A stretch of 64,000 nucleotides of DNA from Dimorphilus gyrociliatus. Its lineage: Eukaryota > Animalia > Annelida. Each line of letters opens with the position of its first letter. Position 1 is the stretch's first letter. Below, in pieces: positions 1-64,000 of this stretch. Position numbers and translations under genes: made by a program. The notes beneath the pieces are model-generated. The model ran no database searches. It was not told where the DNA came from and worked only from the letters and a program-made list of their open reading frames with translations. The stretch is from the NCBI GenBank assembly GCA_904063045.1, contig CAJFCJ010000013.1, positions 1,036,156 to 1,100,155 of the forward strand, written 5' to 3'.

Positions 1-157
1 CGTCAATATGAAAATGAGTACTAAAAATGAATTAGAGGATAAAAACTAAAGACAACAACAGGGAATGAATGACTGAGAAAGGAAAAAAGAGAAAAAAGAA
101 TAAGGCACCACAGGAAAAAGACAGATGGTGGAAAGAAAGTAGAAGAAAAAAATGAAA

Positions 158-277
158 AAGAATACGGCACCCAGTGTTCCCAGGCGGTCTCCCATCCAAG
201 TACTGACTGGGCCGTACGTCATTTAACTTCGGTGATCGGACGAGAACCGGTGCTTGTAACGTCGTATGGCCGTATAC
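158..277 (-). rRNA. 5S rRNA, canonical type
   Basis: Reverse complement reads GTATACGGCC...GATCACCGAAGTTAA...GTACTTGGATGGGAGACCGCCTGGGAACACTGGGTGCCGTATTC followed by a T-run. Metazoan 5S sequence, closing helix I and intact box A/C. Confidence 0.97.
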
Positions 278-307
278 AACAGTCTACTTAGATTTGCGCT
301 ATTTATA
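278..307 (-). promoter_or_regulatory. Conserved 5S upstream element (TATA-like TAAATAGCGCA at about -30 to -19 plus AGTAGACT near -10); representative copy
   Basis: The same motif, with minor variants, precedes every canonical copy (e.g. 1237-1266, 1914-1943, 4755-4784, 8742-8771, 10157-10186) even where more distal flanks differ. It is absent from the two type-B copies. Confidence 0.7.
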
Positions 308-1116
308 CAACAGCTATATTTAACCTTTTTTCTTCATATTCTTACAGAACATTGACTCCAACAAATAATGGCAGAGAGTCCTTTCTATCACTGACGTATA
401 AAAGTATTTTTTTTAAATTTTAAGTACTTGCAATTCTTATATTAAAAAATATTGACAAACCAATTCTATTGCCCTTTTTGCAATGTAACATATTTTTCTT
501 ATCTAGTTTGTATTACAAAAATTTTCAGTTTTATTAAAGAAAAGTTGCTCTCTTATTGAGTGATCTATTGAGTAGTAGATAATGTGTTAAATAGAGACTT
601 TTAAAACAAGAACGTAAGCATTTCTTACATATAATTAAGAAAATATAATTAAGAATTTAAGAGTGACTTTCAATTTGCTTGGGGTTACTGTTCGAATGTC
701 TTTTTCTTATTCTATTGTCAACTGATAATGTAATCCCTGTCATATTTTAATATAGGCGATATTGGTCGAGCATAGGGTTACACTTTCGGCAGCTTCCATT
801 AATCTGGAAGAGTAATTTATATTCATAAGATAAAGACTATAACATTTTTGTGGTAGATCTCAAATGGCTTATAGTAGTTCGATTGTTGAGCTTCAATAGT
901 TTGGATATGAGCCGGGATTGTCAATAGTTTGACAGATATTGGATTCGTAAAGACAATGTAATGACTAGAAGAGAGCAGAAGGAAAAAAATGTAATGGAAA
1001 ATGAAGTGAAAATCATCATTAGTTGAAAGAATTAAGTTTATGAGTTTTGTACAGAAATCTAGAATGACAGTTTTGAGAGGCAAAGAGAACGAAATTAGAA
1101 AGAAAGCAGTCGAAAA

Positions 1117-1236
1117 AAGAATACGGCACCCAGTGTTCCCAGGCGGTCTCCCATCCAAGTACTGACTGGGCCGTACGTCATTTAACTTCGGTGATCGGAC
1201 GAGAACCGGTGCTTGTAACGTCGTATGGCCGTATAC
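1117..1236 (-). rRNA. 5S rRNA, canonical type
   Basis: 118-nt core identical to 158-277, followed by a T-run terminator. Confidence 0.97.
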
Positions 1237-1399
1237 AATAGTCTACTTAACTATGCGCTATTTAAACAGCATCTGTATCTACCATTTTTTCTTCATATCC
1301 TTAAAAGAGTATCGACTTCGTTAAAATACTCAAAAAAACAGAAAAATGACTTAAAAGCTATAGATGGCATTCCTATGATCTACAATATGCGTATTATTT

Positions 1400-1606
1400 G
1401 GATGTGGTAGAAAACGGCCATAAATCTATGGTTTTACCCTAACCCTAACCCAGCCCTTGTTTTTACCTAACCTGTTTGAATACCCCTAACCCTTAGATGG
1501 GACCCTCCTAAGAACATATCAATAGTTATCTTATTCCTCCTAACCATTTCCCAGGCTGAAATCTAACTTTGAAATATTTCATTTATGGCCGTTTTCGACC
1601 GGTCCC
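1400..1606. mobile_element. MITE, Mutator-like (207 bp), copy A
   Basis: Perfect 9-bp direct repeat GTATTATTT at 1391-1399 and 1607-1615. Imperfect ~26-bp TIRs with core GAAAACGGCCATAAAT, internal CCCTAA motifs, and an empty site in the paralogous spacer at about 10032-10040. Confidence 0.85.
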
Positions 1607-1943
1607 GTATTATTTGAGGGAACTTTTATCAACATCCTACAATATCTTTCACTTTAGTTATCAATCAGATATTACTCTTCTTCACTTCATGGAAAAGACA
1701 GAAAGAAATGTATATAATACAAATCTTTCGCTGGATTATTGTTATCGCATAGATCGATAAGTTTGAGCAAATCGAGTAAAGTGAGTAAAAGTTTGTTCAG
1801 ATATGAACGATTACCTCGATTTGGTTGATAGATATGTTTCCGTTGTTTTATTTAATGAAGATATTACTGAAATATTCATGTTTTATGAATAATTTTGATA
1901 AAGGTACATGTAGTATAAATTGTGCATAGTTAAGTAGACTATT

Positions 1944-2063
1944 GTATACGGCCATACGACGTTACAAGCACCGGTTCTCGTCCGATCACCGAAGTTAAAT
2001 GACGTACGGCCCAGTTAGTACTTGGATGGGAGACCGCCTGGGAACACTGGGTGCCGTATTCTT
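1944..2063 (+). rRNA. 5S rRNA, canonical type (C73U)
   Basis: Full 118-nt core with one substitution (cccagttagtac), T-run downstream. Confidence 0.96.
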
Positions 2064-3380
2064 TTTCTTTTTTTTTCTGTCTTGATATGAAACGGTCTTT
2101 TATGTTCTTTTGAGTATTTTAGCGAACTTGATACTTTTTTAGGGATATGAAGAAAAAATGTTAAGATATAGGTGTTGTATAAACATTTGTTGCCGGATTG
2201 TTTTTCTTTTTTATATTTCCCAAATTCCTCAGATGAACATTTTCAGTTTGGCGGAAAAAGAGGCGGTTTCTATGTGATCGCCAAATTTGACTTATGTATC
2301 GTCTAATTAATTTTCGAATGAAAAGCCTTCTTGGATCATTAGGCACTATATTCAGTTTCTAATTGTTGTGTAATTGAAATTCACAATTAATAGCAAATGA
2401 AAATGAGAGAATAGTTTTCTTTATAATGAAACGATTCACGTCTAACCTCTGAAGCTAACAGATTAAAATGTCGACTAATATTTAACTAGAGGGTGAGAAT
2501 ATGAACAAGAAAGTGTATTTAAATGTATGATGATGTACTTCAGAGAAGTTTGCCACAGAAATGAGATAAGGGAAGGAATCATTGGAGATAAATATTGCTA
2601 TACAAGAATTTAGGATAGGAGTAATTGTGCTTTTAAAACCTTCCATAAATATTGTTTTTTGTCTAACTTATGATGACTTTTCACGATATCACTGCTACTG
2701 CCATAAAACGCAACATATAAATAATTTCTTTTTTTTCATGTGCATATGTATATTGATTTCGGTACACGTTTGTCTAAAATATATAGGTAAACACATAGGT
2801 GTGTTTCTTTTTCTTGAAAGATATATCTGAGTGTATTATAGGAAATATTCTCTATTAATAATAAAATAAAGATTAAAGCAAGAACAGTTTATAAATTGCC
2901 ATATCTTCAAATAATAATTTCTTTTTCGAGGACTTTAAGTAATGGCATAATGATAGCAAATAGAAAATATTGAAAGACATGGATAATATTAATAAATATA
3001 TATAGTATGAGACGACTAATTGTAGCTACCCAAAAATATTAAAAAACAAGCTATTGATAACCTCTTGTCCAATCAAAAGAATAGGTAGGTAAACATCCAT
3101 GCCCGAACGAAGATGGTCTATGGAGAATAACAGCAGAAGAATTCGAAAAAACTGAATTTCATAAAAGATAAACAATTTCTTAATAGTTATTCCTAAAGAA
3201 TGTTTTTTCCTTCATATTAAGATTCATTACTATTAATACGAAGTAATTATTCATAAATATCTAAGCATGAAAAATATCAATCGTTTTAATATTTTTAAAG
3301 TCGCTACTAATCGACTGATGAGACTGTAGTATAAATTTATTTCCATATAAATAGTCCACAGTTAACTACTGTAGACTATT

Positions 3381-3436
3381 GTATACGGTCATACGACGTT
3401 ATATGCACCGATTCTCGTCTGATCACTGGGTGCCGC
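3381..3436 (+). pseudogene. 5S pseudogene with internal deletion
   Basis: 5S nt 1-46 joined to nt 105-112 at a CAC microhomology (gatcac|tgggtgccg), removing 58 nt that include box A, the IE and box C. Confidence 0.85.
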
Positions 3437-3956
3437 AGTCATTTCCTTTTTTCTTCTCTCTCTTTCAGGTTTTCCATTTTTCCTATCAACTAAATCATAA
3501 ACTGCTTAATGTGTTTGAGTAAAAAAGAAAGACGAGATTTTCTATAAGAAGTAGTTACTGTTCGTGGAATGAAGTTGTCGGCGCTACAGTTAAACGAGTG
3601 ATTAAATGAGATATATTCAGTACCGCACAGATGATTGGGTTTTGAACGAGAAGCATTCAATTCTTTCACTATTTTCTCTTTACGTTTCACCACTGCATGC
3701 ATTCTGAGCTTTTACATTTTTCTGTCGCCTATAAATGGTGACGAAGGAATAAAATAGGGTACCACTTTTTCTATAAAATATTAATCATCGAATATAAATC
3801 TGAGGAGAAAGCGTCCGAACCCATCCTTCATCAGAAAAAATTTTTCTTTTGCAAATATTTAATTAAAAAAAAAATAATATAGCCTAACAAAAATGACAGG
3901 TAGCTACGAATGTAAAATTAAAAACATTTTCAAATCAAGATAGAAAAAAAAAGAAA

Positions 3957-4076
3957 AAGAATACGGCACCCAGTGTTCCCAGGCGGTCTCCCATCCAAGT
4001 ACTGACTGGGCCGTACGTCATTTAACTTCGGTGATCGGACGAGAACCGGTGCTTGTAACGTCGTATGGCCGTATAC
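3957..4076 (-). rRNA. 5S rRNA, canonical type
   Basis: Identical core, T-run terminator. Confidence 0.97.
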
Positions 4077-4413
4077 AATAGTCTACTTAACTATGCACTA
4101 TTTATACTACATGTACCTTTATCAAAATTATTCATAAAACATGAATATTTCAGTAATATCTTCATTAAATAAAACAACGGAAACATATCTATCAACCAAA
4201 TCGAGGCAATCGTTCATATCTGAACAAACTTTTACTCACTTTACTCGATTTTCTCAAACTTATCGATCTACGCGATAACAATAATCCAGCGAAAGATTTG
4301 TATTATATACATTTCTTTCTGTCTTTTCCATGAAGTGAAGAAGAGTAATATCTGATTGATAACTAAAGTGAAAGATATTGTAGGATGTTGATAAAAGTTC
4401 CCTCAAATATTAC

Positions 4414-4621
4414 GAGACCGGTCGAAAACGGTCATAAATGAAATATTTCAAAGTTAGATTTCAGCCTGGGAAATGGTTAGGAGGAATAAGATAACTATTG
4501 ATATGTTCTTAGGAGGGTCCCATCTAAGGGTTAGGGGTATTCAAACAGGTTAGGCAAAAACAAGGGCTGGGTTAGGGTTAGGGTAAAACCCATAGATTTA
4601 TGGCCGTTTTCTACCACATCC
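4414..4621. mobile_element. MITE copy B (inverted duplicate of copy A within the duplicated spacer)
   Basis: Flanks AAATATTAC (4405-4413) and AAATAATAC (4622-4630); the sequence is almost the exact reverse complement of 1400-1606. Confidence 0.85.
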
Positions 4622-4784
4622 AAATAATACGCATATTGTAGATCATAGGAATGCCATCTATAGCTTTTAAGTCATTTTTCTGTTTTTTGAGTATTTTAAC
4701 GAAGTCGATACTCTTTTAAGGATATGAAGAAAAAAATGGTAGATACAGGTGTTGTTTAAATAGCGCATAGTTATGTAGACTATT

Positions 4785-4904
4785 GTATACGGCCATACGA
4801 CGTTACAAGCACCGGTTCTCGTCCGATCACCGAAGTTAAATGACGTACGGCCCAGTCAGTACTTGGATGGGAGACCGCCTGGGAACACTGGGTGCCGTAT
4901 TCTT
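4785..4904 (+). rRNA. 5S rRNA, canonical type
   Basis: Identical core followed by TTTT. Confidence 0.97.
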
Positions 4905-5143
4905 TTACCTCTTTTTTTCCTTTCTCAGTCATTCATTCCCTGTTGTTGTCTTTAGTTTATATCCTCTAATTCATTTTTAGCACTCATTTTCATATTAACG
5001 ATAAAAATGTGACAGAATTAATAAAGTCTACGAAAAATCAGCAAAGTTTGCGAAAATCATTGCGAAAAGATTACAAACATGAATGAGAAGATCTGCAACT
5101 TTTCGAATATTCTAAAAATAAAAGGAATGTAAAAGAAGATAAA

Positions 5144-5263
5144 AAGAATACGGCACCCAGTGTTCCCAGAAAGTCTCCTACTCAAGTACTGACTGGGCTG
5201 TACATCATTTAACTTCGGTGATCGGACGAGAACCGGTGCTTGTAATGTCAGATGGCCGTATAC
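5144..5263 (-). rRNA. 5S rRNA, variant type (type B)
   Basis: Full length, 11 substitutions versus canonical, 8 of which form four compensatory pairs (U14-A65, A18-U60, A82-U94, A85-U92). Distinct 5' flank, T-run present. Confidence 0.85.
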
Positions 5264-5606
5264 AATGAGGTAGCCTATTTTAAGGTTCATGTATCAAATA
5301 TGGCATTTAGTTAAATCCAATAGATAGAAACGGTTGACAATATCGATAATTTATCAATGTGCATTAACTACCATTAAACAAGGGGAACATGACTTCAATA
5401 ATGCAGCAAATTTAAATGAGATTGAGAGATTGAATGGAGAATGTTGAAATCGTTATCTGTGAAGTCAATTTTGCCTTTTTTCTTTTCTTTTTCTTTTTAC
5501 TTTCTGAATTGACTATTACCATAAGCTATTAGGGGAGAATATCCTTGAAACGTCATCATTTATCAATTATACTGCATTTAAATAGCGCATAGTTATGTAG
5601 ACTGTT

Positions 5607-5617
5607 GTATACGGCCA
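5607..5617 (+). pseudogene. 5S 5' stub (11 nt) behind an intact upstream element
   Basis: aatagcgcatagttatgtagactgtt|gtatacggcca, then an abrupt switch to unrelated spacer sequence. Confidence 0.7.
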
Positions 5618-5787
5618 AGTAGTTGGTAGAATTGCAAGTAGTTAAAATTTAAAAAAAATACTTTTATACGTCAGTGATAGAAAGGACTCTCTGCCATTAT
5701 TTGTTGGAGTCAATGTTCTGTAAGAATATGAAGAAAAAAGGTTAAATATAGCTGTTGTATAAATAGCGCAAATCTAAGTAGACTGTT

Positions 5788-5907
5788 GTATACGGCCATA
5801 CGACGTTACAAGCACCGGTTCTCGTCCGATCACCGAAGTTAAATGACGTACGGCCCAGTCAGTATTTGATTAGGAGACTTTCTGGGAACACTGGGTGCCG
5901 TATTCTT
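5788..5907 (+). rRNA. 5S rRNA, mosaic: canonical 5' part and flank with variant-type helix IV
   Basis: Positions 1-77 canonical; 3' part reads GTATTTGATTAGGAGACTTTCTGGG, sharing A82, A85, U92, U93 and U94 with type B. Confidence 0.75.
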
Positions 5908-6622
5908 TTATCCCTTAATTTTTCTTTTCTTGTATTTACCGTTTCGTCTTTAGTAAAGCATCTTCTTAAATTTTTAGGTGACCTACATTGTTAATTTGAA
6001 AGAATTGAGAAAATAGAAAACACAACCGGAGATTGTATATATAATCGCTTCCACTGCTAACCAGGGGTTCGTTATTTATTCTCGCTTTTTCTCTAGCGTT
6101 ATAGTAGCCTGCGCTGTTTTCGTGTGAGTTGAGAAAATAAAGCGTTATCAACCGTGACAGAACACCTAAATTATAATTTTGCTTATTATTTTCTTTTGTT
6201 ATATTAAATACTGGTGTGGCTTGACATAAGACGACTTGGATGATCCAACGAAAGGGATCTCTTGCAACCTTTCTGCCCTAAGCACTATCTTTTCAGTCTT
6301 TTCTCTTAATTTTGTGATTTATAAGTTGAGCATAATTGTGCTTAGGAATAGTAGGTTAACTAATATGTTATATCCTATAAATTTTTGACTTGAAACAAAT
6401 GCTTATTGCTATATATTTAGCGAAAATCGTAAGATCATGTCTTTGAGATCGCTTCGGTAATTTCGAAGAGGAGCGTTATTAAGTTTTATCGAGATGGTCC
6501 AATTATGCGGCACTAGATGCCGTATTCTTTGACTTTTTTTCTTCCTCTTTTGAATATTATTTTAAGATTTCTAGCATTTATCATATACAGTATATGCTTC
6601 TTTGAAATGGTACTTTTTAATG

Positions 6623-6829
6623 GGGTCGACAGAAAACGTCCACAAATGAGAAATTTCAAGACAAAAATTTGGATTGAGAAATGGTTAGGAAGAAGAAGAG
6701 AGCAACTGATTTGTAATTAGGAGGGTCTCCTCTAAGGGTTAGGGGTAATGGAAAAGGTTAGGTACAGCTAAGGGCTGGGTTAGGGTTAGGGTAAAAGCAC
6801 CAATTTGTGGACGTTTTCTGTCGCATCCC
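6623..6829. mobile_element. MITE copy C (independent insertion, divergent subfamily)
   Basis: Perfect 9-bp TSD TTTTTAATG at 6614-6622 and 6830-6838; perfect 21-bp inverted repeat CGACAGAAAACGTCCACAAAT; internal gggctgggttagggttagggtaaaa shared with copy B. Confidence 0.88.
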
Positions 6830-8145
6830 TTTTTAATGTATCTGAACTATGATCTTTCTATGATCTAATATTTCGGTAACAAAATTTTTCTTACGTAATT
6901 CGCTTTGTGTATCATTTTAAAACTAATAAATATTATCTTTCTCGTTTTGTACTTTGAGTGTGTAAATAAACTAATTAAAAAATATATTTAACTTAAAAGG
7001 CAAATTTCGTCCCAAACTCGGCCATTTTGTTTACAATCCCTCATGCATTTCCACTTCCGTCCTTTTTCCGCCATGCTTTTTGGAAACGCATCTGGGGAGA
7101 AAAAGCGCTTAATAAGCAAATTTTGGCTTCTTAAACTTCTTCCGTGTTCTGAAACGAAGCCTGATGATTGCTTGGATGATGGTGAGTTTGTATTCTTTCT
7201 AAAAAGTCATATAAATATTACTTTTGAGAAAATATATTAGAATATTTAGAATCAAAATCACGTGTTGATGGAGATTCGGAATTACAGCAATTTTCATGTT
7301 AAATTCCTTTTATAGGTTAATTAGCACAACTTCTTGTTGTCGGTATGCAGGTTTTTAATTTTTTAATACAAATTAGTTGTAATTTGGCAGATTTATCCCT
7401 TGAATGATAAGAAATCATTTTGAGCGATAATATGTCCAAAGCTTTGCCTTATCCATTCTTAAAACTTTTTTTAATTAACAAGATTTTGTTCACCTTTAGA
7501 TAAAAGTTGAAACAACTAATAATAAGGAGTTTCGACAAAACAAATAGCAAATTGGGGATGAGAGAGCAAAATGAGTTAGTATTTGCCTTAGAGAATACTG
7601 AACGACAAACATTAAAATCTGAACTGTCAGATTCAAAATGGCTTTTCCAACATGGAACTAGTACACTATGGATCACTAATTATATCATTTGATTAATTAT
7701 GTATCAATTCAAGCTGTTTCAGATTTTGCAGTACATTACATGTACAACTTAGAAATGGTTTTTCTTTTTTGTTAACATTTCACAAATAAAAGATCATTTT
7801 TATGACTAATACTGCAAAGAAATATGAATTATTTTTGCGCGGAAAATCGTGAAGCAACAAATATCTGAAAAGTAATTTTTTAAAGTCAGCAAAATTTAAA
7901 TGAACAGGTTATTAACAAACACTGAAATTTCACAATATCGAAAACTCGATTAAAATAAATAATACATGCTACTAATCCTCTATATTATCATGCACAGATA
8001 AGTACACTTTTGTATTTCATATCCGAGAAGGAAGTTCCTACAATAAAACTGCGCGACAATACACAAACAGCTTACGAATATTACAAGCGAAAAGTGGAAA
8101 TGTTTCTCAAGAAGAATAAAGACCCTAGTGATAGACATACGAAAA

Positions 8146-8263
8146 TAAAACGTTACCAAATGCTTCCAGACACTCTTCTATTCAAGAAATTATAAGACCA
8201 AGTTACAGTTAACCTCGGTGAGCAGACGAAAACCGGTTCTTACAACATTGTATGACCATATAC
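8146..8263 (-). pseudogene. Decayed 5S copy
   Basis: ttaacctcggtgagcagacgaaaaccggttcttacaacattgtatgaccatatac aligns co-linearly with the 5S reverse complement, with many substitutions. Confidence 0.75.
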
Positions 8264-8771
8264 ACTAACTTCAATTCTTTTTTCATCAAAAACTCTAGGA
8301 AAATTTCGTTGAAAAGTCAAAACGAACATTTGAAATTCAAATAGAAGTAATAACAGACCGGGAAGAAAGAGAAAGAGGAAAAAGTTTACACAAAACCTAC
8401 TTCTAGAATCATTCTTTCTACAGCGATTTAACTGCAATACAAAAATAAAAATCAATTGAATTCAATAGTATCAATATTAACAAAGATGTTAGATAACGTA
8501 ACTTAAAAAGATATCTTACGAAAGATTATCACCTTCTAGACTGCTGTAAATCGAGCGATAATCCAGAGCTGTAGCAGTGAGCAAATTATAATTGTCTCTC
8601 AAAGAAGCTTTGGAAGAAATTCAGGTGATCAGAGCCGAAGCGAGAACTTTAATGTCTGTTTTTACCGTTCTATAAATTTTTAATCATTTTATAAATGAAA
8701 GTTTGATATTTTTTAAAAATTTTTAACAAAGGTACACGTGGTATAAATAGCGCAAATTTAAGTAGACTATT

Positions 8772-8891
8772 GTATACGGCCATACGACGTTACAAGCACC
8801 GGTTCTCGTCCGATCACCGAAGTTAAATGACGTACGGCCCAGTCAGTACTTGGATGGGAGACCGCCTGGGAACACTGGGTGCCGTATTCTT
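8772..8891 (+). rRNA. 5S rRNA, canonical type
   Basis: Identical core, T-run. Confidence 0.97.
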
Positions 8892-9258
8892 TTTCATTTT
8901 TTTCTTCTACTTTCTTTCCGCCATCTGTCTTTTTCCTGTGGTGCCTTATTCTTTTTTCTCTTTTTTCCTTTCTCAGTCATTCATTCCCTGTTGTTGTCTT
9001 TAGTTTTTATCCTCTAATTCATTTTTAGTACTCATATTCATATTGACGATAAAGATGTGACAGAATTAATAAAGTCAACGAAAAATCAGCAAAGTTTGCG
9101 AAAATCATTGCGAAAAGATTACAAACACGAATGAGAAGATCTGCAACTTTTCGAATATTCGAAGATTGAAAGTAAATTCAATCTTTAATAATCAAAAATA
9201 AAATGAAAATAACGTTGAACTTTAGTTGAAAAATAAACGGAATATAAAAGAAGATAAA

Positions 9259-9378
9259 AAGAATACGGCACCCAGTGTTCCCAGAAAGTCTCCTACTCAA
9301 GTACTGACTGGGCTGTACGTCATTTAACTTCGGTGATCGGACGAGAACCGGTGTTTGTAACGTCAGATGGCCGTATAC
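9259..9378 (-). rRNA. 5S rRNA, variant type (type B)
   Basis: Shares C13, U14-A65, A82, G83, A85, U92, U93, U94 and the type-B 5' flank with 5144-5263. Retains canonical G18-C60 and has a private G25A. Confidence 0.85.
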
Positions 9379-9587
9379 AATAAGGTAGCCTATGTTAAGG
9401 TTCATGTATCAAATATAGCATTAAGTCCAATAGACACAAAATCTCTTCTTTCAATTCATGTCAAAAAATGTTAATGACATGGTTTTCTCGTTGAATCATA
9501 AAGAAAACATTCGAAGACCTCTCGTAAATATTTCATTTTATAGGAAAGGAAGAAAAATTGAGAGAAAGAGAAGAAAAAAAAGATAAA

Positions 9588-9707
9588 AAGAATACGGCAC
9601 CCAGTGTTCCCAGGCGGTCTCCCATCCAAGTACTGACTGGGCCGTACGTCATTTAACTTCGGTGATCGGACGAGAACCGGTGCTTGTAACGTCGTATGGC
9701 CGTATAC
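9588..9707 (-). rRNA. 5S rRNA, canonical type
   Basis: Identical core, T-run. Confidence 0.97.
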
Positions 9708-10186
9708 AATAGTCTACTTAACTATGCACTATTTATACTACATGTACCTTTATCAAAATTATTCATAAAACATGAATATTTCAGTAATATCTTCATTAAA
9801 TAAAACGACGGAAACATATCTATCAACCAAATCGAGGCAATCGTTCATATCTGAACAAACTTTTACTCACTTTACTCGATTTTCTCAAACTTATCGATCT
9901 ATTCGATAACAATAATCCAGCGAAAGATTTTATTATATACATTTCTTTCCGTCATTTTCATGGAGAGAAGAGTAATATATGATTGATAACTAAAGTGAAA
10001 GATATTGTAGGCCATCGATAAAAGTTCCCTCAAAAAATACGCATATTATAGATCATAGTGATACCATTTATAGTGTTTAAGTCAATTTTCTGGTTTTTTG
10101 AGTATTTCGATACTCTTTTAAGGATATGAAGAAAAAAATGGTAGATACAGGTGTTGTTTAAATAGCGCAAATCTAAGTAGACTATT

Positions 10187-10306
10187 GTATACGGCCATAC
10201 GACGTTACAAGCACCGGTTCTCGTCCGATCACCGAAGTTAAATGACGTACGGCCCAGTCAGTACTTGGATGGGAGACCGCCTGGGAACACTGGGTGCCGT
10301 ATTCTT
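10187..10306 (+). rRNA. 5S rRNA, canonical type
   Basis: Identical core, T-run. Confidence 0.97.
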
Positions 10307-10470
10307 TTTCTTTTTTTCTTCTATTTTCTTTCCGCAATCTATCTTGGTCCTCTTAAAGCTAATCTTTTATCCTTGATTAGTCATTTCAGCGAAACAAAAT
10401 ATGTCTTAACTTTGCTTTAGAAGAAAAGTAGGAGATGGTTTATATGAAGAAGAAAGAACCGATTTAACTA

Positions 10471-10510
10471 CACCGAAATTTTGTGGCCAGGGAACGCTGA
10501 TTGCCGTATT
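10471..10510 (+). pseudogene. 5S fragment
   Basis: caccgaaatt...ggccagggaacgctgattgccgtatt resembles 5S nt 44-53 and 92-117, followed by a T-run. Confidence 0.5.
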
Positions 10511-11496
10511 ATTTTTCTGATTTTTTCTTCTTTCGGTCTCTTATCATTTCAAAAATATCCCACTAGATTTCAGTAGAAAAATCAAAAATAAGCAATTTAA
10601 GCAAACCATGACTAGAAAAACAAGACGTATGCTTCCTTTCATATACGAATGAAAGGTACTCCTCTCATCATGCATAACCTAATTAGAATTTAAACTGAAA
10701 GCATGAATGAAGAGCCAGTAACTATTTTTCATTGTATTCGCTGTTATAACATTCACGTTCTTATTGTAATCTGTCGATTTTCCATACATATTTCCAAAAA
10801 AGTCGATTAATAAATATGACAAGATCATTTCATGGTATACGACAAACATTTTATATACTTCTTTCTGCCACAAAAGTTTCTTGAAAATGTTTATTCATTG
10901 CAAAATTTTAGTAGGAACATTGGAAATATTTAATTGAGTACAATTTCAAGACTTCAATCTAACAAAAAGGGAGAGATAAAAACAGATTGAAAAGAATATT
11001 GTAGGCAAAGTTCTAAGAGACGTTCACTTTTAAGGATTATGTGAGCATACAAAGTTCCCATTAAAATTCTAAAAGGTAAAAATGTGAAAGCAGAAACTCT
11101 TATCGATCTTTTACAATATCTTTAGCCTAAGTTCGCAATCAGGTATTACTTTTCTTTTCTGGAACAAAAATACGGCAGTTAATATGAGGAAAAGAAATAT
11201 CTAAATGGAAAATAACATAGACTGAATTGCAGAAGTATTAGATTTTGCTGATGAGAGGAGCATAATTTCTTCTATCTACAAAAAACTTTTTAACAAGAGA
11301 AAACATTGTTATTAAATGCGGTTTTCATCATTCGAGAACGAAAAAAAACAGTAAAACTCATAATACGCACAAAAGTGTAATTCCTTTGATTAGATATAAA
11401 GACTGTATGAGAAAGAAGAAGGCAAAAAAGTCAAAAGAATGTTGCAAGAACATATGAAAGAGAGGAGAGTTGATAGTTGAAGAAAAAAAAGAAAAA

Positions 11497-11616
11497 AAGA
11501 ATACGGCACCCAGTGTTCCCAGGCGGTCTCCCATCCAAGTACTGACTGGGCCGTACGTCATTTAACTTCGGTGATCGGACGAGAACCGGTGCTTGTAACG
11601 TCGTATGGCCGTATAC
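11497..11616 (-). rRNA. 5S rRNA, canonical type
   Basis: Identical core, T-run; last intact copy of the cluster. Confidence 0.97.
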
Positions 11617-13234
11617 AATTAACTACTTAAATTTGCGCTATTTAAAAGAAGTGAAGTTTATCACGAAACTATTTTATATTAAAGTACTTAAACTATCAAT
11701 TCTATCATACTAAAAATATTGTGAATTTGTTGTGTAATTTGGATATTTGTATATATTGTATCCTGTTGATTATCTAAATCAGTAATGATTTAAAGTTTGT
11801 TTATTTTTTAAAACCATTCAGCTCTCCCGGTTCCTTTGTTTTTTATGAGAGTTTGTTGAAGAATTCTTTTTTATATTGTAAAACAATTAAAATAAATAAG
11901 ACGTTTGTTTATAGAGTAGAGGCACTGTATACTTCAGTGCAACGTTTGTAAGTTGTTAATTTAAAAATTAATATCTATATTTTATTTGTGAGCTTTCTAG
12001 AGAAAGACCTGAATTGTTCTTTGACCTGAATTTGTTTTTTTTTCGTTCTTCATTTTTCTTCAGAGAATGTTTTTAATTTTTGTCATCTTGTTATTTACTT
12101 TTGAAATTATTATCTATAAATTTGTATAATATAATATAGATGGCGTTACTTAACCAGGCATGAAACGATGTACATCTTATTTAAGTTTATTTGGGTGTAT
12201 TTTTTTAATTATTTATAAAGTATTACATTGATCGTAAGAATTTTTAATCCGATTTCTGCTTATTAATTTTCGCTAAAATTTACAAAAGAATTGTTTGATA
12301 CATTACGCCATCTGCAATGAGATTATTAAAAATCGCCAATAACTCATAATTTACTTCTCTCATCATCAAGAAAAACAATAAGATATTTAAAAGAAAAGAT
12401 ATAGAACCGATAAAACAAAAGATCAATCCATGCACTCCCCGTAGAAAGCCCTTCTCCCTTTTTAGGCAGTTTATATTGCATCAATTATCGTTTTGTTTGT
12501 TCTGTGATCGAACTCTCAGCTATGAGTAAGCAACATGCTTGTAGGCGTCTTAACTTAGTATTTAAATCAGGTCTCTTTTTTTTATTAAATTCTTCATTTA
12601 CGTGAAAAAAACTATTTATGTTTGATATATTTTTACCGTATTTCAAATTAATGAAAAAAGAAAAATTTAAAAATTTTCCATTATCGGCGTATTTTAAAAC
12701 ATTTAGATAAGTTTTTCGACTTTTTCGTTGTAAATTGTAAATTAATAAAAAAATTTATATCTTTATTTCTAATAATATATATCATAATGGGTAATATTAA
12801 AGTTAGCCTATTATTAAACTTTTTGCTTAGTTGAAATCAAACTAAAGATGGCGCTGTTTGTACCAGTTTTTTTCCGAAAAAAAATCAACTGCTGGCGTAA
12901 CGTCATTCTCGAGCGGTAAAGTGTTGTAGCTACATTCTACAGACTAACGCGATCTAGTTCACTTTGCGGTTCAAAAGTTAGGCAAGTATTATTAGATATT
13001 GATATTATATATATATGATGATTGGACAATTGTTCATGATTGGACGATTAACTTTACAATGTTATTACATCTTTGGAGTAGGAAGCCACAAGAACCAAAG
13101 ATCTTAAATAAGCGTATTTAAACGTTTAACATTACAAATTTTGGCTTGTCGAACAAGTAAAATAACATGTTTACGTTTATATCTGAATCCAGAGCTAATT
13201 GCGCATGCGCGCTATTTTCCACAGGTATTTCATC

Positions 13235-13612
13235 ATGTCCAAAGGAGGTTTTTTGTGTCAAGCCGCCAACTGCGGAAATAGGTCAACGGATAAAGTTAAG
13301 AGAAAATTTCATAAATTTCCAAACGACCCAGTAATGTGTGTAGTATTAAATTTAATTCAAAGACTATTTTCAAAGATTAATCTTATCACTCCTATAGATG
13401 CAGAAAATGGGTGTTGAATTTGCGAAACAGACTACTGAATCTAGCCTACAAATCGAATCCGGCAATTGTTAAAAACAGAAAAGTATGTTCGGATCATTTT
13501 TATATTACTGACTACGCCAGCTACGAAAAGAATAGACTACTACCTCATGCTGTACCAACTATTCTTAAAGTTCCACATCCGCCTCAAACAGTAAAGTTTC
13601 AATTTGCTGATG
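13235..13612 (+). CDS. THAP (C2CH) zinc-finger protein, first two coding exons (13235-13335, 13398-13612); 3' end not resolved
   Basis: Splicing a 62-bp GT-AG intron gives MSKGGFLCQAANC...FHKFPNDPVICRKW...VCSDHF...RLLPHAVPT, with all THAP signature residues (C, C, C, H, FP, W, AVPT). Confidence 0.85.
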
Positions 13613-14368
13613 GTAAGAAAATCTAAAAACGGACTATTTACTATCAATGGTTGGTCAGATCCATTCAGATCTCAGTATTATAGACAACTTTCTTTTGGTT
13701 GGCGGATTGAATAAAATCAATTAAATCTAATTCGTAATAAAATGTACCGACTACTGCCCCATAACCTTATGTTCTATATCGAACATTGCAGACTCTGATT
13801 ACCTATGTTGAATTTTCATTGGTAAAATGTATTAGGATCTCTGTACCAGTCTAGAATTTACCGCCAAAAAATATGTAGATTTTAATATAAAGATATTAAT
13901 AATAGGCGAAAAAACAATATCCATATCGTTATGATGACAATATTAAGTAGGTAAAGTTTGTCGGTTTATTTTATGGTCAATATCAATGACTTTTCTCATC
14001 GTTGCTCTCGTTTTGTTACAATTTTGTATAGTAAAAATTATATGTACTACTATTAAAAGGAGGGTAATTAAATAGCGATATTCTGAACCATTTGAGAGTT
14101 ACAATAGACCGTAAATGGCATTAGCTTACGCTATATAGTCCATGTAAATGGATGGAGAACTTTCTACGGGAACGCCTGGATTGCTCTTTTGCTTTTCTTT
14201 CTTTTTCAATTCTTTCTTTTCTGCATTCCTACATCTTTTTCGAGTTCATTTATTCATAATCATTTTTCAATTATTATCCCGTAGGTGGCGCAAAAAAACA
14301 GCTTTTTTAAGGGTATTCATCTTTCACGATTCGAAGAATAAATAGCGCAAAGTTAAGACAGTCTTTTA

Positions 14369-14454
14369 TTCTCATCCGGTCACTGAAGTTATGTGATGTA
14401 CGGCGCAGTCAGTACATGGATAGGATTTTTTTGGGAACACTGGGTGCCGTATTC
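14369..14454 (+). pseudogene. 5'-deleted 5S pseudogene
   Basis: ttctcatccggtcactgaagttatgtgatgtacggcgcagtcagtacatggatagg...gggaacactgggtgccgtattctttt; upstream element aatagcgcaaagttaag still present at 14341. Confidence 0.85.
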
Positions 14455-17240
14455 TTTTTATCTCCTTTTTTTTTCTTCTGGCATCGTCAAAATTTCTTTT
14501 TAGTCAGGGAAATTTTCGAGTATTCTAATGTTTAAAATTAGGAGATTTTTTCCAGTAATAATACTCGTTACAGGCATTACGCGAAGGATCTTCCCGACTG
14601 TGGGGCCATCTATAGGAATTAATAATAAAATATTAATATTTACAGAGATAGACGCCTTAGAACGCCGAAAATTCGAATAAGTAATTAGAGAAAGCTATTT
14701 AGATGAGAAAAAAAGAAGAAAAAATAACTAAAAGACAAAGAGAGTCCCAGGCGTTCCCTTGGCGTACTCGATCTTTGTCTTTGTGACAAGGAGATGAGCT
14801 AAAGTATAAGTTCGATTTAAAATCGTTTTTCCAACATGAAACTAATATACTACAATGACCAAGTCACAAAGGTGCTTGATGATTTCGACTATTTAAGCAG
14901 GGACTTGAGTACTTTCCATGTATAGACATTTCTTTTGTATCTTTGAATACAAAACGAAACATATGGAAAAAAAAGACGATAAATTGAATGGGAGAATAGG
15001 GGAAAATAAGATAAAGGGGAGTCTAATCAAATGAGTAAGGGATTCGTAAACAGCTAATTAGCGTTATCTTTAAGAAGTATTAATATTTTTTAATTGACTA
15101 ATTGAATACATTATTCTATTTTTTTTATATCTTAAAGATAGGGAAGAAGAGAGGAAAAATCGAAAAAATAATATATTTATCTTCTACTTAAAACATAGAA
15201 CATAGAGTTCTCTGAGAAATTATGATATTTATTGTAGATTTCAGATTATACAGAAATTGAATACGTTAACCACGGGCTGCATTTGGATTTTGAGTCGTCC
15301 TATCTAATCTTTGAATCACTGCAGTAGACATATTTAAAGTTTGTTCAAGCAGGATTTCAATTCTTGGCATCATAGTTTCGAATACAGGTTCAAATTCGGT
15401 TAATGTTTCGGATATACGCTGAAGGACTTCACCTATTCCTTCCAAGGATTTCTCCAAATTTCCGATATCGTGTTCAGCCATTATCAAAAGTCTGTGAGTG
15501 ACGACGCAGCAATAATTTTATACTGTTCAAGTATTCGACTATTTCGAGATTGAGTCCTATTCATTTTGATATTAATAAAAAACATATTAAATCGACAATT
15601 AAAGGGAGTACATGCTAGTCTGTATGTGGGTGGGTGAATGTTAAGGGAATATCTCCAATAATAACTTGCTCTATTAATCATATCAAATATATTATCGACA
15701 GAATAATATTCATCGAATTAATCAGCATCTTCTAATTTATTTCATTATCTAATACATTTTTAATTAATATTCTACATCTATTTATAACTCTTCTTAATTA
15801 TCAAAAATATTGATTAGGATAGAATTATCTTATAGGTTTCTTAATCGATGACGAAGCAAGACTCATTCTCCGTGTTGTAAATGTTAAAGATGAAAGAGTG
15901 AATTCCATTGGGTAATTTTTTTAACCGAATATCGAGAACAATGATCCAGCTAGTTGAAAGTATCAAAGCTACGGGATAAGCGTCAATAGTTGAGCGTTTT
16001 GGATATTGCATTTGACCAATCTATTGAGCTATAATGTTATTTTATTAAAGCTAAATAGAGAGTATAACTTTGACTATTAGAGAGGATTGATCTAAATTTA
16101 TAGTAAGGTACAACTAACAATTAACCACTCATTGAAATACCCAGAATACTCATCGATAAATATAATTGTTCAAATTCTCAGACAGTTAGGTGAGGAGAAG
16201 AGAAATTGATTGACCTAGAAAAGATTGTTAATATTATTTGAGAAGGCTAAAAATATTCTGCGAGTTTTTCAAACAAGGGAAGAAAATAACTAAGTTCTTA
16301 ATTTCACTTGGGGAAAAGCCGATTTATTATAATTCTAGATCGTTTACTATTCCACCCCCTCTAATGAACAGCTGACTTTGGAAAGTGCAGTTCCAGAAAT
16401 TGGTTAACCATAACAATTATCCTAAAGAATTCTTGCAATACTTTTGTCGTCTTAAGCGCAATCATATCTGAAAGTGTTGTTTCTTTCAATAAGCAATAAT
16501 AACATAATAAAAAAGGATGCTACAATACTCACCTCGTCTTACTAGACAAGTCTTCCGACACTGAACAATCACTATGATGGAAATCCTACGTATTGATTAA
16601 TTTGGAAAGGTTCCCCCCACCCCAGCCCTACCCATTTCCTCCCGATTCGCTTGTAAATCAACTGATAGACTTGTCTATCTATTATAAAATATCTAATATT
16701 AGTATAATTAAGACAACTCACTTTCGGCTTATTCTTCGTGTATGAACTATATTTAAAAAAGAACTAATCGCTTTGTTGAAATCCAGATTAGTGGGCTTTT
16801 CTTTAATTAATATTAGAAATAATCCTACTTTCTCCCTACTTTGTAATAAACATCCAAGTGTTACAATGCGTCTCGTAAATAATCAATTTTCATTGTTTAT
16901 CAATGAATATCTTATTATGAATACGATTCCTATTCCTTAATTCTGTAGGGAATATTTGTAAATTTACTAAGAAAAGGTGAAAGTTATTAGTTTTTGATAA
17001 CGCAAGCCACTTTAATAGATAAATAGAATGCAAAAGACGTGATTTCTGTATGTCATACGGCGAGTAGAGAAATTTTAACTCGAATTTATTACTTTTTTTG
17101 TACAAAACTTGAAAACTTAATTGGAAAAATTTCAAAACTAATTCAAGTAAACAATTATTTTTTGGTGTAGGCATATGAATTGGGATTGTGGCTTGAGGCA
17201 GCAAGGCTCTGGGAATATCAAAATTTCAAGCGACCAACCG

Positions 17241-18614
17241 CTAATGTACTATCTCCTTTAATTCTCTGTTAAGCTCCAATAGTCTGAGGAAATTTTCGGT
17301 TCCTGTTTGAAAATCGACAGCGATCTCATTGGTGTCGACGGCGTTAATATCTTTTGTATCCAAAAAGTTCGTATTATCCGCCGTCAACACTTGAATAGCG
17401 GAGTAATATAGATCGCCGAGTTCTTCTTTCTTGTTATTCCACCATTGAATGGGATCGGCGTCACTTTGAACGTAAGGCATGGCCATATAACATTTGATCC
17501 TATCGTTAATATAGGCCTGATATTCGACGGGAGAAATTTCTGATCTACACGGATGAATTTCCCCTCTTGAACGTCTTGATTCGTATATTTTCCTGGTAAG
17601 TATTGACAATGATAACTTGACACGACGTATTTCTTCTTTGCTGAAGCTAGTCTCTCTGAAACGAGGATCCAAGAAGGTAGCGACACATAGAAATTTTATT
17701 TTTCGTAAATCTTTCATATTCCACCTGGTTAATTTAGAGATAAGAATATCCAAAAGTTTACTAGCCAAAGGATTAGAATTTTGTCGTAAGATATTTTGTG
17801 CGTCCTCCCAAATTGGAATGTATAATGATAGATAGCCATTTTCAGCAATCAGTTTAACTGTTCCAGTCAAAGTGTGAAAAATTCTGTTGTGCAGATCACG
17901 TAAAATGTTGATCTGGCGGTCGTCGATTAAAGTTGATTGGAATAGAGGATCCTTATAAAGTTCTAGGCATCCGGCAGTGATCACCTCGCTCAAAGAAGCA
18001 ATAACGGGTATTTTATCGTTGAGGGTATAGTGAAGAGGATTCAATCTGAGATCTTTAACCATTATAATATTAGTATTATCTGAAAATAATAATTTCTCGT
18101 CAAGCTTTTGAAGACAGTCTATCTCTTCTCGTCCTTCGTGAATCAAAATTGAATGCTTTCTATTCTCCGAAAAATAATTGATTGTAACACAAACTTTACT
18201 GTCCTGTCCTTGATACACGTTAATTGAATGTGTGTCGGCATTCTGCAGAGATGTACCAACATGACTAATAAAACGATTAATAAGATCCTGAGATCTGTTT
18301 ATGAGTTGAGCTTGTAAATTTTCAAGATTGCAATCAATATCTAGGGCAAATAACATATTAACAAATGTCGCATTATTTATAAATTTACATCCATGATCAT
18401 TTGACATAAAAAACCATAAAAGAGAATTAATTTTATAGTTTGCCGTTTGCTCTACAATAATAAAATAGTTAAATAGCTGGAAGTAAACAAATTTATTTGA
18501 CATCTACCTTCTTGAGTGATGTTATGATTAATTTCATACGCTTTGATTTCCTTCCCATTATAATTTCTCATATGTTGGAACATATTCGTCGTCTTTATAG
18601 CAAATATTACTTGC
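17241..18614 (-). CDS. hAT-transposase-derived (ZBED-like) protein, apparently lacking catalytic motifs; exons 18614-18508 and 18451-17241, 5' end unresolved
   Basis: ATFLDPRF and DPIQWW...LGDLYYSAIQVLT match the hAT C-terminal dimerization region, and VCVTINYF matches the hAT core. An in-frame 56-bp intron lies at 18452-18507. Confidence 0.75.
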
Positions 18615-20194
18615 CTACAATCAAAAAAGAAGAAGAATTGTCAAAATTTTCAAAAATTTTAGAAAATTTCCGTAATTGAGTTGAGTAGTCAGGTTTGCGT
18701 AATGGCTGCTTCTGACCATGCGAATAACAAGAATTGTACACACAGTTCCGGTTAAAAAAAAATAATATTTTTAAATTTCTTTTATTGTTTTCTAAATTTT
18801 CAAATTTTATTGGTAATTTGAAATTTAAAACTTTTCAATGTTTTATCCGAAAATAGCAAATGTTTTTTATGCTATTTTCATCGCCGCCATTAAAATTCTA
18901 GCGCCACCGTCTTGTTTACATCTAGATTTTTATTTAATACGACGATTTATTGGCATATATCAATATATATTCTGAAAGGTATAAAAGCAACATTAAATAT
19001 ATTCTTAAATATTTACTAAATAAAATTTATTTAAATTATTCAAACAGAAAAAAATTAAACTTTCCGTAAAGAATTTGAAATACTTTCGACTTTAGATTCT
19101 TGTTCTTTACTAAAATGTTAACGCAATACCAGAATAGAGTTGACAACATGCCGGGGGAAATCTATTAAATATTAAAGAAACTTCCTATAGTTAAACAAAA
19201 GGTTTGTTGCGCTGAAAGTTGAAAAAGAACAATTTCCTTCTTCGGTCCTCACTTGTTTTGGTAATTGGTTTGTTTATGTCTATACATTTAAACATTGTTT
19301 ATATGTGAAAAAAAAACTTTCTTTGTTTACAGCAAGTTGCCCTACTAATAAACCAGTAATCCATCGCTTATTGGACTAAATGTACACAACTCCTTGACCA
19401 CAAGAAGATACTTAAAATGCCTCTTCGCATTATTAATCAGCTTTAAAACCAAATGTAATGAGTTTGAGTAGACGATGCTGGAGATATCATATAAAGTCTT
19501 TAATTCATCTATAACAATTTTAACGATTTCTAACTGTTTGACAAGCTGAAATTGGTGAAACTATCCACCTTTGGTCAAATATTGCAGATTCTTCAGCTTA
19601 CGCTAAAGATAATACAATATTAATAGAGAAGAAAGTAATGAAACTGTCGGCACAATATCAATAAGATGACCTATTGGCATATAATTTCCATAAGGGGAGA
19701 CGTCGAGATTACTGACTCTAGAAAAGGCAATTTGCATCGATAGATTAAGAGATCTTGATTCTATTTTGTAAAATTCATGGTTAAAAGGTACAAAACTCAC
19801 TCTCTACAATGAATACTCTCTTGGTCAGCTTAATTAGATATATAGATAGAGATAGGGACGATCTAAATGAAAGAGGATTCTCATTGCCTTCTCTTATCTT
19901 GTCACAACAAAGGCAATTCTCCCTACATCTAAGATGCTTTTCTCTTTTAGAATTGTTTGCACTTGAAATCGCAGTGAAAGATAGAAGAAAAAGATTAACA
20001 GGTAAACTTTATATTATCATCTTATGTCAAACCCTATTATTTTACAGACTCCTTTTTCCATACTATTATACTTGGATTCTTGTCCGTTGTTTCAGTTAGT
20101 AAACTAAATAGGGCGTAACGAAAGTATATTATTATCAGTTCTGATAGAATTATTTTAAGTCAGTTCTTGGAAGTAGAGCTTCTAGGAACTTTTG

Positions 20195-20380
20195 GCGACT
20201 GGGTCCCATGCCACTTAACTTTGTTGATCGAACGAGAACCAGTTCTGATTAATTTCATAGGATTGACACTTTTTCTTTGTATTCTACAAAAAATAAAATC
20301 ATTTGGTTGATTCGTTGAACAGCCTCTGAAAAAAGAATACTGGGTACTCAATGTTCCCAGAAGGTCTCTATTTTCTATCA
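20195..20380 (-). pseudogene. Two decayed 5S fragments (about 20195-20246 and 20336-20380)
   Basis: gactgggtcccatgccacttaactttgttgatcgaacgagaaccagt and aagaatactgggtactcaatgttcccagaaggtctc match parts of the 5S reverse complement. Confidence 0.65.
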
Positions 20381-20960
20381 ACCTAGATTTCAGTAGAAAA
20401 GTCATAAACTTAAGTAGTTTAAGTCGATGATGATTTGAAAGGGAGAATACTATCTGCCATTTGCACAAAAAAGAAAGGTTCACCTCTCATCAGGAGAGCT
20501 AATTCGCTTAAAATTCGATCAAAATTTAAACAGAATGCCTGTATGAAAAGTTCTGAATGTATTCTTCTACTGTTTTTTTATTATCTTCATTGTCATTTTA
20601 GACGCAAGTTGTTCCATTTACTTATCGGTCTATCTTTACACTTCGTTTAACTCTTTCCTTGGATATTCGGAGGAAAAATTATGATTAAAAATGAGAGAGG
20701 CAGTCAGTCTTCCCAAGACTTTATCACTGAAATACTAATTCAGTCGTATTGCAGCTTATTTTGCCGATTGGGCGGGACAAAGTTTCTAAACGTTAAATGA
20801 CATTATACAGCATCTTTTCCTGTCAATCTTCCTCCAAAATGTAAATCATTTAGTTGATTAGCTGGAAAAACCGAAAATATTCATTTGAAATGATATTCTG
20901 AACAAAACGAAAATTGGATATTAAGAGAGAGATAAAGAAAGAGAAAGAAAGAGGAAAAAA

Positions 20961-21081
20961 GAATACGGTACCCAGTGTCCTCAGAAAGTCTCCTACTCAA
21001 GTGCTGACTGGGCTGTACGTCATGTAACTTTGGTGATCGGACGAGAACCGGTGCTTATACAAGCACCGTATGGCTGTAAAC
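20961..21081 (-). pseudogene. Type-B-like 5S pseudogene
   Basis: Near full length, carries the type-B helix IV (agaaagtctcctactc) and A65. The 5' region is disrupted by a small insertion and substitutions. Confidence 0.85.
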
Positions 21082-21438
21082 AATAGACTGTCTATAGACT
21101 GGCTATTTATACAACACCTATATCTGATGTCATTCACCATAAGTCTTTAAAGGATACAACGTTCATGTTTCCGTTGAATTGTATATAAGTAATCAGCTTA
21201 ATGTTTTTTCTTAGTTTATTTAGCAAATAAAGAGTACACTTTTTTCGTAAAAATATGTAAATGCAATCAGATTAATTTATAATGCAAAATCATACAGTAA
21301 AGACAAACAATTATCAATTAAACGTTTCATACATAAGCTACTGATTTTTTTCGTTTCTTGAAGTTGATACTTTACAATTTCTTAACACAGTGTGATGCTC
21401 AGGGTTTTTTCTTAGCGTGTTTCTTTGAAGATTTCGCA

Positions 21439-24386
21439 TCATTCGTTTCTCCAGTCTTCTCTAACCCTTTTTTCTGCTGAATCGTCAGGAACTGGAGGAG
21501 GCACGAAAATGAAAGGAGTTGTTGGATTCGGCGGTGTTAAGGGATCTTCCTTAGAATTCGGTGATTCAAATGAAGACATAAGGCTTGTATTGCTAATTCC
21601 TGTCGTCTTCAGATCGTATGATTGTGATCCAAATATTGAACCTGTCTTATTAATTTTCCAAAAAGACATCTTTTTAATCACAGGTGTATTCGGGTCTAAT
21701 TTCAGCACAGGTAACAATTTCTCAGCTTCTTTTGCTAAAGTATACTTGTCGACTTTCTTTGACGTTTCTAAATCCGTTTTTGGCCACTTGGATTTTTTAT
21801 GTCCTTGTTCAATATTTAACTTTCTTTTTTTCGTCTCAAAAGATTTCTTACTAGTGCATGGCGTTTTAGGAAAAGGTTTTTCCAATGCAGTCTTTTTATC
21901 CAGTTCATTACTCACACTTATTTCGTCACCTGCTCTGTGAGTAGACTTCTTTGTCATACGTGACTTTTTCGTATACAGCGCTTCCGATTTACCATTCTCG
22001 AACAGGCTTGGCTTTTCCGCCTTTTTTTGAACAGATTTCTTGCTTTCACGTTGGTCTTTCGGTTTCATCAAAGTGAATTCAACATTCTCAAACAGACTTG
22101 GCTTTTCCACTTTTTTCGGAGTAAATTTCTTGCTTTCACGTTGGTCTTTCGGTTTCATCAAAGTGGATTCAACATTCTCAAACAGACTTGGCTTTTCCGC
22201 CTTTTTCGAAGCAGATTTCTTGCTTACATGTGGTTTTTTCGGATTCATCAGTTTGGAATCAACATTCTCGAACAGGCTTGGCTTTTCCGCCTTTTTTTGA
22301 ACAGATTTCTTGCTTTCACGTTGGTCTTTCGGTTTCATCAAACTGGATTCAACATTCTCAAACAGACTTGGCTTTTCCGCCTTTTTTGGATCAGATTTCT
22401 TGCTTTCATGTTGGTCTTTCGGTTTCATCAAAGTGGATTCAACATTCTCAAACAGACTTGGCTTTTCCACTTTTTTCGGAGTAAATTTCTTGCTTTCACG
22501 TTGGTCTTTTGGCTTCATCATAGTGGATTCAACATTCTCAAACAGACTTGGCTTTTCCGCCTTTTTCGAAGCAGATTTCTTGCTTACATGTGGTTTTTTC
22601 GGATTCATCAGTTTGGAATCAACATTCTCAAACAGACTTGGCTTTTCCGCCTTTTTTGGATCAGACTTCTTGCTTTCACGTTGGTCTTTTGGCTTCATCA
22701 TAGTGGATTCAACATTCTCAAACAGACTTGGCTTTTCCGCCTTTTTTGGAGCAGATTTCTTGCTTTCACGTTGGTCTTTCGGTTTCATCAAAGTGGATTC
22801 AACATTCTCAAACAGACTTGGCTTTTCCACCTTTTCCGAAGCAGATTTCTTGCTTACATGTGGTTTTTTCGGATTCATCAGTTTGGAATCAACATTCTCA
22901 AATAGACTTGGCTTTTCCGCCTTTTTCGAAGCAGATCTCTTTCTTTCACGTTGGTCTTTCGGTTTCATCAAAGTGGATTCAACATTCTCAAACAGACTTG
23001 GCTTTTCCACCTTTTCCGAAGCAGATTTCTTGCTTACATGTGGTTTTTTCGGATTCATCAGTTTGGAATCAACATTCTCAAACAGACTTGGCTTTTCCGC
23101 CTTTTTTGAAGCAGATTTCTTGCTTTCACGTTGGTCTTTCGGTTTCATCAAAGTGGATTCAACATTCTCAAACAGACTTGGCTTTTCCACCTTTTCCGAA
23201 GCAGATTTCTTGCTTACATGTGGTTTTTTCGGATTCATCAGTTTGGAATCAGAGTCTTTGGATCCATATGGCCCTTCAGTTTCCGTCTGCGTGCATTTTA
23301 CACTAGTAAGTGGACTTTTCGGATTCACTAAATTCCAGTTAAAGTTCTGGAATGTACTCAATGTCTTAGCCTCCGTCTGGGTAGATTTATTGCTTGTTGG
23401 TGGCTTTTTCAGATTCACTGATTTCGATATAACGTTCGGGAATATACTTTGTCCTTCAGCCTCCGTCTGGGTAGATTTCATGCTCGTATGTGGCTCTTTT
23501 GAATTCCCTGATTTCGATATAACGTTCTCGAATGTACCTAATCCTTCAGCTTTCATCACGGTAGATTTCTGGCTAGAACGTGGTTGCGACCTAGTCTCCT
23601 TACTGGAACTCTCAAATTTAGCTGACCTTTTCAAATGTGGTGACCTTTTAGTATTATATAAATAGTCAGTGCGAAATTCGAAGCAAGCTAAAGTTCTGGC
23701 AATTTTTTTAGGGGGATAATAATTGTCCAGTGAGTAGCCTTGCTTAGTATTTCTCTCTTTTGGGAAAGGTCTTTTTTGGGGAATTGATAATTTTCGTATC
23801 GGCGCTGGTGAAGATGTGTCGCTCTTGGAGTTTGCTCTCTCTCTCTTATCTGAAATTTTTGGACAGATAATTGGATATATTTTCTGCAGCACTTCACCTT
23901 ACCCGGTGGAATTAATCGGCGAAGAAGGATTTCCATTTTCTCCAGTCGATAACGAAATTCCGCTAGGTCCATTTCTCCACTTGATTCTTTACGTTCCATT
24001 GATATCTGTGCCCAAGTAGGCTTTTGGTTAATCTGCGAACGTGTTTGTTCAGACTTTACATAGTCTGGTACATTTTTATGTACGACTTCTGAACAACTAA
24101 ATTTCTCTTTCCCTAGATATCTTGCCATCCTTTCTTCAACTAACGATATCTTTTTTATGTCCTCTGTGTATTCTCTTAATTCGTTTCGGTTTTCTTTAGG
24201 GTTCATGACGGAATCCGGATACAGGTCGAGCATGGTCTTGTGCAGATATTTTGCAAAGCCTTCCACGTCAATTTTATTAGTGTGGTAGTCTGTCGTGCTG
24301 AATGACAGAAAGTCGCTTATGTTCTGCTGCATTATTCTCCTTTGAACGTCTTTAGCTTGAACCTTAGGCATTTCACTGGCCGCCAT
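21439..24386 (-). CDS. Lys/Ser-rich ~964-aa protein with a 30-aa tandem repeat; exons 24386-23903 and 23849-21439
   Basis: The two long ORFs join in frame across a 53-bp GTAAGG...TTTCAG intron. No recognisable family. Confidence 0.75.
21990..23250 (-). repeat. Coding minisatellite, 90-bp unit x14 (two subtypes), plus ~3 diverged units to about 23550
   Basis: aacattctc recurs every 90 bp (22081, 22171, 22261...). Units KKAEKPSLFENV-ESTLMKPKDQRESKK and -DSKLMNPKKPHVSKK. Confidence 0.97.
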
Positions 24387-24619
24387 TTTGTCTCTATTAC
24401 ATTTTCATTAAAATTAGATTAAAAAGTTAAATAATACTTCAAAAGTTATATTACCGCAAAATTCTTTAGTTTCTGATAGAGAAAGTTATGTTTGACGAAT
24501 AGGGAGCTTTGAAAACGAAATTCGTAGAAGAGATTAGTTGATATTTTTGGATATCTTGAAGCATGTGCTGTCGATAATTCTAATAATGTGAAAAATGACA
24601 TTACGACATTCACTTATAT

Positions 24620-24910
24620 AGGGTGATGGAGCCCCACTTTGGGAAGCAATTGGGTACCGTATTCCGTTTCTACCGACTTTTTCCTATTACTCTTTGAGAT
24701 TTAATTTTTCTTTTGCAAATTTGTCTTTCTATTGCCTTAGATATATTTTTAGTATACTTTAATGACAATTTTGAAGCAGAAAAGAAGAAAAAAAGATTGA
24801 TAAAATTTTTAGACGTTGAAAGGACTGGTTCTCGTCCTACTACAAAAGTTGGTTTAATAGGGCAAAATTAACACTTAAAAATAGGCATTTTGGGAAGCTA
24901 ACTGTATGTC
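24620..24910 (+). pseudogene. Two heavily decayed 5S relics (about 24620-24664 and 24812-24910)
   Basis: tttgggaagcaattgggtaccgtattc and gacgttgaaaggactggttctcgtcc resemble 5S 3' and 5' segments. Confidence 0.5.
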
Positions 24911-27900
24911 GCTTGTTATTTTTGAATACTTTGTACATGTTCGAGTCATAAATGCAATTATACTTATTGCAGTTACAAGTATTTGACCGCAGAGCAATAT
25001 GAACTGGTTCCTATCTCACTACCAAATTCGGAAACTGTCAAACATACGTCACAATTCTGAACAAGAGACCAGGAAAACAGTACATTCTTTTAATTCTTTT
25101 GCTACAGTGTTGTCTACTACACCTATAATGGAAAGAAATGAATAGTTTAAGTAAAAGAACATTTGAATGAAAGCGGAAAAAGGGACGCTTTTGAATACAA
25201 TGTCATAACATTACACCTACTATGCCAATTAAAACAATGAAAAGGCTCAGTGCTGAAAATTCCAGACACAGGATCACTACATACCCGAGTTTTTAGTTTC
25301 TGTCCTTTACCATAAAAAGAAATTAGTTATTAATAGCGTTATAATAATGTTCAGCAAATAAAAGTTCTCAACCAATTTAATATCTACCACAAGCTGCTTA
25401 AAGATATATTTTGTTTTGGTATGGTGCGTAATGTTGAAGTGGAATTTTCTAGAAAGTGCGTTTTTTTAGAAGTAATATTTTGGAAGTGATCATTAGAGAT
25501 AAATGTTACTATACTTGAAGTTGGGATTGATCGTAGATGCTAATGTTAAAGCATAATCCTTTCAAAATATCTATACTATTGATTTCTTCGTAGTTTTCTG
25601 ATGAACCCTATTTCCAAAGGAACTAATCTATACAATTTTAAAGTTAATATCACTAATCTTTGTGTTAATCAGATAAGAATCTTATCTTAAATCAATATTT
25701 TATTAAGCTGTTATAGTCTTTAATTCATTAGTTGATGGAACAATAAACTCGAATAACTATTTGAAGACGAAAAAATTTAACGTTTCTGAAATAAAAATTA
25801 GATAAATAGCCATCTCCTGAAACTATTCTGATTCTGGAAGTACATTGCAAAGCTTAAGAACTCTTTCAAAAAATTCTAAGCTTTCCATAACCTTTCTTAA
25901 GGACATTCAGGAGAATATTTTCAGTAGATATTGTACGGGGAACACAATAACGAGAGCAGAAAAGTGAATAAAATACCGATAAAATATTGTTTAAACTTCA
26001 ACTACCATGTAGTATTTAAAATATTATATTAATAGCTTGATAAAGGAATACATAAATAAAAACACCCAATAAAGTAAGAAGACAATAGAGCAATCCAGTT
26101 ATTCCCTCTGTGAGTTTCACATAGATTACCAACTGAAACAGTGTTTTAATGGAGATATATCTTATATCTTACGCTCAAATGTTACTATATGATGCTTCGT
26201 ATTTGAACATTATCTATAATTACTAATACTGTATATACTTTTTACCTCCTACAAAACAATCAATGCAATTATTATAAGAATAAAAGAGATCTTGACTTGT
26301 CATACTGAATTTTGACAGAGTTAACAATATAGAAGGGGAATTCAAATTAACTTTTGAAAAGAGGAGAAAAATACTAAATTCATATCATATATAAACATAT
26401 ACAAAGTATCATTTTTATCAGCAGGAAAAAAAATCTTATTTGTAATAGTTCTTCTTTTATTACTGAAATTACAGAATTGTGAAAAATTAGATTATTCTAT
26501 GTTCGAAAAACAAGTATGACCTTATATCCGTAAGGATATAAATAGGCTGATCAACGAAATATATATATAAAAGAAAAGGGATGCAAGTATGTAATATTCT
26601 GTATTCAACACTTTCGGAAAACGTTGACAGCGACTCTTTGTCAGTTGAACGAAGTATTGAAGCATTAAAAAATTGACATCTGAACTCGTATGAGATTGAG
26701 TTCGTATGAGAGTTGCAGTTTGCAACTAGGAACTTTGCAAGATTTGTAACAAATGAGTTGAAAAATCATCAAATCTAGGCCTAGAACTTTTTATTGAAAC
26801 GAAACGAATTCATTATGGCAAAACAAGCAATATTTTAAAATCTTGTTTTAGGCTTTCTTATTGAAAAAAAAACATTCTTCAGCTCGTAATTGGGCGAGAA
26901 CGTTACTGTTTCACGTGATCCTTTCTTTTCGAATTCTCTAAAATTTTCTGTCTCAAGTAAAATAAATAAACCTTTCATAAAAGAAAATTAATTTAAAGAA
27001 AGGTTAATTTAAAATTATCATCTTACTCGTGCGAAAATGGCTGCCTAGGATAATGTTTTAGCACTTGCATTCTTATAAAATATACTACAAAGCTAGAAAT
27101 AAAACTTATGTTATTAATATATTGTAGTAACGAAATAGAATACTCAGCAATCAACTTATGGACACCTACTAAATTTAACAACTTTATGACCAATAATTTT
27201 AGGGCAGTCGTTTTCTCCTGTAAGTTAGGATTTATTCCAGACGAATCAAAGTGTTACTATGGGGGAGTGGCCGTTCAGCAGTATAGTCTTCGATACAAAG
27301 AAAAGATATGCTTCAAGTGTCAAGCTTGCTGTTAAAGATGGTCTGTCAGGAAAAATACACTTTTGGAGAGTATAAAGATTCCACTTTATAAATTCTTTTT
27401 GTTGGTTATTTTTTGGATTAACGGTTATCGTAACGTTGAGGTGATACGTCTGCAGAAGATTAGCGAGGGAACTATTATAACCTACAAGAAACATTTCGAA
27501 ATAACAAACTATGGGAGCGAAAAAAGTTTGGCTCATTCTTACAATTTCTGCTACAAATACAGAAAATTATGTAATTTGCATGTATTAATATTTTAGCTGT
27601 TCGTCGTGTTCTTTAGGCTTTCCCAGTCAGCATTATATGCTATAGATACTTTGCTCATTTAAACTCAATAAACTCAAGTTTGAAAAACGAATAGTTGTAG
27701 GATAAATTCAGACTAGGAGGAAAAGCGTGGAGTAAGAAAAGAGATTGCCACTCTTCCAAATAGGTGAATGGTTCTGAAGGCTTTTCTTTTAATTCCAATA
27801 GCGAATTGTTTTGTTATACTGCTCTTTCACAGTACACCATCTGGAGAATGTTCTAAATAGTAATCTTTGGTAATATTTTCCGAAGGAATTAAATCTGGTC

Positions 27901-28142
27901 AAAATGTTCCGTTCTTTTTTGAAAGCCCACATAATTTCTATCAACTATAACTATTTATATGAGAATACCTTTTCGATTCCCCTATAAATTATTTACTTCA
28001 ACCGCCTCTCGAAGTATTTACTTCGTTGTCAATGAAAACGGATGTGTTAGTTTACGCATGCGCCAAGACATTTTATTGATAATCAAAAAATTTTTCTATT
28101 TAAATTTAATTTCAGATTTTGATTGATTGTTTGATATAAAAA

Positions 28143-31100
28143 ATGGTTGATCTAGCAAGAGAGAGAGCCGAACTCGCTCTAATAAACGCTGTAAAAACTC
28201 CAGTCATATATGAACGATTCTTAAGAAAACTGCCATATCAATATGTGAAAGATATAGCGATTTCTGTAAGTTTTTTATACTTGAATTATGCATACTTAGC
28301 ATTTTACTTTATTTCATTGTAGATATTAAAAGAAAGCAAGATCAGCAATATTCTGACGGAAGATGACTTGAAATTTAAAATTGACGTAGGTTTATCTATA
28401 GTATTTTTTTTAGATAGCGTAGTGATTATAGTATTATCTATTTTTAGACATTTGAAGAAAAAGTTCAACTTTTACAGAAGATCATTGAAGCAGTTGGTGA
28501 GTTGTTTTTTAATAAAAAAAAAGAAATTGTAAAAAAATTGACTGAAAATTTCATATAATACTAATATATTCAAAGAAGGTAAAGGTATAGTTGATGAGAA
28601 GGATATCATTTCTGGAGTAAATCATCAGCGAACGTTAGATTTTTTACTACTACTGACTGGATTTGCTGTACGGAAGAGGGAAGGAGTCTCTACACGTAAA
28701 TTTAATGCTCTATTATCTATTTACAGTATATTATCTAATTATTTCTTTATTTATTTCTTATTTACAGAAAATTTCAAATCTTTTGTTGATGAAATAGAAG
28801 CAATGGGTTATCAAAGAGCCAGTCAAGTAAAGAAACAAGTACCCAAAACAGTTTTCCTTGGACCAGTGATGAAAAATGAAATATTTGATGCATATAATAT
28901 ATTTCCTCAAAACAGGATGCCTTTACAGAGTATTTTTAATCAAAGTTCAATGGTAAAGAGAACATAGTGAATCATTGACAAATTATACGTTTGCTTTTAT
29001 ACTTTAGAATCCTTTATGGCAAAACAGGGAACCCAATGAAATAAATGAGATATCTATCCTTGATATTAAAGATATAGATTTTTTAAACGACTACTTTTTT
29101 TGCTTAGCCAATGAAGTAGTACCTTCAATTAAAGAATACGAGACAGTAAGTTTTTATACTACTTCGCAATTCATTATTGAAAGCTTTTTTTTTTTAAATA
29201 TAACAGATAACGTGGAAACTTCGTAAAGTTTCGCTCCAAAATTGTCCGAATGTTACTGATTGGTCAGTATTTTGGATTAAAAAAGCAAATAATTCCATTA
29301 GGGTTTGTATACTGAAAATAGAACTAAAATAAAGAGCTAATTAAAATTAAGACAAAGTTTGGTATTTTTTTAGGATTGTAGTTTCAATGAATGCAATTCT
29401 TTGAGCTATTGGACATTTGAAACTTTTGAACAAGCCTCTCAGAGTTCAGTAATTATTGGAAAGTCTAAGAAAGGTGGAAAATCAAAAGTTACTGTTAATA
29501 AAGAACCTCCTGGAGAATGTATTTCCTTAACACGTGACTTTTCTCAAGAAGTTAAAGAAAAATTAAGACCTGTTAATCCCTATTTCAATCCTTATGCATC
29601 CAATGATCTAGATCTAGAAAAAGAATTGAAAACGGAACGCATAAGTTAGATTATTTAATGATAAAAAGTTTCTTTACTGAACTGTTCTTTATTTCAATAG
29701 GTATCAGAAAAGAACCTCAATTTCGTTGTCGGTTTTTAGATGATAAAAAAGCAGTTATAATCCATTTTCAAAGCCTATATAAAGACAATAAAGGATCAAA
29801 TGATAGATTATTCGGAAGAATTAATTTCGAATCTTTAATAGCAAACAAAAAAATACAATATTGTAAAAATGTTTTTAACTATTGGAAAATAAACAACTGG
29901 AAATTTTACGATTGTTATGAGGTATGAATAATTATTATCTTATCTTTATCTTTTATTATAATTTTCATGCCTATCCCCCAAAAAATAGGATTATATACAA
30001 TTTATATCACTCAAACGATCACTTCTCGTCATTCCATTTAATTTAGTATGCGACGAAGAACATCTTTCCCTTTATTTGATAGATATAATTATTGGACTTT
30101 TACAAATGGTAAATCTTTTAATTGCCTATTTTTTTAAAATAATATTGACACTTATTCAATTAACTATTTTAATAGAACCTCAGTCCGGAAGCGCCACCTG
30201 TAATCATTTTTGTAGGATTTGGAACTAAAATTGACGAAATCATAGCTACATATTCTTTAGTTTCTATAATGCAGTCTAAAATAGATGAATTTAAGAATAC
30301 TATTAAAGAAAAGTCAAGGTATTTGAAATGATATTCTCGTAGTATAACAATTAATGCAGAAAATTATTTCCTATTTATTGCAGTATCCAAGAACTTTCAA
30401 CGCTTGAATTCAGCGATCAAAACAATATACATAATTTAATGGCTTTAACTCAATTATTATATGAATTAAAGTCAAATATAGAAATTGATAATTCACTTAT
30501 AACTTTTATTAACCTGGATATAGAGAAAAAAGATCAAGTTAATATACTTCTTCTTTAAATTTCAGCTTGTTAAAAGATCTATTAACAATATCAAATTTCT
30601 CTTATACCAGGATTTAGCTAACTATATGAATGTAGCATTTAAAAGAGTTGTAGATTTAAATCCACAGTTTAAGGTGATTAATTGAGTTTTTGTAGTTTAA
30701 AATTAGAGAATATTGTATTTATATATTTTAACAATTTGCAGTACACAGAAGATACTTTAGATGACTTTATCGCGTCAATTAATAAGAAAGTTAAAAAGAG
30801 AGAGGGTTTTTTAAGTATAACAGAGATTATGGAGGCAAACTCTCGTTCAAGTATGGTCTTTTTTATGTTGTTCCAAATTTTTTATTGTTAAACCTATCCT
30901 CTCTTCAGATCTATTTCATGTCAATAAAGCAGATGAGGAACAACATAAAGTAGTGGAAATATGCTCATTTCCATATTTTAAAGTTTTGGATTTATGTCAT
31001 ATATTAGTGCGTTATTGAATTGTGAAGAGAATGTCAATTTATTCAACTGCTACTTTTCATTCTAGGGTCATATAATATTTTTGAAGAGTTTTTTAGACGA

Positions 31101-34100
31101 ACAATGGTACGTAGCTAGTCCACAATGGTTTGCAAATTATCTACAAAACTTATATTCTATATCGGAAATTTGTGGTGATCATGTAAAAATTGATCAGTTT
31201 TTTCTTCGAAAATCAATGAAAGTGTGTCAGAAAGCGGATTGGTATAGTTCAAAAAATGCTCCAGGAAAGGTTAGTAATGATAATATATAGTTGTTACTTT
31301 GAAAATAAAAACGTATTTTTTAAAAGATATTTAGTTATGTGGAATTTCTTTTCCGGACGGCTGTAGGATTAAAACTGCCAAATTGTGGTTTATTACTTCC
31401 TCTTCAATTGACATCCGCTCCAAAGGAAATGTTCAAGTTGTTAGAGGTATGTAATAAGTCTTTTCATTATTATTTTTAAAAGGATTTTTAGTGTTTATGC
31501 GAAAGTGTTATTGGCCTAAAAATGTAAAGAAATCCATTATGATTAAATTTAGTAACACCCGTTGAAATAGAATCCATTACGGTACTAAATATAGTAATCC
31601 CTAAAATCACGTTAGTGTGGCGAAGTGGTCAAATCACTCCATTCTTTTAAAACCCGCAGACTTATTTAAAAACAAAAAATGTCTAATAAGCGTCGTCGAT
31701 CCTTTTCAATTGAAGAGCGTCATAAAATTATTTCAAGTATTGAGGGAAAAGATAATCATCGAGAGGAAGTTATGGAAATCTTTGAACTATCTAAAAGCAC
31801 TATCTCCGGTATTTGGAGAGATCGACAAAAGATAAGAGAAGCCTTTTATAATGAGAAAATTAACAAAACATCTAGGAAGATTAGAGGAGTTCTTCATGAC
31901 GACGTTGAAAAATGTTTAGTTGCCTTCGTTCAAGATTCCAAAACTTGTCAAATTCCTATAACAGACGAAATGCTGCGTTCGAAGGCGGCAGAATTTTCTC
32001 AAAAGCTAGGTATAACAAACTTTAAGCCTTATAGCGGCTGGGTTGACGGATTTAAAGTTCGAAATCAGCTAAAGAAACCTAAACTTACTAAGCTTGACGA
32101 TAAAGAGGATGAAAACACAGCAAACGCTACAAATTTTCGCGCGCTACCAAAAGCTAACTTGTCTTCCAAAGAAGATAAATACAAAATACTAAGAGCACTT
32201 TTGTCCAGCTAGAACAACTTTCAGCCATCTATAACTGTCCAATTGTTATTGTTTAATTTATTTCATTTATAATACACTATTTATTCCGTTTAATAAAAGA
32301 ATAGAAAATCTGACAAAAAGAATAGAACGTTTCCCTAAAATCGCCTCCATTTTGAATTTTTTTCATAATACTTTTTTTCGTTATAAAGGAAAGAGAAGAT
32401 ATCGTAGAAGGTTCATCAGTCTACACGTTTAAATCAGCATTAAATCATTGGGTTCATTGGCGGATTATTTATCACATTTATTTTCTTTTACACAAAGAAA
32501 ATCATAATACGACAATTGCCGCCGTTTATTACGATTTAATTATTATTCACGATGGACCTGTGGAAGCTTATATTTGTTTTGATGAGAAAGGTAAAGGAAT
32601 TAATTTAAAAGCAACACTATTTTCTATATTGGAAAATCTACTTTTACAGAGTCTAAAACTGTCAAGATATGTTGTAGGACTATCAAAAATCAAAATTCCC
32701 CATCTTTATTAGCAAGTCTTTTAAAGGAAATTTCTACTGCTGTTGAATATTCACTGAAAATGTTCTCTGTTTACTTCTCTGTGAGAATTAACAAAAATAA
32801 CCTATAATTTAAATTATCTTGTCTTCTAAACCAGAATACGTTGATTACTCCTTGGGGACATAAATTTATGATAAGAAAAGATAAGACAAAGTCTAGTTTA
32901 TTTATTGATGAGCATTTGAAGTTTTGTACGTTTTGTCAAATAATTTTTTGATTAACATCTATTAATTGTCGTCTTTTATTACAGTTAATAATTATTGTAT
33001 ATCTTACAATAATATATTACCTTCAACAACTAATCAGAATATAGCTAGCAGGCAACATTTTGTTTGGAAAATGCATAAAGAGTTATGTCCAACTTTCAAA
33101 ACTGAAATTCTGACAGAGAGTGATCAGAGTACAATTCGTTCTGGTGATAGTTTTGATAATTCTACATTATATTGGAAAATGGATGTGATAAATTTCTATT
33201 CAATTACAATTAGTAATTGTTTTGGTATCAAATTTAGAGTGAAGTAAGTGAATATATTCAAATATACTTCTCAGTTCAACTTTTCTTATCCTCTTTCGTT
33301 TCAACAGGTCAGCCGAGTATGTATATAACTAAATACGAAATTCTCCTATTAATTCGTTTTGTTTCATTTCATAAGTACGGGTTTCTCTCTAACTGTTGAT
33401 TCGGTTGAGGGAAAAATTAAAATTCTTATGAATGGGATAACGAAGAAATCGTTCGATTTTAGCCCAAAAGGTTCGACTTTTCTTACATTGAAGTTACTAC
33501 CTATTTTCGAAGGAAATAGTATTTTAGCAATGTATAAGGTTGAATTTTTCGCTAATGATATATTTTCAACAATTTAAAATTATTTATTCCCTTTAGCATT
33601 CTCTAATCACATTGAATTTATTAATGGACAATATCCTATTGGTCAGCCTTACAGTACCAAACAATCAATATAAACTTGAATTTTTAAAGATACCTAATTC
33701 AAAAACAATTGATTTTACATATGCTCCAGTAAAACATATTCAGTGCACTTTTTCGCATATTTCTTAAGATTCTTTTGCAATTTTTTTTATCAGAGAAAAA
33801 AATTTGAATATTCCTACAATTCTATAGCTATTGGTCAAAAACTAGGTATAAAACATAAAGAATGCGTTAATAAGCACTATGGAACTATTGCAACCATTGG
33901 TATGTATGTATTTTTAATTTAAATCTTATTAAACCTTCCACTGTCATAGAAAACATTTTACCTGAAAAGAAATTAATTCTGATAAATGTTGATGGCTCTA
34001 AATATCGGCCGAAATGGAAAAGTTATCGCCAACTCAAAGATGTTTTGGCAATTTATTTAAAACTTAGCGTTAATAGTTATATTTTTGGTTTGATTTCTTT

Positions 34101-37100
34101 TTGTTTTTATCTGAATATTTGAATAAATTTAGGTGTTTTTACAGCAAAGACGTCAAAACGGATAAGATTTCCTGATTATTTAAGCTTTGTCGGGGGTCAA
34201 TCGGTTCCCTACGATTGGATTGAGCATGCATTACGCGTATCAGAAGACGAAATGTGTTCAATTATACCACGAGAAAAAGGAATTCATTTGGCAGATATTG
34301 CTCAATCATCCGGTAGTTCTTGATTTATTTTGCTGTCGTCTTTTTAATTCTTTGTTGAGCAGGTTTCCTGTATAGAGAATGGGCAAAAGTGATTCCCCAA
34401 AGTATCGAAGCGTTTTCAAAACTTGAAGGATTCAACTCACCTAGAGGGATAATTTTTCCGCGAGAGCTTAAAGAAGATTCAGTAATTTACTTGAACGAAC
34501 TCGTTCAGTTTGATAAAATGACTGCCTATATTGTTTGCTTTACATCTGTGCGCCCATCTTTATTTTCTGGAAAATATGATCATATAATAAGAAAGTCTGC
34601 CAAAACTGTTTCAAAAGTTTCTTGTCTTGAGGAAGTTGAAAAATGTATGATTCACATTCTGACACTATGGTTATATTATAAAGACAGCAAGGTAAAAGAG
34701 TAAAATAAAATGCGTTTATAAGTACTACTGATCATATCATTTAGGCTACAGAAGATATCGAATCAAGCCAGCTTGGGTTCTACCTTTCACTGTTGCTAAA
34801 TAAACATGATATAAATAATGTTATAAATCATTTTAAAAGTGACAAGCAAGAAGCTAAGACCGCAAAAGCTGGTGGTGGTGAATCTCAGGAAGAGTTCCTC
34901 TACAAAATAACAACACCCCTGCAAAAAGTAAAAAATAAATATAAACTTTTCTCCAAGAATTATGCATAAAATTTCTTCTATAGGTTTTTAAAGATGTTTT
35001 TACTACCGAAAAGACGTTAGGCGTAATGAATAATCCAAGTACTGGAATTTTTGAATGCTCCTTTCACGTCGATGATGGAAATAATTTCGAAGTTAAAAAT
35101 GAAGAACACATACAAGCAATATCTAATGATATCATATATTACATATCAAATTATAATCAAACAGCAACAATCTGCAATTAGTAATTTTCTCAATAATTAA
35201 ATAGAATATATCGTTTTCATCAAATTTTTTTTTTCAGTTTCAAATATTTAAATGAATACACTATCCCTGACGGCGATGGAAATGAAGAAAATTCTTATGA
35301 AAAATTAGGGAACCTCTTCAGGCTATCTCTTATAGATATAAAAAATGCCAAATCGTCTGTCATTCTTACATATTTGGATAGAATATCAACTACAGTCAGA
35401 TATTTACACATATCAAATGGTCCAATAAAAACAATTCCTCATACAATTGGAACATGTACACTATTAACAGAACTAGATCTTTCGAATCTTGCAATAACCG
35501 ACTTACCAATGGAAATGTCTAATTTATTGCAGCTTCGTGATCTAACTATTACTGGAAATGTGTTTAGTAATTTTCCAAAAGTTATCAAAGAACTTCCTAG
35601 CCTAGTCGTTTTGAGATTTAGCGCAATGAATTTTAAACCGTTTGACTTAAAGATAACAGAAAATGCGATAGTTACGTTTGACGAATTGTTAGATTTATAT
35701 CATAAGGAGTATTCTCATTTAATTTCCATTGGACTAGACGAAGAAAACATGGTCAATCTTTTTCAACAGGCTGATATAAACAAAAATAAAATGCTAAGCG
35801 ATTCCAGTGAAAAGCAAGAATTTCATGCAGGTCTATTTAAGAAATTACCTAGACTATCCTCTTGGAATATCTTGAAAAGTATTCATAAACAAGCATATAA
35901 TACTATATCCTTCCTAGAGTTAAGATTTCAAGGTTTTCGTGTTCTGGATGATGGTATTCAATACTTGGTAAACTTAGAGTGGTTGGATATATCTCATAAT
36001 TTAATGCTAGAGGAGATAAGCAGTAAAATCTCAGATCTTCCTTTATCTTTTTTAGCCATTGACGCTTGTCCATCTTTGAAAACACCTCCAAAAGAGATAA
36101 TTGACAAGGGTCTAACAGCCATCATGAGCTATATGAGGGCATTAAATAGAGGCTCTGTATCATGTAGAAGAACAAAATTAATGCTAGTGGGTCTTGGAGG
36201 TGCTGGAAAAACAAGCTTAGTGTCTGGACTAACAGAGAGTAATCAACAGGAAAGTGAGAAATTAGTTAAAAGTGCACAAGTTACAGATGGAATTTCGATT
36301 AAGAAATGGGTTATTCAGTCCATAGAGTATTCAATATGGGATTTTGCCGGACAAACAGTTTATTACAATACTCATCAGTTCTTCTTATCAAATAGAGCCG
36401 TTTATTTTTTAGTCTGGAATGTAAGATTAGGACACGAGCATGCTGGTCTGAAATTCTGGCTAAGCTCTATAGAATGTCATGCTCCTAAAGCTCCAATTTT
36501 CATTGTAGGAACTCATATTGATCAGGTATAACTGAATAAGTATATTAGTTAGCCTTTTTTACAGCATTATCAAAATTTAACATAGGTTGAAAAATCGGAA
36601 CTACCTGCTTTGGAATACCAAGAGCGATATTCGCAAATTAAAGGATTTTACTACGTCTCTTCTTTAAGTCGCAAGGTATGTTAAGAATAATGGATCAATA
36701 AATAATTTAGAATTTTTTGTATAAATAAATTTATAGGGTATAAATGAATTAATCAATGGTTTGGTGGAGATAACTTTGAACGAAAAATATATGAATGAGA
36801 AAATACCAATGATCTGGCTAGATTTCGAAAAACAAATGTTCGAGTAAGTAAATATATAAATATCGTATATTCTTATATTCTTAGAAAATGAAAATTGCGT
36901 ATGTTTACATTCTTGAAGTTGTCAAGAAACTCTGATAAAAAATTGTTCCTTTCTGGTTTACAGATAAATATATAACTTGTTTTTTATAATAGAGCCGGCA
37001 GCAATTCTAATCTAATTTCAATAGAAGACGCCTTGAAACTTGCTGAAAGTAGTGGTATATTTAATAAGGCCGAGGTTATTATTTATAGCTATGTTTACTG

Positions 37101-40100
37101 TTTCTTGTTCATTTGATATTCTCTTTCTCAATCACACACACACATACACTCTCTTTTTCTTCCTTACAGTTTTATCAAGCTGTTGAACTTCTTCATGAAT
37201 TAGGGTCTCTTTTATATTTTCAAAACGAATTCTTAAGGAAGAAAATTGTTATAAATCCACAATGGATTGTGGACGTAATGGCTTGTGTTGTTTCAATTCA
37301 AGTAAATGCAATAAAGGTTGGTATCAAATCAATTAAAAATCATAGAATTTCATTGTCATTTTTTTTTACTTTTAATTTATTGTCTCTAAAAAAAGGACGG
37401 AAAATTAATGCATAAAGACTTGTCAAAAATTTGGCCTTCAGAGTCATATGCTGCTCATCTTCACGAATGGTTGCTACGCCTTACTGAAGAATTTGATTTA
37501 ACGTTTTGTTTAAAAACTGAAAAGGCTAGCCTGGTCCCCTGCCTTCTTCCTGAACTCGAACCAAAAGTAATAAATATTTCGCCAAGCATTTTATGATTAA
37601 TTCATTACAATCATTAATACGTACTATCTTTAATAGCATCCTTGGGAAGATGAACCTTTAAAGAGTGGAGAAATTCAGACAAAAATGCAATATAACTTTG
37701 ATTATCTGCCCTCAGGATTATTTAATAGAGCACAAGTTAGACTCTATCAGTATAGTGACGAGTCTCTTATCTGGAAAAATGGATCTTTTTTAAGAAAAAA
37801 TAGTCATAGAGGTCTTTTAAAGAAAATAAGGTTTAACTTTTAATTATTTCTATTGCTATTCTAAATAATTTTTTTTGCCTTTTAGCTCAACAACGGTTCT
37901 TATCGAAGTGAGAGGGTTAAAGCCGGATAATGTTCTGTTTCTTGTCCACGAAGTTTTCGAAACTTTAATTGCTGAATTTTTTCATGGAGTTCGTTACGAT
38001 TTTACATTACCCTGCCCTGAATGCATTCACCAATGTATTTCAAATCCTACCATGATACCGTCATCACGTATCAGAAAAGCATTACAGTTAAAAATCCCTT
38101 TTCTACAATGTAATGATAACTTCCATACAGTGTCTATAACTCAACTTCAAAGTATGTTATTGTTGTTTTGTTATTAAGAAAAAATTACTTACTTCCTTGT
38201 TATATCTTTAGATATGCTACCTCCTGATGGTAACGAAGAATTCGATATACATTTGCAAAACGCCGTTAGAGAATTGAAGAAAATTCGATCAGGACTAGTA
38301 ACGGACATTGTAATGTTATACTGTTTGTCCGATGATCCTCCGAAAGGATCGGAGAATAGTATTGTCTCTGCGACAAGAATTAAAAATGAATTGGAAAAAG
38401 CGGGGTTTTCCATGTAAGATTTATAATTTTTAAATTAACTTTCCCAACTAATGGTATTTTTTAAATCCAAAATATTTTAGAAAATTGTATAATGATTCTT
38501 GCGAGAAATATATTGAAGAAGCAATATCTTCATTGAAAACTACTCAAGTGGTACTGACTTTAATGACGGACGATTTTATCAAGAATTTAACCTGTAAAAA
38601 TTTATTCATTTATGCAAAAAAGAATTTATCCAAACCAAATCAATTAATACTAATTAAGAAGAGTGATAAATGGAAACAAAATACTGATATTGGGATGCTG
38701 TGCTCAGATGATGTAATACTATCTATACTGATATATATACTGTATATAGTTTATAGAATACTAATAAATCGTTTCTTTTATATTATCAGATATACATCAA
38801 TATGCAAAATGTGAATAATTTTAGCACAAAGATGAATGATTTGAAAAAGTCACTGAATCTCGAGAATAAAATGGCTAAAGAATGGCCACCGTGTTTCATA
38901 AGTTATTGCTGGAGCAACTCTTTATCAGCCATAAAGAAAGGGACAAAAATGAACGAATCAGCACTTGGTAAGACTGATCCTAGACAATTGAAAGATAAAC
39001 TCGAACAAGCCGGAATAAAATGCTGGATGGATGTTGAACAAGTAGGCCGAGGTGGTTTGTTTCAAGACATTGCGGAAGGCTTAAGAAAAGCTAGGATCGT
39101 TGTTGCTTGCGTATCAGATGAGTATGTTTCCTCTAAAAATTGTCAGATGGAGTTTCGCTTTGCAGCTATTTCGCTAAGATTACCAATTATTCTTGCTGTT
39201 GTTGGAACCGGTAAGAATTGGATCAAATCTGAAATTGGTATGATATCTCTGCCGTATTCGAGAGTCGATCTTCAGAAAAGAGATGAGGATATTGTAGAAG
39301 TTATTGATCTTGTAAAAGAATATCTTAAAACAGAAAAATTAGATGAAAATAAGAAAACAAATTCAAAAACTCAAAAAGAAGCTAATCATGAAGAGTTTAC
39401 GGAACTCTTAGAGTTGGCTGAAAGAAAGCTATTGAGACAATTAATAATTTTGCAGGATCTATCAAGAGGGTCAAATTTTCCTCATATTCCAATATTAGAT
39501 TATGCAACACTCGAATCGAAACAATATCGTTTCAATTTTCTCTGTGAACATGATGAAGTAAGTGCTATTCAATTCAAGGCACACACATTCTAATATTCAT
39601 TTTTATCTACTATATTATCATCTAGGGTTGGCATCTACCTGCCGATAGTAAAAGTATTCAATGGAATATTGAACCTGAGAGCATGACAGCCGAAAATTAT
39701 ATTAAACAATGGTCTCCTTATTTGGTCAGAATTTACGCTCTTCTCCAGCACACTTCCATTCCCTTACTAGTTTTTAAAAGCAAAGAAGGTGCTAGTTTTA
39801 TCGAACAGTTACAGTCAAACTTAGTTAAGAAAAATGAAGAGAAAAATTTAACGATAAGAGACAGTTATGTGTCTATGATTGAATTAATAGCTAAGATATG
39901 GGATCGCCAATATAATAGCACCTCATCCAACGATCTATCAAAATGCCACGTAAGCAGTGGAAAAACTATCTGGTTATGCAATTATCACCAGAAAGAACCT
40001 CGAGTTACAATTCTTCAACCAGATGATGTCAATATCAGTATCCTTCCCGCAGTGGACAACGTAGAACTACTCGAAAAAGTTAAAAGAGACAACGGAGATG

Positions 40101-40348
40101 AAATTTTTAGGAATGCACACTCTGAACGGGCAGAAGATGGTTTATCCACTTTAAGTTTCTATAGTGATTTATCGGTTGTTGATAGTGAATTTTCAGACGT
40201 TACTATCAAAACAAATAAATCTCACAAGGAAGGAGAAACTTCACAAAATAATTCAAACAAAGCGTCACAGAAGAACAAGGAGGAAACTGTTACTGATCTC
40301 ATTTCTAAAGGAGGGAGAACGAAGAGTAGAGCTTGTGTAATTGTTTAA
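28143..40348 (+). CDS. Large multi-exon ROCO-family gene: N-terminal LRR / degenerate Roc-COR / beta-sandwich-like region, then LRR-Roc-COR-TIR-TIR-CaaX. May be two genes
   Basis: ATG at 28143 and a chain of short GT-AG introns with compatible phases at the junctions I checked (31.3-34.7 kb). The 5' half has Roc/COR-like peptides (NWKFYDCYE, APPVIIFVGFGTKID, YVASPQWFANYL). Not every junction was verified. Confidence 0.6.
31679..32212 (+). CDS. CENP-B/Tigger-type double HTH DNA-binding protein (no DDE domain), nested in an intron
   Basis: KRRRSFSIEERHKII...LSKSTISGIWRDRQKI (psq-like HTH) and DDVEKCL...IPITDEMLRSKAAEF...F..YSGWVDGFKVR (Tc5/CENP-B HTH). Confidence 0.88.
   Translation: MSNKRRRSFSIEERHKIISSIEGKDNHREEVMEIFELSKSTISGIWRDRQKIREAFYNEKINKTSRKIRGVLHDDVEKCLVAFVQDSKTCQIPITDEMLRSKAAEFSQKLGITNFKPYSGWVDGFKVRNQLKKPKLTKLDDKEDENTANATNFRALPKANLSSKEDKYKILRALLSS
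35374..40348 (+). CDS. LRR-Roc-COR-TIR-TIR ROCO protein (well-supported 3' part)
   Basis: LRRs (LTELDLSNLAITDLP, LEWLDISHN), P-loop GLGGAGKT, WDFAGQ, VGTHID, COR INPQWIV, TIR CFISYCWS...CQMEF, and terminal CVIV*. Confidence 0.92.
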
Positions 40349-40703
40349 GATAAAGTACTCTATCAAATTGAAACTATTAATTTCATTTACAACGATTCTC
40401 CCATTAAAGTTTATTTGCAAATTGACATTTACACCTCTTAATGTTTATTTGTAACATTCCTTCAGCAAAATAAACTGCAATATTGCATTCCAATTGTTGT
40501 CCAATCTAATTTCTTCACAATCAACATTGAAAGCATTATGTCTTGACGGCAGCTTGCAGGAAAATGTTCATATGGCAAAGAAAGAACGTCTTGCTCTTTG
40601 TTAAATTTTCCATAAAGTTCTCTTCTACTCAATATACATTGCATATATAAATACAAATCTATGCGTATATTTATCTATATATTTTTCATATACGCTCCAT
40701 TCT

Positions 40704-40730
40704 TCTCTCTCTCTCTCTCTCTCTCTCTCT
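40704..40730. repeat. (CT)n microsatellite
   Basis: About 13 CT units. Confidence 0.95.
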
Positions 40731-41625
40731 TTTCTTCCTCTTTTCTGAAAAAAGAAATAAAACTTACTTTTTTAATTAATTATCTCTACCTCCGGCTCTA
40801 CTCTCTAGTATGTAGAGTAATGATCCTTCAATTTTCTCCAAAAAAAGCACTCATACTATCTTTAATTTAATTTAATGTTAAAAATATTAAATTATCTCTC
40901 AGCATATCAATAATATTGATAAATCATAGTTATCATATTAATGAGAAAATGTCTTCTTCTATGAAGATGATCATCGTTTGAATCTTAAATAAGAATGAGA
41001 TAAATTGAATATAAACTACTATCAAAATTAGCCATTGTCGCTTGTTCTAAATATAGATATTAGAACATTAATAATCAAAGTTTATATTTAAATACAGCCA
41101 TGACAATTTAATATATACTAATAAAAAATAGTATATAGTAACAATATGATTGATATTAATTATGCTTGTAATAATTAATGAAACTAATTAAAAATAATTA
41201 ATGTAAAAGGAGGACGGATATTGATTTTCAAGAATCCAAAGGTTTTTTTCTGAAAATAGAGAGAAAAAAATGTCAACTTTAATATCAATTCTTTACAGAA
41301 AGAGACAAATTTGAAACAGAGCTTACTTATTGGTGTTAATGTGCGATGATATACTTTGTATGTACAGTATATAGGCAATTTTACTGTATATCCTGTTGAT
41401 AAATTATATTATTTATACGTTTCAATGCGAAAAGATAAACTATACAGATTTACAATTGTTTCTTCCGAGATAATTGTAGAATGTTATTCATCAAAAAGAG
41501 ATGAATAGACAAATATCGAATTTAGCTGTATTTTTAGGCAAACCATAATCATTTCAGACTATTACCATAGAATTCTGAAGAGAGAGAGAGAAATAATAGA
41601 ACAATTGTAAAGATAGTAAAGTTAA

Positions 41626-41632
<7 letters not shown>

Positions 41633-41658
<26 letters not shown>
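41633..41658. repeat. (GA)n microsatellite
   Basis: About 13 GA units. Confidence 0.95.
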
Positions 41659-44506
41659 AATGATCTGCAATGAAAAAAAATAGAATAGTTTAGCCAACGA
41701 ATATCAAATTTAAACAACGTTTTCTATAAAACAAAACAGCCGTAGAGGAAAAATGACTTCTCCATCAGAACCAGCTGGACTATCTAAATCCGAAAAGGAA
41801 TGTAATACACTTGTATAAAGACTCAATTGATATATGAATATAACAAGAGGAATAATATCATATTATAGAGTATACTCTTTTATTTCTCTTATAATTAACT
41901 ATTGTCCAGTAGAATCCTGCTTTTAGATACTACTATTGTTTATCTTGAATCTTTCACTTTCATAAAAGACTCTTACTTTTAGCTTTAATCGTTTTATATG
42001 ATTATTACTTTTTATATCTTTATACTAATTAAAATAAGCAAAGATAATTTAATTAGCAATTAATAATTTCCCTTACTTACATTATATTGATAAAATAAAC
42101 AAATACAGAGTGATTACCTTATTAGTTAATTTGCTGGAATTCTTTTGTCATCCATGATGGAGAAATGATAAAAAGAATAAAGAAAAACTCTTTAACTCTT
42201 CAATCTCAAATTGAGAATCAAACTTATTCTGTTACTTTATAAATCATAGGTTGAATATTCGTCGATAAAAAACCGTTGACTGTCAACAGTCTATTAAATT
42301 TATGCCCACGTAATCAATTATTATTTATCCTTAATTAGTATTCCCTTTCTCTATCTTGCTGTTCGCTTCTCCTTCCCCCTTTATATATTATTTGATCGTA
42401 TATACAACTGTTACTAATTAATTTAGAGGACCAAAAATACCCAATACTATTGTTTAATTAAAGGTTCTCTTATAATTAGTACAAAAATTAATTAAACAAC
42501 AACAACAACAGAATATATTTCTAATTGTCGCAAATTATCTAAATTTCTGTATTCATATTCATTTAATACCACGATACATTAACAAAAACAATCAACAAGA
42601 TTACATGATATCAGAAAATTTCATCATCAATGATCGTCTATAAGAAAATTAAAAATTCTATCAGAGATTTCTATACGACTGGGCCCTCGATTCCATTTTA
42701 ATTTAACCAGGCGATATGGAACCACATGATGCTATTTATAATCTTCTTAGACTGTCGTTCTAATTGATTCCGAGTATTTTCCATCCATAATTTGTCTACG
42801 TTCATAGTAGATATTTGCGAGAATTTTATTCTTTTATTTTTATAATAACAAGTAGCTGAAGCTGTTATTCTCTGTTTAAAGAAAGGAAAAGGATAAGATT
42901 AATAGATTAAACATAAAGATATAAATTGAATATATTTAAGTATAGATTTTTTACCTAACAGTTCAGCCACACAATTTTCCAGTTCTTCTTACAAATACAA
43001 CATTTTTTCGTCCGGCCTTCTTCGATTTCCAACTATAAAGTTCTTGTTGAGAACTGCTAGACTGATTTTTACCTATCGAACTTGTCCCCTTTTATACAAC
43101 TCTGAAGGAAGATCGACCGGTTCGATGGAGTTTTTTGTTGAGTAAAAACCCCGGATTTGTGTATGAAAATCCATTATTGCTATTTCAAACGTAAAGATAT
43201 AATTTAAAGTTTATAGAAATATGATTTCTATTAATCATACCAGTATACTTGCCCTTTTAAAAAGTTTAAAGAATAGCTGAAAATGCCGCTAGAGCTATTT
43301 AAAGTTTTTCGCTATTATTTCACTTTCTTTAATAAATATCGCCCTTTTAAAATTACAACTTTTTCAATGAATTAGTGGAAAAATTTTCCTATTTAAATTC
43401 CTCAAGACGTAACCGTTTCTTAACCGGTAGGCGAAAATGACCTGGTTGGGGTGAGGGGTGATGACACAGCGTAGGGTCCAGCCAAAAATACTTATTTCTA
43501 GGAAGATTCGTGCGTATGCCGCCGAATCTTCATTAAATATAACAAAATAGTACTGAGAAAAATTTTCCTTAATTTTAAATGATTGAGTCAAAAATTATAT
43601 ATTGTGGTTGCAGGGCATCGTATTATGTTAAATTTTGCAGCCTCAATCGGTCTATAATTCGTGGGCGTACTATACGCTTAAAGAAATTTTACATTATCGC
43701 ATAATAAGGGAGAAATTTAGAAAAAAAGATTTGATCAATAATCTGGTTACGCAATCCCAAACAAAAAATTATAAGCAATTATAGTAATTAATTAGAGCCC
43801 TATTAATTAGAAAATTCGAACCTAGACGGGGGGTTTAAAAAAGTTATATAATACTTCGAACTGTGGCATATTTAGCCTGTGTATTCCTGTAAAACAGACT
43901 GATCACGAATTGTAGAATTTTGGAAGAAAGTAAGTACAATCTATTTAATTATAGCATTTTATAACAACATTACTATTTTGAACATTCGAATTAGATTAAT
44001 AAGACATTTTGTTCTAAAATACTCAGCTTGTTTTTTCGAAAATATTTTGTTAAAACCTTTTGACCCCATTAAAGACGTGATTAAGTAATCACTTAAAAAT
44101 AAAATAGACAATTTTATAAGCTTTTTATCTATATAAAAAAGATGATAATGGTAACAACAACATTGCTACTTAGAAATTTAAACTATTTAAATTTTTATCC
44201 TTTTTTTCTCCTCTATCCTTTCCCTCCCTCCCTCCCTCATCTCTTTGTCTTAGAATTTATTTGAGCTAATTTAGACACATATAAAAAAAAACAACGCTTT
44301 TTTAGCGGCGTCACAATTCAATAAAATACCACGAGTATTAAGACTCGGAGAAAAAAAATATCCTTGGGAAAAAAAGGTCGGAGTGTTCCTTTTCTTTATT
44401 TGTTTTTTTTTTAGGTTAAAGGTCGTTTTATACTTTTCTTTTTTTATAATGACTTATTTTTATATTGTTCCCTTTTTTTGTTTTTTGTTTTTTAGAATTA
44501 GCGGAA

Positions 44507-45256
44507 ATGAATAAAGAAAAGAAGGAAAGATTAACGAATGTTATTCGTCGCCTTATAACGTTTAGATCTTGTAAAGTCGGATCAATGTCTTATTGCTCTC
44601 TGGCTAAGAAAGGCTTTTATTTTAATTCGGAGATTAATGTCATTGAGTGCCACGAGTGTGGAAAATTATATTCGGCTTGGAAAGATGATGTAAATCATTA
44701 TGCATTTTGTAGCTATGGTACAGAACCGTTTCCGCGTTTAGTTAAAACTACGAGATATGATGCGGATAGTTTTAGACATTTTCCCAGTCCGCAGCCGGTT
44801 CTTGCCGTTCCAAAGAATATGAGCGAATCTGATAGCGAATCTGAAGAAAATGATAATTTAAACTCTGACCAAGAAAATGAACGTCGACAAACGGAAAAGG
44901 AATCGGAAAGTTACCAAGAAGCGCTTTTCAAGTATCAGGAAGCGATGAGAAAACTTGACAATGATATTCCTTTACGGACATTGCTTCGTAATGATTTGAC
45001 TATACAGATGAACCGTTATAAAACATTTTCCACTACGTGCGCTCCCTGGCCTTGGAGAGGCGTAATCCCAGGACGAGAATTAGCGAGATGCGGCTTCTTC
45101 TTTTGTGGTGATACGGATCGTGTTCAATGCTTTAGTTGTGGAATTACTCTTAGGAAATGGAGTTATGGCGATATGCCTTTTGAGGTTCATCTAAAAAATT
45201 CGCCGTCTTGTCGTCACGTTAAGAAATTAGTTGATGATAGAAATCCATTTATCTAA
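44507..45256 (+). CDS. BIR-domain (IAP-family) protein with two BIRs and no RING
   Basis: BIR2 is canonical (RYKTF...LARCGFFF.G..DRVQCFSC-X16-H-X6-C). BIR1 is degenerate (RLITF...LAKKGFYF...CHEC...H...C). Confidence 0.9.
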   Translation: MNKEKKERLTNVIRRLITFRSCKVGSMSYCSLAKKGFYFNSEINVIECHECGKLYSAWKDDVNHYAFCSYGTEPFPRLVKTTRYDADSFRHFPSPQPVLAVPKNMSESDSESEENDNLNSDQENERRQTEKESESYQEALFKYQEAMRKLDNDIPLRTLLRNDLTIQMNRYKTFSTTCAPWPWRGVIPGRELARCGFFFCGDTDRVQCFSCGITLRKWSYGDMPFEVHLKNSPSCRHVKKLVDDRNPFI

Positions 45257-47037
45257 AAACAAAAAGAAAAACAGGAAAGAGGAAAAAAACAACATCTAAT
45301 TAAATCTCTAAATATTTAAGATTCAAACCTTTGGAGTTGTTTGCAATGAGTTGTGTTGTTATGATTTGACATTGGTTAAGGCAAATAAATATTACAGTGA
45401 TGTTACCGGTTAGATATTTAAATTTATTTGTCTTACCGGTATTCATTTCTGTTTTAAAAAAATTCTAAAACTTCCGGTTTCAATTTTTATATTTTTTAGG
45501 AATCGTTCCATGATCACGTGATTAATAATTCCATAGCTAGGACGAGATTAGAGAAGCTGATGAAATTATTCCAATTTTAGAAGGTATAATAAATATATTG
45601 ATTTCTTTTAAAGATAAACATTCGAATATCGACAAGAAACAGATACATATTATATTTCATAAGCTAAATAGACAGTTTGGACAAAAAAGCGAAAAAATTG
45701 ATGGAATTTAAAAACAAACACAAAAAAGTAAAACGATTTAGAATAGAATTATTAATATTAACGTTTGAAGATGATATATCTAAAACTAATAGGGTCGGCT
45801 AATAGAGGTGGATTTATAGCTTAAGTTATATATCATATAATAGTAATTCCTTAAAAAGAGCAAGTTTAGCCACCAGATGACGACACAGTAGAAATATAAT
45901 ATTCATCCTATTGTCTTTGTTTTTTTTCTGTTTTATCCCCATAAGGCTGTGCCCACGCCTTTCAGGTGGTGGAAATTATTGTTTCTGAGACTTTTCGATT
46001 GTTTCTCCTTTGTTTGCGGGAAAATCTATAATCCCTTGATATATTTTATTGTAAGTTACGCGCGCCTAATGTTATATATTCTGTATTGTTTTCCCCAAAT
46101 ATCGAATATTGCCACAATAAAAATACAAAATTAATAAACTATATCGTATGGAAATGGAGTAAAATAAATTTCAATGCAAGGTTATTCTAGTAAATACTAA
46201 TATATATGGAGTAAATTTTTCTGGCCCTTTAGGTCAAAAGGGTCGATAACCTAGAGTTTTTTAAAATAAAAAATTCAATTTTTAAATTAATGCTATAAAC
46301 AAAAAACAAAAGACAGAAAGAAAACACAAAGTTGCTTTTAAAAATATTGCTTTTACGTTGCTTTTTTTTTTTTTAAAAAAAAAGAGAACCTTAAGGTGAA
46401 AAATATTCTATTCTAATTCTAAAATTCTAGGGGCTTATATGGGTAATTTTTACCGTTTTGAAGAGCGTTTTGAATTGATAATAAGCTATTAATACTATCA
46501 AATATAAATTACTTGTCAATTTAGTATAGCATAAATTAATGTATAATTATTTCACCGAAAGCAGACTTAGCTTCATTCGGACAAAAACATTCGAGAAGAT
46601 TACTAACAGCGATAGAGAAGAAAATGAGCAATAGGCAGAAAGAAAAAGTTCTTCAAAGTATTTCATGAAATGAGAAACATGTTTTCGGAATGTTCGCAAA
46701 TAAATTTATCGTCATTTAGAGAGAAAAATAATTCTGTCTCCTATTTAGCTACGTTCTATTTACACATGGTATCATCACTATTTAACGTGTGTACATAGAA
46801 TATGTGGCTATATCGGTGACAAGCTGTCAGCCTATTCTATTTTCACTTTAATAAAAATTTCAATAATGTCTTGTAAATATTAGAGAATAAAGAGAAAGAT
46901 AGAGGAGAGTAAAAATAACAACGAGTGAGTAAGAAAAAGATAGAGAGAAAAAAAGCGAAGAAAAGGGTACAGAGCGGCGCAGTCGTATATGCAAATTTTT
47001 TTTGCCCTGTTTGCACTCGATCGGCGGCCGCAGCTCA

Positions 47038-48234
47038 ATGGACAAACTCGTTAGAGTTTTGTTAAGCGTTCGAGAATTCAAAGTCAGGAATGACGACGAC
47101 TTTGTTGATAAGCTCAACCGCCAATACTCCGTATCTTTGCTAGTAACTTTTAGTTTGATTGTTAGTACGAAACAATTTGTTGGAGAGCCTATTAAATGCT
47201 GGTGTCCAGCACATTTCACCGAAAGTCATAGGGATTATGCAAATACTATTTGTTGGTTATCTAATACCTATTATGTACCTTTCGAAGAAGGAATACCAAC
47301 TGATATTGGAGTTCGAACCAGACCGAAGATCAGCTACTACCAATGGGTTCCTCTAGTCCTCCTCATAGAAGCCCTTATGTGTTTCATACCTTGCCTAATA
47401 TGGCGAATATTACACAAACGATCTGGTATTAATTTATCAGCCATTCTTGATGTGTCTAGAGTGTGTGAACGTTCAACTTATGGAGAAGTTAGGGAAAAAA
47501 GCGGCAGGTACTTAGTCAGTCAACTGCACAAATTCTTTACCGTACAAAGGGGTAAGAAAGGATGCGTAGAAAATATTAGTAAGCGATGCTGTCTGGTTGG
47601 TGGAAAGCGTTATGGTAATTACTTAATCAACTCGTATCTTTGTGTAAAACTCCTTTATTTATTCAACGCCATTGGTCAATTATTACTGCTAGACGCCTTT
47701 TTAGCTGTCGACCCGAAACGTCTATACGGCTTAGAAATTATAAGGAAGCTTATAGAAGGAACCGATTGGACTGAGATCGAACGATTTCCCCGCGTAACCC
47801 TCTGCGATTTCAAAATACGTCATTTGGGACGTCTGCTACCTTATGTTGTCCAGTGTGTTCTAACAATCAACTTATTCAATGAGAAGATATTTTTAATTAT
47901 TTGGTTCTGGTTTCTAATTTTATCCGCCCTAACTGCACTCAGTCTGGTTAAATGGTTTACTCTAGCCATCTATTGGCCCGGTCAAGTCGATTATGTAAGG
48001 CGTCAATTAACATCGATCGGTGTCGACGATTGCAGCGTTAAATCCAGGGTTAGAAATTTTGTAGTTGATTATTTAAGGAGAGACGGTCTTTTTGTTCTGA
48101 AATTACTGACTTTGGGTGGTGGTGAGATGGTTTGCGCTGAAACATTGAGCGGACTCTGGTCGAACTATGCACCGGATAGACGCTACGGTCGCGACGTGAC
48201 CAACGCTAAGCGTCGAAGGGACGACTGCGTTTAG
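47038..48234 (+). CDS. Innexin (intronless, 398 aa)
   Basis: DDDFVDKLNR, VGEPIKCWCP, CW..NTYYVP, YYQWVP, FPRVTLCDF, QCVLTINLFNEKIF. Confidence 0.97.
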   Translation: MDKLVRVLLSVREFKVRNDDDFVDKLNRQYSVSLLVTFSLIVSTKQFVGEPIKCWCPAHFTESHRDYANTICWLSNTYYVPFEEGIPTDIGVRTRPKISYYQWVPLVLLIEALMCFIPCLIWRILHKRSGINLSAILDVSRVCERSTYGEVREKSGRYLVSQLHKFFTVQRGKKGCVENISKRCCLVGGKRYGNYLINSYLCVKLLYLFNAIGQLLLLDAFLAVDPKRLYGLEIIRKLIEGTDWTEIERFPRVTLCDFKIRHLGRLLPYVVQCVLTINLFNEKIFLIIWFWFLILSALTALSLVKWFTLAIYWPGQVDYVRRQLTSIGVDDCSVKSRVRNFVVDYLRRDGLFVLKLLTLGGGEMVCAETLSGLWSNYAPDRRYGRDVTNAKRRRDDCV

Positions 48235-49194
48235 AGAGAGTAAATACACAAAATTATATACAAAAAAAACCTAGCGTATCATTTAGCGGTCAGTTTAAGT
48301 AGGCGGTTAAGGCAAGTCCGCCCACTTTTGACAAACCTATAATTACATATGACAATGTAAATAAAGAAATGACAAAGAGGAGGGAGAGAAGTAGATGGAA
48401 AAATAAATATTTAAAAGGAAAACTTCTAGGGAAAGAAAAAAGGTAAGAGAATAGAAACAAAATGAACAAAAACAGCAACAAAAACCATAGATTAGTAGCA
48501 GCTTTCCGCCTTTTCCCCTCTCCGCCCCATTAAACGCGTCAAACGAAAATAAATGAAATAAAACGACCCAAGCAGATTTTCCTCGGTTAAAATCAATCAA
48601 TCTCGCGTTATTTGTATATCAGTAGGAAAATAAACTAGAGAAAGGAAATAAGAAAAAATCAACAAAAATTTTTTCTCCATCCAACTTAAATTGACTTTGA
48701 AAAAAACACGAGAAACGACTACCACCCTTTTCTGTCATGTGTCGTAATGGCATTTAACAAAGGATAGGCATACTTTTTTTCTTTTTTTTTCTACAAAACG
48801 GGAAAGGGTAAAAAGGGAAACCATAGCCAAGAGATTAGTAGCTATTGTATTTTAATAATAATCATCATCTTAAAAAGAGTATTCTTCCAAACTTTTCTTC
48901 CTCTTTCTCTTCTTCATCCGTGTAATTTTTTTCAATTCCATTTTGTCCAAGTATTATATTATATATTTGTTTTTAATCTTTAAATTCCAATTCGAGTGGA
49001 CGACAGAAGAGAAAAGTAAGCGATAAATAATTTTCAAAATATATATAAAAAGAAAAATAGTACAAACTTTTACATTTATAAAATAAATAAACTGGTCTGA
49101 AAAAAAAAAATATCATCTTCTAGACAAAGCTATTTATGCATATCAAGAAATATATAAATATATATATATATAGATTATCTTCCATTTCTATTAT

Positions 49195-50610
49195 TTACTT
49201 TGGAGAATCGCTGGGTCTGATTAAAGATTCTGTTTCTTCTCTATTGAAACTCTTCTCCAAATTCTTTTTCGAACCAACAAAAAACCATAAAAGTAAACTA
49301 ACTATAAAATTTCCACCGAATATCGCTCCTATTAGAAGAAAGACCAATTCCGGAGAACTTTTTATAGTTTCTCTATAAACCATTTGTAAGATAGATTGAC
49401 CTAGCATACTTGAGGCAACTTCACAACAAGTTAGGAGAGAGAACACCTTTCCAACTTCATCTTCGTCCACCAATTTACTAATTGCAGATTTAAGTGTACT
49501 AGCTACCGTAGCGCTTAGCGAACCAACTGCAGTAACTGCAAACAAAATCCTCCAATCGGTCATAAAGAGCCACATACATATCATTTGTATAGTTTTTATA
49601 AATAAGCCTATAACAACGACGCACATGTCAGATAACTTGAAGAAATATTGGACAATAGGTAGAATGAAGATAGCCGATAGGCCCATCGATCCATAGTAGA
49701 TCGATAACCACTTGCAGTATTCCTTTAGCGTCCAAAGCATCGGTTTTCTAGATGTAAATTGTTGAACTAAATCGCCGGTTGATGCGATTCCCATAACAAA
49801 AATTAATTTTGAAAAGAAGAAAATGATAAGCATGCACCTAGAGTAGCTGGATCTATTCCTTATCAGACTCTTAACCGTATCCTTAACCGTTTCGAAAGAC
49901 ACTAGATAGTGTTTTGATGATTCGGTAAGACCTTTCGTATCCACCGTCTCGTCGGCTAGGAAGATGGCTATCATTATTCCTAAAGTTGATAGAGCCATTA
50001 CGATATTAAACATGAAATCACTGCCCCATTTTGCGGATATGAACACTGGAATAAGAGAACCAATTAATGAGCCAACGTATTGCATAGCTTGTAACATGTC
50101 AAATTTCTTTGTTCTTTTCTCACTCGTTGTAACATCGGCCGCGTAACTATAACAAGCCATTGTCATTAGGAACGTTTGTCCCAGTACACCAGTTAGAGCC
50201 ACCCCGCAAAAAGCCAACACCATAGGTAATGGTAAATTAACGAAGGGATCGAGCATGATAGCGTACGCTCCTATAAAATTACCTAAACAAGATATAATCA
50301 TCGGCAATTTCCTTCCAATCATCTTATCGCTCCACGCACCACAAACAAAACCAAGAAAGAATGGTGGTATGCCTAATAAAACTCTATAGATAATTATATA
50401 AAGAGCTCTTGACTTGTCGACGGCTTTAGCCTCATCCTGATACATTTCCGTAAACCTGCCCATATTACTACATTCTGAACTATGGTACAAATAAAAACAC
50501 AGACGTTCGAACATATACTGTATGAACGCCCTATCCAAAATAGTCTTTGAGATACGGAATAAGAGTATCTCCATTTCCGGAACGAAGTAGGATAAGCCGC
50601 TGACTTTCAT
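49195..50610 (-). CDS. MFS transporter, SLC46/PCFT-like
   Basis: Multiple hydrophobic helices; GAWSDKMIGRK motif A, YSYAADVT..EKRT, and SKLVDEDEVGKVFS. Confidence 0.88.
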   Translation of the reverse strand: MKVSGLSYFVPEMEILLFRISKTILDRAFIQYMFERLCFYLYHSSECSNMGRFTEMYQDEAKAVDKSRALYIIIYRVLLGIPPFFLGFVCGAWSDKMIGRKLPMIISCLGNFIGAYAIMLDPFVNLPLPMVLAFCGVALTGVLGQTFLMTMACYSYAADVTTSEKRTKKFDMLQAMQYVGSLIGSLIPVFISAKWGSDFMFNIVMALSTLGIMIAIFLADETVDTKGLTESSKHYLVSFETVKDTVKSLIRNRSSYSRCMLIIFFFSKLIFVMGIASTGDLVQQFTSRKPMLWTLKEYCKWLSIYYGSMGLSAIFILPIVQYFFKLSDMCVVVIGLFIKTIQMICMWLFMTDWRILFAVTAVGSLSATVASTLKSAISKLVDEDEVGKVFSLLTCCEVASSMLGQSILQMVYRETIKSSPELVFLLIGAIFGGNFIVSLLLWFFVGSKKNLEKSFNREETESLIRPSDSPK

Positions 50611-50793
50611 AGTTGGGCCGGTCGAGTGTAAATGACCGCAACACCCGATAAACAACCCCGTTGACTTACTTTTTACCTTTTTTTAGTACTTAATATTAGC
50701 CAATAGTAGTAGATATATATTTTTTATTTTCTTTTGTTTTTTTTTTTTAAAAAAAAACAGAACAAAAAAAAGTTATGACGTAGAATTTCTAAC

Positions 50794-51867
50794 TTATTTG
50801 GGAATTGAGCGTTTCTTAACAATAACTCTATCAAGTTTCACTTTCTTCGGTATATAAACGCAAACGTCTAATTCGGCAGAAAATTTATAACCATCTTTTC
50901 CTGTTAGCCAATAGGTTTTCATAAAAACATTCTCTTTAACCTCTACTTGACCTCTCTCTTCAATTTCATACTTTCCCAATTCCTCTAATAACTTCTTATT
51001 CTCTTCCGAAATATGTATCCTTAGCGCTGTGTTTGTTTAAATATATATATGCAGTATACAGTATATATCAATAAATAGGTACTTACGCTGACCGGTCGAT
51101 TCCATTCTTGACGCTATGGTTACCGTTTCTCCAAACAATGTATATCTCGGCATCTTTATACCAACAACGGCCGCCACACACGGTCCAGAGTGTAGGCCAA
51201 TACGTAGCATTAATTTCTGATCGGGCATATGAGGAATTTTAAACGTTCCAGTCATATTTAACAAATCGAGAGAGAGTGTCGCCACTTCCGCTGCATGTCT
51301 TATACCATTAGTCCTAGGTGCTCCTGATACTATTTGATAAGCATCTCCTATTGTTTCCAACTTATAGACGTCGTATAAGTCTATACGACTATCGAATTCT
51401 GTATACAACTTGTTAAGAAAGCTAACAACCTCCATTGGTGTTGAGGACGCACTTATCTTTGTAAACCCAACAATATCCGAAAAGAATATTGTAACGCTTT
51501 GATAGCTTTCTGCCAATACATTCTTATCTGATCGGAGATCGGATGCAATAGTGGGAGGTAACAATCGATGTAACAAATTTTCACTTCGTTTCTTCAATAA
51601 GACAACCTTCTTTTCAAAATTTTCCATAAATACTTCCCTGTTTTTCACCTCCATCTTCTGATTTTCCAATTCATGATCGAATCTCTTCTTAAGTTTTAAT
51701 ACAATGATCAACGATGAAATAAATAGAAGGAACGACAACGAAATAGAGACGACCTTACAAGTAACATTACATCTCTTCACCTCCAAAATACACCTAACGC
51801 ACGTTGATATAAAATGGGCAAAAAGAGTAATCAAGGGAAAGAAGTAAATGAAGGAGCTTCGTTTCAT
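50794..51867 (-). CDS. Short membrane-anchored guanylate-cyclase-like protein (2 TM, coiled coil, catalytic domain); exons 51867-51087 and 51026-50794
   Basis: VTIFFSDIVGFT, KLETIGDAY, RIGLHSGP, MPRY.LFG, ASRMESTGQ|PLRIHIS, MKTYWL; 60-bp intron at 51027-51086. Confidence 0.9.
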
Positions 51868-52145
51868 AGTGCTACCTGACAAAATGGCGTCATCGAGATG
51901 CTTTCATATTGATTTACTGTGTACTTGGTTACAGATAAACTCAAAGAGAATTATTAAGTATATATTCATTCTCTTTTATTATTTCTATATATCAACAGTA
52001 TATATAAAAACAGTATAAATTTATACTGCATATATATATATATATATATAAATTAGTTGTCTTTGGATAAGTTAATACAATGATAAGTCAAGTTTTAAAA
52101 TCTATTGTCTATTGACAAAGACTATTTATATACTGTACGAAATTT

Positions 52146-53225
52146 TCACAAATTTGCATTATGTCTTTGTGCAACTTTACGAACAAAGTCCGAATGGCTT
52201 GCGTATAATTTGATATCGCTGGTTATAGGCATCCATTGAACGTGTTTTGCATCGTCTCCAGCTTTTAATTCAATTTTAGAAAAGCTGGAACCTTCCTCGT
52301 CGTGAAAGTTATAAGCTTCCGTTTCCATCCAAGCATTATCCGTATTTCTAGGATCGTCTACGTAACCTTTGTAAATTTCTTCACCATTTGCAAATAATTC
52401 GTCAATTTTCTCCTTTAATTGTTTACGTTCTTCGTCACTAACCTCTAAAGATGCTAGAGCTTCTTCGCAAAATTCTCGCTTTAGAGTTTCACTGATGACT
52501 TCTCCTGCGTCCACCATACCTCCAGGTATAGCCCATTCTCCTGTGTCTCTCCTCTGAATTGCTACAAATTCCAAAATTCTTTTTTCCCTATCCGCCCAAC
52601 GAGTAACAATTGGATCAGCTGCATGATTTGGACCCCATCTACCCAATTCACCCCTTCCTCTAATACCTCTTCTTCCTCTAGGATTTAACGGTACACGCTG
52701 GTCCCCTTCTGTTGTCTCAAAGTCGTACGTCTTCTCATAGCTTATTCTATTTACTTTGTGACCATTTATTTCATCTATAGCATTCCAATTAGGGGTTAGT
52801 GTCCAATTAATGGGTTCATCATCCGCCCAAATCGGTTTAACACCCTTACTATCTTTCAAGACTCCAGGAGCAGTGAAATATACAGGATTATAATCGGGAT
52901 AGGATATAGACCAATCCAATAGTTCGTTGGCAACTACGATTCGCAGAACATTATATTTGCCATAGGCAGCAGTTTTCGCTTCCGCTTTGGCTTTATAATG
53001 TAGAGACGGGTTTTGAGTGACAAAAATTTGTCTCCAAATTTCAACAAGCTGTTGATAATCTATCAAAATTCTTATAGATTTAATACAGTATGTTGCTAAC
53101 TTACGAGATTTTGTCCTTTCTCCACAAAACCGTAGAGCCAAGCAACAACAGCAGCCATTGTTTCGGGAAAGCCTACTAGAACGAGTCTGACTCATCCTCG
53201 AGCAACGAACGAGTACAAACGTCAT
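52146..53225 (-). CDS. NUDT9: ADP-ribose pyrophosphatase (Nudix 9)
   Basis: PLNPRGRRGIRGRGELGRWGPNHAADPIVTRW, WAIPGGMVDAGE...LKREFCEEAL, LKAGDDA. Confidence 0.96.
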   Translation of the reverse strand: MTFVLVRCSRMSQTRSSRLSRNNGCCCCLALRFCGERTKSRKLATYCIKSIRILIDYQQLVEIWRQIFVTQNPSLHYKAKAEAKTAAYGKYNVLRIVVANELLDWSISYPDYNPVYFTAPGVLKDSKGVKPIWADDEPINWTLTPNWNAIDEINGHKVNRISYEKTYDFETTEGDQRVPLNPRGRRGIRGRGELGRWGPNHAADPIVTRWADREKRILEFVAIQRRDTGEWAIPGGMVDAGEVISETLKREFCEEALASLEVSDEERKQLKEKIDELFANGEEIYKGYVDDPRNTDNAWMETEAYNFHDEEGSSFSKIELKAGDDAKHVQWMPITSDIKLYASHSDFVRKVAQRHNANL

Positions 53226-53410
53226 ACATATTAAACAATATCAACGAAATCGATCCGAGATTGATTTTTCGCGGTATTTTTAAAATAAAGATACTTTTAG
53301 CAGTTGTCTAGAAACAGATATGCTTTCGTTTATTTCAACCTTAAAAGAGAAACGTAAAAATTAGGTTATTCAAACACAACTGAAGACTTTATAACACAGA
53401 AAAGTTTCTC

Positions 53411-54798
53411 TCATCGCTCTCTTTTGTAAATTAATTTTAAGAGATTCAAAAACGGTTCCTTCTTCAAAATATTCTGTTGCTTAATTATCCTTTCTAACTC
53501 ATCAAACGCTTCTTCTTCATAAGTCTTATAAACAGACACCATGCTTAGATCGTTATACAATTGCTTAACTCTAGCTACATTTTCTTGACCCGATTTTCCG
53601 TAATTTTCTTTCAGAATTTGTAGTATATTTTCATTATCTATTTGTAAAACTTTAGCCACTAGCCAAGTACATTTGTTGTCTTCAATATCCGTTCCTACTT
53701 TACCGGTCACTGTCGGATCACCGAAGCAATCTAAAAAGTCGTCTTGGACTTGGAAAATATGTCCCATTTCCAAAAGAATCTTAGTTGCTAGATCGTGTAT
53801 TTCGTCTGAACTGATACCAGCCATGTATAGCCCACACCTCACTGGAAGGACAAACGAGTAGTATGATGTTTTATATTTTGCAATAGTTTTATATCTTCCA
53901 AGAGATAGGCGGACTTCCATTGGTTCCTTTGGGCAAGACGATTCCAGATCTAATGCTTGTCCATGAATTGTGTTTGACTGAATCTAAAAAAGAGAGATTT
54001 ATTATTTAAATAAATAAAACTTCAATGAACTTTTTACCTCCAGAAACAAGTCGATAACATCACGAAACCATGTTTGACCACGGCAAAATTGTCTCAAAAT
54101 GGTATATACTGCTGATTGCAGATATAAGCCATCATTAACAGCTACCAAGCCTACATCCTCCTACAATTGTCATAAAATAGAGCAATTAGCATTCAGTTTG
54201 TTATTCTAGCTAATTAATTACCTGTTTGTACCAGCAAGTTTTTCCGCGTCGAGTAACTGAATTGTCCATAATATCGTCGTGTACCAAAAAAGAGGCTTGA
54301 AGCTGTACTCGAAAAAGAAAATTTTCAATGGAATATTTTTGAAAAAGCATATTATTTATTAACCCATTCCAAACACCATCCAACAACCCCAGCTATTCTA
54401 TATTCAATATCATTGGGAGGGACTTCCTTAAACGAGGCCATAGATCGAACGGCAGTTAAGCCTCTCGTTTTTTTCCCGCCTGGCACATTATAATCGTTGC
54501 ATTCTCTAAACCTCTTTAAAACTATTTTCATGTGTTCATCCTCTGCATGAAGAGTTTCCAAATAGTGGACACACATTCTGTATGCTTCGTCAAAATACTT
54601 CGTCGCAACATCACTGGAGGAATTTGCTTTTCCTGGTGGGGGAGCGGGAGTACTGAAAGAGAATCATGCCGTATTAGCAATTGAAATTTAGTTGTTAAAA
54701 ACGTGCATAACGAACACCGGTTCGAATTAATTTTTATGTTCCATTCTAAATTATTACACTTCAAGAAATTGAATAATATAGTATATCTTTTACCTCAT
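53411..54798 (-). CDS. FDPS: Farnesyl pyrophosphate synthase (multi-exon)
   Basis: [72 protein letters not shown]. The start at 54798 is inferred from a 5-nt first coding exon. Confidence 0.95.
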
Positions 54799-55999
54799 TT
54801 TTATAAATTCGATTTCCTAGAATGTTCAAATGACGATTAAAGGATGTTTTATTGAACTAGAATCGCCTCAATATCAAATATTGAATAAGCGGAAATGATA
54901 CCACTCTAAGAGGCGGTTCGTAACCAGATTATTCTCTTACCGCGAAAAAGTTGTAATTCAATTAAAGAACTTTTTTTGTTCCAAAAACTTTAAGCAAACC
55001 TTTTAGATTTAACTATGTTATTAATTATAATTTAAAAACTAATAGATAACTTCGGCTTACAAATGAGTCTTAGTAAAAACAGCGAAATTGTGTTTTCGAC
55101 TGTTCGTATTTATCAGTAATATATGATATATTACCATAAACATACCTATATAATGTCAATATTTTAAGTATGTAACAATAAAGTAAACAATATAGATATT
55201 CAATAAACCTAATTTATTCTTACAATTGCTGCATTTTCATCAAAGATCTTCAAATGTATCTCGATATGTTAAATAGAAACTCCTACTAAAAAACTTAGCA
55301 CCAACTCAATATGGCGTGAAAAAAAAAATAATTGCCGCCATTTTTTAGTCAGTGTAATTGAGTACTTGATAATTCTGTAATAATTTCGACATGTTCCAAA
55401 AGTAGCCTGCTAAACTTTATTTAAAAAGTGTAAAAGTTTTCAATTCTTGGCTCAATTCGAGGCTAAGTTACTTTACACAACTAAACAATTTGTTTGATAC
55501 ATTTACTTCAGTAATAAAGTTATATTTCGGAAAAAATACTCAAATATAGTAAGCGCCACGCTAACTTATACGCATTAAAATTTCATATAAAAGGAATATA
55601 AAAAGAATGAAAAAGATTCAGACCCGAAACGCTGCTTCCGAAATTCTCTCATTTTTTCCAAAAATACTTATTCAGCTTACAATGTTTCACCAATGTTTGC
55701 ACTTGAGTGTTGCCAACTTGATCTTTTTATATGCGAATTTACAAACTTGGTAAAACATTACAGAAATGGAAACTGGTTAAAAGATATGAGAAGTAGTACT
55801 TTATAAGACAGAAAAATGGCTAACTGTCAAATTCGTGCGAAACATTTTATTAATAGGAAGAGAATAATATTTAGTTTTAGGTCTTTGGTGCTTTTAAACT
55901 TAAATATTCGTATTAAAAATTTGGCGCCATCTATTTCATTTATGTCAATTAAATAGGCTCCTATTTGAAAGATTATTTGCTATTCAATAGTGTCAAAGG

Positions 56000-56440
56000 A
56001 TGGAAGAAATACTAGGCTACGAAAAAGATATCAATAAAGATTACTATACTATTTTGGGATGTTGTGAAAAATCCAGTATCGAGCAAATATGCAGCGAATA
56101 TAAAGCAAGAGCCCTTCGGTGTCATCCGGACAAATGCAATAATTGTCCAGAGAAAGAAAAAGAATTTCAATTATTACAGATGGCGAAATCAGTTCTAACT
56201 GACCCTGTTAAAAGAAAAGACTACGATTGCTGGAGAAACAGCGGCCTGGCTATTTGTTACAAAGATTGGGTTGCGAAAAGAGAATCTATTCAGACTTCGA
56301 TGCATTGGGTATCAAAAAAAACCAATCAAACTCCAATGATTCACCATCCTTCTTCAAACGTTGAAGAAGATACAACAAATTTCTGCTCCAATCGTACGGA
56401 GAATCCAATGTTAGCAAAATTTCGAAACTATAAAATTTAA
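56000..56440 (+). CDS. DNAJC12: J-domain protein JDP1/DNAJC12
   Basis: DYYTILGC..SSIEQI.SEYKARALRCHPDK, TSMHWV and terminal KFRNYKI match DNAJC12. Confidence 0.9.
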   Translation: MEEILGYEKDINKDYYTILGCCEKSSIEQICSEYKARALRCHPDKCNNCPEKEKEFQLLQMAKSVLTDPVKRKDYDCWRNSGLAICYKDWVAKRESIQTSMHWVSKKTNQTPMIHHPSSNVEEDTTNFCSNRTENPMLAKFRNYKI

Positions 56441-56744
56441 GAACTTAAATTAGTTAGTTCATAATAACTTTAGAATGATTAGTTTTCAATGTTGTTTAGA
56501 ACATTACTATTGTCTATATCAGTAGTGAAATGACACGTTTTGATAAGATTTGTCATTTTCTTCCTCAATATTTACTTGTTTATTTCCATAAGCATTTAAA
56601 CAATGTTCTTCCAATAGTTTCTTGAAGTTTTCACTTAGGAGTATTAAACTACATAAAATCTTTATTAATCGTGCAGATGCTTTAAATTTTCTTGAGCGTC
56701 ATATTTTTTATGCTGTTATATTTTGAAATAAGGAAGATATTTAG

Positions 56745-58206
56745 ATGATTTCAGTTAAAAATATCATGTACTTTCGAATAACACGGAATATCGCTCATCG
56801 GTTTTACACAACCATATCAGAAGTAGATTATTATGCTTCCCATCCTGAAATAGATGCTAAAAAGTCATTGGAACCTCTTCATATACCCGTGATGTTGAAT
56901 ACTGTAAGAGATATATTGAAACCCGCCAATAATAAGGTAAAGTTGAATAGATTCTTAATTCATTGTGTAAATAGAGCCGATTCCTGCCAGTCCAATAAAT
57001 ATAGTCTTGATATGATGCTTATAAATTGTTGTTGATAGGCATAGACTAACCTTATTGTAATATGCTCTCTTTTTTGTAGCAGATAGGATTGAAGTAATTG
57101 AAGTAGTTTCTAAGCTATTTTATTGCTTTCTATTTTCTCTAGGTAATTCTGGATATGACTTTTGGATCTGGTGGACACAGCTTGAACTTATTAAAACAAG
57201 CGCCTGAAATGAGAATTATAGCAGCTGACAGAGATTCACTAGCCAACTCAATTGCACTTGATTGTAATAATTACATGTATGTTTTTACATCCCGATACTG
57301 TGTTGAATAATAGAGAAAATGTTGCCTTTTTTTTAGGTCGAACATTTTACCAATTAAGTCGAAGTTTAGCCAACTTAAGTACAAACTGATAGCTAACGGA
57401 GTATTACCGTCTTCGTTAGATGGAGTTCTTATCGACTGCGGTGTATCTTCTATGCAACTGGATGATGCCGAACGAGGATTTTCATTTATTAGAGATGGAC
57501 CACTAAATATGTCAATGGATAACCCCAGAAAAGACAAAAATGAGCAAATAAAAGGCAAAAAAAATGCTAGTTTTGTAGTTAATCACCTTAATGAAAAGAC
57601 TTTGTCGAAAATCATTAGGAAATATGGCGAAGAAAGACATGCTAAGCTAATAGCAAAGAGAATTGTGGAAAACCGCTTGATTAATAGTACTTTGGAATTA
57701 GCAGATGTCATATCGTCAGCTATTCCCAGGGGATACGGCTCGTACGTTAGAATTATTGTCATCTGATCTTATTATAAATCAAAAAATTTATTTGCAGCAG
57801 AAAAGAATTGAGTATACATCCTGCGACAAGAACCTTTCAAGCTATTAGGATATATGTTAACGATGAGCTGAACGAATTAAATTCTGCTATAGAGTGTGCT
57901 CACCTCTTCTTAAATGAAGGATGTCCATGTGTTGCCATTTCATTCCATTCTCTAGAAGATAGAATAGTTAAACGACACTTTCATTCAATAGATTTCAATA
58001 TGAAGAACAATCTATCTGCTAGACAACAAATGATATTATCAGCCGGAAAAGCTTATACACATTCGATGAAAGACATTAAAAACTCTGTCAGAAAAGGGTG
58101 GAAGCCGCTATCTCGGAAAATTTTCAATCCAGATATGCAAGAAATTTTAGCGAATCCCCGAAGTAGATCAGCCAAATTACGTGCCGCAACTAAAGAATTA
58201 CTATAA
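56745..58206 (+). CDS. METTL15: Mitochondrial 12S rRNA m4C methyltransferase (RsmH/MraW family), multi-exon
   Basis: HIPVML, LDMTFGSGGHS, DCGVSSMQLD..RGFSF..DGPLNMSMD, YGEERHA, HPATRTFQAIRIYVNDEL, ISFHSLEDRIVK, NPRSRSAKLR. Confidence 0.95.
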
Positions 58207-58300
58207 ATAAGCGCTTTCACATTTTTATTAACCGTAGTTGTTTAATAAACACTTTATATGGATGAAACGAACGAATAAGCAAAAAAAAAGAAGTGTTCTT

Positions 58301-60153
58301 TCAAAAGTAAACCTCGCTGATTGGATGATTATGACCACTCCCGGATGTTTCAGTTGCGTTAGAGCGGCCAGTCGATGGTCGGCTTCCCAAAAAGCTAGAT
58401 GATGCCGTTGGACGAGGTTGAAGATTCGTCTTTCCATACTGAGATAGCACAGCATTACTATTGTTTGTCGAGGGAGGTCGGTAACGAGAAACACCGTTAC
58501 GAGATCCATAGCTAGTCGACATACCGTAGCCTACATTTCCAACAGATGCTTGTGTATTGTTCGGATAGCGTTGTGGGTAGGTGGTCGACGAAATATTACG
58601 GTATTTATCCGAAGGAAAACGCGATTGCTATTGGGTGAAAACAAATAATTTTTACTTTTAAGTAATTCAATAAGGATTGTATATTACCTTTCCAGTAATT
58701 CTCTGTGCTGTCGTTGAATTTTCAGTGTTCTGTGCGGCTTGTCCAGGAGGGAGGGGAATTGGTGGCGGTATATCTGGTGTGCTCACCAGAGTATCAGTAC
58801 CAGAGTATGCCGATCTTATTGGCATTGAAACTGCATTAAATCCCGAATGAGCCGTATTTATACTCAGGGGTTCCATAGTCGACATATATGATGGCTCTAT
58901 AGCTTCTTTATAAGTATTTTGTTGACGTACATTGTTGTCCATTGATTTCGTGGCTCCAGAGTTCATTTCGTCGTTAGGTGGATTGGTACCCTGCGTTGGA
59001 ATGATTATAGAACCATCCGTCTTGTCGGCTCTTTTTTCAGAATCGAACACAGAATCTTGCAGGAAGCTAAAACTACCTTCTTGCACCGCCTTTACAATCT
59101 CAACTGGGTCATTTTCTCGACACCTATAAATAGATTCATTTCCGTAAATTACGGCCGGTTTCGTATCAGGTAGTTCGGTATCAACAGGATTTGGTGGAAT
59201 AGGTTGAATTGGAGCCATTGGAGGTATCAACGTATCAAAGTAATTACTTTTTGCTAACTTGTCAAGCAGCTTGCAGATATACGAGTACGACACGTCCAAA
59301 CCAGGAATTTGTTCTGGGCTCTTGTTGATTATTCTTATTAAGTGGTACGAGGCAGATGATATTATATCATTATATTTTTTTCCTATTCGTCTTTCTGTTG
59401 ACAATAAAGAGTACATTCGGACTAAAGCATCCACATCTCTTTTCGATAATTGCGGAGCCTCATTAACACCGTTTATTAAATCTGTTCTAGTTTCTTCCAT
59501 TGTCAATTGAAGTAAAATGTCTTGGATTTTGAGGACGAATTTAACGTCTTCATTCAAGGGAGCGTCCGTCTTCAATTTAATCACCTGTTCACTATCAGCA
59601 GATTCCGATGATGTATCGTCAGAAGCTGTTGATTCTCTTTTCTTCGTAGTGGGTTCCGATTTCATTGGATCATTTATTCTTTCAATGTCAGATTCTATTT
59701 TGGCGACCTAAAGATATCGAACATTGGAGCGTATTACGCAATGATGGCGAATAAAAAAAGAAATATAGCATATATTTACATCTTTTAATACTTCAGTATA
59801 GGTCTTGTGCATTTCCTTGGCAAATTCTATAACACCCAGCACTTCTCCGTAGTGTGAAATAGCCTCCTGTTCGTGGATATTTAGAAAAATTGAACCATAC
59901 ATGTGTTTTGATCAACTTGAATAACTAACCTTTTGTTCTGGTTCTAGGACTTCACCAGAGTCAAGTTTGCTTTGGTAGCCTTGTAGTTTAGTCTGTTGTG
60001 AATATTTAAGAATAATAAAAGCTGTCGAAAAAATGACTTAAAAATGTAAAACTAAGGTAAAACCTTGCGTTTATCTAAATTCCGTATTTTCTTTTCTAAT
60101 GTCCCCAGAAAACCATTAAGTGGCTGATGTAACAGTAGCATGTTATTCTCCAT
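58301..60153 (-). CDS. CAPRIN1: Caprin-1 homolog (multi-exon)
   Basis: Exons read LEKKIRNLDKRK | KLQGYQSKLDSGEVLEPEQK | EAISHYGEVLGVIEFAKEM, then VKFVLKIQD and SFSFLQDSVFD (resembles the G3BP-binding motif). Confidence 0.85.
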
Positions 60154-60229
60154 ATTTTTCTGAATAGAATTTGCTTCTATTGAAGACGCGGACGGCATGT
60201 AATCGACTTATAGCGGCACAAATTTGTTA

Positions 60230-60490
60230 AATTCACGTGCTCTGACCAACAACCCAGTAAAAAGGAAGAATAGTCTCCGTCCGGCGAACTACGCCGGTCA
60301 CTTCCGGTAAATAGTTCCTATAAAAAAATACGATTTTTACAAAAAGTACATCATTCAAAAAATTTTCCCAAAGTGAAAATGTTTTTCGTTTTTTTTTCAT
60401 TGTACTGACGTGATTACTCCCTAAAAATGACGATCCGGACTAATTTCGAGCTAGAGTATTAAAAAATCATTTTAGAATATATAGATGGCG
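60230..60490. promoter_or_regulatory. Divergent promoter between Caprin-1 (-) and serine dehydratase (+)
   Basis: The starts are about 380 bp apart. Contains an ETS-like CACTTCCGG (about 60300), CACGTG, TGACGT and TAGATGGCG (60482). Confidence 0.55.
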
Positions 60491-60530
60491 TTATTAAAGA
60501 ACTTCCTTTCGAGTTTCATTTGAATAAAGA

Positions 60531-61780
60531 ATGCTTCACGTTAAAAGTCCACTTATTAAAAGTACCTGTTTGTCAAAATTAAATAACAGAGAAGTATATT
60601 TGAAATTGGAGAATACACAACCTGCTGCCACCTTCAAAATTAGAGGTATAGGCCATAAAATCCAAAAGGTAAAGAAACTATTTTCTAAAACTTCTATTAA
60701 AACTAAAAGAATGACCCAAATATTTATCTTTTTCAGGAAATAAAAAATGGAAAAAAAGAATTTGTGATATCATCTGGAGGAAATGCTGGATATGCTGCAG
60801 CATATGCTGCGAACAATCTTAATGTTCCAATGAAAATTTTCGTACCACAGAGCACTGACCGATCGATTATTGACAAATTGGAGGACGAAGTATGACAATG
60901 CAGAAACATTTAAAAGCCTTAAATGTTATTTTACTATTGATAAACAGAATGCTAACGTTGAAGTCGCAGGACAATTTTTCGACCAAGCAAACGAACGAGC
61001 CCTAGAGTATGCCAGAAGTAATAATGAGGTTTGCTTCATTCATCCTTTTGATGATCCGGATTTATGGTAGGCTTGCGTAATCTAAATTTATAAGCAATGT
61101 CCTAATTGGTATCACTTATCTAGGATAGGACATGAGACATTGATTCAAGAGATAGTTGAGCAAACAGAAAAGCCTGAAACAATAATCGCGTCGGTTGGCG
61201 GGGGTGGATTGGCTATGGGGATAATTAATGGATTAGTTAAGGCTGGGTGGGATGATGTAAATTTGGTAACAATTGAAACTAAAGGGGCTGACTGTTTTTA
61301 TGAAGCCATTAAGGCCAAGAATAGAATTACTTTACCCAAAATTACCAGGTAGAATTTATATACTTATTCATATACAGTATATCCGTTTGTTATTCTATCA
61401 CATTCGCTTTTAATGTTTCATTAGCATTGCAAACTGCTTAGGTGCTTTAAGAGTTTGCGAAGGTCTCTATGATGCATATGCGAAACAGACGATACCTATA
61501 AAGCCTTACCTTGTTAGTGATAAGGATTCGATTGTGGCCATAAGAAAATTTTTAGGTTTGATGGCTTAATCATTCATCTTCAGGGATTATTTACTGTTAA
61601 CACTGAACAGATGATCATAGGATATTTGTTGAGCCGGCTTGCGGAGCCACTTTGGCAGCCTTGTACTCCAAAGAAATTAATTTGGCCCCAAAAGGGGGTA
61701 AGATTGTTGCCATAGTTTGCGGTGGAGCGGGAATTAGCATGAGAATGTTGGAAGACTGGGAAAAAAAGCTATTAAATTAA
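60531..61780 (+). CDS. SDS: L-serine/threonine dehydratase (SDS/SDSL family), ~6 exons
   Basis: LHVKSPL, VYLKLENTQP..FKIRGIG (PLP lysine), SSGGNAG, FIHPFDDP, ASVGGGGL, VEPACGA, VCGG. Confidence 0.93.
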
Positions 61781-61848
61781 TTTCTATGACTTCCGTTTAT
61801 TATCTTTAATTGATACTATAGTTATGAAAAAGATAACACGATATATTA

Positions 61849-63579
61849 TTATCTATAATAACTTCTACTGCTGTTTGTATTCCGAATTGCAGGTAAAGAA
61901 GTTGTTGATCTAAGCCTTGATCGTATTCTCACAGGTTTCTTTCTTGATGATGTGGCTGAACTCCAACCAGATATGATAGCTGGTTGCGGGCTACCGGCTA
62001 GCGAGGGTACTATTCTTACTCTGTTGGAAATAGCCCTAATTAAATCTCTTGTGTGCTTAAGATTGAAAGCTTTTAAGATGGCGCATGTTTCATCTGAAAA
62101 ATTTCCCGAATCAATCCATTCTTCGTAATCTATTACATAATCGTAGGGCGTTAATCCTTTAACATCCTTTATATTGCAGTCAGCTCCCTTTGAAATTAGA
62201 TATGAAGCGGCAAATCGATTGTTCACTTGACAAGCGATATGCAAAGGTGTAACAGCATTATATTCAGCAGCCGCTTCAATTTCGGCTCCACTTTCAACAA
62301 GAACTTCTAAAAGGTCATTGGAATTTGTTACGGATGCAGCGTAATGCAATGCTGTATAGCCACTTCCCTCGTAAATATGATTAGGATCCGCTCCGTATTT
62401 GATAAGTAGTTTAATGGCTCTAATTTTTTCGCTAACTTTTATTTTTTCCGTAATAATTCTTTGAATTAATATTTCTGGCTCTGACCTCTTTAAAAAGAAC
62501 TCTCGCTCTAAGAGCCATTCTGCTGCATTTAAATAGTCATTAGCCAAAGCTAAATGTGGTAAGCTAGGTGGATTTCTATCCTCCTCATCGGCCAACGACT
62601 TCAACATTTCATCTCCGCCCTCAGCCTCCATTAATATCTTTATTAGATCTACTCTCCCCTGCATTGCACAACAATGAATTGGAAGTAACTTTTTATGATT
62701 GCGAACTGTGAGCTTTGCTCCAATTTTAATTAGGCCGTCAACACAATTGACCGCCGATGGTTTTCCTGTATCACCATAGCATTTTACATGCAATGGGGTG
62801 TTACCGTCGAAATCAGTTATATCCGGTTCAGCTCCAGCAGCCGTAAGTACGGAAAGGGTATCGGCATCTTTAGCCCTATGTAGAGCTACAGCTCCCTTAT
62901 AATCCAATAGATTAATGTCTAATCCGACATTTAGCAATTTCCGTATCAGAGATTTTTCGCCGAAATAAGCGGCCGTGTGTAGAAGCGTACTACCATTTAT
63001 AAAACGGCTTCGTAGACTACATAAGCGTTTCTTTCCACTAATATGATCCTCGAAAACTTCGTTTAAAGCTTGCGAATCACCCGACATAATAAGAGGTACA
63101 ATTGTTGAATAGCGCCTATATATTTCTATAAGAGCATCTCTAAATTCGTCGTTTTTGATCGTATCAAAAGCCGTTCTATTCTTTTCATCTTTTAAATGAA
63201 CATCACATCCCCATTCAATTAATAAATGAGCTGTCCTTTGATGTAAGCCCTCAACCGCTGAAAATAGGGGCGATTGACCTAAAAGATTCTGTTGATCTAT
63301 ATTGGCCCCGAACTCTAAGAGAATGCCAACCATTTCTGTATGACCAAGCCTAGCGGCTGTGTGTAAGGGAGTATTTTTTGCAGGACCATCTTTACAGTTT
63401 ATGAAAGATGGAGTACTACGAAAGAACGAGACCATTTTCGTTAAAGTTTCATTATCATTATCCTTAATGGCTTTAAGAAGTATTTTATACCATGTTGAAT
63501 GACTACTAGGGAATACTTGATAAAGAAAGATTGTTCCGGCTCTAAGTTGCTTATTTTTTGATTGTGCCTCAAAGAACAC
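61849..63579 (-). CDS. Ankyrin-repeat protein, terminal exon(s); upstream exons at about 63.6-64 kb run off the window
   Basis: Repeated TPLHxAA/GxTALHYAA motifs (NTPLHTAA, STLLHTAA, NTPLHVKC, YTALHYAA, VTPLHIAC). Confidence 0.9.
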   Translation of the reverse strand: MFFEAQSKNKQLRAGTIFLYQVFPSSHSTWYKILLKAIKDNDNETLTKMVSFFRSTPSFINCKDGPAKNTPLHTAARLGHTEMVGILLEFGANIDQQNLLGQSPLFSAVEGLHQRTAHLLIEWGCDVHLKDEKNRTAFDTIKNDEFRDALIEIYRRYSTIVPLIMSGDSQALNEVFEDHISGKKRLCSLRSRFINGSTLLHTAAYFGEKSLIRKLLNVGLDINLLDYKGAVALHRAKDADTLSVLTAAGAEPDITDFDGNTPLHVKCYGDTGKPSAVNCVDGLIKIGAKLTVRNHKKLLPIHCCAMQGRVDLIKILMEAEGGDEMLKSLADEEDRNPPSLPHLALANDYLNAAEWLLEREFFLKRSEPEILIQRIITEKIKVSEKIRAIKLLIKYGADPNHIYEGSGYTALHYAASVTNSNDLLEVLVESGAEIEAAAEYNAVTPLHIACQVNNRFAASYLISKGADCNIKDVKGLTPYDYVIDYEEWIDSGNFSDETCAILKAFNLKHTRDLIRAISNRVRIVPSLAGSPQPAIISGWSSATSSRKKPVRIRSRLRSTTSLPAIRNTNSSRSYYR

Positions 63580-64000
63580 CTAAAAATAATAGCAGGAATA
63601 AATATATAAATATAGGAGATGTTGTTGTCTTTACTTCGTATTGATCGAAATGTTTAGGATTTATATCGGCTGTACCAGAATGAGAAAGCTTTAATATCTG
63701 TTTAACAACATTATTTGATGAATCTGTAAGAAAATCAAAAACCAATGATTATTAGAGCGAAAAGGAAGATAAGGAAAATTTACTTTTTGTACTGGAAAAA
63801 TTGTCAACAAATTCACCAGAAATAGCGCTATCGTTCTTTTCATCATGCCGATTTAGGTGTATAACACATTTCCGACCTTCCGTAAATGTTTCTCTAGATT
63901 CTAACAAATAAAAGCCACTTCCGTTGGTTAATGTCTAAAAACGGAGGAACACGAATGATCAAGAGCAAATACTATATTATTAAAAAGAAATACTAACCAA

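Follow-up and report, generated by a model that had tools for sequence, protein, structure and literature searches.

Two 5S rRNA genes of the miniature annelid Dimorphilus gyrociliatus, here termed type B, lie among canonical 5S genes from which they differ by 11 and 10 substitutions, comprising four and three compensated base-pair swaps, respectively. We consider that type B probably represents a minor divergent 5S paralogue lineage, which was selected for its fold, spread by duplication and by recombination within the gene, and is now at most weakly expressed. It is likely to be a birth-and-death variant and is not a demonstrated second 5S system. Both genes are found in a stretch of 64,000 nt of the 74-Mb genome (assembly GCA_904063045.1, contig CAJFCJ010000013.1, positions 1,036,156-1,100,155 of the forward strand), referred to below as the window. 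No treatment of 5S variants in D. gyrociliatus was found among the papers searched.

Results

The 5S copies were called with the RF00001 covariance model, for which the gathering threshold is 38 bits, and 13 copies above this score, plus one weak relic, are present in the window (Table 1). Nine are canonical genes, near-identical and 119 nt long. No RNA family other than 5S was detected in the window (Rfam, E up to 1), and the NCBI record contains no called genes between window positions 5266 and 15266. The GC content of the region is 32% and the CpG observed/expected ratio in the window is 1.02. A 77-aa open reading frame spanning the B gene had no match on search.

Table 1. 5S rRNA genes, derived copies and associated elements, in window coordinates.
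Feature	Coordinates	Strand	Basis and remarks
Canonical 5S	159..277	-	RF00001
Canonical 5S	1118..1236	-	RF00001
Canonical 5S, lone change C73T	1944..2062	+	RF00001; comparison with canonical
Canonical 5S	3958..4076	-	RF00001
Duplicated block 1	4741..5311	.	canonical 5S (+), spacer, type B 5S (-), B flank; blastn self-comparison, alignment
28-nt conserved upstream element, example	4757..4784	+	TAAATAGCGCA, four variable bases, TAAGTAGACTATT
Canonical 5S of duplicated block 1	4785..4903	+	107.6 bits; identical to block 2 canonical copy
Type B 5S, copy 1	5145..5263	-	119 nt; RF00001, 98.5 bits; 11 differences, four compensated pairs; TTTT terminator
Type B upstream flank, copy 1	5264..5311	-	without 28-nt element; TAAAATAG at -19 to -12
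Intact chimera 5S	5788..5906	+	RF00001, 99.5 bits; alignment
Old relic, 39 differences	8144..8263	-	30.8 bits; 82A, 85A, 92T, 94T, yet canonical A83, G93
Duplicated block 2	8730..9426	.	paralogous to block 1; 59-nt and 67-nt insertions; blastn self-comparison, alignment
Canonical 5S of duplicated block 2	8772..8890	+	RF00001; sequence comparison
Type B 5S, copy 2	9260..9378	-	119 nt; RF00001, 99.7 bits; 10 differences, three compensated pairs
Type B upstream flank, copy 2	9379..9426	-	4 substitutions and a 5-nt indel relative to copy 1; TAACATAG replaces TAAAATAG
Canonical 5S	9589..9707	-	RF00001
Canonical 5S	10187..10305	+	RF00001
Canonical 5S	11498..11616	-	RF00001
Relic truncated at 5' end	14369..14477	+	85A, 92T, 93T, 94T; blastn self-comparison
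Decayed relic	20960..21081	-	51.7 bits; upstream and 5' part canonical-like; A65 and full variant helix IV

Relative to the canonical gene, copy 1 of type B carries A13C, C14T, G18A, C60T, G65A, G82A, A83G, G85A, C92T, G93T and C94T, and copy 2 carries A13C, C14T, G25A, G65A, G82A, A83G, G85A, C92T, G93T and C94T. These include G-C to A-U double swaps at 14/65, 18/60, 82/94 and 85/92, all four in copy 1 and three in copy 2, and G25A converts a G.U pair to A-U. Sequence comparison and covariance-model alignment thus bear out the differences and paired swaps described in a first-pass annotation of this DNA, which had also located both copies correctly, at 5144-5263 and 9259-9378, with extents that took in one extra terminator T. 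That annotation had further read the retention of both canonical partners at 18/60 in copy 2 as co-variation; the retention itself holds, but the observation comes from a single sister pair and would be explained equally well by gene conversion from a canonical copy.

Both copies match RF00001 model positions 1-120 in full and, at 98-100 bits, are alike to other 5S rRNAs over the whole length, departing from the consensus at the conserved A13 (loop A) and at G82, G85, C92 and C94 (helix IV). The folding proposed earlier is sustained, given that helices I-V can all be formed in the covariance-model alignment, no pair is newly broken, and the sole non-standard pair, U2.U117, also occurs in the canonical gene. 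Four pairs are altered on both sides, versus 0-2 when the same pair count is made with the partners slid. The stability of the helix II/III arm is kept (-12.2 and -13.6 kcal/mol, versus -13.4 in the canonical gene) because A13C makes an extra C13-G66 pair. The helix IV hairpin goes from -4.6 kcal/mol in the canonical gene to -0.5 in type B, a loss of about 4 kcal/mol. Directly after each type B gene there is a T-run (TTTT), the Pol III terminator.

Neutral simulations were run with the observed mutation spectrum, under nulls ranging from uniform GC-to-AT change to CpG weighted 100-fold. At least four compensated pairs are obtained with p=5e-6 under the uniform null and p=2e-4 with CpG weighted 100-fold, and at least three with p=0.018 under the latter; the CpG ratio given above makes the uniform null the appropriate choice. 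The contention that random decay is unlikely to produce this pattern is therefore upheld, and CpG decay as the cause of type B is ruled out by the same ratio together with the probability for four pairs at 100-fold weight. All three differences between the sister copies preserve pairing (neutral p about 0.02), and none of the six affected pairs is broken in the type B lineage, versus five of the seven affected by private changes in the relic at 20960-21081 (Fisher p=0.02). Type B does not accumulate the pair-breaking substitutions and indels by which a pseudogene is recognised and, in contrast to ordinary 5S pseudogene decay in birth-and-death systems, it has four compensated base pairs, which testify directly to selection on the fold. 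With paired swaps far beyond neutral expectation, we conclude that the variant lineage evolved under 5S-fold constraint, as the first-pass annotation had in part proposed.

The two type B copies are sister genes that differ at three sites and are interleaved with canonical genes, and neither they nor their flank are independent of one another, because they are parts of one segmentally duplicated block. Between blocks, 0/119 positions differ in the canonical gene, 3/119 in the B gene and 14/289 in the flanks, and consequently B escapes the homogenisation or constraint acting on the canonical gene. The B gene does not diverge significantly more slowly than the flanks (3 differences observed versus 5.8 expected, Poisson p about 0.17). 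Within the window, type B does not form a multi-copy homogenised class of its own, as the types of a dual system do.

Every copy with a canonical flank is preceded by a 28-nt element that ends at -1 (11 matches versus 0 expected) and is missing at both type B copies, so that in the loss of a conserved upstream promoter element type B resembles a pseudogene. The absence of TAAATAGCGCA and the different upstream sequence had been correctly noted earlier; the flank is indeed common to both copies, but it need not be a type-specific feature, as it follows from the single segmental duplication and the TATA-like TAAAATAG of copy 1 is already mutated to TAACATAG in copy 2. Within the gene, box C, the main TFIIIA site of the 5S internal control region (PMC8789306), is altered at six of about 17 positions, among them G82, G85, C92 and C94, all upper-case (highly conserved) in the RF00001 consensus for box C/helix IV. 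The intermediate element is unaltered and box A has 0-1 change.

An intact third carrier of the variant helix IV, at 5788-5906, had been overlooked. The upstream sequence of this gene is canonical (159/160 identical to the unit at 159-277), as are its positions 1-77, after which follow C78T, G82A, A83T, G85A, C92T, G93T and C94T and a downstream flank that differs. Contrary to the earlier statement that the relics lack the pattern, variant marks are carried by those at 8144-8263, 14369-14477 and 20960-21081, the last of which has 12 private substitutions and a 3-nt insertion. Since the variant helix IV is found behind canonical promoters at both 5788-5906 and 20960-21081, type B is not the cleanly separate class that had been envisaged.

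Expression data were the assembled contigs of five coded runs. In those of X1, X2 and X4 (RNA or RNA-like) canonical 5S is present, its word depth reaching about 1800 and, over helix IV in a small-RNA library, amounting to 430-1780. No type B- or chimera-specific sequence occurs in them, although contigs drop rare variants, a stage-restricted RNA could escape them and absence is unprovable from them. In run X5, 38% of sampled words of 4750-5950 are present and no contig lies over 4914-5304, a span that includes the B gene; this run has an organism label unlike the others and junctions other than those of the window, and the contig hole proves nothing. No 5S was present in a Logan contig of a relative (L003), and no match came from two metagenome scans, one with the variant helix IV and the other with the 5' half.

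Discussion

An active type B class that has a promoter of its own and is subject to other regulation than the canonical genes, as in the oocyte and somatic types of Xenopus and zebrafish, would account for the compensated helices, the intact length, the terminator, the structure-preserving private changes of both copies and a flank unlike the canonical one. D. gyrociliatus has large oocytes and dwarf males, which makes a maternal RNA type conceivable. Nevertheless, we regard such a class as rather doubtful, since contigs with abundant canonical 5S, including the small-RNA library, yield no type B, the flank is common to both copies only through one duplication, without its TATA-like motif being retained in both, box C is extensively changed at consensus-conserved positions and the helix IV hairpin is weakened. 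Moreover, type B genes are few and unhomogenised, whereas the maternal and somatic types of zebrafish each comprise many copies in chromosomal clusters of their own (PMC5340908). A working second 5S in which box C and helix IV were rewritten by compensated swaps and the canonical upstream element was replaced is unlikely.

In a neutral pseudogene lineage no RNA would have been under selection, and the paired changes would have arisen by AT-biased chance or by a DNA-level process, for instance hairpin-templated (quasi-palindrome) correction. Such a lineage could explain why GC-to-AT transitions account for eight of the 11 changes in a GC-poor region, five of the eight affecting CpG dinucleotides that lie opposite one another in helices. 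The presence of variant marks in each of the three decayed relics, the missing upstream element and the B gene divergence, which is not significantly slower than that of the flanks, would also be in accordance with it. We find it quite unlikely, as the simulated probabilities remain low even at 100-fold CpG weight, the CpG ratio gives no sign of hypermutability, and A13C supplies an additional pair at the very place where a G-C pair was weakened. Templated correction is possible within the short hairpin of helix IV but hardly between the helix II partners, which are separated by about 50 nt, and genuine neutral decay, as seen in the relic, breaks pairs. That the type B copies stem from misassembly or sequencing error in a repetitive 5S cluster is extremely improbable: the hole in X5 could be taken to suggest it, but that run differs in label and junctions, and the copies lie in different blocks with ten identical differences, three private ones and diverged flanks, three further sequences have the same helix IV, and sequencing errors do not produce complementary transitions.

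We therefore favour a fold-selected minor paralogue lineage, whose differences would have accumulated while selection held the 5S fold. If the fold was kept by selection, type B must, during some of its history at least, have been transcribed and have served as RNA, and a past function as RNA thus seems plausible. A segmental duplication inside the scrambled 5S cluster gave rise to the two full copies, and crossovers inside the 5S gene were probably the other route of spread. A crossover preserving local pairing probably left the intact copy at 5788-5906, and one splitting the long-range 14/65 pair probably left the copy at 20960-21081, since decayed. Judging from a flank without the canonical element and a rewritten box C, the full type B copies are presumably transcribed at most weakly today.

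Like D. gyrociliatus, the dual systems of zebrafish and turtle have two 5S types per genome, both foldable and with different flanks, and divergence is similar, the zebrafish types being 9 nt apart and those of D. gyrociliatus 10-11 nt, about 8-9% in both. In contrast, the differences in zebrafish all lie in the 5' half and leave the TFIIIA-binding element untouched, and in turtle NOR-5S a single substitution falls in box C (PMC5340908, PMC8789306), whereas six box C/helix IV positions are altered in type B. In addition, stage-specific RNA is proven in the known dual systems, while type B is known from genes. Were type B a working second 5S, its transcription would have to rely on a TFIIIA contact that is altered or of another kind, and there would be a variant ribosome, possibly a maternal one. 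Annelids would then have their first dual 5S system of this sort, and for the first time such a system would differ at the main TFIIIA site. If expressed, type B would serve as a compact model of 5S rRNA heterogeneity and of the tolerance of TFIIIA to a rewritten box C.

Even if type B is unexpressed, the locus displays 5S birth-and-death in unusual detail, with a fold-constrained variant, chimeras from intragenic crossovers and the decay of a chimera in which a long-range pair was split. [quoted passage not shown]

Compensated substitutions in the variant 5S rRNA genes

The window derives from the annelid Dimorphilus gyrociliatus (record CAJFCJ010000013.1 of GCA_904063045.1). The 5S genes form a scrambled cluster on both strands in its first 12 kb, and a search of the window with RF00001, the Rfam 5S rRNA covariance model, recovered 13 above-threshold copies along with a single weak relic. 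Nine copies are canonical, eight of them identical and one carrying C73T. Two others, designated type B, depart from this sequence: the first by A13C, C14T, G18A, C60T, G65A, G82A, A83G, G85A, C92T, G93T and C94T, and the second by the same changes without those at 18/60 and with G25A in addition. Pairs 14-65, 18-60, 82-94 and 85-92, which are C-G or G-C in the canonical gene, become U-A or A-U, and the only non-standard pair in the covariance-model alignment, U2.U117, is also present in the canonical gene. On a user-specified structure, four pairs were changed on both sides against 0-2 when the partners were slid, all unpaired cells of this count coming from the relic. In neutral simulations the canonical gene received eight GC-to-AT transitions, plus a single transition of another kind and two transversions; at least four compensated pairs arose with p=5e-6, or p=2e-4 if CpG was weighted 100-fold. 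The CpG observed/expected ratio of the window is 1.02, so a uniform null is appropriate. The predicted stability of the helix II/III arm, in which A13C creates a new C13-G66 pair, is kept (-12.2 and -13.6 against -13.4 kcal/mol in the canonical gene). Pairing potential in helix IV is kept only with the bulge shifted from A83 to U84, and the predicted hairpin stability drops from -4.6 (canonical) to -0.5 kcal/mol (type B). These results confirm the paired swaps observed in the first-pass annotation as real and non-random, and point to selection on the RNA fold. The type B genes represent a genuine variant 5S lineage under structural constraint; as an expressed gene, or as part of a dual 5S system, it would be a candidate.

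Features of the 5S cluster and of the remainder of the window
Feature	Position	Strand	Length
Type B copy 1	5145-5263	minus	119 nt
Type B copy 2	9260-9378	minus	119 nt
Chimera	5788-5906
Relic 1	20960-21081
Relic 2	8144-8263
Relic 3	14369-14477
Duplicated block, first and second	4741-5311; 8730-9426
Insertion containing a palindrome	9161-9228		67 nt
ORFs through type B genes	5057-5290; 9178-9405	minus	77 aa; 75 aa
Inverted duplication	4300-4906; 1115-1720		608 nt
Truncated gene start	5579-5617
5S fragment	3370-3426
ROCO gene region	28143-40348
ORF in ROCO region	35374-36531		385 aa
Innexin ORF	47038-48234		398 aa

Origin and divergence of the type B lineage

The two type B copies cannot be counted as independent cases, because both derive from one duplicated block consisting of a canonical gene, a spacer and a convergently oriented type B gene together with 48 nt of its flank. 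Their common flank consequently needs no functional explanation, and its TATA-like TAAAATAG in the first copy reads TAACATAG in the second. Between the blocks the canonical genes show 0/119 differences, the B genes 3/119 and the flanks 14/289 plus two indels, which indicates that type B escapes either the homogenisation or the constraint acting on the canonical gene; for its own part, type B did not diverge significantly more slowly than the flanks (3 observed, 5.8 expected). Pairing is kept by all three differences, namely the two substitutions of the 18/60 swap and the G.U to A-U change made by G25A (neutral probability ~0.02), and a conversion tract that a canonical gene contributed over 18-60 would produce an equivalent picture.

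The decayed copies had been said to lack the variant pattern, which is wrong, as all three relics carry variant marks. Relic 1 combines A65 and a complete variant helix IV with canonical 13/14 and a canonical-like upstream region, and has the look of a crossover product in which pair 14/65 was split; of the seven pairs affected by its private changes five are broken, against none of six for the B lineage (Fisher p=0.02). Relic 2 carries 82A, 85A, 92T and 94T, and relic 3 85A, 92T, 93T and 94T. Given that 18 of 65 G/C sites are changed in relic 2, the chance of all four marked sites being hit is only ~0.006, and the helix IV variant is accordingly old. The chimera, an intact gene overlooked in the first reading, is canonical at positions 1-77, followed by seven changes at 78-94 and a different downstream flank, while 159 of its 160 upstream bases are identical to those of the unit at 159-277; it is the product of a crossover within the gene. 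A truncated gene start, in which an orphan canonical upstream element is followed by only ~11 nt of 5S, is consistent with breakpoints inside 5S genes.

The inverted duplication (98.4% identity) spans a canonical 5S gene together with its spacer and points to recent reshuffling of blocks within the cluster. The 5S fragment comprises the first ~50 nt of a gene with several changes and adjoins a canonical-like upstream remnant. The 67-nt insertion that distinguishes the second block from the first contains an almost perfect palindrome (aagattgaaagtaaattcaatctt) and possibly represents a small hairpin element. ATG-started ORFs run through both type B genes in the sense frame; the 77-aa ORF, the one searched, shared words with no protein in a set of 5.8 billion, and both are most likely spurious.

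Promoter, transcripts and comparison with known 5S systems

A 28-nt element whose last base is at -1 (TAAATAGCGCA, four variable bases, TAAGTAGACTATT) precedes every copy with a canonical flank, the chimera included; it has 11 matches against 0 expected, one being the orphan at 5579-5606. It recurs in spacer families that otherwise differ, and so is probably the promoter upstream of these genes, with a TATA-like box around -30. This element is absent at both type B copies. Box C, the main TFIIIA site (PMC8789306), bears six changes in type B, including G82, G85, C92 and C94, all upper-case in the RF00001 consensus.

A run search gave five coded sequencing runs, all as contigs, four of which were compared with 4750-5950 at 95% likeness. 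The canonical gene is covered by metatranscriptome X1 and by runs X2 and X4, the last a small-RNA library with adapter sequences at loose ends, one contig ending exactly at 4903 and a word depth of 430-1780 across helix IV of the canonical gene. Within the type B gene, only positions 19-59, where it matches the canonical sequence exactly, have any depth; the 5' and 3' parts specific to B have none, nor has helix IV of the chimera, in these contigs, which lose rare variants; the missing type B contigs are thus only weak negative evidence on expression. In one contig of X2 (at 4780-4908), a canonical 5S is linked head to tail, across 207 other letters, with the 3' end of a second 5S. This arrangement suggests that the genome of that organism has, at another place, a regular tandem 5S array with short spacers, which differs from the scrambled cluster of the window.

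In zebrafish, the 9 nt that distinguish maternal from somatic 5S lie exclusively in the 5' half and leave the TFIIIA-binding element unchanged, and each type has multiple copies, its own chromosomal cluster and proven stage-specific RNA (PMC5340908). In turtle NOR-5S, box C bears a single substitution (PMC8789306). The present case fits birth-and-death evolution of 5S genes, although divergence under demonstrable fold constraint, as in the Dimorphilus variant, is less common in that picture. A literature search returned nothing on 5S variants in D. gyrociliatus.

Protein-coding genes elsewhere in the window

The LRR-Roc-COR (ROCO) gene region has a public model of 1733 residues with a TIR domain, and our own domain scan there was confined to one ORF. 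An annotated 428-aa protein maps to the window at 100% identity. The innexin ORF is continuous and identical to DgyrCDS9505 except for 30 residues spliced out in the annotation (positions 193-222); as it aligns with the Pfam innexin profile over the full length of the latter, the intron in the annotation appears to have been called in error.
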